43,856 bases of DNA from Acidobacteriota bacterium (GTDB taxonomy: Bacteria > Acidobacteriota > Terriglobia > Acidiferrales > UBA7541), in NCBI GenBank assembly GCA_003224105.1, contig QHYL01000409.1, positions 1 through 43,856 of the forward strand, read 5' to 3'. Position numbers and translations under genes: made by a program. The notes below the pieces were generated by a model. It was not told the DNA's origin. It ran no database searches and saw only the letters and a program-made list of their open reading frames with translations. Position 1 is the stretch's first letter. Each line of letters starts with the position of its first letter. Of the stretch, positions 1-43,856 are shown one piece after another.

Positions 1-1124
1 ATTTTGCGCATGTACCAGCGATAGAAGCGCTTGACGAATTTGTTGCCGGGACGGTGGACGCCTTCGAGGGAGGGGCGAACGGGGCGCTCGGCACAAAGGA
101 GAAGAAGTTCGCCGAGATGGCGCAACACGGGGAGTACAGCCACGACGCGAGAGAGGTAAAGGGCGCACTTGAGCGGAAGGCGGTGGAGAAACGGAAGTCT
201 GGGGCGGATGGGGCGGATACGAATCTTAGAAAAGAACGGAGCCGCTTCGCCGCGCATTCTTTCGACGTCGAAATGTTCGATAAAGATGCCGCTGGAATAA
301 CGGCGAGCGGTGGGAAGGCCTAGAAGGCGTCGGGTGAGGTCATCATTTTCGACGCTACCAACGTAATGGCCCTGGTCGGTGAGAGCTTCGGCGATGGTGT
401 GGTAGAGGGCCATGCGCTGTTCGCGAGAGTCGAGCGGAGTGGCGGAGAGGGCGCGGTCAAAGCTGCGAGGAGCGACGGAAAAATGGCTGGCATCGGCCTG
501 GACGAGGCCGACCATATGGCGGAGGTCTTCGCGGGAGTGAGAACCAGGAAGTTGATAGGTGGTGGGAGCGATGCCGGAGCGGAGCCGAGAGCCGAGAACG
601 CGCAGCGAGTTAAAGGAGAAGTCCACAGCCAGGACGGTGGCTCCCATCTGTGCCAGAAGCATGGTGAGTCTTCCGTCACCACAGCCAATTTCCAGAACCC
701 TGCGGCCAGCGGGACGCAATGCGTGGAGATGAGGGGGAATCTCGAGAAGGTCGCTTAAAAGAGAGCGCCAACCAAAAGGCGGTGGGATGAAAGGACCGAG
801 AGGGAGCTGCGCATTTTGCATGTCGCGCGTGGCCATTTCGTGCCGGTCTTCGCGCGTGAGATCGTGATGCATGAGGCGTGCGATTCCTTCCTCGATGGGA
901 TATTCGGCGTTGCAGGAGGTGCATTTCAGTATCCCTTGGACAACGCCGATGGAACCGCATTGCAACTCAGCAGCAAGGATAAGGTTACCGGCGTCATGGG
1001 GGCACCGCAGCAGATGGAATAAGTGGTGAGGAAATTCCGCTGGGGCGATTTGAAAATGACTTACCGTTGATTTAGACGGATAGCGGGCCGTCTGCGATTT
1101 GGCGGCGGTGTTTCCTTGGGCCAT
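1..1124 (-). CDS. Trm112-like domain fused to class I SAM-dependent methyltransferase (3'-truncated by window edge; absent from ORF track)
   Basis: Manual translation from ATG at 1124 (AGGAAG 6 nt upstream) is open for 374 codons to the edge: MAQGNT...LLRCPHD...LKCTSCNAEYPIEEGIARL (Trm112-like)...RRVLEIGCGDGRLT (SAM motif I)...VLAVDFS...VQADA. Confidence 0.85.
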   Translation of the reverse strand, partial: MAQGNTAAKSQTARYPSKSTVSHFQIAPAEFPHHLFHLLRCPHDAGNLILAAELQCGSIGVVQGILKCTSCNAEYPIEEGIARLMHHDLTREDRHEMATRDMQNAQLPLGPFIPPPFGWRSLLSDLLEIPPHLHALRPAGRRVLEIGCGDGRLTMLLAQMGATVLAVDFSFNSLRVLGSRLRSGIAPTTYQLPGSHSREDLRHMVGLVQADASHFSVAPRSFDRALSATPLDSREQRMALYHTIAEALTDQGHYVGSVENDDLTRRLLGLPTARRYSSGIFIEHFDVERMRGEAAPFFSKIRIRPIRPRLPFLHRLPLKCALYLSRVVAVLPVLRHLGELLLLCAERPVRPSLEGVHRPGNKFVKRFYRWYMRK

Positions 1125-1199
1125 GTTTGACTTCCTGGCATACCAACGCGCCTCACTTGTTGAGATTAGGCTGGGTCGTGCGGCGGCCGTACGGAACGG

Positions 1200-2474
1200 C
1201 TAGGGGATAGCTCCTGAGGGGACATGGGTAAAGCTTTTTTGCTTCCAGCGCAAGAAGGGGCTCTCCAACCAGCGATAGGAAATAACGGCGAGGAAGAAAG
1301 TCATGCCGAGGGCGAAGAGCCACGAGAGCGTTTGACTGAAGGAATGATGGTAATGCGCGAAGAGATTGGTAGAGAGCTGGAGCGCCAGGAGATGGAACGC
1401 GTAGAGGCCGTAGGAAATCTTGCCTAAATAAACGAGAAGAGGATTCTTCAGGAAAGACATGCCATCCTGAGCGGCTCCCAGCACGGACAAGAAGATGGCA
1501 GCGCCCCCCAGAGACATGAGCGGATAGCCGATCATACCTCGGGCTAGAGTAGGGACGGGATTGAGCAAGCCACAATAATAACCGACGAACGTCCACGCGG
1601 AAATGCCGAGGGCCAGGAAAGCAATTCTGGCTAGCAAGCCGAGGCTGAACGTGGAACGCCCGTGAAATGCGAGAGCCAGCAGTATTCCAAGGGCGATGGA
1701 ATCGAGCCGCGCAAAGCTGTTGAACCAAAGCGCGTCTCCGTGCACGTGGTGAAGAAGGAGCACGAGGCGAGCCGATGAGGCTACGACCAACAAGCCAATG
1801 GCGATATTACGAATGAGTTTCGCAGATGCTTTGCGAATGACGAGCGGCCAGAGCAGGTAAAATTGCTCTTCGAAGGAAACGCTCCATAGCGGCGCCATAA
1901 ATGTGGCTTGTTGGAAGCCATGAAAGACCATGACCCAATTGCCGGCGAAGAACAAAAAGCCCAGAGCGTAATTCCAACCGAAGACTTGATTGTGGTCAAA
2001 ACGCGTGGACAGAACAGCCAGAGCGATCATGAAAAAGTAAAGCGGCCAAATTCTGAGCAGCCGGCGAACATAAAACGCCTCTAGATCCACAGAGGTTCTT
2101 GCGTCCCGCTCGCGAAGCAGGAGTTCGGTAATCAAAAACGCGCTGAGAATGAAAAAGACGTCGAGGCTGCATATGCAAGCCTTGACGACGGTGGTGGCCA
2201 GGGAGGCAAGGACAGGCGGAAAGCGATGTTCGAGGAAGAAGGAGGCGTCGCGAGGAAGCGTGTGGTAACTCCACACACTAAAGAAGAGAAAGATTCGAAT
2301 GGCGTCCAACTCAGGGAAATAGAAACGCCCGGCATAGGCGGCAGAGCGGGGGGCCGACGAACCACTTTGTTGACCCAAGGGCTTGAGCTCAGCGCGTGGA
2401 AGGGGCGGGTAATCGAGGGACGCCACTTGCGTCATCGTGCTTGTGATCCTTTGGAGATTCTGGCGGTCGGCCAT
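1200..2474 (-). CDS. Acyltransferase family 3 (OafA/YrhL-like) membrane acyltransferase
   Basis: FPELDAIR, DVFFILSAFLI, FYVRRLLRIWPLY, LWSVSFEEQFY, LGKISYGLYAFH, SYRWLESPF motifs; multiple hydrophobic segments. Confidence 0.92.
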   Translation of the reverse strand: MADRQNLQRITSTMTQVASLDYPPLPRAELKPLGQQSGSSAPRSAAYAGRFYFPELDAIRIFLFFSVWSYHTLPRDASFFLEHRFPPVLASLATTVVKACICSLDVFFILSAFLITELLLRERDARTSVDLEAFYVRRLLRIWPLYFFMIALAVLSTRFDHNQVFGWNYALGFLFFAGNWVMVFHGFQQATFMAPLWSVSFEEQFYLLWPLVIRKASAKLIRNIAIGLLVVASSARLVLLLHHVHGDALWFNSFARLDSIALGILLALAFHGRSTFSLGLLARIAFLALGISAWTFVGYYCGLLNPVPTLARGMIGYPLMSLGGAAIFLSVLGAAQDGMSFLKNPLLVYLGKISYGLYAFHLLALQLSTNLFAHYHHSFSQTLSWLFALGMTFFLAVISYRWLESPFLRWKQKSFTHVPSGAIP

Positions 2475-2515
2475 TTTTCAGGAATGCGGAGGCGAATGAG
2501 TCCAATTGATGGCAA

Positions 2516-4060
2516 TTAGTTGGACTCCGGGACTAGCCTGATTTTGCGCCCCAACAGCAGAAGGACGTCTAGGCGGAAAGCGCGAAATGCCGGAATGGAG
2601 TCATTGCGCGACACAAACAATAGAGTCAGGGCGTAAACGAAACAGCCGGCCAGGGCCGTGAAGAGGAGGTCCGGCCAGGCATCCACGGCGAAAATGAAAC
2701 GGCACGCGAGGAATGTGGCGGCGGCCGGAAGAGATAGAAGACATGGTTTTACACATCCCTGAATCAAATAGTGACGAAGGGGAAGATCCAAGATACTGCA
2801 AAGGTGACGAGGAACCAGAACTAAACTGGTGAGGAGCAAAGTTATGGCCATGACGATGGCGAGACCCTGGAGACCGGCAATTGGCAGGGCCACGGCGCCG
2901 AGCACGGTGATGGAGAGTCCTTCGCCGAGACGGTACCAGAAGAGCTGTTTGTGACGCTCGATGCCAAACAGCATGGATTGCACACAGCATTGGGTGGCCG
3001 CCACGCCAACGCCCAGAGTGAGAAAAACCAAAAGGCGATACGCGACGGTGTATTGCGGGCCAACCCAGAGGGTGAGCAATTCTTTGCCAAAGATAAAGAG
3101 AAAAGCGGCGAAGGGAGCAAGCAGCAGGAAGGCGCTCTGAACGCTCATCTGAATGAGTTCGCGGAGCTTGGCGAAGTCGTTGCGGGCCTCGAGCTGGCTG
3201 GAAAGAGGATTCATGATCTCGGTCATAGTGCCGATGCCTTCTCCGGGAAAAGAGAGGATTTTCATGGGGAGAGCAAAAATGGTTACGGCGACAGGGGAGA
3301 GAAAACGAGCGATGAGTACGGGGTAAATGTAGCTGCGCATTCTTTCGGCGACGCCGACGCCAACGCTGATAGAGCCGTAGCGGAGCATGTTGCGAAAGAC
3401 GGACATGCGAATCCATTTGGGGTGAAGAGTAAAGCCGGGATGGGCGCGGAGGGCGAGAGGGACCTGAATACAATAGGAGAGCAATTGAGAAAGAATGGTG
3501 GTGGCGCCGACGGCGAATAATCCGCCGCCGGCGTGGAGTACATAAATGATTGCGACCACGCGAAGGACGAGGCACGTGACCGTTGTGAGGTAAACGTGAT
3601 CGAAACGTCCGGCGGCTTCCAGAGAGCTGGAAAAGACGATGAGAGGAAGCATGAGGCCTTGAACAAGGCCGGCAAGAAGGAAGAGCGATTTGAAGTCGGC
3701 GAGGACATTGTTGTGAATTGAGAAGAAGCGGGAAACCGGACCGACGGAAATGTGGGTGGCGAGAATGACGAGACAGCAGGCGCCAAGATAGTAGTAGAAC
3801 GCCGATGTGACGACTTCGTTAACGCTGTCCTGCTGGTCGAGTTCCCTGTGTTTGGAAACATAGCGAACGATGGCGGAGCGTACGCCGGCGTCCAAGAGGC
3901 CGTAGTAGCCGACCAGGTTGGTGGTTAATACCCAGACGCCAAAAGCTTCGTCGCCAAGGCGATGCAAAACATAGGGCGTCAGAAAAATGCCGACGCACGC
4001 ATTGGCAATGACGGCGACCCAACTGGTCGCCACAGCTCTAAGTACAAGAGAAAGGCGCAT
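2516..4060 (-). CDS. wzx: Polysaccharide flippase (Wzx / MOP superfamily)
   Basis: 514 aa, many TM segments, N-terminal LTPYVLHRLGDEAFGVW pattern typical of oligosaccharide flippases; EPS context. Confidence 0.82.
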   Translation of the reverse strand: MRLSLVLRAVATSWVAVIANACVGIFLTPYVLHRLGDEAFGVWVLTTNLVGYYGLLDAGVRSAIVRYVSKHRELDQQDSVNEVVTSAFYYYLGACCLVILATHISVGPVSRFFSIHNNVLADFKSLFLLAGLVQGLMLPLIVFSSSLEAAGRFDHVYLTTVTCLVLRVVAIIYVLHAGGGLFAVGATTILSQLLSYCIQVPLALRAHPGFTLHPKWIRMSVFRNMLRYGSISVGVGVAERMRSYIYPVLIARFLSPVAVTIFALPMKILSFPGEGIGTMTEIMNPLSSQLEARNDFAKLRELIQMSVQSAFLLLAPFAAFLFIFGKELLTLWVGPQYTVAYRLLVFLTLGVGVAATQCCVQSMLFGIERHKQLFWYRLGEGLSITVLGAVALPIAGLQGLAIVMAITLLLTSLVLVPRHLCSILDLPLRHYLIQGCVKPCLLSLPAAATFLACRFIFAVDAWPDLLFTALAGCFVYALTLLFVSRNDSIPAFRAFRLDVLLLLGRKIRLVPESN

Positions 4061-4066
4061 GAATCC

Positions 4067-5359
4067 TCAAGTGATTTGCGTTTGCTGTACAGCGGTGAGG
4101 CGGTTTTTCGATCGAAGCCGATTGTTCCGAAAATATTCGTGAATCAGCATTTCCATCTGTCTAGTACTTTTTCGGACGTCGAACAGCTCTTCGATTCTCT
4201 TGCGAGCATTCGTCCCCATGCGCTGGGCGAGTTCGTGCTCGTTGAGCAGGCGGAGAATGGCTGAGGAGAGGCAGTCAACGTCGCCGGGAGGAACGACAAA
4301 CCCGGTCACCCCATCGAGGGCGGCCTCGGTCAAGCCTCCGTTTTCAGAAACCACTGTGGGCTTGCCCATGGCCATGGCTTCGAGATGCGCAATACCAAGG
4401 CCCTCGAGCCAGGTGGTAGGACAATGCACAAAGAGGTCTGCGAGGGAGAGGATCTCCGGGATGTCCGTGCGCCAGCCTGTAAAAATGAAATAAGGGGAGA
4501 GTCCGAGGGCGTGGATCCGGGCTTTCAGGGTTTTCACTAACGAGTTGCTGATGCTGTTCTCGCCTTCTCCCACAACGAGGAAAACCACGTCTTTGTAGGA
4601 TTTGACAACAGACGCGGCCGCCTCTACAACCTCGCGGTGCCCTTTGCCCTCGACCAAACGGGAAACGCAAGCTACAACCTTCTTTCCCACGGAGATGCCC
4701 AACTCGTTTCGCAACTCCGAATTGTGAGAGCCGGGTACGTATCTTTTTAGGTCGACGCCTTCAAAAACGGTGGCCACTCTTTTTGTCCCCGGGTTGTTCT
4801 GCAACTGGTCTTGTGAAGTCGCTGCGGAGATGGCAATAAAGAGGTCAATCCAAGGAGTGAGGATTTTCTTGAGTCTCCTGGCCTCTCCGATGCCACCGGA
4901 CTTTCGGCAAACGCAAGGGAGGTGAGTCAGGCGCGCAGCCAAGGCTCCGACGCGATGATAGTGGACATCGTTATTCAGGATAATGAGGTCAATGTGATTT
5001 GTTTTCAGAATTCTCAAGAGTCTCCAGAGACGAAGAAGATCCAAAAGAAACAATTGAAGGATGAAGTGCAGCGCGACCTTGGCGAGGTGCAGCCAGGTCC
5101 AGCGGGACCTGCGTGCGAGGAGCTTTTCCTGGAGATAGTTATCAAGAGGCTGAGACCGGCTGAGAAAGAAAATCGGCAAGGCCATTTGCTGAACGGCCTT
5201 GGTGTCCGGAGAGGCATGAAGAGAGTAGAAAGCGACGAAAGGCTGGAATTGATCCTTATCCAGGTAGATTAAGAAATCGCGAAGGAAAGTAGCGTTGCCG
5301 CCGTAGCCGCCGCCGCTGTCGATGATCAGAATTCGATGACGGTCCGAGAATTGATTCAT
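4067..5359 (-). CDS. Glycosyltransferase family 4
   Basis: VSRLVEGKG, FTGWRTDIPEIL, EGLGIAHLEAMAMGKPTV (EX7E), G..VPPGD motifs. Confidence 0.92.
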   Translation of the reverse strand: MNQFSDRHRILIIDSGGGYGGNATFLRDFLIYLDKDQFQPFVAFYSLHASPDTKAVQQMALPIFFLSRSQPLDNYLQEKLLARRSRWTWLHLAKVALHFILQLFLLDLLRLWRLLRILKTNHIDLIILNNDVHYHRVGALAARLTHLPCVCRKSGGIGEARRLKKILTPWIDLFIAISAATSQDQLQNNPGTKRVATVFEGVDLKRYVPGSHNSELRNELGISVGKKVVACVSRLVEGKGHREVVEAAASVVKSYKDVVFLVVGEGENSISNSLVKTLKARIHALGLSPYFIFTGWRTDIPEILSLADLFVHCPTTWLEGLGIAHLEAMAMGKPTVVSENGGLTEAALDGVTGFVVPPGDVDCLSSAILRLLNEHELAQRMGTNARKRIEELFDVRKSTRQMEMLIHEYFRNNRLRSKNRLTAVQQTQIT

Positions 5360-5435
5360 GATTGTTCAGAGATATTCCACGAATTTATTGAGAGCACAAG
5401 ACCCAGCGCGACTCTCGGGGGCGAGTGAGAAAGGG

Positions 5436-6449
5436 CTAGGAGGAGGCCCGAAAGACGTTCTCTACATTTCCCACGTTTTCCACAAGGAGGGGGTGCAAGT
5501 GGAGATAGCGCGTGGCGTTTCGCTTGGAGTCGATAAGCCGATAGATGCGTTCGGCCTGCTCGACCGTTAAACCGGTGGCCGCGCCCGCTTCGTTTGCGGG
5601 AACCCCCTGATTACGAGCGTAGAGGCAGAGGTCCATTTTGTCGTAGGGAAGTGTGAAATAGAATTCTTCCTGAGACTGGTCGAGCGAGTAGGTATCGGTG
5701 GTGGGCTGGCGCTGCTGAATTTCGCGAGGGATGTTTAGATATTCCGCTAGCAGATACACTTGCGTTTTGTATAAGTGAGCGATCGGTTTGAGGTCGGCGG
5801 CGCCGTCGCCATTTTTGACAAAGAAGCCTTGTTCGTACTCCAAACGGTTGGGCGTGCCAACTACGGCATAGTTGAGACGATCCGCGTGGTAATACTCGAT
5901 CATTTTCCGCGTGCGCTGCTTGAAGTTGCTAGCGGCGACGATCCCTAAGAAGGCTTCTGGAGTAAGGCGGGCGCGGGTTTGAACGCCAGCCGGGGAGCGC
6001 ACGACAACGGAATAAAACGGGTAGGCCGGGGCATTCAGAAGATTTGGCATGACGATCTTGCATTTGTAGTTTTCGCCGTATTCGGGGAGGACGGTGCGTA
6101 TGGCTTCGTCACGGCGTTGATAACACCCGGCGGCCTGGAGAATCGGAGTGATGTTCTCGAGAACCGTTTTGATTCCCAGAGAATCGGCGACGAGCTGGCC
6201 CAGGTGCAGCGTGTCGGGAGAGGACTCAGCCTCCGGCATAAATAGGCCCAGCACGCGGTCAGCGCCCAGGGCGCGGACGCAGAGGGCCGCGGCGACGCTG
6301 CTGTCTATGCCGCCAGAGAGGCCGAGTACGACACCTTTGCGTTTTAGCTGGTGATGCAGGCAATCGCGAATACAGGCTTCGATCCGTTCGGCGACTTGGG
6401 GGGCGTCAATCTCCAAGACTTCGGGCGACAGTTTAGTTTGAATGTTCAT
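5436..6449 (-). CDS. nadE: NH3-dependent NAD+ synthetase-like protein (NadE paralogue with internal insertion)
   Basis: LGLSGGIDSS PP-loop, NFKQRTR, GTPNRLE..GFFVKNGDG.AD..PIAHLYKTQV; no glutaminase domain; start overlaps upstream stop (ATGA). Confidence 0.85.
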   Translation of the reverse strand: MNIQTKLSPEVLEIDAPQVAERIEACIRDCLHHQLKRKGVVLGLSGGIDSSVAAALCVRALGADRVLGLFMPEAESSPDTLHLGQLVADSLGIKTVLENITPILQAAGCYQRRDEAIRTVLPEYGENYKCKIVMPNLLNAPAYPFYSVVVRSPAGVQTRARLTPEAFLGIVAASNFKQRTRKMIEYYHADRLNYAVVGTPNRLEYEQGFFVKNGDGAADLKPIAHLYKTQVYLLAEYLNIPREIQQRQPTTDTYSLDQSQEEFYFTLPYDKMDLCLYARNQGVPANEAGAATGLTVEQAERIYRLIDSKRNATRYLHLHPLLVENVGNVENVFRASS

Positions 6450-8008
6450 TCACCGGCTCCCACGGGTACAGCAAGCTCACGCTTGCTGATTTTTCCGCTG
6501 GAAGTTTTGGGCAACGAATCGCGAAACTCGATGAACTTCGGCACCATGAAGTCCTCCAGATTGGCGGAGCAGTGGCGCTGGACGTCGCGTTCGGTGAGTT
6601 GAGCGCCATCGCGCAGAGTGATGACCGCTTTGATGGCTTGGCCTAGAATTTCGTCGGGGATGCCAACCACTGCGGCTTCGGCGATTCCCTCGAGGCCGTA
6701 CAAGACCTCTTCAACTTCCTTGGGACTGACTTTTTCGCCGCGAGTTTTGATGATGTCGTCTTTACGCGCGATAAAGTAGAGAAAGCCTTCTTCATCCATT
6801 TTGAAGAGATCGCCCGTATACAGGACGTTTTCTCCCGGGAGCGGGCCCGGCCGCAGGACCTTGTTTGTGGCATCGGGAGCCTCCCAATAACCCTTCATGA
6901 CGTTGGAGCCGCGAACCACAAGTTCACCGATGACGTTTGGCCCGACACGGCGGCCGTGGTCATCGACGATGTAAACCTCTTCGTTGGGCATGCCTCGGCC
7001 CACTGAGCTGGGCCGCACGTCGATTTGATCCGGCGGCAAGTAGGAGACGCGCTTGCATTCCGTGAGGCCATACATGGAATAGAGTTTGACGTGCGGAAAA
7101 AGATTCCGCAGTTGGAGGATGTGGTGAGTGGGCAAGGCCGCGGCGGTGTTGGTGATGTAGCGGAGGCTGGAAAAGTCAAAGTCTTGCAGATTGAGCTGAA
7201 GAAGGATGGCGGAGATGGTTGGAACGAGAGGAAAGCCAGTGACTCTCTCGCGAACCAGTTTCTCGATGACTGCGTAGGGGTAGGTGAAGGAACGTTCCAG
7301 AACGATCGTGGCACCGACCTTGAACGCCATCAAAACCTGATAGAGCCCATAATCGAAGGAGAGAGGGAGAACATTGAGAATGACGTCGTCGGCGGTGTTT
7401 TCGAGATAGGTGGTGATGGAAGTCGCCGCGGAAACGATGTTTAGATGCGTCAGCATGACGCCCTTGGGTTTGCCGGTCGAGCCGGAAGTGTAGATTAGAG
7501 CTGCTAAATCGATATCAATGCATTTCTTGGGAAGAGGCAGCTTCGAAAAGCGGGCGCCATTGAAGAGGTTTTCAAGAGAGAGTACTTTTAAGCGTCGGTC
7601 GTTGGGAGGAGTTGCATGCAATCCGGTGACGAAGAAGTGATTAAGAAAGGGAAGCTGCGCGCTGTATTTCTCTACGCCAGCATACTTTCGTGAATCCGTG
7701 ATAAGCGCCACGGCTCGGCAGTTATTCAAAATGTAGGCGAGCTTATCCGGTTTGGTCGTGGGATTCACCACAAGGAAGACCGCCCCCGCCTTTAATACAG
7801 CAAAGATGGACAATACGGCTTCGACGGAATTGTCCAGGTAGATGGCAACGCGGTCACCGCGCTCGACGCCATTTTCAATCAGCGCGTGGGCCAATTGGTT
7901 GGACTGCTCTTCGATTTCCCTGTAAGTCAGACGGCGCTCCTGACAAACCAAGGCGGTTTTGTCAGGACTCCGCTGAGCGCTCAGTTCAAGAAATTGTTCG
8001 ACCTGCAT
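6446..8008 (-). CDS. AMP-dependent acyl-CoA/acyl-carrier ligase (ANL superfamily)
   Basis: YTSGSTGKPKG, SFDYG, MYGLTE, YTGD, RKDDIIKTRGEKVSPKEVE, LPKTSSGK motifs. Confidence 0.93.
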   Translation of the reverse strand: MQVEQFLELSAQRSPDKTALVCQERRLTYREIEEQSNQLAHALIENGVERGDRVAIYLDNSVEAVLSIFAVLKAGAVFLVVNPTTKPDKLAYILNNCRAVALITDSRKYAGVEKYSAQLPFLNHFFVTGLHATPPNDRRLKVLSLENLFNGARFSKLPLPKKCIDIDLAALIYTSGSTGKPKGVMLTHLNIVSAATSITTYLENTADDVILNVLPLSFDYGLYQVLMAFKVGATIVLERSFTYPYAVIEKLVRERVTGFPLVPTISAILLQLNLQDFDFSSLRYITNTAAALPTHHILQLRNLFPHVKLYSMYGLTECKRVSYLPPDQIDVRPSSVGRGMPNEEVYIVDDHGRRVGPNVIGELVVRGSNVMKGYWEAPDATNKVLRPGPLPGENVLYTGDLFKMDEEGFLYFIARKDDIIKTRGEKVSPKEVEEVLYGLEGIAEAAVVGIPDEILGQAIKAVITLRDGAQLTERDVQRHCSANLEDFMVPKFIEFRDSLPKTSSGKISKRELAVPVGAGE

Positions 8009-8019
8009 CTCTTTAGTCC

Positions 8020-8277
8020 TCAGGAAGCATGCTGAAGTTTTGTCTCCAGGAACCTCACCAGGTTGTTGATGGAATCCAAGTTGTCGGGAACAAGTTCGCG
8101 ATCGTGGATTTTGATGTGGTATTTCTCTTCAAGAAACACGACCAATTCCAGAACGCCGGTGGAGTCGATGATGCCTTTGTCCAGGAAGGAGTCATCGTTG
8201 CGCAAGTTACCGTTGCCGTGGCCGAAGAGAAAGTTATCAATGACAAACTGCCGCAGTTCCTGCTGGATATTCTGCAT
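8020..8277 (-). CDS. Acyl carrier protein
   Basis: 85 aa acidic protein, GIIDSTGVLELV phosphopantetheine-Ser motif, PDNLDSI tail; lies between AsnB and the ligase. Confidence 0.92.
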   Translation of the reverse strand: MQNIQQELRQFVIDNFLFGHGNGNLRNDDSFLDKGIIDSTGVLELVVFLEEKYHIKIHDRELVPDNLDSINNLVRFLETKLQHAS

Positions 8278-10219
8278 AAGAAGAAGTCACCCCAAAGTTT
8301 TTGACAAATTGGTCCACGACGAGCTGAGCTGAGAGGATCCCGACGAACCCCATGTTGTCCCTTACCCCAATGGCGCGGCCCTTCCGGAACTTTTCGACCA
8401 GGCGTTCCACGGCCAGGGGATCGAATAGCCCGTCTTGCCGAATTCGAACCGGTGACAGCAGAGCGTCAACATATTCGTGCCTTATTCCCTGAAAGAAACT
8501 CTTTCCATCTGGCGCGCGGTACGGCTGCTTGTGCCTTTTGCTGATACTCGATGGAACCAATCCGCCGGCGCAGCGCTTCAGAAGATACTTTTCGTTGAGG
8601 ACTTTCATTTTCAAGGATGGGGGAATCCTTGAAGCAAATTCGACGACGCGGTAATCCAGGAAGGGAAATCTTCCTTCTACCGAGTGAGCCATGGCGACGC
8701 GATCTCCCTGCGAAGAGAGAATGTAACCGGGCAGGAGATACGCGGATTCCAGATACTGGGCCTGGCAAAAGCCGTCCCACGCGAAATAGCCAGGGGGGAG
8801 AGCCATCCGAAGAATATCCGAGGCATCCCGCGACCCTATTTGCGATTTGACTTCGGCCGAGAAGAACATCTTCAACTTGGACGTCATCTGCCACCTTGGG
8901 AGATGGGAGAAAAACTCGCTGTTTTGGTCCTGTGGCCGTGCCCCGAAGAAGGCGCTCAGGTAGGCATCGGGCTGTCTTTGCATTGCTTGTTGATACGGAT
9001 ACAGCCTTCTATACAACAATGGCCTAAAGCTGGAATCGGGCTGCGCGGCGCAAAACGTGCGAATTTTGGCCTCTTTGAAGATATCGTAGCCACCGAACAT
9101 TTCGTCTGCGCCTTCGCCCGTGAGCACGACTCTGTAGCCATGGTTTCTAACGAGCTCAGAAAGAATGTAGAGAGGTGCAGGGGCTGTTCGAAGGATCGGC
9201 TTCTCGGTGTGCCAGATGACTGAGGGAAAAGCGCCGGCAATCTCACTGTAATCGCATTGCACTTCGTGATGGTCGGTATCGAGAAAGCGAGCTACTTCGT
9301 TTTGATAGCTACCCTCATCAAATTCCGGGTCATCAAACGCGACGGAGAATGTCTTCAGACGGGCATTTGTGAATTTCCTGATCAGAGCTGTAATAAGCGA
9401 TGAGTCCAATCCTCCGCTGAGATAGGCTCCCACCGGAACATCGGAACGAAGCCGAATCCGCGTGGCGTCGATAAGGAGATCCAACAAGTCGCTGGCATAG
9501 CGTTCCTCTGTGGCAGCGCCATCAGCTACGCTCTCGGCGGCGGGGGGAAAGTCGAGAGCCCAGTATTTCTTCAAGGAGACTTGCTTGTTTTGGACGGTCA
9601 GAAAGTGCCCGGGCGGCAGCTCCAGGATGTTCTTGAAGATTGTATGTGGAGGGACGGTGACCCAAAACGTAAAGATTTGGTCGAGAGCAACCGGATCGAT
9701 TTCCCTGAACACGCTCGGAACTGCAAAAATGGATTTGATTTCGGAGCCAAAGAGGAAAGCTCCGTTAGCAAGCGTGTAAAAAAGCGGCCTGACGCCAAGC
9801 CGGTCGCGGGAAAGAAAAAGGCTTTCCTTCTTGCTATCCCAAATAGCAAACGCCCACTGGCCATTAAGGTCGTGGACGCATTCCTCGCCCTTTTGCTCAT
9901 AAAGGCGCAGAAGAACCTCTGTGTCCGACTGCGTCTTGAACCTGACCCCTTTTTTGATCAAATCATTCTTCAATTCGATGTAATTGAAAATCTCTCCATT
10001 GAACACGATGGAAAGCGACTTGTCTTCGTTGTGCATCGGCTGCTTGCCAGATGCCAGGTCAATGATGCTGAGACGCGTGTGAGCCAGTCCTGCGGCCTTG
10101 TCCGTGTAGACGCTCAAGTCGTCTGGCCCTCTGTGCCTAAGCTGCCCGGCCATGCGCACGAGATGATCGGGATCTACGCGTTGTCCGTCGAGGTTCAGGA
10201 TTCCTGCTATGCCACACAT
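8237..10219 (-). CDS. asnB: Asparagine synthase (glutamine-hydrolysing)-like amidotransferase, copy 3
   Basis: MCGIAG Ntn cysteine, HRGPD, FNGEIFNY, RDRLG, LSGGLDSS, LTGEGADE, E.RFPFLD; C-terminus overlaps the ACP gene by 41 nt. Confidence 0.95.
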   Translation of the reverse strand: MCGIAGILNLDGQRVDPDHLVRMAGQLRHRGPDDLSVYTDKAAGLAHTRLSIIDLASGKQPMHNEDKSLSIVFNGEIFNYIELKNDLIKKGVRFKTQSDTEVLLRLYEQKGEECVHDLNGQWAFAIWDSKKESLFLSRDRLGVRPLFYTLANGAFLFGSEIKSIFAVPSVFREIDPVALDQIFTFWVTVPPHTIFKNILELPPGHFLTVQNKQVSLKKYWALDFPPAAESVADGAATEERYASDLLDLLIDATRIRLRSDVPVGAYLSGGLDSSLITALIRKFTNARLKTFSVAFDDPEFDEGSYQNEVARFLDTDHHEVQCDYSEIAGAFPSVIWHTEKPILRTAPAPLYILSELVRNHGYRVVLTGEGADEMFGGYDIFKEAKIRTFCAAQPDSSFRPLLYRRLYPYQQAMQRQPDAYLSAFFGARPQDQNSEFFSHLPRWQMTSKLKMFFSAEVKSQIGSRDASDILRMALPPGYFAWDGFCQAQYLESAYLLPGYILSSQGDRVAMAHSVEGRFPFLDYRVVEFASRIPPSLKMKVLNEKYLLKRCAGGLVPSSISKRHKQPYRAPDGKSFFQGIRHEYVDALLSPVRIRQDGLFDPLAVERLVEKFRKGRAIGVRDNMGFVGILSAQLVVDQFVKNFGVTSSYAEYPAGTAAVCH

Positions 10220-10259
10220 GGGTTCATCTCATTTTGGCGTGTTAGGTCGGATGGATGCC

Positions 10260-12095
10260 TTAGTTCAAACGAGCTTCATGGTCGGCACCAACGCCAACGG
10301 GATCACCGATGGACCCATCGGCCTGGCCTCTTTTTTCGCGGGACCGGCGCGCAACCAAGGTGTCTTCAAGGAACAAAAACTCGATCCCCGTATTCAGGAA
10401 AGTTTCGATGGCTTCTCGAGGAGTATTGACGATGGGCTGGCCTTTTACATTGAAACTTGTATTCAAGACCATCTCGCGTCCGGTGGTTTTTCCAACCGCC
10501 TCCAAAAGAGCGTGAAACTCTCGGTTGTCAGACGGAGAAACGGTTTGGACTCTTGCGGACCCGTCCACGTGAGTGATCGCTGGCAAGCCGCTGCGATGCT
10601 CCCGGCGGACGTCTACGGTCGTAATCATGTAGGGAAATTCGGCGTGCGCCGGGACGTCAAACCATTTGTCGACTTCGCGCAGGGTGACGGCAGGGGCAAA
10701 GGGGCGGAAAGCCTCACGCATTTTCACCATGGCATTAATGCGATCGCGCATTTCTGGATGTCCTGGATCGGCCACGATGCTGCGATGCCCCAGGGCCCGC
10801 GGGCCAAATTCCATGCGGCCGCGATACCAGCCAACTACGCGGCCATTCGCAATCAAACGGGCTGCGTGCGCGCATGTGTCCGAGAGATTCGCGAAAGAGT
10901 GGACTTCGGTGCGACTGTCAAATTCTTTGAGGGCTTCTTCTATTTGCGCGTGCGAATAGGCAGGCCCATAGAATGGCCCGGGAATGCGTGTGTTGTGAAC
11001 ACAGCCGTTCTGCGCGGCTCGAAAAGCGGCTGCTCCGAGAGCGGAGCCGTCGTCCCCGGCGGCCGGCTGCACGAAGATTTCGTCAAAAATGCCCGACTGC
11101 ACTAATTTTCCGTTGGCTGTGCAATTGAGGGCGACACCGCCGGCAAGAGCAAGACGGCGCAACCCGGTGCGCGCCCCGAAATGCTTGCAGATGTGAAGCA
11201 TGACGCGGTCGAGACACTCCTGGAGAGATGCAGCAACGTCGCGATGCTCGTCCCGTATCTCCTCGTTTGGATGGCGTGGCTTGATCAAATGCTCGGTGAG
11301 GCATTTTCGCGTAGCGAGGTGATTTTCGCGTTCGTCGCGCGTGCGGTTCATACGAAGAAGCGGGATTCGAACGGTCCCATCTTCGCAGAGCTCGACGGCT
11401 TGCTCGAAGAACGAGCGAAAGCGCGCAGGGTTACCGTAGGGCGCCAAACCCATGATCTTGTACTCGTCTGCGTTGAAGTCGAATCCAAGATGCAAAGTTA
11501 CTGTGGAATAGAGAATGCCGATGGAATCACGGGCCGGCATTTCTTTCAGCCTTTCCAGTTGTCCGTTGCGGGCATGATAGATCGTGGCGCTCTGCATCTC
11601 TCCCATGCCGTCAACGACGAAAACCAAGCACTCTTCCCAACCCGAGCAAAAATAAGCGCTTGCCGCATGAGCCAAGTGATGATCGACGTGGCGGACCCGG
11701 TCCGCGGCGTAGCCATCCAAATAGCGAGCGACCTGTGCACGAACAGCTTCACGGGAGTAGACATCTCTGAAGAGAGCGGCCGTGACTGGGTCAAAACTGT
11801 AGACCGCGCGATGCGGGGCGAAGTCGAACGAGTGGGCAATCTCGTCCACGTCGCTTAATGCAATACCTCCTTCAGCAAGACAGTACGAAATCGCGCCGAT
11901 GGGGAAGTCACCGGTGTGCTTTTTTCTGCTGAATCGTTCTTCAGCCGCTGCGGCGATGAGTTTGCCCTCAATAAAGAGTGCAGCCGCAGAGTCATGCCCC
12001 TGCGATATGCGATATTCGCGCTCTTCCAAATTCGGCCAGTGCGCCTTTTTGAAGGGTATGGCCCCTTCGAAACCGCTAATTCCAAGGATGATCAA
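10260..12095 (-). CDS. O-carbamoyltransferase (CmcH/NodU/TobZ family)
   Basis: GHDSAAAL, EERFSRKKH, HHLAHAASA, VDGMGE, EYKIMGLAPYG, AGGVALNC, EFGPRALGHRS, FRPFAP, THVDGSARVQTV, LNTSFN; TTG start. Confidence 0.95.
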   Translation of the reverse strand: MIILGISGFEGAIPFKKAHWPNLEEREYRISQGHDSAAALFIEGKLIAAAAEERFSRKKHTGDFPIGAISYCLAEGGIALSDVDEIAHSFDFAPHRAVYSFDPVTAALFRDVYSREAVRAQVARYLDGYAADRVRHVDHHLAHAASAYFCSGWEECLVFVVDGMGEMQSATIYHARNGQLERLKEMPARDSIGILYSTVTLHLGFDFNADEYKIMGLAPYGNPARFRSFFEQAVELCEDGTVRIPLLRMNRTRDERENHLATRKCLTEHLIKPRHPNEEIRDEHRDVAASLQECLDRVMLHICKHFGARTGLRRLALAGGVALNCTANGKLVQSGIFDEIFVQPAAGDDGSALGAAAFRAAQNGCVHNTRIPGPFYGPAYSHAQIEEALKEFDSRTEVHSFANLSDTCAHAARLIANGRVVGWYRGRMEFGPRALGHRSIVADPGHPEMRDRINAMVKMREAFRPFAPAVTLREVDKWFDVPAHAEFPYMITTVDVRREHRSGLPAITHVDGSARVQTVSPSDNREFHALLEAVGKTTGREMVLNTSFNVKGQPIVNTPREAIETFLNTGIEFLFLEDTLVARRSREKRGQADGSIGDPVGVGADHEARLN

Positions 12096-12119
12096 GGGAA
12101 TAAACTCCGATATGGCTGA

Positions 12120-13370
12120 TTAGCCGCCCTGCAAACGCATCCACCATTCGCCCTCCAAGCGGGTCAGGAAAGCGTCACCGCGCTGAATCACCTCGCGCAG
12201 GTCCGCGTGCCGGGAATGCACCAGCATCCGAGGGCCACTGAAACTAAAAAGGCAGCGTTCCTCAGAAAAAGCCGTGGCAAATTCCGGATCCATGCGCCCG
12301 GAAACTGCGAAGGAACCGGACCGCCAGGCATGGAAGAAAAGCTGATCCAGAACGCGGCGAATGGAATTCCTGGTGGCTACAAGCTGCAAAACCTGGCTGA
12401 TACCGTTCGGATTGAGGTAGTACATGTACCAGCCAACAATCTGCCCAGCCTCGTTTCGAACCAACGCTTTGCGCAATTTGCCATGCCATTGTTTCTCGCT
12501 GGCCTGCTGCAAAAGCCAGCGTAAAGATGATTCATCGTAGTCGGGGCAGAGCGATTTCGTGACTGCGAATCGCGGCAAGTGCTCGAGCAATGTCTCGCAT
12601 GAGAAGTCCTCTTCCGGCGATTGCTCTGACTGGTGAAACGGGCTCTTGTGTCTGCGTGCCACAAAAAAATCCGCTAGTGCGGAAAGTGGCCGAACACACA
12701 ATCGCGTGGCAGAAGAGAGTCCGCGGTCTTCCCAACGATCTAGAAAATAGCGGGCGGGGCGCAAAAGTCTTGTCCAATGAACACCGTAGGGAAAGGCCGT
12801 CAAACCTCCCAGACCTTCCCAGATCCTCCTGCTTGCGTCGTTTGCGCCATCCGTGAAGGACAAATCTTGCGGCCCGGCGAAGAAAGTCCTTTGGAGTTCA
12901 ACTGCAGCGAGGCGATTGCGGACGGAAGGATCCACCATGAACTGGCTGGAGACAACCGCGCGGATCGGCCGACCCTGCATCCGCATTCGACGCGGTATGA
13001 CACCGTAGAAACCACAAATCTTTTCTCCTTGTTCTTGATAAACCAAAGAAGGAAGATCCGCGTCGTACCAAGGATTTTCAAAGAAGAGGAGCCGAAAATG
13101 GATTTCGAGTTCGCTGGAGGAAAAGGGATTTCCAGGAAATACTCTTTTGTGCAAATCAACGACTTCTGGAATATCTTTGGGCGAAAAAGGCCGAATTCTC
13201 GTCGCAACGGCATAAGCGGCGGGCCCACAATCCGTCTTCGTTAACATTGCTGGACTTTTTGTCACACTGCAATGGGGAGAAGCCAGCCCGCTCGAGGTCG
13301 AGGGCGCTGGGCTCCTACTGTTAGTTCGGCTAGTAAGTTTGCGCAAGGCTAGTTGGCGACGATATGGCAT
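12120..13370 (-). CDS. GNAT-fold acyltransferase (possibly two-domain); true start may be ATG at 13247
   Basis: IRPF...DIPEVVDL start, ICGFYGVIP strand, QFMVDPSVRNR acyl-donor loop, ANDASRRIW..LG; first ~40 aa are low-complexity. Confidence 0.7.
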   Translation of the reverse strand: MPYRRQLALRKLTSRTNSRSPAPSTSSGLASPHCSVTKSPAMLTKTDCGPAAYAVATRIRPFSPKDIPEVVDLHKRVFPGNPFSSSELEIHFRLLFFENPWYDADLPSLVYQEQGEKICGFYGVIPRRMRMQGRPIRAVVSSQFMVDPSVRNRLAAVELQRTFFAGPQDLSFTDGANDASRRIWEGLGGLTAFPYGVHWTRLLRPARYFLDRWEDRGLSSATRLCVRPLSALADFFVARRHKSPFHQSEQSPEEDFSCETLLEHLPRFAVTKSLCPDYDESSLRWLLQQASEKQWHGKLRKALVRNEAGQIVGWYMYYLNPNGISQVLQLVATRNSIRRVLDQLFFHAWRSGSFAVSGRMDPEFATAFSEERCLFSFSGPRMLVHSRHADLREVIQRGDAFLTRLEGEWWMRLQGG

Positions 13371-13397
13371 TGAGTCCGGGGACTGTGGCCGATGCTC

Positions 13398-13661
13398 TTA
13401 ATGGCCGTTCTGCAACGCAAGATGGCAAAGACTTTTCACTACGGTGAACTCTTCTGGATTTACATCAAGCAAGTCGAGCTTTTCCTGGGTGCAATTCTCG
13501 ATAAATAAAACAAGATCGACGAAGGCAAAGGAATCCAAGAGGCCGCTTTCCAAGAGATTGGTGCTCTCAGAAATCTCCGTATGGCTGGCGCCATTGAGGC
13601 CATTCTGCTTGACCCAGCCAATCACCTGTTGGATGAGTTCCTGTTCGGCAACTGGTTTCAC
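13398..13661 (-). CDS. Carrier protein (DltC/ACP-like)
   Basis: 87 aa acidic protein, LLESGLLDSFAFVDLV Ppant motif; GTG start overlaps the stop of the adenylation gene (GTGA). Confidence 0.88.
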   Translation of the reverse strand: MKPVAEQELIQQVIGWVKQNGLNGASHTEISESTNLLESGLLDSFAFVDLVLFIENCTQEKLDLLDVNPEEFTVVKSLCHLALQNGH

Positions 13662-15268
13662 GCGACACCTTCGAGTAGACTCGACAGCTTTCCGCGGTCG
13701 ATCTTTTGATTTACGTTTAATGGCAACGAATCAACGAGGTAAATTTTCCGGGGAACCATGTAGTCGGGCAAGAGATTGCCGCAGCTTGCCAGAATGCGAG
13801 CCTCATCGAGGGTCTTGATGCCGGAGACGAAGGCAACAACGCCTTCGGCGCTGCCATTATGGACCGGCCAGGGAACCGAAACGACCTGGTCGGTGCCGCA
13901 GGCGCGACGTAGCACAGCCTCAATCTCCTGTAACTCGACGCGGTAACCGCGGATTTTGACCTGGTGATCCATCCGGCCGAGATAATGAAGATTACCGGAC
14001 TCATCTTGCTTGACGAGATCGCCGGTGCGATACCACAAGCGATCATCCGCGCCTGGCAAACGCACAAACTGCTGCTGAGTTTTTTCGAGATTATGCCAGT
14101 AACCTGTGGCAACTTGCGATCCGGAAAGGCAGAGCTCACCGGCGTCTCCGAGTGGGACGCTTTTTCCATGGGAATCTGTTACGGAGAATTGCTGGCCCTC
14201 GAAAATTTGACCAATGGGAACGAGGCCGTTTGAGCACTCCTGAAAAGACTTTTGCGAATCCCAGCGATAATGAGCGATGGCGATGGTAGCTTCTGTCGGT
14301 CCGTAGAGATTCTCAACGATGGAGTCTGGGGCAGCTGCCTGCCAGGACCGTGCATAAGACGCCGGCAGAGGCTCACCGCAAAACAGGCTGAAGCGCAGAG
14401 AAGGGAAGCAGCGCGGAGAGAGCAACCGCATTTTGGACAGGAGACCGGCCACCGATGGCACGGAAAACCACATCGTCAGCTCATGATCACGAATGAATTT
14501 GGCCGGGGCCATGATGGAATTGTCGGGAACGCAGTACAAACACGCTCCGCGTTCCCAACACACAAACATGTCGTGTGCGCTCAAATCAAATGTAAGATCA
14601 AATTGTTGAGAAAAGCGGTCGTGTTCACTTACGTTGTAGCGCTGGCAGATGTAGTTAACGTATGACCGCACATTGCCTTGGCTGATCGGAACTCCTTTGG
14701 GTATGCCGGTGCTGCCAGACGTGAACAAGAGATAGGCGAAAGAAGCAGGAGTGGAGTTTTCTTCAAAGGAGAAGTCTTCTCTGCTTGGCAATTGGTCGGC
14801 GAATAGGAAACGATGATGCGGATTCCGGGATGGCAGTTCTGCCAGCGATGCTACTTCAGGCAGAATGATAACCAGGGGCCGGTCCGCCGCTTTCAACAGG
14901 CCAGACAACTGGGGGAGGCATTCTTTACCGATGATGAGAACCGTGCAGTCGGATAGAGCGAGCATTTGGAGAGTTCGCTCCAGAGGGAACTTTGGATTGA
15001 GAGGCACGTACCCTTTGCTGGCTGCGAGCGAGCCGAGAACGCCTGCGTAAGCTGTTTTGCTGCGATACGCCAAAACAGCGACGAGTGAGAATGATTCCTG
15101 GTCGCTCCGCAGAGTGCGAATGGCCGAAGCAATCTTGCAGACGATCCTGCGGAGGTTTGCATAGCTTAGAGACTCGCCGTCTACAAAAAGTGCGGGACGC
15201 TGGGGGAAGCCCTCAGCGGATTCAAGGAAGCCGCGGAAGAGGCTTCGAAAAGATCTTTGTGGCATCAT
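13658..15268 (-). CDS. Stand-alone amino acid adenylation enzyme, DltA-like
   Basis: FTSGSTGIPKG, TFDLS, WFSVPS, LFCGE, NLYGPTEATIA, YRTGD, GRMDHQVKIRGYRVELQEIE, LPDYMVP, LPLNVNQKIDR. Confidence 0.92.
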   Translation of the reverse strand: MMPQRSFRSLFRGFLESAEGFPQRPALFVDGESLSYANLRRIVCKIASAIRTLRSDQESFSLVAVLAYRSKTAYAGVLGSLAASKGYVPLNPKFPLERTLQMLALSDCTVLIIGKECLPQLSGLLKAADRPLVIILPEVASLAELPSRNPHHRFLFADQLPSREDFSFEENSTPASFAYLLFTSGSTGIPKGVPISQGNVRSYVNYICQRYNVSEHDRFSQQFDLTFDLSAHDMFVCWERGACLYCVPDNSIMAPAKFIRDHELTMWFSVPSVAGLLSKMRLLSPRCFPSLRFSLFCGEPLPASYARSWQAAAPDSIVENLYGPTEATIAIAHYRWDSQKSFQECSNGLVPIGQIFEGQQFSVTDSHGKSVPLGDAGELCLSGSQVATGYWHNLEKTQQQFVRLPGADDRLWYRTGDLVKQDESGNLHYLGRMDHQVKIRGYRVELQEIEAVLRRACGTDQVVSVPWPVHNGSAEGVVAFVSGIKTLDEARILASCGNLLPDYMVPRKIYLVDSLPLNVNQKIDRGKLSSLLEGVA

Positions 15269-15340
15269 TGGGGCGATTGGTTTCAGTCCAAGGAGTATTT
15301 GCGGCCTAGTGCAAGTCTGGCCTAAGTCACAAGGGTAGAC

Positions 15341-16447
15341 TCAAGCCAAAATATCGATTCTTTCCAGCGCGCGATCAAACGCGGCACTGGCGTGCTGCAG
15401 CTCCTCTTCGGTGGCGGGGATATCCAGAATGAACGTGCGATATCCCAACGAGATGTACCGAGAGAGTTCGTTGGCGACAGGCTCGTAGCTTCCAACCAAG
15501 TAGGGGCAGAAGGTCTTGTATTGCTCAAAAGGTCTGAGCCAATAAGTACTTCTCATGGCGCGCGTTTTGTTTGCGGTATCCGAGAGTTGCTTGTGCCATA
15601 AGGAATCCGAAACCTTCATGGCGAGCTGATGAGTCAGTTCGCCCTTACGATCTTCCGGGAACCGTTGCTCGGCAACATCCCAGGCTTCATCCTCTGTTTC
15701 TCGAGCAATGATCCCCACGCGAATTCCGGACTTAAAACCACTAGTTGCTGGTTCTGCTTCGCACTCACTGGCTGGCCGCGGGTATTTCACCGCCGTCGCG
15801 CCAAGTTTTCTCGCGGCGTCCAGGCCGGCATCCGACGAGCCGGAGACAAAGATTTCCGGAAGAAGTTCAGGAGGAAGAGCCGGAGTCATTCTCAGCTGGT
15901 CGATCCTATAAGACTCTCCGTGAAAAGTGACTGGAGCGGCACTGGACAAAAGCTGATTGATGATCGTCGCGTATTCAATCAGACGGGCATAGCGCTTGTC
16001 GTGCGGAGTTGTGTCGTTCAATGCGACGAGGTCGTTTTTGAATCCGCCGGCGAGCATGTTCAGGTAAATCCGCCGGTGATGAAGGTACCCAAAGGAAGCC
16101 ACCATCTTTGCAACGGAATAGGGGTGCATGTAAACGGGTTGAATTGCTACCAGGGGGCTTAGTGTCCTTGTGGACTCAACGATGATTTGAGACACAAGCC
16201 AAGGGTCCACGAGCGAGTTGTCTGTGTATACGAGGATTCCCGTGCATCCGCAACGCTCGCTCCAGCGAGCGACCTTTCTGACTTGGCGGACATAGGAATC
16301 CTTGTCGAAGGCGAGGGATTGCGGGCAGGTCGAGAATATCTCAACTGGTCTTTCGACATTGCTGCGCATTACGATGGGCACCTGGGACAAGGGTTTCGCA
16401 CTTGCGAACGGAAGTTCCGACTTCAAGCCTGCTTTGCTTGAGAGCAT
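15341..16447 (-). CDS. Luciferase-like (LLM) flavin-dependent monooxygenase, SsuD-like
   Basis: DPWLV, PLVAIQP...HPYSVAKMVAS, RIYLNMLAGG, FVSGSSDAG, LVGSYE.VA..L..Y..LG pattern; strong RBS AAGGAGG. Confidence 0.88.
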   Translation of the reverse strand: MLSSKAGLKSELPFASAKPLSQVPIVMRSNVERPVEIFSTCPQSLAFDKDSYVRQVRKVARWSERCGCTGILVYTDNSLVDPWLVSQIIVESTRTLSPLVAIQPVYMHPYSVAKMVASFGYLHHRRIYLNMLAGGFKNDLVALNDTTPHDKRYARLIEYATIINQLLSSAAPVTFHGESYRIDQLRMTPALPPELLPEIFVSGSSDAGLDAARKLGATAVKYPRPASECEAEPATSGFKSGIRVGIIARETEDEAWDVAEQRFPEDRKGELTHQLAMKVSDSLWHKQLSDTANKTRAMRSTYWLRPFEQYKTFCPYLVGSYEPVANELSRYISLGYRTFILDIPATEEELQHASAAFDRALERIDILA

Positions 16448-16492
16448 GCTGGCCTCCTTTTCGGCCTTTCATGGTGACGGAGGTTTCAGAAC

Positions 16493-18133
16493 CTACCGTC
16501 CGGGACTGTCAATTCCGTAAGAGTCCTTGACGTGGGAATAGGCTGCAGTCGAGGTGCTAGAACTAGTGATTGTTTGAATCGACGGGGACAATGTAGAGAC
16601 CACAGGGACTCGGTCCGGCTCGTTGGATGGTGAGGCTGCTTGAGAATGGAACCGCTGCTTTAGTGCGTCCACAAAATCAAATACAGACTGCAATTCGAGT
16701 TCTAGTTCCCAAGGGCTTCCATAGAATTTTTTCCGAAATAGATGGCTCTGGGGGCTTCCACCATTCGCGAGAGATTCACCACCATAAGAAGAGACATAGT
16801 GACGGTACGTGGATGCCGCCAAGTCCATCGCTAGTCGGGACATATTCTTTTGTTTTCCGTAAGGGAAGGCGAAAAAAGTGACTGGCTTTTTGACATGAGC
16901 CTCCAGATCTTGCCTTGAGCCAATGATTTCCGATTGCAGATGCTCCAAGTCTGTGGAGCCACAGTCGAAATGCTCGCGAGTGTGGCTGCCGAACTCGGCT
17001 CCGCGGGTGTTCCAATACGCGATTTGGTCCCAAGTCAAGGGTAGGAAGCCCTTCCTGTCTTTTGCGAGGTCATGGTCAAATTCCCTATGAGCCTCCACCG
17101 GCCCGGTGGTCACAAACAGCGTCGATGAAGTTTCTGTTTCGTTTGCCACTGCGCGAAGGCCAAGGAAATTGTCCGCGTAACCATCGTCGAAGGTAAGCAC
17201 AACTGTTGGAATACGTATCCGACGAGAGCGCAAGAGATCAGAAGCCTCCGCAAGACTCACTATGCGGTAATGCTTTCGGAGAAACAGAACTTGTCTCCAA
17301 AAGGTTTCTGTTGGCACACCCATTCTGTGAGGGCGATCAGAAACCAAGTGATGCGCAAGAATAAGCACCGGATAACGCCCCGTGAGCCGACGGTACCAAT
17401 TCCGCCCTAGGACGCTCGGAGAGAGAAGCAACAGAGTATCCAGGCAAAGCCTCCAGACAGATCTGCAGCGACTACTATGAGTTTCCGTTTGGAAAGTACC
17501 CTTCTCGGCGCCGTTGAGCTGTGAAAGAGATGGCGCGAGAACCCTAATCGCCCATTGCGATACCGCTGTCGTTGCAGCCTCTGAATGGCCAGCGATACAG
17601 ATTATGTCATCCCTGCTGGATTCCACATCCTTGCCTGGGTTAAGGATACTAGCTCGAATGCAACCATTTGATGCATTTACTGCGGAATCGGGGAGGGGAA
17701 AAAACTCTCCAAGCACAATAGTGAGATCGACGTCCCCAAGAGAGAGGGCTGCGACGCCTGCTTCCTTGTTTTCGCCCGTGACGATAAATAGCCATCCCGC
17801 TCTAGCGCATTCCTGCCTCAGCCTTTTCATATTGAATGTTGAATCGTTCGGGGAGGGGGGGCAGCCGTGGACGAACCAAAAGAACCATGCCACCACCTTG
17901 TCCACGAAGGAGTGGAAGAGAAATCGCACCTTTGACCATTGTCTGGGCATGAGGGAAATTTCTCGCGTCTTGCCCGTTGCGATCAACTGTTGGATCCAGG
18001 GGATAGAGCGCATGGGGCGCTGGACGACGCCACAAATTTGAGTTCCTGGAACTTCGCGAAGAAGTCGGTTCGCAAAGTTCCAAGTGCGTGAGGGACGAAC
18101 GTTGGAAATTAGCAAGACCCTTGATGTTCTCAT
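16493..18133 (-). CDS. Polysaccharide deacetylase (CE4/NodB) with N-terminal degenerate formyltransferase-like region
   Basis: C-terminal half has LTFDDGY, GSHTREH and FAFPYG; ATG at 18133 preferred over the TTG at 18175; N-terminal domain call is tentative. Confidence 0.82.
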   Translation of the reverse strand: MRTSRVLLISNVRPSRTWNFANRLLREVPGTQICGVVQRPMRSIPWIQQLIATGKTREISLMPRQWSKVRFLFHSFVDKVVAWFFWFVHGCPPSPNDSTFNMKRLRQECARAGWLFIVTGENKEAGVAALSLGDVDLTIVLGEFFPLPDSAVNASNGCIRASILNPGKDVESSRDDIICIAGHSEAATTAVSQWAIRVLAPSLSQLNGAEKGTFQTETHSSRCRSVWRLCLDTLLLLSPSVLGRNWYRRLTGRYPVLILAHHLVSDRPHRMGVPTETFWRQVLFLRKHYRIVSLAEASDLLRSRRIRIPTVVLTFDDGYADNFLGLRAVANETETSSTLFVTTGPVEAHREFDHDLAKDRKGFLPLTWDQIAYWNTRGAEFGSHTREHFDCGSTDLEHLQSEIIGSRQDLEAHVKKPVTFFAFPYGKQKNMSRLAMDLAASTYRHYVSSYGGESLANGGSPQSHLFRKKFYGSPWELELELQSVFDFVDALKQRFHSQAASPSNEPDRVPVVSTLSPSIQTITSSSTSTAAYSHVKDSYGIDSPGR

Positions 18134-18196
18134 GACTATTCTTGGTCGCTGAAAGTCAGCATCGTTTAGGAGCAAAGGATACTGGAGCCGGTAATC

Positions 18197-19591
18197 CTAG
18201 TAAGCGTTCTTGTTACGGTACTTTGGAAAGAGCGTGAGGAAAATAATCCTTAGATCAAAGGCAAGACTCCAGTTTTGGAGATAAAACAAATCGTGCTCCA
18301 CGCGCTTGCGGATGGATGTATCTCCACGCCAGCCGTTAACCTGGGCCCAGCCGGTGATACCCACCTTCAGGCGATGACGATTGTTGTACCGGGCTACTTC
18401 ATGAAGGAACTTTTCCACGAAGCGAACAAGCTCTGGCCGCGGACCGACAACACTCATCTCGCCTCTTAAGACGTTGAAGAACTGCGGAAGCTCGTCAAGG
18501 CTTGTTCTTCGGAGGAAGATTCCCACACGAGTGCGGCGTGGATCATTTGGCGTCGTATGCAGCCCATCGCTCTCAGAGGGATCGCCGACTCTCATGGTGC
18601 GAAACTTGTACATGCGAAAGATCTTCCCGTTGAGTCCTACTCGATTCTGACGGAACAACACGGGCCCGGGAGAACTGAGCCGCACAGCGACCGCAATCAC
18701 AGCCATCACAGGCGCGGTCACCAAAATTGCAAAGATGGAGAAAACTATGTCGAATGCCCGCTTCAGCAGGGAATAAGCAATGGATTCGATGGGGGTTGCC
18801 GTGAGGTCAAAAATCTGAAGGCGCCCAAACTGGAAGAGTCTCTCTTGGATCGTCATGTGATCGCCTAAATCAACGATGGCGCGCACCGGCAGGCAAAAAC
18901 GCTCGAGCATTTTCATGAAGTTCGGGATTTCAGAGAATCTGGTAGGGGGAAGGGCGAGAATAATTTCGTCGATATCGCCATTTCGGTTGATTCTTCCCGT
19001 CAACTGTTCCGGGGAATAGACCGGCGCGTCATCCACGGCTACCGTCTGTCCTGGAAGGTTTACGTACCCCATGACACGGCAGAAGGAGAGCGGCCCGCGA
19101 ATGAGTCTATGCGTTGCCCGGCGAGCAAAGCGGTCCGCGCCAACCACCAGGACGCGATTCGGCTTCCGGAGCCCAGAATGACTGTGAGCAAGAATTCGGA
19201 ACAGAGCGCGCACTGTCAGCGCCATCAAAAACAAAGAGACGCCGCTGAAAGCAAGAAACATACGCGACAGAGTTGTGTAGCGGTGGAAAAAGAAGAGCAC
19301 TCCTATGACTAAAGCGTAGGTGAGAACGCAGGCCGGAAAGGCTGCGCGGATTCCCGTGCGCTCCCGAAAGAGTGTTTGGACGCCGGCAACTCCGAAATGC
19401 TCGGCAATCATCGCCCAGACCACAGTCGTAAGCAGAACCAGGTTGAAGTAGCTGTAAGGGTTGATTCCGGCGACGACATCAGCATGGCCAGTCAAGATGC
19501 GCGCATATCCGGCGACAGAGAAAGAAAGGAAGGGTAGGGAATAGACTGCGATTCTCAAATAGAAGTGATAAAAGTTGACGAAACGTCTCAT
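18197..19591 (-). CDS. wcaJ: Undecaprenyl-phosphate sugar phosphotransferase (priming GT, WcaJ-like)
   Basis: N-terminal TMs, then KRAFDIV, YKFRTM, RRTSLDELPQFFNVLRGEMSVVGPRPE, GITGWAQVNGWRGDTS. Confidence 0.95.
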   Translation of the reverse strand: MRRFVNFYHFYLRIAVYSLPFLSFSVAGYARILTGHADVVAGINPYSYFNLVLLTTVVWAMIAEHFGVAGVQTLFRERTGIRAAFPACVLTYALVIGVLFFFHRYTTLSRMFLAFSGVSLFLMALTVRALFRILAHSHSGLRKPNRVLVVGADRFARRATHRLIRGPLSFCRVMGYVNLPGQTVAVDDAPVYSPEQLTGRINRNGDIDEIILALPPTRFSEIPNFMKMLERFCLPVRAIVDLGDHMTIQERLFQFGRLQIFDLTATPIESIAYSLLKRAFDIVFSIFAILVTAPVMAVIAVAVRLSSPGPVLFRQNRVGLNGKIFRMYKFRTMRVGDPSESDGLHTTPNDPRRTRVGIFLRRTSLDELPQFFNVLRGEMSVVGPRPELVRFVEKFLHEVARYNNRHRLKVGITGWAQVNGWRGDTSIRKRVEHDLFYLQNWSLAFDLRIIFLTLFPKYRNKNAY

Positions 19592-19684
19592 GGCTAGTGC
19601 GCTGGGCTCAACAGTTGTCCGGAGATCAAAAACAAAACGATTACTTTGTTACCGCGGCTTCGCTTGAACAGTAAACGAGAGGCT

Positions 19685-20992
19685 CTAAGTGCCTTGAAAC
19701 GCTCCCTCGCGGTGCGAATCGCTATTTACCCTATGACGCGGGATTCCGCTTGCATGACTCGCCTTCTCAGGATCCCGATGGCCCATCACCAGCGGGGACT
19801 GCGCTTGCCGGGGAGTAGACGTCCATGTGAGCTTCTGCTCTCCGCTCAAATAGCGGAACAATCCCAGGAGCATGGCAAGATTCATAGAACAGAAGTGTAG
19901 TGGCAGGGCAAAAAGGCGGATAGGTTTCCCTAGCTTCTTGAGTAAGCATCCAACGCAAGCGCTCAGATAAAATGCGCTCTGAGCTGTCAATAGAATTGAA
20001 AAGCTGCCGTGGCCAGCCATCAGCGTGCTGCAGCCAAGCGCAATCAGAAGCAACAATGGGGCAAGCCAGCGAAGGACCCTATGCGAAAAGAAACAGAACG
20101 CGAGCATACCTTTTAAGGGGTTGAGGCATTGTAGGTTTGCGAAAAGCGTCTGATAATTGCCGGCGCCGATTCTGACTCTTCGAGCAAACTGGGCAGAGAG
20201 CGTTGGAGCAATTTCTTCGACGGCAAGCGCCTCGGGGTCGTAAATGACGCGATAGCCCCTTAAGCGAATCTCCAGCGGAATTTGGAAGTCCTCGATGATC
20301 GTTCGCTTCTGCGGCCGGAAAAGAGAACGGCGGACCGCTAATACGCTGCCGTTACCTCCCATTGTGCAGTCGAGCCGGTTCTCCAGGAGTTTTAGGGCGG
20401 ATTCGTAGCGCCAATAAAGAGCCTCGGCCGCCGGGTCCGATCCCTGAGAAGCCACGCGATTCTCCTCTCCACTTACGGCGCCGACCCTGGGATTTGCAAA
20501 GTGGCGAACGAGATTGCGAATACAATTGGGCTCAAGTCTTGTGTTCGCGTCCGTAATCATTAAAATCTCGGCCGTGGTTTGCTGCGCGAGAGAGGTGAGC
20601 ACCGCCAGTTTCCCGCGGCGATCCTTAAAATGAGTCACGTGAAGCTGGTCAAATTCCATTTGACTCAGAAGATCCGCGGTAGAATCTGTCGGTGCATCGA
20701 GCCCAATCAGAAATTCAAATCGATCGGAAGGATAGTCACTGTCGAGCGTATTCTTTACCTTCGCCTGAATTACGGCTTCTTCGTTATGGGCGGACATCAG
20801 GACAGCAACATGTGGAACGTATTGTACAGAGGGCACGCACCTTCGTCCGCCCCGATGAAACAGAAAGAGCAAGTCTGATTTTGCCTGCGATACGACCGAA
20901 AACAGGAAAAGCACGAGCGGATAGCCGACATAATTGTAGGCAACCAAGCCCATACAAATCCAAAAGAGCAATTCAGGTTTGGACATACCCAT
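19685..20992 (-). CDS. Glycosyltransferase family 2 (CESA-like) with terminal TM helices
   Basis: SAHNEE, GKLAVL, ITDAN, IEDF, QFARRVRIGAG; ATG at 20992 just after the wzy stop (track start 21007 is an overlapping TTG). Confidence 0.9.
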   Translation of the reverse strand: MGMSKPELLFWICMGLVAYNYVGYPLVLFLFSVVSQAKSDLLFLFHRGGRRCVPSVQYVPHVAVLMSAHNEEAVIQAKVKNTLDSDYPSDRFEFLIGLDAPTDSTADLLSQMEFDQLHVTHFKDRRGKLAVLTSLAQQTTAEILMITDANTRLEPNCIRNLVRHFANPRVGAVSGEENRVASQGSDPAAEALYWRYESALKLLENRLDCTMGGNGSVLAVRRSLFRPQKRTIIEDFQIPLEIRLRGYRVIYDPEALAVEEIAPTLSAQFARRVRIGAGNYQTLFANLQCLNPLKGMLAFCFFSHRVLRWLAPLLLLIALGCSTLMAGHGSFSILLTAQSAFYLSACVGCLLKKLGKPIRLFALPLHFCSMNLAMLLGLFRYLSGEQKLTWTSTPRQAQSPLVMGHRDPEKASHASGIPRHRVNSDSHREGAFQGT

Positions 20993-20994
20993 GT

Positions 20995-22374
20995 TTATGA
21001 GCCCCAATTCATTGCGGAGGTTTGTAATTCAGGAATCAAAGCGCTTACAGCCGGGTCCGAAGTTCCCTCTATTGTCCGGGCAATGTTTTGAATGCCTACC
21101 GCAAATGCGACCGGATAGTAGAGGAAGTATTCATAGCCGATGTGGGCGAAGAATGCTCCAAAAATGAATGACAGCAGGCTGACCAAAGTGGCACGCGCCA
21201 TGAATTTGAGTTCCAGACCTTGTGGGCCGGCGATCGTTTTCTTTCCCAGCATCCGCATATGTTGGATCGCAGTCCAGAGAAGAGCGACAAAGAGACCGAG
21301 AGCAGGGACTCCGGCTTCAGAAGAGATTTCGGCAAACGTGTTATGAACTCCAAGCCATGCCTCAGGTTTCCCAATCTCCGTGCCGCTGGCGATCTCAAAG
21401 TTTCCGAGCCCCAAGCCAAAAAGAGGATTCTCCAGGCTGTAATGAATAGCCCGCTCCAGAACGCCCAGACGCTCTTCCTTGGACACCTCTGCGGACGCAG
21501 CAATCTCGTTCTGTGAATTCTCTGACCCCGACCAGACGGTTGCCATTCTTTGCCAAAACACACCGGGCGCCAGGCTAATAGCCGCCAGTGCGATCAGGAC
21601 AATTCCAACGCCAATGAGCTTTCCACGGGGAGTGCCACGCAAAACGAACAGAAACGTGAGAGCAATCGACAAGAGGACGTTCAGCGAGCCACTGCGCGAT
21701 GCGGTTAGCACCAACATCCACATGAGAAAGAGGACGGACGAGATGAGCAGGCTCGTCTTGAAAAAGCCGGGTTGAAGAATGCAAATGGCGGCGATGTAGG
21801 GAATAGTGAGTGCGACGGCAAGACCCAGGAAGTTCCACCCGAGGATCCCCATGCTGATCCCTGAGAGACGTTGATCCACCCAAACGACGTGAGAGGATTG
21901 AACGATTGAGTAGGCGCAAACGACAAGCTCACTCAGGATAATGGCCCAAAGAATTTTGCGGACGCGTTCGATTGACACCAGGGTCTGCGTGAGCAGAAAG
22001 AATACGATGAGCGTTTTAAGCCACACTTGAGTTAGAACTTGAAAGCTTCCGCCTCTCCAATAAGCGAATGGCACGCCCACTGCAAAACAACCAGTGAGGA
22101 GAAGCACAATTTGCAGCTCCCTTGTCCAAGTCAGGCGGACGCTTCCGAGGAGAAAGGAGCCGAGATACGCCGATCCCGCGCAGAGTCCCAGAATGAAAGT
22201 AAGGTGCAGTTGACCAAGCACGGGGAAGATGTCTTCTGGCCGGGCATATATGGCGATAGTGAAAAGCACTACGAAAAAGAAACTCACGCCGGCACTCTGT
22301 TTATTCAAATTTGAGGGAGCAGAGTCCGGCGTTACGCTTGTGTCGTTCTCAACAAATGGAATAGCGTAGTTCAA
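20995..22374 (-). CDS. wzy: O-antigen ligase / Wzy polymerase family protein
   Basis: Polytopic; LTASRSG, NPLFGLGLGNF, HNTFAEISSEAG motifs of the Wzy_C family; polymerase role inferred from context. Confidence 0.8.
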   Translation of the reverse strand: MNYAIPFVENDTSVTPDSAPSNLNKQSAGVSFFFVVLFTIAIYARPEDIFPVLGQLHLTFILGLCAGSAYLGSFLLGSVRLTWTRELQIVLLLTGCFAVGVPFAYWRGGSFQVLTQVWLKTLIVFFLLTQTLVSIERVRKILWAIILSELVVCAYSIVQSSHVVWVDQRLSGISMGILGWNFLGLAVALTIPYIAAICILQPGFFKTSLLISSVLFLMWMLVLTASRSGSLNVLLSIALTFLFVLRGTPRGKLIGVGIVLIALAAISLAPGVFWQRMATVWSGSENSQNEIAASAEVSKEERLGVLERAIHYSLENPLFGLGLGNFEIASGTEIGKPEAWLGVHNTFAEISSEAGVPALGLFVALLWTAIQHMRMLGKKTIAGPQGLELKFMARATLVSLLSFIFGAFFAHIGYEYFLYYPVAFAVGIQNIARTIEGTSDPAVSALIPELQTSAMNWGS

Positions 22375-23630
22375 GGCGTCACTAGTGCAGGATGAGAGAC
22401 AACTTCTTTAGCAATCGGTTTTTTGGCGTTTGATACCACTCGGTCGAGCACGTCTTCGACCTTGTCCACCACCGCTTCCCAACCATGATTCGCTACAACC
22501 TCTTTGCGCGCTGCGTTTTCGATGGCTTTCCGGAGAGCGGACTTTTTAAGGATCTCAATGACCGCACTGGCGAAGTCCCGTGGTTGTCCTGCTAGGAGAA
22601 TCTGTCTTCCATCTCGAAATGGCAGTCCTTCCGCGCCAATCGGCGTGGAGACCACCGCTTTGGCCATGGCCATAGCTTCCGGGATCTTGATACGTGTGCC
22701 GCCGCCAACCCGCAGGGGAACCACGACGGCCTCGGCTTGAGAGAGATATGGCCGAACATCAGGAACCGCCCCGGTAACTTCCACGGAAGGCGCTTTGGCA
22801 GCTATCGCCCGCAGTCGCGCGGATGGATTTCGCCCGACAACAATGAAACTCGCATGGGGTGCTGCTTGCCGGATTAGCGGGTAAACGCTCTCCAGAAACC
22901 ACACGATTCCGTCCTCATTTGGATCCCAATCCATGGAGCCAACGAAGACCATTCTTCCCGGTACGGATTGATTCTCGGACAGGCAAAAGAAATCCGTATC
23001 CACCCCAGTCGGAAGCGTGGAAATGTGATCCACTCCAAACTCGCGCCGGATTGCTTGTTGATCCTCGTCGGACACTGTGAGCACATGATCGAACGAGCGG
23101 CACACCTGAGCCTCCAACGGTCGCGTTTTTTCCCATTCACTCCCAAATACGATTTTGCGCAGAGGGTGCTTCTCGACTTGCCATTTCCGCTTTCTTAGCT
23201 GGAATTCAACATTGTGCTCAAACACGATTTTGGGCCTGAAGGAGCACTGGAGCAGAGGAGCGGCTGTATGCAAGAAGTCACAAAAAAGGAGGTCAAAATG
23301 CTCTCTTGCCAATAGGTCTTCGACTGTGGATCGAAAATGAGGCAAGCAACATTTCGCGAGAAAATAGGGCAACGCGCTGAATTGACTGGTGACGAGTTCC
23401 TTGTAAAACCTGCCGGAGTACTTTCTCGTTTCCTGCCAGGGTACCTGCGTATAGCTCTCGAACACTTCTTGCATCTTATGAATGGATTCAGCATCTGCAA
23501 CAGGATCCGCGAACGAGACGGCGTGAATGGAAGCGCGCTTCCCAAGCCGCGAAAAAATATTGAGCGAACGCACCTTTCCGCCGGTGTCAGTGGGGTAGAG
23601 CGGTTGCCGAAGTGTGAGCAGAATCTTCAT
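22371..23630 (-). CDS. Glycosyltransferase family 4
   Basis: MKILLTL start (ATG 23630, just after the AsnB stop), FVGSMDWDPNEDG, VVPLRVGGGTRIKIPEAMAMAKAVVSTPIGAEG. Confidence 0.92.
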   Translation of the reverse strand: MKILLTLRQPLYPTDTGGKVRSLNIFSRLGKRASIHAVSFADPVADAESIHKMQEVFESYTQVPWQETRKYSGRFYKELVTSQFSALPYFLAKCCLPHFRSTVEDLLAREHFDLLFCDFLHTAAPLLQCSFRPKIVFEHNVEFQLRKRKWQVEKHPLRKIVFGSEWEKTRPLEAQVCRSFDHVLTVSDEDQQAIRREFGVDHISTLPTGVDTDFFCLSENQSVPGRMVFVGSMDWDPNEDGIVWFLESVYPLIRQAAPHASFIVVGRNPSARLRAIAAKAPSVEVTGAVPDVRPYLSQAEAVVVPLRVGGGTRIKIPEAMAMAKAVVSTPIGAEGLPFRDGRQILLAGQPRDFASAVIEILKKSALRKAIENAARKEVVANHGWEAVVDKVEDVLDRVVSNAKKPIAKEVVSHPALVTP

Positions 23631-23644
23631 GGGCAGGTGCCGTC

Positions 23645-25645
23645 TCAGGAAGGCAGAACCACCTCGGAATATTTGCCCGAACCTGGTCCGCAAAAAGCGA
23701 AATGCTCGCGAGTCGGCTGCGATGATCGGACAGTATCGTCGCGGTCGAGGAAGATGCGGCACCACAACTCAAAATTCAGCAATCGCCAACAGCCTTCCGT
23801 GGCGGACGAACTGCCTTGGCGGTGAGCGTTCAAGAGATATTCAACGTAGCCTGGCTTAACAAGACGTCGTTCGGCAAGCCGTCCGTCTGTAAGAATCACT
23901 TTGAGCTTCTCGAAAAGCTGATTCCTCAACCAGGGTCGAATGGGAGTAGGGAATCCTTTCTTGTTTCGCTTGAGAACTTCCGGGGGCAAATCGCGAGTCA
24001 TTGCTTTGCGGAGCAGATATTTTCCGGATGAAAAGCGCAGCTTGTACCGCGCCGGAAGGCCGGCCGCGAACTCCACAACCTTGTGATCCAGGAAGGGGAC
24101 GCGGCTCTCGATAGACGCAGCCATACTCATTTGGTCTTGTTTCATGAGCAGCTCGACCAGATAAGTCTTGATATCCAGGTACAACAGATCGTTCAAAGCG
24201 TTTCCGTTCAATCCGCTGGCTGGGAAATACTGCATGGAGTTCGCATAGGCATTCACATCGCAGAGTTCGTCGTTCAATGCATTGTCAAATAGCTGTGGCT
24301 GTTGTTGTTGAGGAAACGCGGCGTAGAAGTTGTCAAAGTAAACTTGTTCGAAACTCTCTGGATCGTACAGGAAGGAATGCCGCAATTTGCGTAGCATCCA
24401 GTCCGGGCCAACCTCCGAAGACAATGCTTTGCGCACGGTCTGCCGGACAAATTGCGGGACAATCGCCCGATACAACGGGCCGCCACGCAAATTCCAAAGT
24501 GCAACTCGATACTTCAAGTAACCGGCGAAAAGTTCGTCGCCACCCTCACCTGTTAGGACAACCTTTACCTTCTCGCTCGCCAAGCGCGACACAAAGAAGA
24601 GGGCAACACTGGATGGCCACACAAGAGGTTCATCTTCGTGCCAAATCAGGCGAGGCAGGGTTGCGAAGAAATCTTCCGGGCCGAGGATGACCTCGTTGTA
24701 TTCCGCTCCGATATGCTTGGCGACCGCCCGGCCGTAAGGCAATTCGCTATATTGGTTTTCGGCATAACCCACCGAGAAAGTTTGAATGGGCTCTTTTTTC
24801 AACGAAGCCATTACCGCAGCTATGGCGCTCGAATCGAGCCCACCGCTTAAGAAAACCCCCAGTGGGACATCGCTCATCAGGTGGGAGCGAACGGTTTCCG
24901 TGAAAAGCTCGCGAAACTGTGAGATGCATTGAGCCTCACCGAGAGGATTTTCCGGCGGCACATTATTCAAGTCCCAATACTCAGTGACTTGCGGTTGCGG
25001 ATTCTCTGCGGTTAGATCAATGCAGAGGCGATTTCCGGGCAGAAGTTTGTGTACATTCTGATAGAGAGTCTCCTGCGCCGCGAGATAACCAAAGGTAAAG
25101 AATTCAGGAAGCGCTCGCCGGTTGAGGCTGGCTTTGAAATCTCGTAGCTCGAAGAGAGCTTTGATTTCCGAAGCAAATGCGAATCGCTCGCTTGTCATCG
25201 CAAAGTAAAAAGGCTTGATTCCCAGTCGGTCTCTCGCACAGAAGAGCCTGTTGCGCCGCGCGTCCCAAATTGCAAAGGCAAACATGCCTCGGAGGTGAGA
25301 GACACAATCGTTGCCGTATTCCTCATATAAATGAACGATCGTTTCCGTATCGCTGTTGGAAGCGAACCGGTGGCCAAGCTTTTCCAAACGGGGGCGAAGC
25401 TCCGCGTGGTTGTAGATTTCCCCGTTAAAGACAATCCAAACGCTCCGGTCTTCGTTGCACATCGGTTGATGGCCGCCTGACAGATCCACGATACTCAATC
25501 TTTGGAAACCGAAAGCAACTGGGCCGGAGTGAAAGCTTCCTCGATCATCGGGGCCGCGATGACGAAGAACATTGGACATAGCCTCCAACTCTTCACCGAG
25601 AAACCCGCTTCCACGCAGGTCGAGAATTCCGCAAATTCCGCACAT
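23645..25645 (-). CDS. asnB: Asparagine synthase-like amidotransferase, copy 2
   Basis: MCGICG, HRGPD, FNGEIYN, RDRLGIKP, LSGGLDSS, LTGEGGDE, KQDQMSMAASIESRVPFLD, KKGFPTP. Confidence 0.95.
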   Translation of the reverse strand: MCGICGILDLRGSGFLGEELEAMSNVLRHRGPDDRGSFHSGPVAFGFQRLSIVDLSGGHQPMCNEDRSVWIVFNGEIYNHAELRPRLEKLGHRFASNSDTETIVHLYEEYGNDCVSHLRGMFAFAIWDARRNRLFCARDRLGIKPFYFAMTSERFAFASEIKALFELRDFKASLNRRALPEFFTFGYLAAQETLYQNVHKLLPGNRLCIDLTAENPQPQVTEYWDLNNVPPENPLGEAQCISQFRELFTETVRSHLMSDVPLGVFLSGGLDSSAIAAVMASLKKEPIQTFSVGYAENQYSELPYGRAVAKHIGAEYNEVILGPEDFFATLPRLIWHEDEPLVWPSSVALFFVSRLASEKVKVVLTGEGGDELFAGYLKYRVALWNLRGGPLYRAIVPQFVRQTVRKALSSEVGPDWMLRKLRHSFLYDPESFEQVYFDNFYAAFPQQQQPQLFDNALNDELCDVNAYANSMQYFPASGLNGNALNDLLYLDIKTYLVELLMKQDQMSMAASIESRVPFLDHKVVEFAAGLPARYKLRFSSGKYLLRKAMTRDLPPEVLKRNKKGFPTPIRPWLRNQLFEKLKVILTDGRLAERRLVKPGYVEYLLNAHRQGSSSATEGCWRLLNFELWCRIFLDRDDTVRSSQPTREHFAFCGPGSGKYSEVVLPS

Positions 25646-25723
25646 AGTGTTTTTTTTGTGACCGAAGACTTAATCTTTCTCGAGTCGAGAGGAGTTCATT
25701 TCTACTAAAGATGAAGTGTCAGC

Positions 25724-28120
25724 TCAGATTTGTTCAAGATACTGCCTCATGCTGCTGGGCCCTTCGAAATGCTCGTTGGCTTGTGGATTCGATTCGTGCT
25801 TTGTGGGTAGATCAAACGGCCGCGAGGTTGAACGCTCGTCAGCACTTCTACTCCATTCGCTATGTTTTACCGGCAAACTTGCGTCAAATAGCCGGCGGCC
25901 ACTGAATGCGAAGTAGCTGCCCCCACAAATGACGAACTGCATTACCGCTCTGTTAGCGTCCGTCGAACAGTATAAAAACGTGGCGTTGCTTGCGAATGGT
26001 CCAACTTGCCAATTCCCCGGCTTGTCGGCGAAAAATAAATGGTCTTGCGAGATTGCCGTGGAATAGCGAAACGCGTTCACCGGAGCTCCCCTGTGTCCTG
26101 ACTCCACGGGGCGGAGTAACCCGAGGTGGGCTGTAACCTCCGAATGCGGAATCAGCATGGTCGTCAATTCAACAGGCAACGGCGCATGAGTTGTCACTCG
26201 GAAGGTGGGAGATACCTCCTTTTTTCCGTAAACCGGCGAATGCCAGCCTCGGGAAATCTCCTTCCGGCAGCTGCTACTGGCTGTGCACAACAGGGCGAGA
26301 GGAGCGACGTCATCTCCAACGAACATGGCGCCATCTGGGATTGCATACAGAGAGCCCGGCGCAAAATGCCACGAAGCTGTCAGTTTGTGTAATCCCGTTC
26401 CTTCGAGGACATCGCGTATGACCCAGAAGCGCGATTTCAAGTGAAAAATAAACCGGCGATGCTGAACTGGCGAAGGCAGTTGCGAATAACCGGTGTGCGT
26501 GCCGAGAAAAAAGTCAAACGTTTTGCCGTTTATCCAGGAGCCCAACGCGCCATTGGCTCTTCCTTTCCATTCGAAAGGTCCTGCGGGGTCGGCTTGACTA
26601 GTGTCGTCCACCTGAATGGTGTTGTGGGCGGATGTTCCGCGAAACCAGTCGCGTTCGCCGCAAGGATCTGCATAGGTAAACGTGCCTGGATCAATCAGCA
26701 GCGGTTTTCCATTTGCAGTTAGTTGCACACTCAGCGCGTCGGCGTGACCATGACCACTTCGGCCCGCTCCTTGTGGGCCAGCGTCTACCACAAGCTGGTA
26801 CGATGTAGAACCAGAGCTTCGCATCACATAAAGTCCACCAGCTTCCTTCGCTAAGGAATTATGTTCCAGCCTCTGCGGTGGCAGCCCCTTGAACCGTCGC
26901 ACGCCTTCTGTGCCCAATAGCCAAAGCAGCTCTTCTGTTCCGCGACTAGCCTCAGTTTTGAAATCGGGCCGGTCATACAACGCAGAACCTATGACTAAAG
27001 GATCGAGCATGTGCTCCCGCTGATTGCGGCTAGGGTCAAAAACGCGGCCGCCATCATCATCCCCAAACTGAGGCGCGAGCCCGGCATCGGCAAACTCAGC
27101 CGTGGTTTCGAGCATCTTTTCAATGATCTGGTCAAAGCTTTGAGGGACTGGAATGTGGTTTAGTTCCGCAAGAATCCGCGAATGAAGGAGAAAGTCCAGA
27201 GCATAAGTGTGGTAATACATTGACTGCTCAAAGTGCATGCCGTCCGGACGGACTTGGCGCTGGGCCTCCTTCAAAATAATGTTCCAACCGCAATCCCGCC
27301 AGTACCGAGCTGCGGAAAGCCCAGGACACAATAGGCCGATGAAAAAGAGACCGACTCCCTCCCCTAGCAAGTGAGTATTCGGAGAGAAGTAAGTCGAAAG
27401 GAATCTCTTGATATGCCGCGCATTCAAAGCCAGGGCGTGAGAGAGGTCGGCAGAGAACTCCTTGGGAACGACAGAGCAACCATCGAGCAAATGCCACACC
27501 CACAGCCAGGACAAGCTTCTAAACGCAACTTCCAAGCTGCTTGCCCAATTAATTCCCATTGGATACGGATTCTTCTCGCGCCATTGATACCACTGTTGGA
27601 ACAGCTCTCGTACGTAGGCATTTTCTTCGGTCAGGCGATAGGCTTTGGCAAGAGTCACCAGGTGTTGGTGGCGGTTTAGTTCCCAAACCACCTTCGAATC
27701 ACCGACCTGATCGAAGTCCAGATATGGAATGCGAAACCATGGACGAACCGGCGCGCGTTTGCCGTGCACGGCATCCAGGTGCCAGTCGATTTCCGGGCCG
27801 TAGTTCAGTCCCTGGTATCCGAGCAAGTCAAAACGATGCCGGCAAATTTGCTCGGCTCGCTCGACAATCTGTTCCGCTGCCTCGGGAAACAGCTCCCAAA
27901 GTGACGCGAAGATTTCTGGCAATTCTTCTTTTCTAAAGAAAAAATGACCGCAGCGTTCCAGACCATTCCTGTGGTCACCGTTCACTGTGGAGATGCCCAT
28001 TTGATACAAAGTAAAATCACAGCCCTTTGCCAAGGCCTGCAGCGTTCGCACTCGAATCTCGTCCCAGCCCATTTCGGTCAGGCGCTTACAGCGTCTGATC
28101 CATTGATTCTTAGTCGGCAC
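25724..28120 (-). CDS. Heparinase II/III family protein (polysaccharide lyase-like)
   Basis: WELNRHQHL, NWASSLEVAFR, PNTHLLGE, DGMHFEQSMYYH, GHGHADALS, LIDPGTFTY, RGTSAHNT motifs. Confidence 0.9.
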   Translation of the reverse strand: MPTKNQWIRRCKRLTEMGWDEIRVRTLQALAKGCDFTLYQMGISTVNGDHRNGLERCGHFFFRKEELPEIFASLWELFPEAAEQIVERAEQICRHRFDLLGYQGLNYGPEIDWHLDAVHGKRAPVRPWFRIPYLDFDQVGDSKVVWELNRHQHLVTLAKAYRLTEENAYVRELFQQWYQWREKNPYPMGINWASSLEVAFRSLSWLWVWHLLDGCSVVPKEFSADLSHALALNARHIKRFLSTYFSPNTHLLGEGVGLFFIGLLCPGLSAARYWRDCGWNIILKEAQRQVRPDGMHFEQSMYYHTYALDFLLHSRILAELNHIPVPQSFDQIIEKMLETTAEFADAGLAPQFGDDDGGRVFDPSRNQREHMLDPLVIGSALYDRPDFKTEASRGTEELLWLLGTEGVRRFKGLPPQRLEHNSLAKEAGGLYVMRSSGSTSYQLVVDAGPQGAGRSGHGHADALSVQLTANGKPLLIDPGTFTYADPCGERDWFRGTSAHNTIQVDDTSQADPAGPFEWKGRANGALGSWINGKTFDFFLGTHTGYSQLPSPVQHRRFIFHLKSRFWVIRDVLEGTGLHKLTASWHFAPGSLYAIPDGAMFVGDDVAPLALLCTASSSCRKEISRGWHSPVYGKKEVSPTFRVTTHAPLPVELTTMLIPHSEVTAHLGLLRPVESGHRGAPVNAFRYSTAISQDHLFFADKPGNWQVGPFASNATFLYCSTDANRAVMQFVICGGSYFAFSGRRLFDASLPVKHSEWSRSADERSTSRPFDLPTKHESNPQANEHFEGPSSMRQYLEQI

Positions 28121-29222
28121 TGGCGAAGTCCTGGGCGAGTTCCTTTGTTTTTAGGGAAGATTCTTCCAGCAGCCAATCCGCAGTTCGCGCGATGTTGTCT
28201 TCCGCACCGTGGAATTGCGTCTGTTCCTTCACCCGCTGGTAACGCTCGGTCACTAAAACAAGCTTGTCGTATAAGTCGCTTGCATCGTTTTCGCGGTACG
28301 TAGTTACCTGGGGAGGGCGACTGTAATTCTCACTGGCAATGACGGGAACTCCCAGCGCCAGTGACTCCAAAACTGAAGCGGCCACGCCATCACATGCCGG
28401 TGTGCGTATATAGGCGAAACAACGTTCGAGCAATGTTGAAAACGCGTCGTGACACAGGTTACCGAGCAACAGTAGACTCTCTATCTCGTGGGTCGGCCAC
28501 TGGACAACGAATTCCTGTACAGCACGTAATTCCTTTGAGGGAAATCCAAGCCAGATGTATCCCGCTTGTGTGTGGTGTTCGCGGAACTTTTTCATGGCTT
28601 CGCGCAGCATTCCGAGTTGGTACTCGGGGCGGAAGGACACGTAACAAAAAAAGACCGGATGATGCCCTCTCAGAAATGACTCGATTTTCGGGCCCAGCGG
28701 AATCCGTTCGAATTCCAAATTTTGCCTGGAGAATGCTGGAATTGCCCTAACGCGATCAGGTTTAATGCCATAGCTTTCAATCGCCTGCTTAATCTTGGCA
28801 TCGTTGCAAGCGATCCTCCCGCACAGCACAAAGAGAAGCTTGTACACTTCCCGCAAGAATGTCCCTTGCGGTCTTGGAAAGTATTTTTGTTGCAAGCCGC
28901 CTTGCCAGCTCAGCGCTACGGGGCGGCCACTGAGTCTGCCAACCAGCGCGGCCAGCAAGGCCAGAACATATCCCGTTTTTGACTGGCCGTTGACATGCAT
29001 CTGAAACTGATAACCTTTCCAGGCAAACCGAATCAGCTTATAGACGTAGTCAAAGCCGTTTTGAACGTCGACGTAATCGTTTGTTTTTCGTTTACGGTTC
29101 TCGTTGATATTCAAAACCTGACATACATGCCCCCGGTGCCGAATTTCTTCGACGAGTAATTTCGTTTGCATGGCCCAGCCGCACGCCGGGGGAGGGTAGT
29201 TGCCAATCTCGAGGATCTTCAC
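28110..29222 (-). CDS. Glycosyltransferase family 4 (divergent)
   Basis: GTG at 29222 with GAGG RBS gives MKILEIGNYPPP; C-terminal DGVAASVLESLALGVPVIAS. The track start at 29354 overlaps the upstream gene. Confidence 0.82.
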   Translation of the reverse strand: MKILEIGNYPPPACGWAMQTKLLVEEIRHRGHVCQVLNINENRKRKTNDYVDVQNGFDYVYKLIRFAWKGYQFQMHVNGQSKTGYVLALLAALVGRLSGRPVALSWQGGLQQKYFPRPQGTFLREVYKLLFVLCGRIACNDAKIKQAIESYGIKPDRVRAIPAFSRQNLEFERIPLGPKIESFLRGHHPVFFCYVSFRPEYQLGMLREAMKKFREHHTQAGYIWLGFPSKELRAVQEFVVQWPTHEIESLLLLGNLCHDAFSTLLERCFAYIRTPACDGVAASVLESLALGVPVIASENYSRPPQVTTYRENDASDLYDKLVLVTERYQRVKEQTQFHGAEDNIARTADWLLEESSLKTKELAQDFASAD

Positions 29223-29260
29223 GTGGCGCCTCGCTGGTGATTTGATCTTTGTCGCTTGAG

Positions 29261-30541
29261 TTAGATCGCGGCGGCCTCTGCCTGGCCGCCCGTTTTGAGC
29301 TTTACCCAATGGAGGAAGTTCCACGCAGGCGCGGGCAGTTTGCCGCGAAGCCATTCCTTACTTTGTGCAAGCGAATTCGTGCATGAGAGATACACGCTTC
29401 CACTGCTCCCAGGCCGCGCAAAACTCAAGTTCAAGTAGACACCTGGTTTCGCTCCCCAGTTCTGCTTGTGCGGCGCAAATCCTCCAAGAAAGTCGTACCG
29501 TTTTACACCGGTCTCAATAAAGTGTTTCAGCATATCTCCCCGCAGGGCATAGCCAGCTTTGTCAGCCGCAAATCTTGGATCGAATCCTTCCTGTAGGATG
29601 TAGACCGTGTCCCGATAGCGAAAACAATATTGAGTAGCTGCGGGCGCGCCGCTCAATTCCATGAGCCAGAACTCCAGCCAACCTTTGCGGAGAAAGGATT
29701 CTCCCATCGAACGGTAAAATTCTCTGCGCTCGCGAGAGCCAAAGCTTCCTGGCTGGTTCACCAGATTCCAGCGCTTCTCGTGAAGCGAAAAAAGAATCTC
29801 CAGCCTTTTCGATAGGACGTCTGGATTGTCACAGCGATGAATCATGACCTGGTATCGCTGCGTCAATTTTCGCGGGTAGCGCGTTACCAAAGGTCGAAAA
29901 GCGGGCGAGAGACTTTCCAAATAAAGTGGCCAGGAGCTTGGTAACTGAATTGCTGAACAAGGAGAATCTTCTGCCACCAAGGTCCAGTTAGCGCGCTTGA
30001 GCTCTTCTATTAGAGCTGCGGCTGCCTTCGAATTGTCAGGCATAGTGTTGAGAGAGCAGATGTCCCAATCTTGATGGTCCTTTAGCCAACGCATGAGAGC
30101 TTGTGCACACTCTCTTTCGAAGCCCGGCCGAATGATTAAGTCAAGATTGTCTGAGTCTCCAGAGCCATCTCCAACAAAACGCAACCATGCCAATTTGCCA
30201 AGAAACGGGCTCTTGCGTTCTTCGAGATAGCAGGGAACCAGGCCGACGAGCGAGTCGTCTTGGTTGGAAAGCGCCAACGCCATTACTTGCTTGTTCTGGC
30301 CGAATGCCTTCCACCAGGAACCGAGCCATTCGGGCGTAGAAAAAATCGACAGGGACTTGTTATCGCGCAAAATCGTTTCCCAAGCTGGAATCTGTTCCTC
30401 GAGTTGCTTCCAGGTATTGTAAGTTGACACGCGAATCGTTTGCCCCTCAATTCCCTTGAGTTTCCGGAGCGATTCAGCCACGGGCGAATGCATAGGAGCT
30501 GCGTCTGCGAATGGATTCAAATGAGTTAGGGAAGTTGCCAT
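29261..30541 (-). CDS. GNAT acyltransferase of CelD/BcsL (FemAB-like fold) type
   Basis: IFSTPEWLGSWWKAF, LVGLVP, SDNLDLI, QEGFDPRF, YDFLGG...HKQNWG pattern. Confidence 0.85.
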   Translation of the reverse strand: MATSLTHLNPFADAAPMHSPVAESLRKLKGIEGQTIRVSTYNTWKQLEEQIPAWETILRDNKSLSIFSTPEWLGSWWKAFGQNKQVMALALSNQDDSLVGLVPCYLEERKSPFLGKLAWLRFVGDGSGDSDNLDLIIRPGFERECAQALMRWLKDHQDWDICSLNTMPDNSKAAAALIEELKRANWTLVAEDSPCSAIQLPSSWPLYLESLSPAFRPLVTRYPRKLTQRYQVMIHRCDNPDVLSKRLEILFSLHEKRWNLVNQPGSFGSRERREFYRSMGESFLRKGWLEFWLMELSGAPAATQYCFRYRDTVYILQEGFDPRFAADKAGYALRGDMLKHFIETGVKRYDFLGGFAPHKQNWGAKPGVYLNLSFARPGSSGSVYLSCTNSLAQSKEWLRGKLPAPAWNFLHWVKLKTGGQAEAAAI

Positions 30542-30599
30542 CGTTAGGTCTTGTCGCGCTATAGCGAGTGCGCACGTCCATCAAGACATTGTCGTTTGC

Positions 30600-31298
30600 C
30601 TAGCAAGTGGCGGATTTTGAAGGCCAGGACTCTTTCTGCTCCGCACGCCCCAACGCATCCGCAAACGATGCTCGAAAAGAAAAAGGGAATTTGTTGTTGT
30701 GGGCATTCCTGTTTATAAAAAAAGACTTGCCAAACAATTTGCAGACGAAAACTGTCCGAATTGGCCGGAACCCAAATCTTAGGTGCGTATTCATCGACAA
30801 GTAATTTCCCCGGTCGATCATGGCAATGATCTTGCGTTTGCTTAGCGTCTCCATCAATTTCCGAAGATACGTGGTCTTAAATCTGACCCAAATTCCCGAG
30901 AGGCGATGTTCGGGAAGGATGAAAGCGTCGTATGCATAAATCGCATCGGGAGGAATCTCGATCTTGTAAGCGTAACGCTCTTCCAAATGCGAGGGCTTCT
31001 CACAGAACCACTCATATCCGACAATCCGGCTTTCGATGATCGCAACGGCGCAATGATCCTTCATTTCGAATCGTTTCAGGAACACTTCGGGTGTTCTTTG
31101 ACATTCGGTCATACCTGGCAAATCCTTCAAACTCGCACGCCTAACCGCACAATTTGTTCGAGGCAAAGCCGTGCCAAGGTGTGGGATGCCCGTATACTCC
31201 AGGAAATGAAGGCAGTTGATATCCACTGGCTTGAACGGAATCCTCTGAAGCAGGTTTCTCACCGCAACAAGTAGCGATCGTTTGTAAAGCGGTTTCAT
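30600..31298 (-). CDS. GNAT-family acyltransferase-like protein
   Basis: VRRASLKDL, IVGYEW, YAYDAFILPEHRLSGI (motif A), N..S...HLRFGF (motif B). Confidence 0.72.
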   Translation of the reverse strand: MKPLYKRSLLVAVRNLLQRIPFKPVDINCLHFLEYTGIPHLGTALPRTNCAVRRASLKDLPGMTECQRTPEVFLKRFEMKDHCAVAIIESRIVGYEWFCEKPSHLEERYAYKIEIPPDAIYAYDAFILPEHRLSGIWVRFKTTYLRKLMETLSKRKIIAMIDRGNYLSMNTHLRFGFRPIRTVFVCKLFGKSFFINRNAHNNKFPFSFRASFADALGRAEQKESWPSKSATC

Positions 31299-31334
31299 TT
31301 GTCTTCAACGTTTCTAGAGCGTCCCCGAAACCCC

Positions 31335-32684
31335 TTACTGGCTCACAGCAGCCGCAGTGTGATTCATGCTAGACTCAGCGTTTGCCGGAATTCCCTGAAA
31401 ATTGCATCGATGACGGGAAGAGCGCAGATCGACGACCTGTTGCTCCGGTCGGATAGCCGCCTGCAACGTTTCATTGTCGATCGTGTCCGTTCCTATAACG
31501 ACGACTTCTGCCTGGGCGATCACATCTTCTAGTTCTGTTGAGAGACGAGCACCGATGTGAGGAATCTCCTCCTGAATGTATTGCCGATTGGATCCGGTCA
31601 GCCGGCCCATGGAAACGTCCTTGTCCCACACTTGAACGTCGCAGCCTTCGCCCAAGAGCCGCTTGATCAGCTGCACGGAAGGGCTTTCGCGGAGATCATC
31701 GGTGCCAGATTTGAAACTTAGTCCCAGAACACTGATTTTCTTGCACTTTGTTTCCAAAACTGCTTCAATCGCGCGATCGAGGTGTGCCTTGTTGCTGGGC
31801 AGCACTGCTCGCAGCAAAGGCAGATCCAGATCGAGTTGCTTTGCGCGATGGGTGAGGGCCCGAAGGTCCTTTGGCAAGCAAGAGCCTCCAAAAGCAAAGC
31901 CTGGATCCAGATACGCTTTAGAGATGTTAAGTTTCTTGTCCGCCGCGAAGATCTCTGTCACCCTGCGCACATCCAGATTCAGCTGAGTGCACAGAGAACC
32001 GATTTCGTTTGCGAAGGTTACCTTCAGCGCGTGAAAAGCGTTGCAAACATACTTAACCATTTCTGCTTCGCCCAGGGAGGTCTCGAAGATTTGTCCTGGC
32101 GCATCACGATAGAGATCACGCAGCGCGTCCAAATGCGAATAGTTATCGGCCCCTAAAACCGTGATTGTGGGATTCAAGAAATCGGAGACCGCGCAACCTT
32201 CGCGCGTAAATTCCGGGTTCGAGCACACGGCGAAATCGATCCCGCTCCGTTTGCCGCTTGCTTCTTCAATTGCGGGGATGATCACAGACATGGCTGTTCC
32301 CGGCAAAATGGTGCTGCGAATCACGACTGTATGGAAACCCTTCTTCGATCGCAGCGCCTCGCCAATGTCTTGGCAACTGCGTTTCACACTGTTTAGGTCC
32401 AAGCAGCCGTTCCTAAGGCTTGGTGTGCCTACGCAGACGAAGGAGACATCGGATTGGAGCACGGCGGAATGCGTATCCGTCGTAGCGCGCAGCCTTGCGG
32501 ACCTGTGACCTTCCTCAATCAGTTCCTTGAGCCTAGGCTCCAGTACCGGTGCCTGGCCTGATTCCATCATTTCTACTTTCAGCGGATTAACGTCTACACC
32601 GACGACCTCGTGGCCCTTGTGTGCCAGGCAAGCCGCGGTCACCGCCCCCACATAACCCAATCCGAATACGCTTACGCGAGCCAT
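31335..32684 (-). CDS. Nucleotide-sugar 6-dehydrogenase, GDP-mannose dehydrogenase (AlgD)-like
   Basis: GLGYVG, CVGTPS, NPEFTREG, EMVKYVCNAFHALKVTFANEIG, PGFAFGGSCLPKD, GLSFKSGTDDLRESP. Confidence 0.93.
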   Translation of the reverse strand: MARVSVFGLGYVGAVTAACLAHKGHEVVGVDVNPLKVEMMESGQAPVLEPRLKELIEEGHRSARLRATTDTHSAVLQSDVSFVCVGTPSLRNGCLDLNSVKRSCQDIGEALRSKKGFHTVVIRSTILPGTAMSVIIPAIEEASGKRSGIDFAVCSNPEFTREGCAVSDFLNPTITVLGADNYSHLDALRDLYRDAPGQIFETSLGEAEMVKYVCNAFHALKVTFANEIGSLCTQLNLDVRRVTEIFAADKKLNISKAYLDPGFAFGGSCLPKDLRALTHRAKQLDLDLPLLRAVLPSNKAHLDRAIEAVLETKCKKISVLGLSFKSGTDDLRESPSVQLIKRLLGEGCDVQVWDKDVSMGRLTGSNRQYIQEEIPHIGARLSTELEDVIAQAEVVVIGTDTIDNETLQAAIRPEQQVVDLRSSRHRCNFQGIPANAESSMNHTAAAVSQ

Positions 32685-32748
32685 GGTTTAGAACTCCATA
32701 CTGTTGATATTGGCAAGATTTTCAGGCGGCTCTTTCCGACGGCAGCGA

Positions 32749-33969
32749 CTAGAGATTCTCGCTGCCTCTGTTCGCCTGGCTGAGAGAATTCGCTGGAAAC
32801 GTGCGGCGAAGCTCAGCGGGATGCTGTGGATCCCTATAAAGCTGCTTCAGCCTTGCCATAACGCTTGCAAAATTGAATTGCGCCAGGATTCTTTTTCGAC
32901 CGGCGTGTCCCAGTCGCTTGCGCAGCTGCTCGTCTTTCAGCAGACGTAGAAGGGCGCCGGAAAGAGCGGTTGGGTTCTCTGCTGGAATCAGAAGGCCATT
33001 GGTTTCGTTTTCTATGATTTCGGGCACGCCGCCGACTGTAGTGGCTACAACCGGTAGACCAGCGGCCATATACTCCAGGACCGCGTTTGGTAGTCCCTCC
33101 GTCCTTGAGGCAAGGACCCCGATATCACAGCTGGCCAACAATGCAGGGATGTCCATGCGGTGTCCCAGAAAGGCAAACATTTCTTGTAGCCCCGCAGCAC
33201 GGACCTGGTTCTCAAAGAATTGGCGCATTTCGCCATCGCCCGCAAGGACGAACCTTGCCTCTGGGTGCTCTTTGCGTATTGTTCGCGCCGCTTCAATCAA
33301 ATCGCCGTGGCCCTTCGCGCCGGTGTGCATGTTCGCAACGGTTATGATCAGTTTGTGAATCGAAGAGACACCTGGAAGCAAATTCTTCCGGTCGCCAGTC
33401 GCTTGGACGTATTTCTGTGCGTCAATTCCGTTGTAAACCACGTGGATCTTCTCAGGACGAAAGCCGTCTTTTATTAGCAATTCTTGGCGAACGGCCTCCG
33501 AGTTCACTAGAACCTGTGTTGAAAGCTCCTGAACCCTCCGAAGAATTTTTCTCCTTACGGGTGTGTACCACCACCACCGCCCCAAATCTCTTTGACTCGA
33601 AATGACGACCGGGACTCTTGCCAGCCATGCCGCAGGAACAGCAAACAAATTTGAGTACAGATCGCTGGCGTGAACGACTTTGAATTGTCTCTTGCGAAGG
33701 AAGGCTACTAGCTTCAACATCTGCAAAAACGCATTAAGCCGAAGCAAACTTGTATGCACGGGAAACTCCACACACTCAAGCTCAGCTTCGTTCAACCTTG
33801 CCTTCAAAGGGCCGTCGGCCCGCAAGCAGCCGACGGTTACTCTGTATCCTTCCCATTTGAGCTGCCGGGCCATTTCGACACACTGTGTTTCGGATCCGCC
33901 CAAGTCCAGCGACTGGATGAACATCAATACTCGTGTGCCGTTCTGTTCTGAAGAGATAGCGCTATTCAT
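32749..33969 (-). CDS. Glycosyltransferase family 4
   Basis: LDLGGSE, VVYNGID, KGHGDLI, SRTEGLPNAVLEYMAAGLPVVAT. Confidence 0.94.
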   Translation of the reverse strand: MNSAISSEQNGTRVLMFIQSLDLGGSETQCVEMARQLKWEGYRVTVGCLRADGPLKARLNEAELECVEFPVHTSLLRLNAFLQMLKLVAFLRKRQFKVVHASDLYSNLFAVPAAWLARVPVVISSQRDLGRWWWYTPVRRKILRRVQELSTQVLVNSEAVRQELLIKDGFRPEKIHVVYNGIDAQKYVQATGDRKNLLPGVSSIHKLIITVANMHTGAKGHGDLIEAARTIRKEHPEARFVLAGDGEMRQFFENQVRAAGLQEMFAFLGHRMDIPALLASCDIGVLASRTEGLPNAVLEYMAAGLPVVATTVGGVPEIIENETNGLLIPAENPTALSGALLRLLKDEQLRKRLGHAGRKRILAQFNFASVMARLKQLYRDPQHPAELRRTFPANSLSQANRGSENL

Positions 33970-34044
33970 ATTCGGTTCATCTTCCTGTCCTGCATGGAGA
34001 ACGCCTCTGTTCGCTCAATCGGGGATTTATTCCCCAGGGCCGAG

Positions 34045-36015
34045 CTAAATGTTGGCAAACTCGGCCGTGCTCTTGCCAAGAGTTGCACCACAAAGGGATA
34101 GACCGCGCACGCTCGGAGTCGTCGATTGGATAGTAGTCCGCTTTTCCACAAAATTGCGGTGCCAGAGCTCGAAGATTAGCAGGTGCCAGAGTTCCCAAGA
34201 GCGATCTCGAATTCGTTTGCGGTGCTCATTCAGCAGTTGTCGAACTCCACTCTCGTCAAAATATCCCCGCCACATCGTTCTCTGTTCCAACAGAATGTCG
34301 AGCAGAGCAGGGGCGGGATTATCTCGGAACCAGTGGAGAAGCGGCATTGCAAAACCCTGCTTGGGGCGGTAAAGCACTTTCTTGGGGATGTTCAGCCGCT
34401 CCGCCAGCTTCTTCAACACGTATTTGAGCTCTCCGAATCGCGACTTCCACCGTGGCGAGAGCATGGCGGCCCACTCGGCCAAAGAATGGTCCAGAAAGGG
34501 CGCCCTGACCTCCAGCGAATTTGCCATGCTCATACGGTCTACCTTAGTCAGTATGTCGCCCGGCAAATAAGTTTTTGCATCGAGATACTGCACTTCACTC
34601 AGCGGGTCCGAGGCCGGCCCATCTTCCAAAAACTGCATAAACGAATCGTAAGGTGACGGTTGTTTGTCGGCCCAAACCAGGAAATCTTTGGAAAAGATAT
34701 TCTTCTCCCGGTCGCCCGTGGGCAGTAGCGATATTCCATCTAAATACCGTTCCCGTGGAGGCAGAGAAAGGTTGTAGACAAACCGGCGTCCGCGCCAGTT
34801 GGGCGGAATGAGGGGGTGTACGCGCTTTCGGTACCACTGTCCCATTCCGAAAGGGAATAACCGGATTCCCCGTCGGTCTAGATAAGAACCGTAGCGCTCA
34901 TATCCGGCGAAAAGCTCATCGCCTCCATCCCCAGCCAGCGCCACCGTGACGTGTTGCCTCGCCAAGCGGCACACATGGTAGGTAGGCACGATGGAAGCGT
35001 CGCCGAAGGGTTCTTCCAGGGAGCTAGTCAATAGATGTACAGTTTCCTCGATGTCCGGCTCAACGTACAGTTCATGGTGGTCAGTCCCGAATTCCCGCGC
35101 GACCGCTCGGGCATGATCGCTCTCATTGAAGTCCGCATGTGGGAAACCGATGGAAAACGTCTTGACGGGGCGCGAACTGAACCGCGCCATCATCGCCACC
35201 ACAATCGAGGAATCAACACCTCCGCTTAACAGCGCCCCAAGTGGAACATCGCTGATCAGCCGTATCCGGACCGCTTCCGCCATCCTATGTTCGAGTTCTT
35301 CAAGACATTGCTCTTCGGATTCGGGATCATAGGTTCCGTAAGCGGGTAAGTCCCAGTATTTGCGGATTTGGATTTGCCCGTTTGAGAATTCGAGATAATG
35401 TCCGGGTGGCAGCTTCTTGATGCGTTTGAAGGATGTGTCAGGATCAGGGATATAGCCAAAGTGGAAGAAGCTCAGCAATCCTTGCGGCGCAATTTCGGCC
35501 AGCCCGGGTGCAATTGCTAAGATGGCTTTGATCTCCGAGCCAAATAGCAGCCTGCGGCCGTCCATAGCGTAGTACAACGGTTTCTTCCCGAAGCGATCGC
35601 GCGCAAGGAGCAACTTTTCCTTTCGTTGATCCCAGAGTGCCAGCGCGAACATTCCGCGCAGATGTTTCACGCACTCCGCCCCATATTCTTCATACAAATG
35701 GACAATTACTTCCGTGTCTGAGTTGGTGTAGAAGCGGTGGCCGCGCGCTTCAAGCTCGGGGCGAAGTTCAGGGAAGTTGTAGATTTCGCCATTAAAAACA
35801 ACCCAAAGATTCTCCTCTTCGTTGTGAATGGGCTGATGCCCCGTGGACAAATCAATGATGCTAAGCCGCCGCATGCCTAGGCCCAAGCGGCCATGCACAT
35901 AGATTCCTTCATCGTCCGGGCCACGGTGCACGATGGTCTGGCACATTTGGTGGACATCCGCCGCTTCGGCGGAGTAACCCGGCTCAGTGCCTATCATGCC
36001 TGCTATGCCACACAT
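34045..36015 (-). CDS. asnB: Asparagine synthase-like amidotransferase, copy 1
   Basis: MCGIAG, HRGPD, FNGEIYN, RDRFGKKPLYY, LSGGVDSS, GDGGDE, KVDRMSMANSLEVRAPFLD, RPKQGF. Confidence 0.95.
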   Translation of the reverse strand: MCGIAGMIGTEPGYSAEAADVHQMCQTIVHRGPDDEGIYVHGRLGLGMRRLSIIDLSTGHQPIHNEEENLWVVFNGEIYNFPELRPELEARGHRFYTNSDTEVIVHLYEEYGAECVKHLRGMFALALWDQRKEKLLLARDRFGKKPLYYAMDGRRLLFGSEIKAILAIAPGLAEIAPQGLLSFFHFGYIPDPDTSFKRIKKLPPGHYLEFSNGQIQIRKYWDLPAYGTYDPESEEQCLEELEHRMAEAVRIRLISDVPLGALLSGGVDSSIVVAMMARFSSRPVKTFSIGFPHADFNESDHARAVAREFGTDHHELYVEPDIEETVHLLTSSLEEPFGDASIVPTYHVCRLARQHVTVALAGDGGDELFAGYERYGSYLDRRGIRLFPFGMGQWYRKRVHPLIPPNWRGRRFVYNLSLPPRERYLDGISLLPTGDREKNIFSKDFLVWADKQPSPYDSFMQFLEDGPASDPLSEVQYLDAKTYLPGDILTKVDRMSMANSLEVRAPFLDHSLAEWAAMLSPRWKSRFGELKYVLKKLAERLNIPKKVLYRPKQGFAMPLLHWFRDNPAPALLDILLEQRTMWRGYFDESGVRQLLNEHRKRIRDRSWELWHLLIFELWHRNFVEKRTTIQSTTPSVRGLSLCGATLGKSTAEFANI

Positions 36016-36104
36016 AAATCCTGCCCGTCTAGAGTCACTTCGACCAACCCATAAAAGAAACAGCGCGGTTCGGAAACTCCAAGCAGATGGTCTGGGTCCT
36101 CTGA

Positions 36105-36668
36105 TTAGGAGCTAAGAGCGGAAGAGCTTAGAGCAGTGGTTCTTCCCGATTGCTGTAAGACCGAAGTCACCCAAGCGCCGTCAACTTCTACTGCAACAGA
36201 CCGCTGAAGCAGGGAAACCGACAATACCAACCGGTAACGTCCCTTGAAATTTAACAGGACTCCTTCCAGGCCGCAGAGGGGACCTGCTTCCACCCTGACT
36301 TTTTGTCCTACCTTTAGAAACGGCCAGGGATGCCTGGGTATGCCTGTCCTTACCGTGGTTTGGAGAGCGACGACTTCCTCTTCGTCCACCGGAATCGGCG
36401 TTTTTCCAATTCCTACGATCTGGATGACTCCAGGGGTCGTAAGAATGGGGAGACGATCCAGCAGATTGAATCGGCAAAACAAGTAACCAGGGAAGAGCGG
36501 GACATCAAATTCCTGCATACGATCAGACCAGCGCCGCTTACATTGATAGAAGGGCAGGAAAACCTCGTAGCCCCGGCCACTCAACTGCTTGGCGGCGAGA
36601 TTCTCGTACCGCGTCCTGGTTTGGACTGCAAACCACGGATGGGTTTGATCTGTGTAAGTCACGTTCAT
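36105..36668 (-). CDS. NusG-paralogue transcription antiterminator (UpxY/RfaH/LoaP-like)
   Basis: WFAVQT...YEVFLP...WSDR...PLFPGYLF NGN domain; GQKVRVEAGPLCGLEG KOW motif. Confidence 0.93.
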   Translation of the reverse strand: MNVTYTDQTHPWFAVQTRTRYENLAAKQLSGRGYEVFLPFYQCKRRWSDRMQEFDVPLFPGYLFCRFNLLDRLPILTTPGVIQIVGIGKTPIPVDEEEVVALQTTVRTGIPRHPWPFLKVGQKVRVEAGPLCGLEGVLLNFKGRYRLVLSVSLLQRSVAVEVDGAWVTSVLQQSGRTTALSSSALSS

Positions 36669-36720
36669 CGCCCGTAAAAGTCTCAGCTATTTTCCATTAC
36701 TAACCACTCAGTAAGCCAGA

Positions 36721-36732
36721 CAAACTACCGCC
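36721..36732 (-). promoter_or_regulatory. ops-like element GGCGGTAGTTTG
   Basis: Exact fit to the RfaH ops consensus GGCGGTAGnnTG on the non-template strand, intergenic, about 53 nt upstream of the NusG-paralogue ATG. Confidence 0.7.
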
Positions 36733-36789
36733 ATGAGAGTCCCAAACGCTGACTCCGGGAAAAATCTGCTAGGTGTTTCGCGCAGAGTG

Positions 36790-36814
36790 CTGCCCACCGC
36801 TACAGGTTGGGCAG
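36790..36814 (-). other. Stem-loop just downstream of the kinase stop codon
   Basis: CTGCCCA...TGGGCAG 7-bp stem; no U-tract follows, so not a clear intrinsic terminator. Confidence 0.4.
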
Positions 36815-36822
36815 TTTGGACA

Positions 36823-37725
36823 TCACTTCTTGTCCATTCCGAATCCGGCATAATACGAATAGCCACCGTAATTCGTACCTTCGTTCGCGCCGTTCAGCAC
36901 GACGCCAAGAAGATTGTTCCCGCGAAACTCTTGTAAAGTCGTCTTGACCAAGTCGTGGGCCGTCTCGCCTGCCTGGACCACTACAAGCACCCCGTCGCAA
37001 AATTCTGCAATGATGCTGGGGTCCGCCACTGCCAAAACGGGCGGCGCATCTATAATCACCCAGTCGAAAATGGGGCTCATTCCATCAAGAAAGCGTTTTA
37101 GTGTTCCGTTTGCGAGTAGCTCTGAAGGGTTCGGCGCCGACCTGCCTGCCGGAACAAGGAAAAGCTCTACCTTTGGATCCGCCTGGAGAATCGAAAATTC
37201 ATCGGCTCGGCCGCTGAGATAGTCACTCAAGCCCGGCGCAGAAGGCGCTCCAAGCCGCACGTGGAGCCTTGATGCACGCAAGTCAGCATCGATGAGCAAC
37301 GCGCGCCTTTCATGCTGACGCGCAATCGCCAGCGCGAGATTGAGAGCTACAAAGGTTTTTCCCTCGCCGGGTAGCGTGCTGGTTACAAGCAGCGTTCGAA
37401 TCGGGCTCTTCTCGCGAAGCCGGTACAGACGCGAGCGCAGCGTGCGAAACTGCTCCGCGCATAAAGCGGAAGATTGCTGTGTTGAAAAAACGTCGTAGTC
37501 CGGATTCAGTCTCCAACCCGGCTTGATGCACCTTTGCCGCAACTCTTCGAGCCGCAGGCAACGCCCCGTTGCGGGCATTTCTCCCCGCCGGGGCGAATGC
37601 AAAACTCCCGAAGCCGCCGCAACCTCACTTTCACCGACATAGTTGAGCGGAGTCGGATCTGTAGGCCGCCAAGCGGGCGGCTTTTGTTCCTCTGCCTTTT
37701 TCAACGCCTCATGAATACGGCTCAT
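36823..37725 (-). CDS. CpsD/CapB family tyrosine-protein kinase (cytoplasmic half of a split Wzc)
   Basis: EQFRTLR, TSTLPGEGKT (Walker A), LLIDADLR (A'), VIIDAPP (B), C-terminal Tyr cluster NYGGYSYY. Confidence 0.95.
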   Translation of the reverse strand: MSRIHEALKKAEEQKPPAWRPTDPTPLNYVGESEVAAASGVLHSPRRGEMPATGRCLRLEELRQRCIKPGWRLNPDYDVFSTQQSSALCAEQFRTLRSRLYRLREKSPIRTLLVTSTLPGEGKTFVALNLALAIARQHERRALLIDADLRASRLHVRLGAPSAPGLSDYLSGRADEFSILQADPKVELFLVPAGRSAPNPSELLANGTLKRFLDGMSPIFDWVIIDAPPVLAVADPSIIAEFCDGVLVVVQAGETAHDLVKTTLQEFRGNNLLGVVLNGANEGTNYGGYSYYAGFGMDKK

Positions 37726-38672
37726 AGTTTCCCCTCAGACCCGACGGGTAGGGAAGCAGGCTGACGCATTCGTTCCAGAACGCTGGATAAATCGCGCAAC
37801 ACTTTTTCAACTGACGTCAAATTGTCCTGATGCGCGCTTAGCGGCGTCGTGCGCACGGTATTAATGTCCATCTCGAATTCGCGCGCGACTCCTTCAATGT
37901 GCTCAGGAGTAACGGTCTTTTGCTGATCTGCGAAACAGTTGATCAAGGCATGCTCGCAGAGCACGTTGATGACGCGCGGAATTCCTCTTGCATGCCGGTA
38001 AATACTTTCGACCGCTTCCGGAGAGAACAGCGGCCCGTTGCTTGCTCCCGCAATTCGCAAGCGCTCTGCGATGTAACCTTGCGTTTCCTCCACCGACAAA
38101 GGGCTCGTCTTGCATCGCACGGTGATCCGCTGCCGAAGCTGCCTCAAGTGAGGCTGCCGCAACTTTTCTTCAAGCTCGGGCTGGCCCGAAAGGACAACTT
38201 GCAGGAGTTTTTCCGTAGACGTTTCGAGATTCGTGAGAAACCGGATTTCTTCCAATACCTCGTCGGAAAGGCTCTGTGCCTCATCTACGATGAGCACCGC
38301 CGTTTGTCCGCTGCTGTACCGGTCCAATAGCCAGCGATTGAGGCGCATCAGAATCTCGCTCTTCGAATGTGACTCGCAGGGAATCCCGAGGTCCGCCATC
38401 AGGCATTCGAACAATTCGGAAGTAGTCAGGTGCGTATTGAAAATGAATGCCGTTGCCGCCCGGTTCTGACGAAGCCAATCGAGCACCATGTTTAGCAGAG
38501 TCGTCTTACCCGTGCCCACTTCGCCGGTCAGGAGGATGATGCCCCTCCGGCCGCGTATCCCATAGGCCAGACTGGCCAATGCTTCTTGAATTCCCGGCGT
38601 CAGGAACAAATACCGGGGATCCGGATTGACCTTGAAAGGGCTCTCTCGCAAGCCAAAAAACTTCTTATACAT
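37722..38672 (-). CDS. ExeA/GspA-like AAA ATPase (PEP-CTERM EPS locus-type)
   Basis: MYKKFFGLRESPF..NPDP, LTGEVGTGKTT, LIVDEAQ, LSGQPEL, LRQLRQRI, GIPRVINVLC. Confidence 0.93.
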   Translation of the reverse strand: MYKKFFGLRESPFKVNPDPRYLFLTPGIQEALASLAYGIRGRRGIILLTGEVGTGKTTLLNMVLDWLRQNRAATAFIFNTHLTTSELFECLMADLGIPCESHSKSEILMRLNRWLLDRYSSGQTAVLIVDEAQSLSDEVLEEIRFLTNLETSTEKLLQVVLSGQPELEEKLRQPHLRQLRQRITVRCKTSPLSVEETQGYIAERLRIAGASNGPLFSPEAVESIYRHARGIPRVINVLCEHALINCFADQQKTVTPEHIEGVAREFEMDINTVRTTPLSAHQDNLTSVEKVLRDLSSVLERMRQPASLPVGSEGKL

Positions 38673-40200
38673 TTCTCTCTTTCCACGACGAAGCAGTCAA
38701 ACTCAATTCGGGCCGCCTTCTGGCGTTTCCCAAACTACGAACCTTCCTTCCATTCCCGGTATGAGAGATCACCGCCAGCGTTTGGACTCCCAGGTAAGTC
38801 TCAACGTCCTGCCGGGTTCGGATGGACTTATCCCGAACCTCCGAAAGATGAACAATGCCAACTCCCAGCGCCAGTCCCGCGCAGAGTCCGCCCAGGGTGA
38901 AAAGCTGGCGATTCGGGAAGGAAGGCGTCTCTGGCAAGCTCGCCGGATCTAGCACCCGAAACTTTTCCGCTTGCTGCCCGTTTTCCAGCTCGGTGGCCAT
39001 TTGAGACTCATTCCGCCTCTTAAGCAGGTCGTTGTAGAAATTGCGCGCGGTTTCATAGTCGCGGGTCAGGCCTTGAAATTCCTGTTGGGCTCCTGGGCTT
39101 GCCTCAATCTTGCCCTGAAGCACGCGGATCTCTCGTTGCAGGTCCTCCTGCTGTTTTGTTTTCTGGCTGATAATTAGTTCCTGCTGGTGAAGCTGCGCGC
39201 GATAGTGCTGTATCTCCGGAGTCTCGATAACCGGAATCACTGGCTTTTTCTCTGCGGCGCTCAGATCCTTTGGAGGAGTCGCTTCCATTTGCTTTTCCAG
39301 TTGTGCAATCGCTTGTTTGGCCTTTATGACGCTTGGATGTTTATCTGTATAGCTTCTTTGGAGCACCGCAAGTTGATTCCTTAAGTCCTGCAGCTGTTGT
39401 TCGAGGGTTTGCGCGCTCTGACCGCTGGAACTTGTTTTTAATACTGCGAGTTGCTGGTTCAGCATCGATTCCAAAAAAGTTTTCTCTTGCCTGGCTTGAT
39501 TCAGGCCCTGTGTTGCGGCATCGAGCTGGGAGGTCAGGCCGGTCAGCAAAGTGAGATTGGTCCTTTCATCGTCAGGCAGCTCTCCCATGTGTTGCTTTTT
39601 AAATGCAGCTACTCTAGCGTCCTGCTCATCGAGTTTGGTTTTGGCTTCCTCCAGTTGTATGGCCAAAAACTCTGTTGTTTCCTCAGTCTGCTTCTGGCGC
39701 TGGTGGATATTTTGATTTCTGAACATGGAGCTGATTTCATTGCAGATCTGCTGGGCCAAGCGAGGATCGCCGAGTGTCACGTCCACTGTGAAGCCCGGCA
39801 GGTCGTGGGACGATGTCCCAGGCATCGGGTTTAGGGGTGCTACTTTGATTGATTTTCTCAACCGCCCGATCATTACTTCCAGGGCCACTTTGCCCGTGTC
39901 TTTCTTGTAAGGGTTGAATTGCTCTACGAGGTCCTGGAGTCTCGTGCGGCTCAAGATTTCTCCCTGCATGCTTGCTAGCCGCTGGTTCACGTCTTCAGTT
40001 ACGACTGGTTTCACATATCCTTCCGGAACCACTGGTTCTTCCACCAGCACCATGGTGTGCGACGTGTACTGCGCCGGAATCAGTACGGACGAAAGGAAGC
40101 CCCCTGTGCCCCCCAGTACCGCCATCGTGAGAAGCAACCACTTCCGCCGAAGCAGAAGCGTCAAGTACTCCTCCACACCCATCTGCCGATGAACTTCCAC
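38665..40200 (-). CDS. Polysaccharide chain-length determinant (Wzz/GumC; periplasmic half of a split Wzc)
   Basis: Two TM helices flanking a coiled coil; ILSRTRL, YTDKHPSV, RVLDPASLPETPSFPNR; GTG start with GAGG RBS. Confidence 0.92.
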   Translation of the reverse strand: MEVHRQMGVEEYLTLLLRRKWLLLTMAVLGGTGGFLSSVLIPAQYTSHTMVLVEEPVVPEGYVKPVVTEDVNQRLASMQGEILSRTRLQDLVEQFNPYKKDTGKVALEVMIGRLRKSIKVAPLNPMPGTSSHDLPGFTVDVTLGDPRLAQQICNEISSMFRNQNIHQRQKQTEETTEFLAIQLEEAKTKLDEQDARVAAFKKQHMGELPDDERTNLTLLTGLTSQLDAATQGLNQARQEKTFLESMLNQQLAVLKTSSSGQSAQTLEQQLQDLRNQLAVLQRSYTDKHPSVIKAKQAIAQLEKQMEATPPKDLSAAEKKPVIPVIETPEIQHYRAQLHQQELIISQKTKQQEDLQREIRVLQGKIEASPGAQQEFQGLTRDYETARNFYNDLLKRRNESQMATELENGQQAEKFRVLDPASLPETPSFPNRQLFTLGGLCAGLALGVGIVHLSEVRDKSIRTRQDVETYLGVQTLAVISHTGNGRKVRSLGNARRRPELSLTASSWKERNV

Positions 40201-40555
40201 TTCTTACCTCACTCTCCTGCTTCTCACACCGTCGCTCGTGGCTGGACGCACGAACCACTGGCTGCCGGCGCTCGACAAACTACTGGCGGAAACAAGTATT
40301 TCCGGCACGGCACCGCCAGGCACAAGCGGATGTCTAAATGTTGACCTGCTTCCGGTCGAACAGTTCCCCGGATTCTGCTTGAGCCCTCCTCAGGAGGGCT
40401 CGCACTTGGAGGGCAGAGTAATGAACGATGACTCTGCGAACAATCAGGCACGTTCCCCATCCGGATATGTGCAAACACCTGAACCACGCCTAAAGGGAAT
40501 CCCCCCAATTTGCTTATGGTCGTCCACGTCATGGATTTGCCCCCGCATCCTTGCT
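40201..40555 (-). promoter_or_regulatory. Structured 355-nt intergenic leader with hairpins and an ops-like variant
   Basis: GAGCCCTCCT-C-AGGAGGGCTC (40381-40401), GCAGAGT/ACTCTGC (40413-40437), CGGAAA/TTTCCG (40287-40304), GCCAGTAGTTTG (40287-40276, minus strand). Confidence 0.5.
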
Positions 40556-41902
40556 TTAAAACACGAAGTCACGGGTGCGGTAAAAAATTCCGAGCGTAAA
40601 GCGGTTCCTGTCCGCATTTAATGCAAACGGCACGAACTGGTTTGTGCGTTGGCGCAAATAATCGTATCCAACATGTATGCTCAGGGTTTGCACAATCGCG
40701 TGTTCAATGGCCATACCGGCCGCTTGCGTATCCACTACGCCTTTCCCCGAGGGTCCTTGCAGGGCGACTGACCTTGCGTTCGATGCGGTTAGAGCCACGT
40801 CCCATCTCGCCGCGAATCGCTGGCGGACCTCCGCCCCTTCGTAAGAAGTCGTAACCGCCGCCAGCAGTCCTCCCCCATCCGCCACCAACCGTTGTCCGGT
40901 CAATCGAAAAACTGTCTGATTGGAGCGGAATGTCACCGATCCGCCGCCTCCTGGGTTCCATTGCAGGGTTCGCAGAGTGACAGTGGTGTTTCCAGGCTGC
41001 AAAGGATTTGTAGAGGGAACCTGGAATTGCCCTAGGGAGTCGGCGTTCTCCGCTCCTCCGTAAATGCTAAACGTGACATACGGGCTAGCTTCCCATAGCA
41101 GCTTCAAATATCCACCTTGCGTCCTCGTGTGAAAAACCGGGCTGAAACGAAAGTTCTCGAATCGGTATTCCAAACTAGTGGTAAGATGCTTGGTCATCCG
41201 GTAGTTGTAGCTTCCCGAGCCTGTGTCAGTCTGCGTATTAAAAAGGCTCGTTGCAAAGCTGGGATTTGGATTACCTATGTTTTTGAAGCGCCGGAATCCG
41301 TGTCCACCTGAGAAATCAAGGGAACTGCGGAGACTTGCCTGATATTCAATTTCTCCTGAAGCATCATTGCCAAACTGGCGAGCAAAGGGCGTTATGATCG
41401 TGTTATTCAGACTGGAACCACCGCTGCCGGGAAGGGAAACGTTTCCGTTGGTCTGCGGTTCTAAGATGCCAGTTGCGTAATCCACCGAATCCTTCAATTT
41501 GAAGAGCAGATGGCGGCCGGTATGAAACTCGTTGTCAAAGTCCAGGCGCTGGTCCACCTGATTGAAACCGCTGGCGGTTTTGTAAATCAGCGCGTTGGGA
41601 CGGTAGTCCAGTCCAAGCCTCCAACTCGGTTTCCGGGTCCACAAACTCAGCCGCCCGCCCTCTTCAAACACGTAGTCTCTGATGCGGTGCGCGTTGTCTC
41701 CTAGAATGTTGTCGTCCCAACTCGTCGAACTATGCATTTCCATGGCAAACCCGTTGGTTTCGGGTTCTTCCGCCACATAACGAGAGTTTTTCTCGGGCTC
41801 TTTGGGAGCGGTAGGCTGCTCCTGCCCCAGCACGGTGAGAGGAGTGCCCGTCAGCGTAAGAAAAGCGGCGATTCGGAAAAACGATCTCTTCGAGTGTTCC
41901 AT
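40556..41902 (-). CDS. Outer-membrane beta-barrel protein associated with polysaccharide export
   Basis: Signal peptide, WDDNI near the N-terminus, alternating beta-strand pattern, C-terminal Phe; directly follows wza. Confidence 0.78.
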   Translation of the reverse strand: MEHSKRSFFRIAAFLTLTGTPLTVLGQEQPTAPKEPEKNSRYVAEEPETNGFAMEMHSSTSWDDNILGDNAHRIRDYVFEEGGRLSLWTRKPSWRLGLDYRPNALIYKTASGFNQVDQRLDFDNEFHTGRHLLFKLKDSVDYATGILEPQTNGNVSLPGSGGSSLNNTIITPFARQFGNDASGEIEYQASLRSSLDFSGGHGFRRFKNIGNPNPSFATSLFNTQTDTGSGSYNYRMTKHLTTSLEYRFENFRFSPVFHTRTQGGYLKLLWEASPYVTFSIYGGAENADSLGQFQVPSTNPLQPGNTTVTLRTLQWNPGGGGSVTFRSNQTVFRLTGQRLVADGGGLLAAVTTSYEGAEVRQRFAARWDVALTASNARSVALQGPSGKGVVDTQAAGMAIEHAIVQTLSIHVGYDYLRQRTNQFVPFALNADRNRFTLGIFYRTRDFVF

Positions 41903-41913
41903 GAGCGCAACCC

Positions 41914-42591
41914 CTAGGGAACAATGATGGTGTCCCCAGCCTGTAGCTCGATGTTCTGCGATTCATTCTTTCCTTTAGAAACTTCCTTGTAATTGAAGGG
42001 AAGGCTGATCGTTGTTCCCTCGGCAGTCTTTCTCAAGACATGAATTTTCGTGAGCTTGGCGAAGTCGCGGAATGCTCCAGCCTGCGCCAGGCCGTCCAGC
42101 ACCGTTGTCGCCTTAACCAGTGGAAACGATCCTGGATGTTCCACTTCCCCCATGACGGTGAATTGCCTGCTTTTTATTTCTTCCACCACAACTGTGACTT
42201 CCGCGTCCTTGATGTAGTCATGAAGTTTCGCGGCTATCGTCTCCTGAAGGTTGCCCGGCTTCATTCCACTTGCCTGGACTTCCCCAATCAATGGCATGGT
42301 GATCTTGCCGTCCATGCGCACCGGCACTTTCTGCGAAACTTCCGGTTCGTGAAGCACGTTGATGGCAAGCAGGTCGCCAGGCCCAATGATGTACGACGAA
42401 TTTGCATTCGCCGAGGCTAAGGTTGAGGTTGAAGAACTGGTTGTGGCCGTCGAGGTCTGTTGGCGGAGAACCTTTGCCGGGCGCGAGCTATTTCCTTGGC
42501 CTTTTGCGCCCGCAGCCGCGACGCCAAAGACAACCACTGCCACGATTATGAGTCTCGCGGGATGGGTAGTAGGATAAGAGGGGAAAGTCAT
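41914..42591 (-). CDS. wza: Polysaccharide export protein (short OPX/Wza family)
   Basis: YIIGPGDLLAINV, VRMDGKITMPLIG, VMGEVEHPG (SLBB), LQAGDTIIVP; ATG 42591 with GAGGTGG RBS. Confidence 0.93.
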   Translation of the reverse strand: MTFPSYPTTHPARLIIVAVVVFGVAAAGAKGQGNSSRPAKVLRQQTSTATTSSSTSTLASANANSSYIIGPGDLLAINVLHEPEVSQKVPVRMDGKITMPLIGEVQASGMKPGNLQETIAAKLHDYIKDAEVTVVVEEIKSRQFTVMGEVEHPGSFPLVKATTVLDGLAQAGAFRDFAKLTKIHVLRKTAEGTTISLPFNYKEVSKGKNESQNIELQAGDTIIVP

Positions 42592-42947
42592 CTCACCACC
42601 TCGATTCTTAATGGTCGTGCGAACCCCGCAGCACATCGCAGTTCCACACCAAGTCTGCAACCCTGGCTGCAGACCTATCCAGACTAGGAAGCAGGGTCCT
42701 AAACTACAATCCGGTGAGTACACGAAACCCTATGTAGGTGAATCTCCTACGGTACCTCGGGGCGGAGGTTGCAAGGTCTGCTTTGATCGCGTTAAATATT
42801 TTGTTTTCAGGGATTTACTGTTCTTTTGCGCGGTGGCCTATCTGATTTTTCCGAGCGTCAAGTTCAATGCAACCAAGGAACACATCACGGGTTCAATCCC
42901 TGGACTGGCGCGCACGCATTGGCGCGGCTGCAAATAGGAGGAAAGGC
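42592..42947. promoter_or_regulatory. Divergent promoter region with palindromes
   Basis: Non-coding gap between divergent genes; TAGGA-N7-TCCTA (42685-42701), GTAGGTGAATCTCCTAC (42734-42750), GTCTGCA/TGCAGAC (42653-42674); AT-rich stretch around 42790-42830. Confidence 0.55.
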
Positions 42948-43499
42948 ATGAAAGGTGCTCTCATCTTAGCTGTTCTATTCGCAGCTCCAGTGTTCGCTCA
43001 AAACAACACAACGCAAGTTGGTCTGCAAGGTCCTTGCGGTCATGATCAAGCTCGCTTCGACGTGGAAAAGGTGTCAGGCCCTCCCATTACGCAAGCCGTA
43101 TCCGGTAAAGCCATGGTCTTTGTAAGCGAGGTTTTCAAAAAGGCTACAGGCGAAATGGGCGACCCTACACTTCGCATAGGGGTAGATGGCGAATGGGTCG
43201 GCGCCGTCAAGGGTAACTCCTATTTTTCTTTCAACGTGGAACCTGGCGAGCACCACCTGTGCTTGAAGTGGCAATCGCACTTCAAGCGGCTTTCTAGGGA
43301 AGCTGCCTTTACCGTCTTCGCTGCCGGGGCAGGGAAGCAGCATTACTTCCGCGCACGCGTCACCTATGAGCTTGGACCGGATAACGGACACGGCAACAAT
43401 GTTACGGGGATGTCCATCACATTGGACCCGATAAGCTCCGATGAAGGACAATATCTTGTCGCCTCGAATCCCATGAGCGTTCCGCATATTAAAAGATAG
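42948..43499 (+). CDS. Exported DUF2846-like protein
   Basis: AGGAGG RBS then MKGALILAVLFAAPVFAQ signal peptide; VDGEWVGAVKGNSYFSFNVEPGEHHLC resembles DUF2846. Confidence 0.72.
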   Translation: MKGALILAVLFAAPVFAQNNTTQVGLQGPCGHDQARFDVEKVSGPPITQAVSGKAMVFVSEVFKKATGEMGDPTLRIGVDGEWVGAVKGNSYFSFNVEPGEHHLCLKWQSHFKRLSREAAFTVFAAGAGKQHYFRARVTYELGPDNGHGNNVTGMSITLDPISSDEGQYLVASNPMSVPHIKR

Positions 43500-43517
43500 G
43501 TTCTTAGTGCAAGGACA

Positions 43518-43656
43518 TGAGCGGCCTGAGACATAGGTAACACATTGTACCGGACACATGGGTGACACTTTTTCCCTTTAGGGGAGGGAGTGAATGCCTT
43601 GGAAGGAGTGTTCGGTTATGGATGAACGTGTTCGTTTTGTAGGGCGCTTGCTAGAC
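43518..43656 (+). mobile_element. IS481-family remnant: left end plus the first 21 transposase codons
   Basis: Two 19-nt imperfect direct repeats (43525-43543, 43550-43568; 15/19 identical), GGAGGGAG RBS, ATG 43594 encoding MPWKECSVMDERVRFVGRLLD, recognised as an IS481 transposase N-terminus; the frame then loses similarity and stops at 43743. Confidence 0.75.
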
Positions 43657-43748
43657 CCCCCGGTGAACGGACGTGAACGGACGGGGCTGACCTGCCCCCC
43701 CCCGGATCCGCAGGTTGGATCATACGACATTCGCATCCTGTGAGCGGG

Positions 43749-43793
43749 TTCCTTCCTCCGGCGTAGCGCGAAGCGCGGAGCCGGAGGAAGGAA
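43749..43793. repeat. 14-bp perfect inverted repeat enclosing a GCGC-GAA-GCGC mini-hairpin
   Basis: TTCCTTCCTCCGGC (43749-43762) / GCCGGAGGAAGGAA (43780-43793), loop GTAGCGCGAAGCGCGGA. Confidence 0.8.
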
Positions 43794-43856
43794 GAAGTTG
43801 CCGCGCGAACGCCGCTGGCGTTTGATAGCCCAGCGAACTGTGCGGCCGCTCCTCGT

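Follow-up and report, generated by a model that had tools for sequence, protein, structure and literature searches.

Two independently inherited carrier-protein modules, set side by side in a Wzx/Wzy polysaccharide operon, probably assemble acyl groups derived from amino acids and probably attach them, in the cytoplasm, to the repeat unit. We lean towards this proposal with somewhat better than even confidence, on the grounds of gene content, protein families, pocket residues, folds, separate inheritance and gene linkages. The window, which is the whole stretch of 43,856 nucleotides that was analysed, carries the block at positions 5436-16447, where all nine ORFs are intact and real. Module 1 consists of an LLM oxygenase, an adenylation enzyme, ACP1, a tandem GNAT and a carbamoyltransferase, while module 2 consists of AsnB, ACP2, a ligase, a NadE-like protein and the next gene, a GT4. 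The features, including a neighbouring deacetylase, are as follows.

16493..18175, minus strand: CE4 polysaccharide deacetylase (PF01522), a context gene
15341..16447, minus strand: LLM (luciferase-like) flavin monooxygenase (PF00296), from a conserved clade associated with adenylation enzymes
13658..15268, minus strand: stand-alone adenylation enzyme of the AlmE/DltA type, by pocket alignment
13398..13661, minus strand: ACP1 carrier protein with a DSF motif (weak PF00550), orthologues beside the adenylation gene
12120..13370 (probable start 13247), minus strand: tandem-GNAT acyltransferase of module 1, a predicted carrier-to-acceptor transferase
10260..12095, minus strand: carbamoyltransferase of the TobZ/NovN/GdmN type (PF02543 and PF16861)
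8237..10219, minus strand: AsnB-like glutamine amidotransferase in a clade of its own (MCG at the N-terminal start, SGGLDS motif)
8020..8277, minus strand: ACP2 carrier protein with a DST motif (PF00550)
6446..8008, minus strand: VinN-like adenylation enzyme (best PDB core match 3WVN, with matching motifs)
5436..6449, minus strand: NadE-like PP-loop amide ligase, an extra paralogue with an insertion of ~65 aa (PRK00876, 512.8 bits)
4067..5359, minus strand: GT4 glycosyltransferase that accompanies module 2, beyond the coordinates first given for the block

The nine genes are contiguous and in the order that the original prediction gave, all on the minus strand, with gaps of -41 to 72 bp; the gap from ACP1 to the GNAT is 27 bp for the longest ORF or 150 bp for the likelier Met42 start. 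Pfam and NCBIfam assignments agreed with the nine gene identities. Condensation, ketosynthase (KS), thioesterase (TE) and MBOAT families matched none of the 34 ORFs scanned in the window, in line with the absence claimed for them. Contigs from three of three soil DNA runs spanned the carbamoyltransferase-AsnB junction, indicating that this junction is not a misassembly. RNA run X20 yielded four short contigs at a depth of ~2, which is no evidence of expression, and promoter and terminator scans gave results at or below chance. The operon additionally carries an acyltransferase-3 gene (1200-2474), two further GNATs (29261-30541 and 30600-31298) and two further AsnB genes besides that of module 2.

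The block is made of two modules that are gained and lost independently. Module 1 alone, followed directly by wzx, occupies the same locus in four congeneric genomes (G704, G705, G708 and G733), and locus L003 has the module-2 core and GT4 without module 1. Among 300 family genomes, the module-1 ligase was found in 13 and the module-2 ligase in 5, with both in none; eight of the 13 had no LLM in the region examined. Across phyla, 43 of 51 long loci hold all four core genes of module 2, and locus L104 keeps AsnB, ACP2 and GT4, with the ligase and the NadE-like gene absent within that locus. The nine genes do not make up one conserved unit, as no other complete copy was seen. The predicted two parallel lines are supported, since the halves separate in orthologous loci and their predicted substrates differ (Gly/D-Ala versus beta-Asp). 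Loci L104 and L047 combine parts of both modules, and the top PDB core matches of the two ligases include VinN and IdnL7 (VinM-type). Both observations would suit a single convergent line on the vicenistatin pattern, where a dipeptidyl group would arise from beta-Asp loaded by the VinN-like ligase and Gly joined to the amine of that Asp by the second adenylation enzyme. We regard this as very unlikely, given that each ligase has a separate ACP, that the modules are nearly always apart, and that the module-1 pocket is AlmE-like (D-L...C), not IdnL7-like (D-C...A).

With the modules taken as two separate lines, the module-1 ligase is predicted from its pocket to use Gly (or D-Ala), two substrates that pocket codes cannot tell apart. 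The pocket, read from the alignment, is DLHFLCLIA compared with DLHLFCLIA in AlmE, and of 65 adenylation enzymes from LLM loci (that of the window counted), 58 retain the D-L pair and the Cys. The AlmE pocket residues D247, L248 and C316, as given in the accessible part of PMC11253843, are matched or conservatively replaced. The enzyme scored 263 bits against the DltA equivalog TIGR01734 (cut-off 560), and no relatives were found among viral contigs. ACP1 is under the Pfam cut-off (PF00550, 16 bits, E 0.015); it carries the DSF carrier motif and has neighbours that are 67-85% identical in related loci.

The LLM was rejected as an SsuD alkanesulfonate monooxygenase. Its score against the SsuD equivalog TIGR03565 (111.6 bits) is far below the cut-off of 518, and of the SsuD residues C54, R226, H228 and R297, which we take to be important, it keeps the equivalent of R226 only, a residue retained in 83 of 83 aligned sequences. 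An adenylation gene is directly downstream of the LLM in 44 of 56 informative loci and beside it in 50, with none in the other six, and this gene linkage suggests that the LLM may act on an ACP-bound acyl group. The carbamoyltransferase is full length, with the Kae1-like and YrdC-like domains of TobZ/NodU/CmcH, and its best PDB matches are the novobiocin carbamoyltransferase, GdmN and TobZ. Five of nine orthologues in family genomes sit beside LLM, adenylation and ACP genes, while three of the nine adjoin an acyl-ligase and a PKS-sized gene instead.

The tandem GNAT comprises two GNAT domains in one chain, and its AlphaFold model (pLDDT 90) has an NMT/Eis-like fold with Z 18-20 (3n7z: Z 19.8, rmsd 3.5, 285 aligned; 2p6e: Z 19.8, rmsd 5.9, 315 aligned). 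We identified relatives fused to carriers as ACP-GNAT (P0098), LbH-PCP-C-GNAT (P0122) and PCP-C-PCP-GNAT (P0135), as well as an A-PCP-KS-AT-ACP-C-PCP-GNAT protein encoded upstream of wza in genome G864; three of these four fusions are known from metagenome protein clusters alone. P0137 was rejected as a GNAT-carbamoyltransferase fusion, because the GNAT similarity is lost before its end and it looks like a frameshift join, and was counted as adjacency of the two genes only. The GNAT family closes carrier-bearing NRPS/PKS proteins, at the usual thioesterase position, and each of its 13 informative places has polysaccharide genes around it. Taken together, these two features suggest that the tandem GNAT likely off-loads a carrier-bound acyl group onto a sugar. 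The CE4 deacetylase, found before or after module 1 in related loci, is a candidate source of the free amino-sugar acceptor. Locus counts for CE4 and the tandem GNAT used profiles from those same loci and are circular, so that only their background (1 of 54 own-genome contigs each) is informative. A formyltransferase-like origin of the deacetylase N-terminus, suspected by eye, was dropped at an hhalign probability of 0.2%.

In module 2, the ligase reads DY / TNTAAALP / YGLTECKRV against DF / TNSAAALP / YGQTECKRI in VinN, and its code, DYYP[T/S]TMKR, is found in 45 of 65 aligned sequences. It bears the VinN-type marks, namely an Asp at 235, a bulky residue at 236 and a shortened loop with K-R, and the VinN pocket residues D230, F231, S299, K330 and R331, listed in the same accessible part of PMC11253843, are matched or conservatively replaced. 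The ligase is thus predicted to load aspartate via its side-chain (beta) carboxyl. ACP2 has D38 and S39 invariant across 58 aligned relatives. Its top NCBIfam match is an ornithine-lipid ACP, and the OlsH/OlsI ornithine-lipid lead was set aside at a score of 55.8, far under the cut-off of 130. The module-2 AsnB belongs to a clade separate from the other two AsnBs of the operon (SH-aLRT 100, quick tree). GT4 orthologues of at least 38% identity were found in two placements only, directly behind the NadE-like gene (12 of loci L001-L080) and behind ACP2 (L104). Module 2 is without a GNAT of its own here.

The NadE-like protein has the NadE fold and PP-loop with intact ATP motifs. It passes only the PRK00876 subfamily model and the broad TIGR00552 domain model, and scores 182.6 against PRK13980 (cut-off 255). 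With no equivalog-level match, and with a canonical long NadE encoded elsewhere in the same genome (contig C172), it is probably not the genome's NAD synthetase. Some carbamoyltransferases, NodU and TobZ among them, use free sugars as substrates. This background, along with the intact fold and motifs and the PRK00876 match, would favour the ordinary annotation: a second NAD synthetase, an AsnB amidating uronic acids with ammonia and a carbamoyltransferase acting on a sugar hydroxyl, with no carrier-bound chemistry. We consider this highly improbable. NadE matches in 110 of 120 family genomes are nearly all of the long type, which together with the canonical copy argues against the ordinary annotation, and so do the shared occurrence of the four core genes across phyla and the distinct AsnB clade.

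Of 51 long NadE-like loci, 25 had polysaccharide markers, as did 21 of 37 LLM loci, compared with 9 of 54 long own-genome contigs. About half of the long module-2-core loci, S. meliloti included, have no polysaccharide gene within 10 kb and no transferase gene close by. The Azospirillum thermophilum core lies in a polysaccharide locus together with a GNAT and a deacetylase. Of the 37 LLM loci (at least 9 kb), 16 are without polysaccharide markers, some of them beside NRPS genes. The original prediction tied the block to polysaccharide synthesis and was to fall if homologous blocks lay mostly elsewhere; about half of the core loci bear out the tie, but the other half of the AsnB-ACP-ligase-NadE loci lie outside. 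More distant LLMs (39-49%) were found in small-molecule-type clusters, with P450, halogenase and exporters, in the four cultured-strain plasmid regions opened. These clusters, the stand-alone occurrence of module 2 and the below-cut-off ornithine-lipid match of ACP2 would be expected if the modules made a diffusible small molecule or an aminoacylated lipid and sat in the operon through co-regulation or co-transfer. This explanation appears unlikely to us, as the modules come and go within one co-oriented operon together with a specific GT4, the GNAT family keeps to polysaccharide genes in its 13 informative places, and the scanned ORFs have no condensation, TE or KS domain.

The modules might also decorate a glycan other than the exported Wzx/Wzy polymer, either lipid A/LPS in the manner of AlmEFG or the glycans of exosortase (PEP-CTERM) substrates. 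The module-1 ligase does resemble AlmE, many operon genes score best with XrtA/PEP-CTERM families, under cut-offs, and some related loci contain exosortase genes. However, an AlmG-type acyltransferase and an exosortase are absent among the scanned window ORFs, and the partner genes are wzx, wzy, wcaJ, wza and wzc, leaving this reading quite unlikely. Attachment of the substituents to the Wzx/Wzy repeat unit is plausible. Amino-acid substituents on bacterial glycans are chemically well documented, while for many of them, to our knowledge, the enzymes are not known. O-antigens have Gly- and Asp-acylated amino sugars, according to the accessible part of PMC10609480.

We propose that in module 1 the AlmE-like enzyme would adenylate glycine and load it onto ACP1, and that the LLM, supplied with reduced flavin by a reductase whose gene lies elsewhere, would hydroxylate the tethered glycyl group. 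Hydroxylation would most likely be at C-alpha, as for BtrO/MupA on ACP thioesters, with N-hydroxylation as the alternative. The carbamoyltransferase would cap the newly made group, and the tandem GNAT would take the unit off ACP1 and place it on an amino sugar that the adjoining CE4 deacetylase had freed. In module 2, the VinN-like ligase would put aspartate on ACP2 via the beta-carboxyl, and the AsnB-like enzyme would amidate the free alpha-carboxyl. The NadE-like enzyme would adenylate a second carboxylate, at best guess a nucleotide-uronic acid replacing deamido-NAD, and couple this to the tethered unit's amine, after which the linked GT4 would install the modified sugar. A bolder version, which we put forward tentatively as possible but doubtful, makes the tandem-GNAT family an unrecognised class of carrier-protein off-loading enzymes, stand-alone or as the last NRPS/PKS domain, that acylate polysaccharide repeat units. 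In it the window would hold two plug-in modules, one making a hydroxylated, carbamoylated glycyl group and the other using the NAD-synthetase paralogue to join a nucleotide-uronic acid to carrier-bound aspartamide. No report of a hydroxylated, carbamoylated glycyl group on a bacterial glycan was found in the literature. The modules are widespread in soil bacteria and their genes carry misleading labels (asnB, nadE, alkanesulfonate monooxygenase). If true, the proposal would explain the S. meliloti operon, give the PRK00876 NadE subfamily a function, and add a thioester off-loading family that links natural-product assembly lines with polysaccharide decoration.

Among known systems, the S. meliloti pSymB operon asnB - ACP (SMb20651) - ligase (SMb20650) - nadE shares all four genes of the module-2 core and their order, a match established from annotation and gene order in strain RCAM1750 rather than from 1021 locus tags. 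The window has the full SMb20649-52-type cassette (asnB, ACP, adenylating ligase and short PRK00876-type nadE), and the two NadE-like proteins are 59.6% identical. The ACP and ligase of that operon were reportedly studied in 2009. According to the accessible part of PMC7232532, SMb20651 is acylated in vivo by SMb20650, an enzyme that does not belong with the long-chain acyl-CoA ligases. The S. meliloti operon stands alone, whereas the window core lies within a polysaccharide operon with a linked GT4. We found no description of the modules in polysaccharide loci in a search of listings from the open-access literature. The block had been put forward as an undescribed system, and this can be kept for polysaccharides, but not for the core gene order, nor for carrier-based aminoacylation of surface polymers, known from AlmEFG and Dlt. 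Two further cases were discarded: C. difficile type B flagellin glycosylation, as a system with an NRPS gene (NRPS, non-ribosomal and carrier have 0 occurrences in PMC5207246), and Collimonas carenaemin, which had no relevance.

AlmEFG (Vibrio cholerae, lipid A glycylation) and DltA/DltC (teichoic acid D-alanylation) share with module 1 a stand-alone adenylation enzyme with a D-L...C pocket and a small carrier, a pair they use to aminoacylate a cell-surface polymer. Unlike them, the block has an LLM, a carbamoyltransferase and a tandem GNAT in a Wzx/Wzy operon; neither the AlmG lipid A late-acyltransferase-type family nor DltB (MBOAT) or DltD matched in the window ORFs scanned. VinN/VinL (vicenistatin), FlvN/FlvL, CtaD/CtaE and BtrJ/BtrI resemble module 2 in pairing a ligase that has a beta-amino-acid pocket and a K-R pair with an ACP. 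In VinN-type Asp/Glu loading systems a PLP decarboxylase acts on the free alpha-carboxyl, according to the accessible part of PMC11350588, whereas here AsnB-like and NadE-like enzymes replace the decarboxylase and there is no PKS. The butirosin AHBA side chain (BtrI, BtrJ, BtrO) and mupirocin MupA, likened by description, have a luciferase-fold oxygenase acting on an ACP thioester. The butirosin unit ends on an aminoglycoside amine; module 1 differs in its predicted substrate (Gly), capping enzyme, transferase family and acceptor. The adenylating enzyme WbeL has an ACP as its partner. With its neighbours among the V. cholerae O1 tetronate genes, it supplies an N-acyl substituent from within a polysaccharide locus (PMC3441752, accessible part), though by hydroxy-acid, not amino-acid, chemistry. 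Modular NRPS/PKS systems are set apart by the condensation and ketosynthase domains missing from the 34 scanned ORFs. Altogether, the block is a variant of carrier-protein aminoacylation that follows the logic of AlmEFG/Dlt, butirosin and VinN.

The nine contiguous genes of the original prediction were found in the proposed order within a wza-wzc-...-wzy-wcaJ-...-wzx operon, in a window that is an entire contig of 43.9 kb from a 5.1-Mb soil genome and that holds nearly all of its genes on the minus strand. Gaps between them range from -41 to 72 bp, or 150 bp upstream of the GNAT gene if its likelier start is used. As the original prediction had noted, there were no condensation, KS, TE or MBOAT family matches among the 34 window ORFs scanned, and the carbamoyltransferase-AsnB junction was spanned by contigs in all three soil DNA runs. 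The main features are as follows.

4067-5359, GT4
5436-16447, minus strand, the nine genes: module 1 (LLM monooxygenase, adenylation enzyme or module-1 ligase, ACP1, tandem GNAT, carbamoyltransferase) and module 2 (AsnB, ACP2, VinN-like ligase, NadE-like gene)
16493-18175, minus strand, CE4 polysaccharide deacetylase

Neighbourhood comparison did not support conservation of the nine genes as one block, as the two modules occur separately. Among the best 80 of 92 GTDB loci with the NadE-like gene, AsnB was present in 61, the ligase in 61 and ACP2 in 67, and all four core genes occurred together in 43 of the 51 loci of at least 15 kb, from many phyla. The LLM and module-1 ligase genes were identified in one of these 80 loci (L047), and the carbamoyltransferase gene in none. 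Among the best 80 of at least 565 metagenome LLM loci, many of them short, neither the module-2 ligase nor the NadE-like gene was found, and AsnB with ACP2 appeared once (L104). GNAT was matched in 12 of 259 congeneric genomes, including five close orthologues; the four of these five with enough DNA read deacetylase-LLM-ligase-ACP1-GNAT-carbamoyltransferase and then directly wzx, while L003 is the same locus carrying module 2 without module 1. Across 300 family genomes, the module-1 ligase was matched in 13, the module-2 ligase in 5 and both in none. GT4 leaves with module 2, because 12 loci have its orthologue immediately behind the NadE-like gene and L104 has one behind ACP2, the only positions seen. 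No second complete nine-gene copy was seen, and the nearest metagenome relatives stop within the carbamoyltransferase gene. The orthologous locus L104 (16303-19926) holds AsnB, ACP2 and GT4 and lacks the ligase and NadE-like genes; loss, relocation or cross-loading by the module-1 ligase could each account for this.

The original prediction named a location of homologous blocks mostly outside polysaccharide loci as evidence against it, and module 2 fell on both sides: it is about threefold enriched in polysaccharide loci, yet roughly half of its copies lie elsewhere. Polysaccharide markers, which are drawn toward the window's own proteins, were detected in 23 or 25 of 51 long NadE-like loci (by two counts), in 21 of 37 LLM loci of at least 9 kb and, as background, in nine of the 54 long contigs from the window's own genome, the loci compared not being independent. 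Among the 28 NadE-like loci without markers in the first count, four more (L042, L047, L061 and L076) were added by scanning 139 of their 205 unassigned ORFs with Pfam. Azospirillum thermophilum carries the four-gene core with a GNAT and a deacetylase within a polysaccharide locus. The window's own genome has a second polysaccharide locus (contig C478), which includes a separate tandem GNAT (38%), two copies of wzx, and wzy, CE4 deacetylase, ATP-grasp and wcaJ genes. The window's deacetylase is about 49 residues shorter than 13 aligned relatives, with the gap near 17593, where one sequencing-run contig (X3) has about 147 additional bases and two others (X4 and X6) end; either the strain has its own in-frame deletion or the assembly is in error here.

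By its catalytic core, the module-1 ligase was closest to IdnL7, AlmE and 8K4R (VinM). Its pocket reads DLHFLCLIA against DLHLFCLIA in AlmE and retains the Leu and Cys that limit AlmE to glycine. Because the accessible text of PMC11253843, which tabulates IdnL7 and AlmE as 6AKD and 4OXI, gives both residues as common to DltA, D-Ala is a possible substrate besides Gly. D-L and Cys were kept in 58 of 65 aligned adenylation enzymes from LLM loci, which formed two identity groups (~60% and ~33%). Of 56 informative loci, 44 have an adenylation gene directly downstream of LLM, six others have one at most 6 kb away and six have none. No LLM was near the ligase gene in eight of its 13 family matches, which counts against tight LLM-ligase coupling. 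In an LLM subclade that lacks an adenylation gene (L121, L129, L130, L133, L136 and L140), the LLM gene lies in glycosyltransferase loci together with genes of the AAC(3)-like, ATP-grasp, FAD oxidoreductase and GINT1-like kinds.

The LLM protein scored below the cut-off of the SsuD model and kept only one of four checked SsuD residues. MupA and BtrO are luciferase-fold hydroxylases of ACP thioesters (accessible parts of PMC10952193 and PMC11354265), and Sky39 alpha-hydroxylates glycine (accessible part of PMC9321520); the LLM may catalyse a similar step. One flavin reductase and two PPTases are encoded elsewhere in the genome. Partners at the 80 LLM loci varied among AAC(3)-like (14), methyltransferase (12), formyltransferase (11), small GNAT (10), carbamoyltransferase (8) and sulfotransferase (6) genes, a pattern consistent with an oxidised amino acid whose cap differs from locus to locus. 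Carbamoyltransferase orthologues occurred in 9 of 300 family genomes: five adjoin LLM, ligase and ACP, one is on a short contig, and three adjoin genes for an acyl-ligase and for a 2,000-residue protein, which Pfam assigned to PKS in the single case scanned. In L242, L243 and L244 (genomes G671, G673 and G653), with orthologues at 62-68%, the acyl-ligase and PKS-sized gene replace the LLM module.

The GNAT model (pLDDT 90) adopts a tandem-GNAT fold resembling those of N-myristoyltransferase and Eis-type enzymes. GNAT has at least 1,268 relatives. Most of 19 longer ones carry a fused CelD/BcsL GNAT, and two terminate NRPS-like proteins; one relative of near-equal length has an N-terminal ACP. 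In genome G864 it is the last domain of a protein with the order A-PCP-KS-AT-ACP-C-PCP, encoded immediately upstream of wza. Of 14 places found outside the window, 13 were informative, and polysaccharide genes surrounded GNAT in all 13. The fusions and this placement are the best evidence for carrier-to-glycan transfer; judged from sequence, the family would accept a carrier-bound acyl group and pass it to a glycan. The G864 hybrid NRPS-PKS (L265:120-7916, contig C1), directly upstream of a wza/ExeA export locus, is a candidate source of a PKS/NRPS-derived glycan substituent. The CelD/BcsL GNAT family is also present in the window (29261-30541), adjoining a 232-aa GNAT-like ORF at 30600-31298 without a Pfam match (Atlas score 0.99; PF00583 on 30% of cluster members); both are candidates for the module-2 transferase. 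The acyltransferase-3 gene after wzx (1200-2474) is a further candidate for acyl transfer to the polymer.

The module-2 ligase core best matched VinN, and it keeps the Asp, the bulky residue beside it and the K-R loop in its shortened form. The code DYYP[T/S]TMKR was found in 45 of 65 aligned relatives, and some others lack the Asp. Asp would be loaded via its side chain, and its amine and alpha-carboxyl would then stay unblocked, an arrangement shared with systems listed in the accessible part of PMC11350588. The module-2 AsnB has an intact N-terminal Cys and formed its own clade, separate from the operon's other two AsnBs, in a quick tree of 51 rows in which roughly half the AsnBs of module 2 were represented. 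The fold of NadE and its ATP motifs are preserved in the NadE-like protein, which also has a conserved insertion and no glutaminase domain. The gene is an additional copy; contig C172 carries the long NadE of this genome. Two carboxylate-adenylating enzymes and one free carboxylate imply a second acid. A nucleotide-uronic acid is favoured, since the acid bound by NadE is a dinucleotide and the module is followed by a GT4 of its own; the joining of this acid by the NadE-like enzyme would be the most speculative step of the proposal. Two extra AsnB-like amidotransferases (23645-25645 and 34045-36015; closest to TIGR03108, under its cut-off), together with a heparinase II/III-like gene (25724-28120), suggest that the polymer is amidated and rich in uronic acid.

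On balance, we lean towards the block being two independently inherited carrier-protein modules that likely make amino-acid-derived acyl groups and attach them to the repeat unit. New from this window are how cleanly the modules separate within a single locus, the link between GT4 and module 2, and the fusions of GNAT. Tested for membership, the block fell outside Alm, Dlt, SsuD, housekeeping NadE and modular NRPS. The idea of an undescribed system holds in part: the literature text accessible to our search gave no account of either module in a polysaccharide locus, but loading, carrying and transfer to a surface polymer is a logic common to AlmEFG and Dlt, and the core is on S. meliloti pSymB. 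Tailoring is similar in butirosin and VinN, and Gly- and Asp-acylated sugars are known products (accessible part of PMC10609480). The pSymB locus, matched by annotation and gene order, has the four module-2 genes in the same order but stand-alone, and its ligase, which is distinct from FadD, acylates the ACP in vivo (accessible part of PMC7232532).
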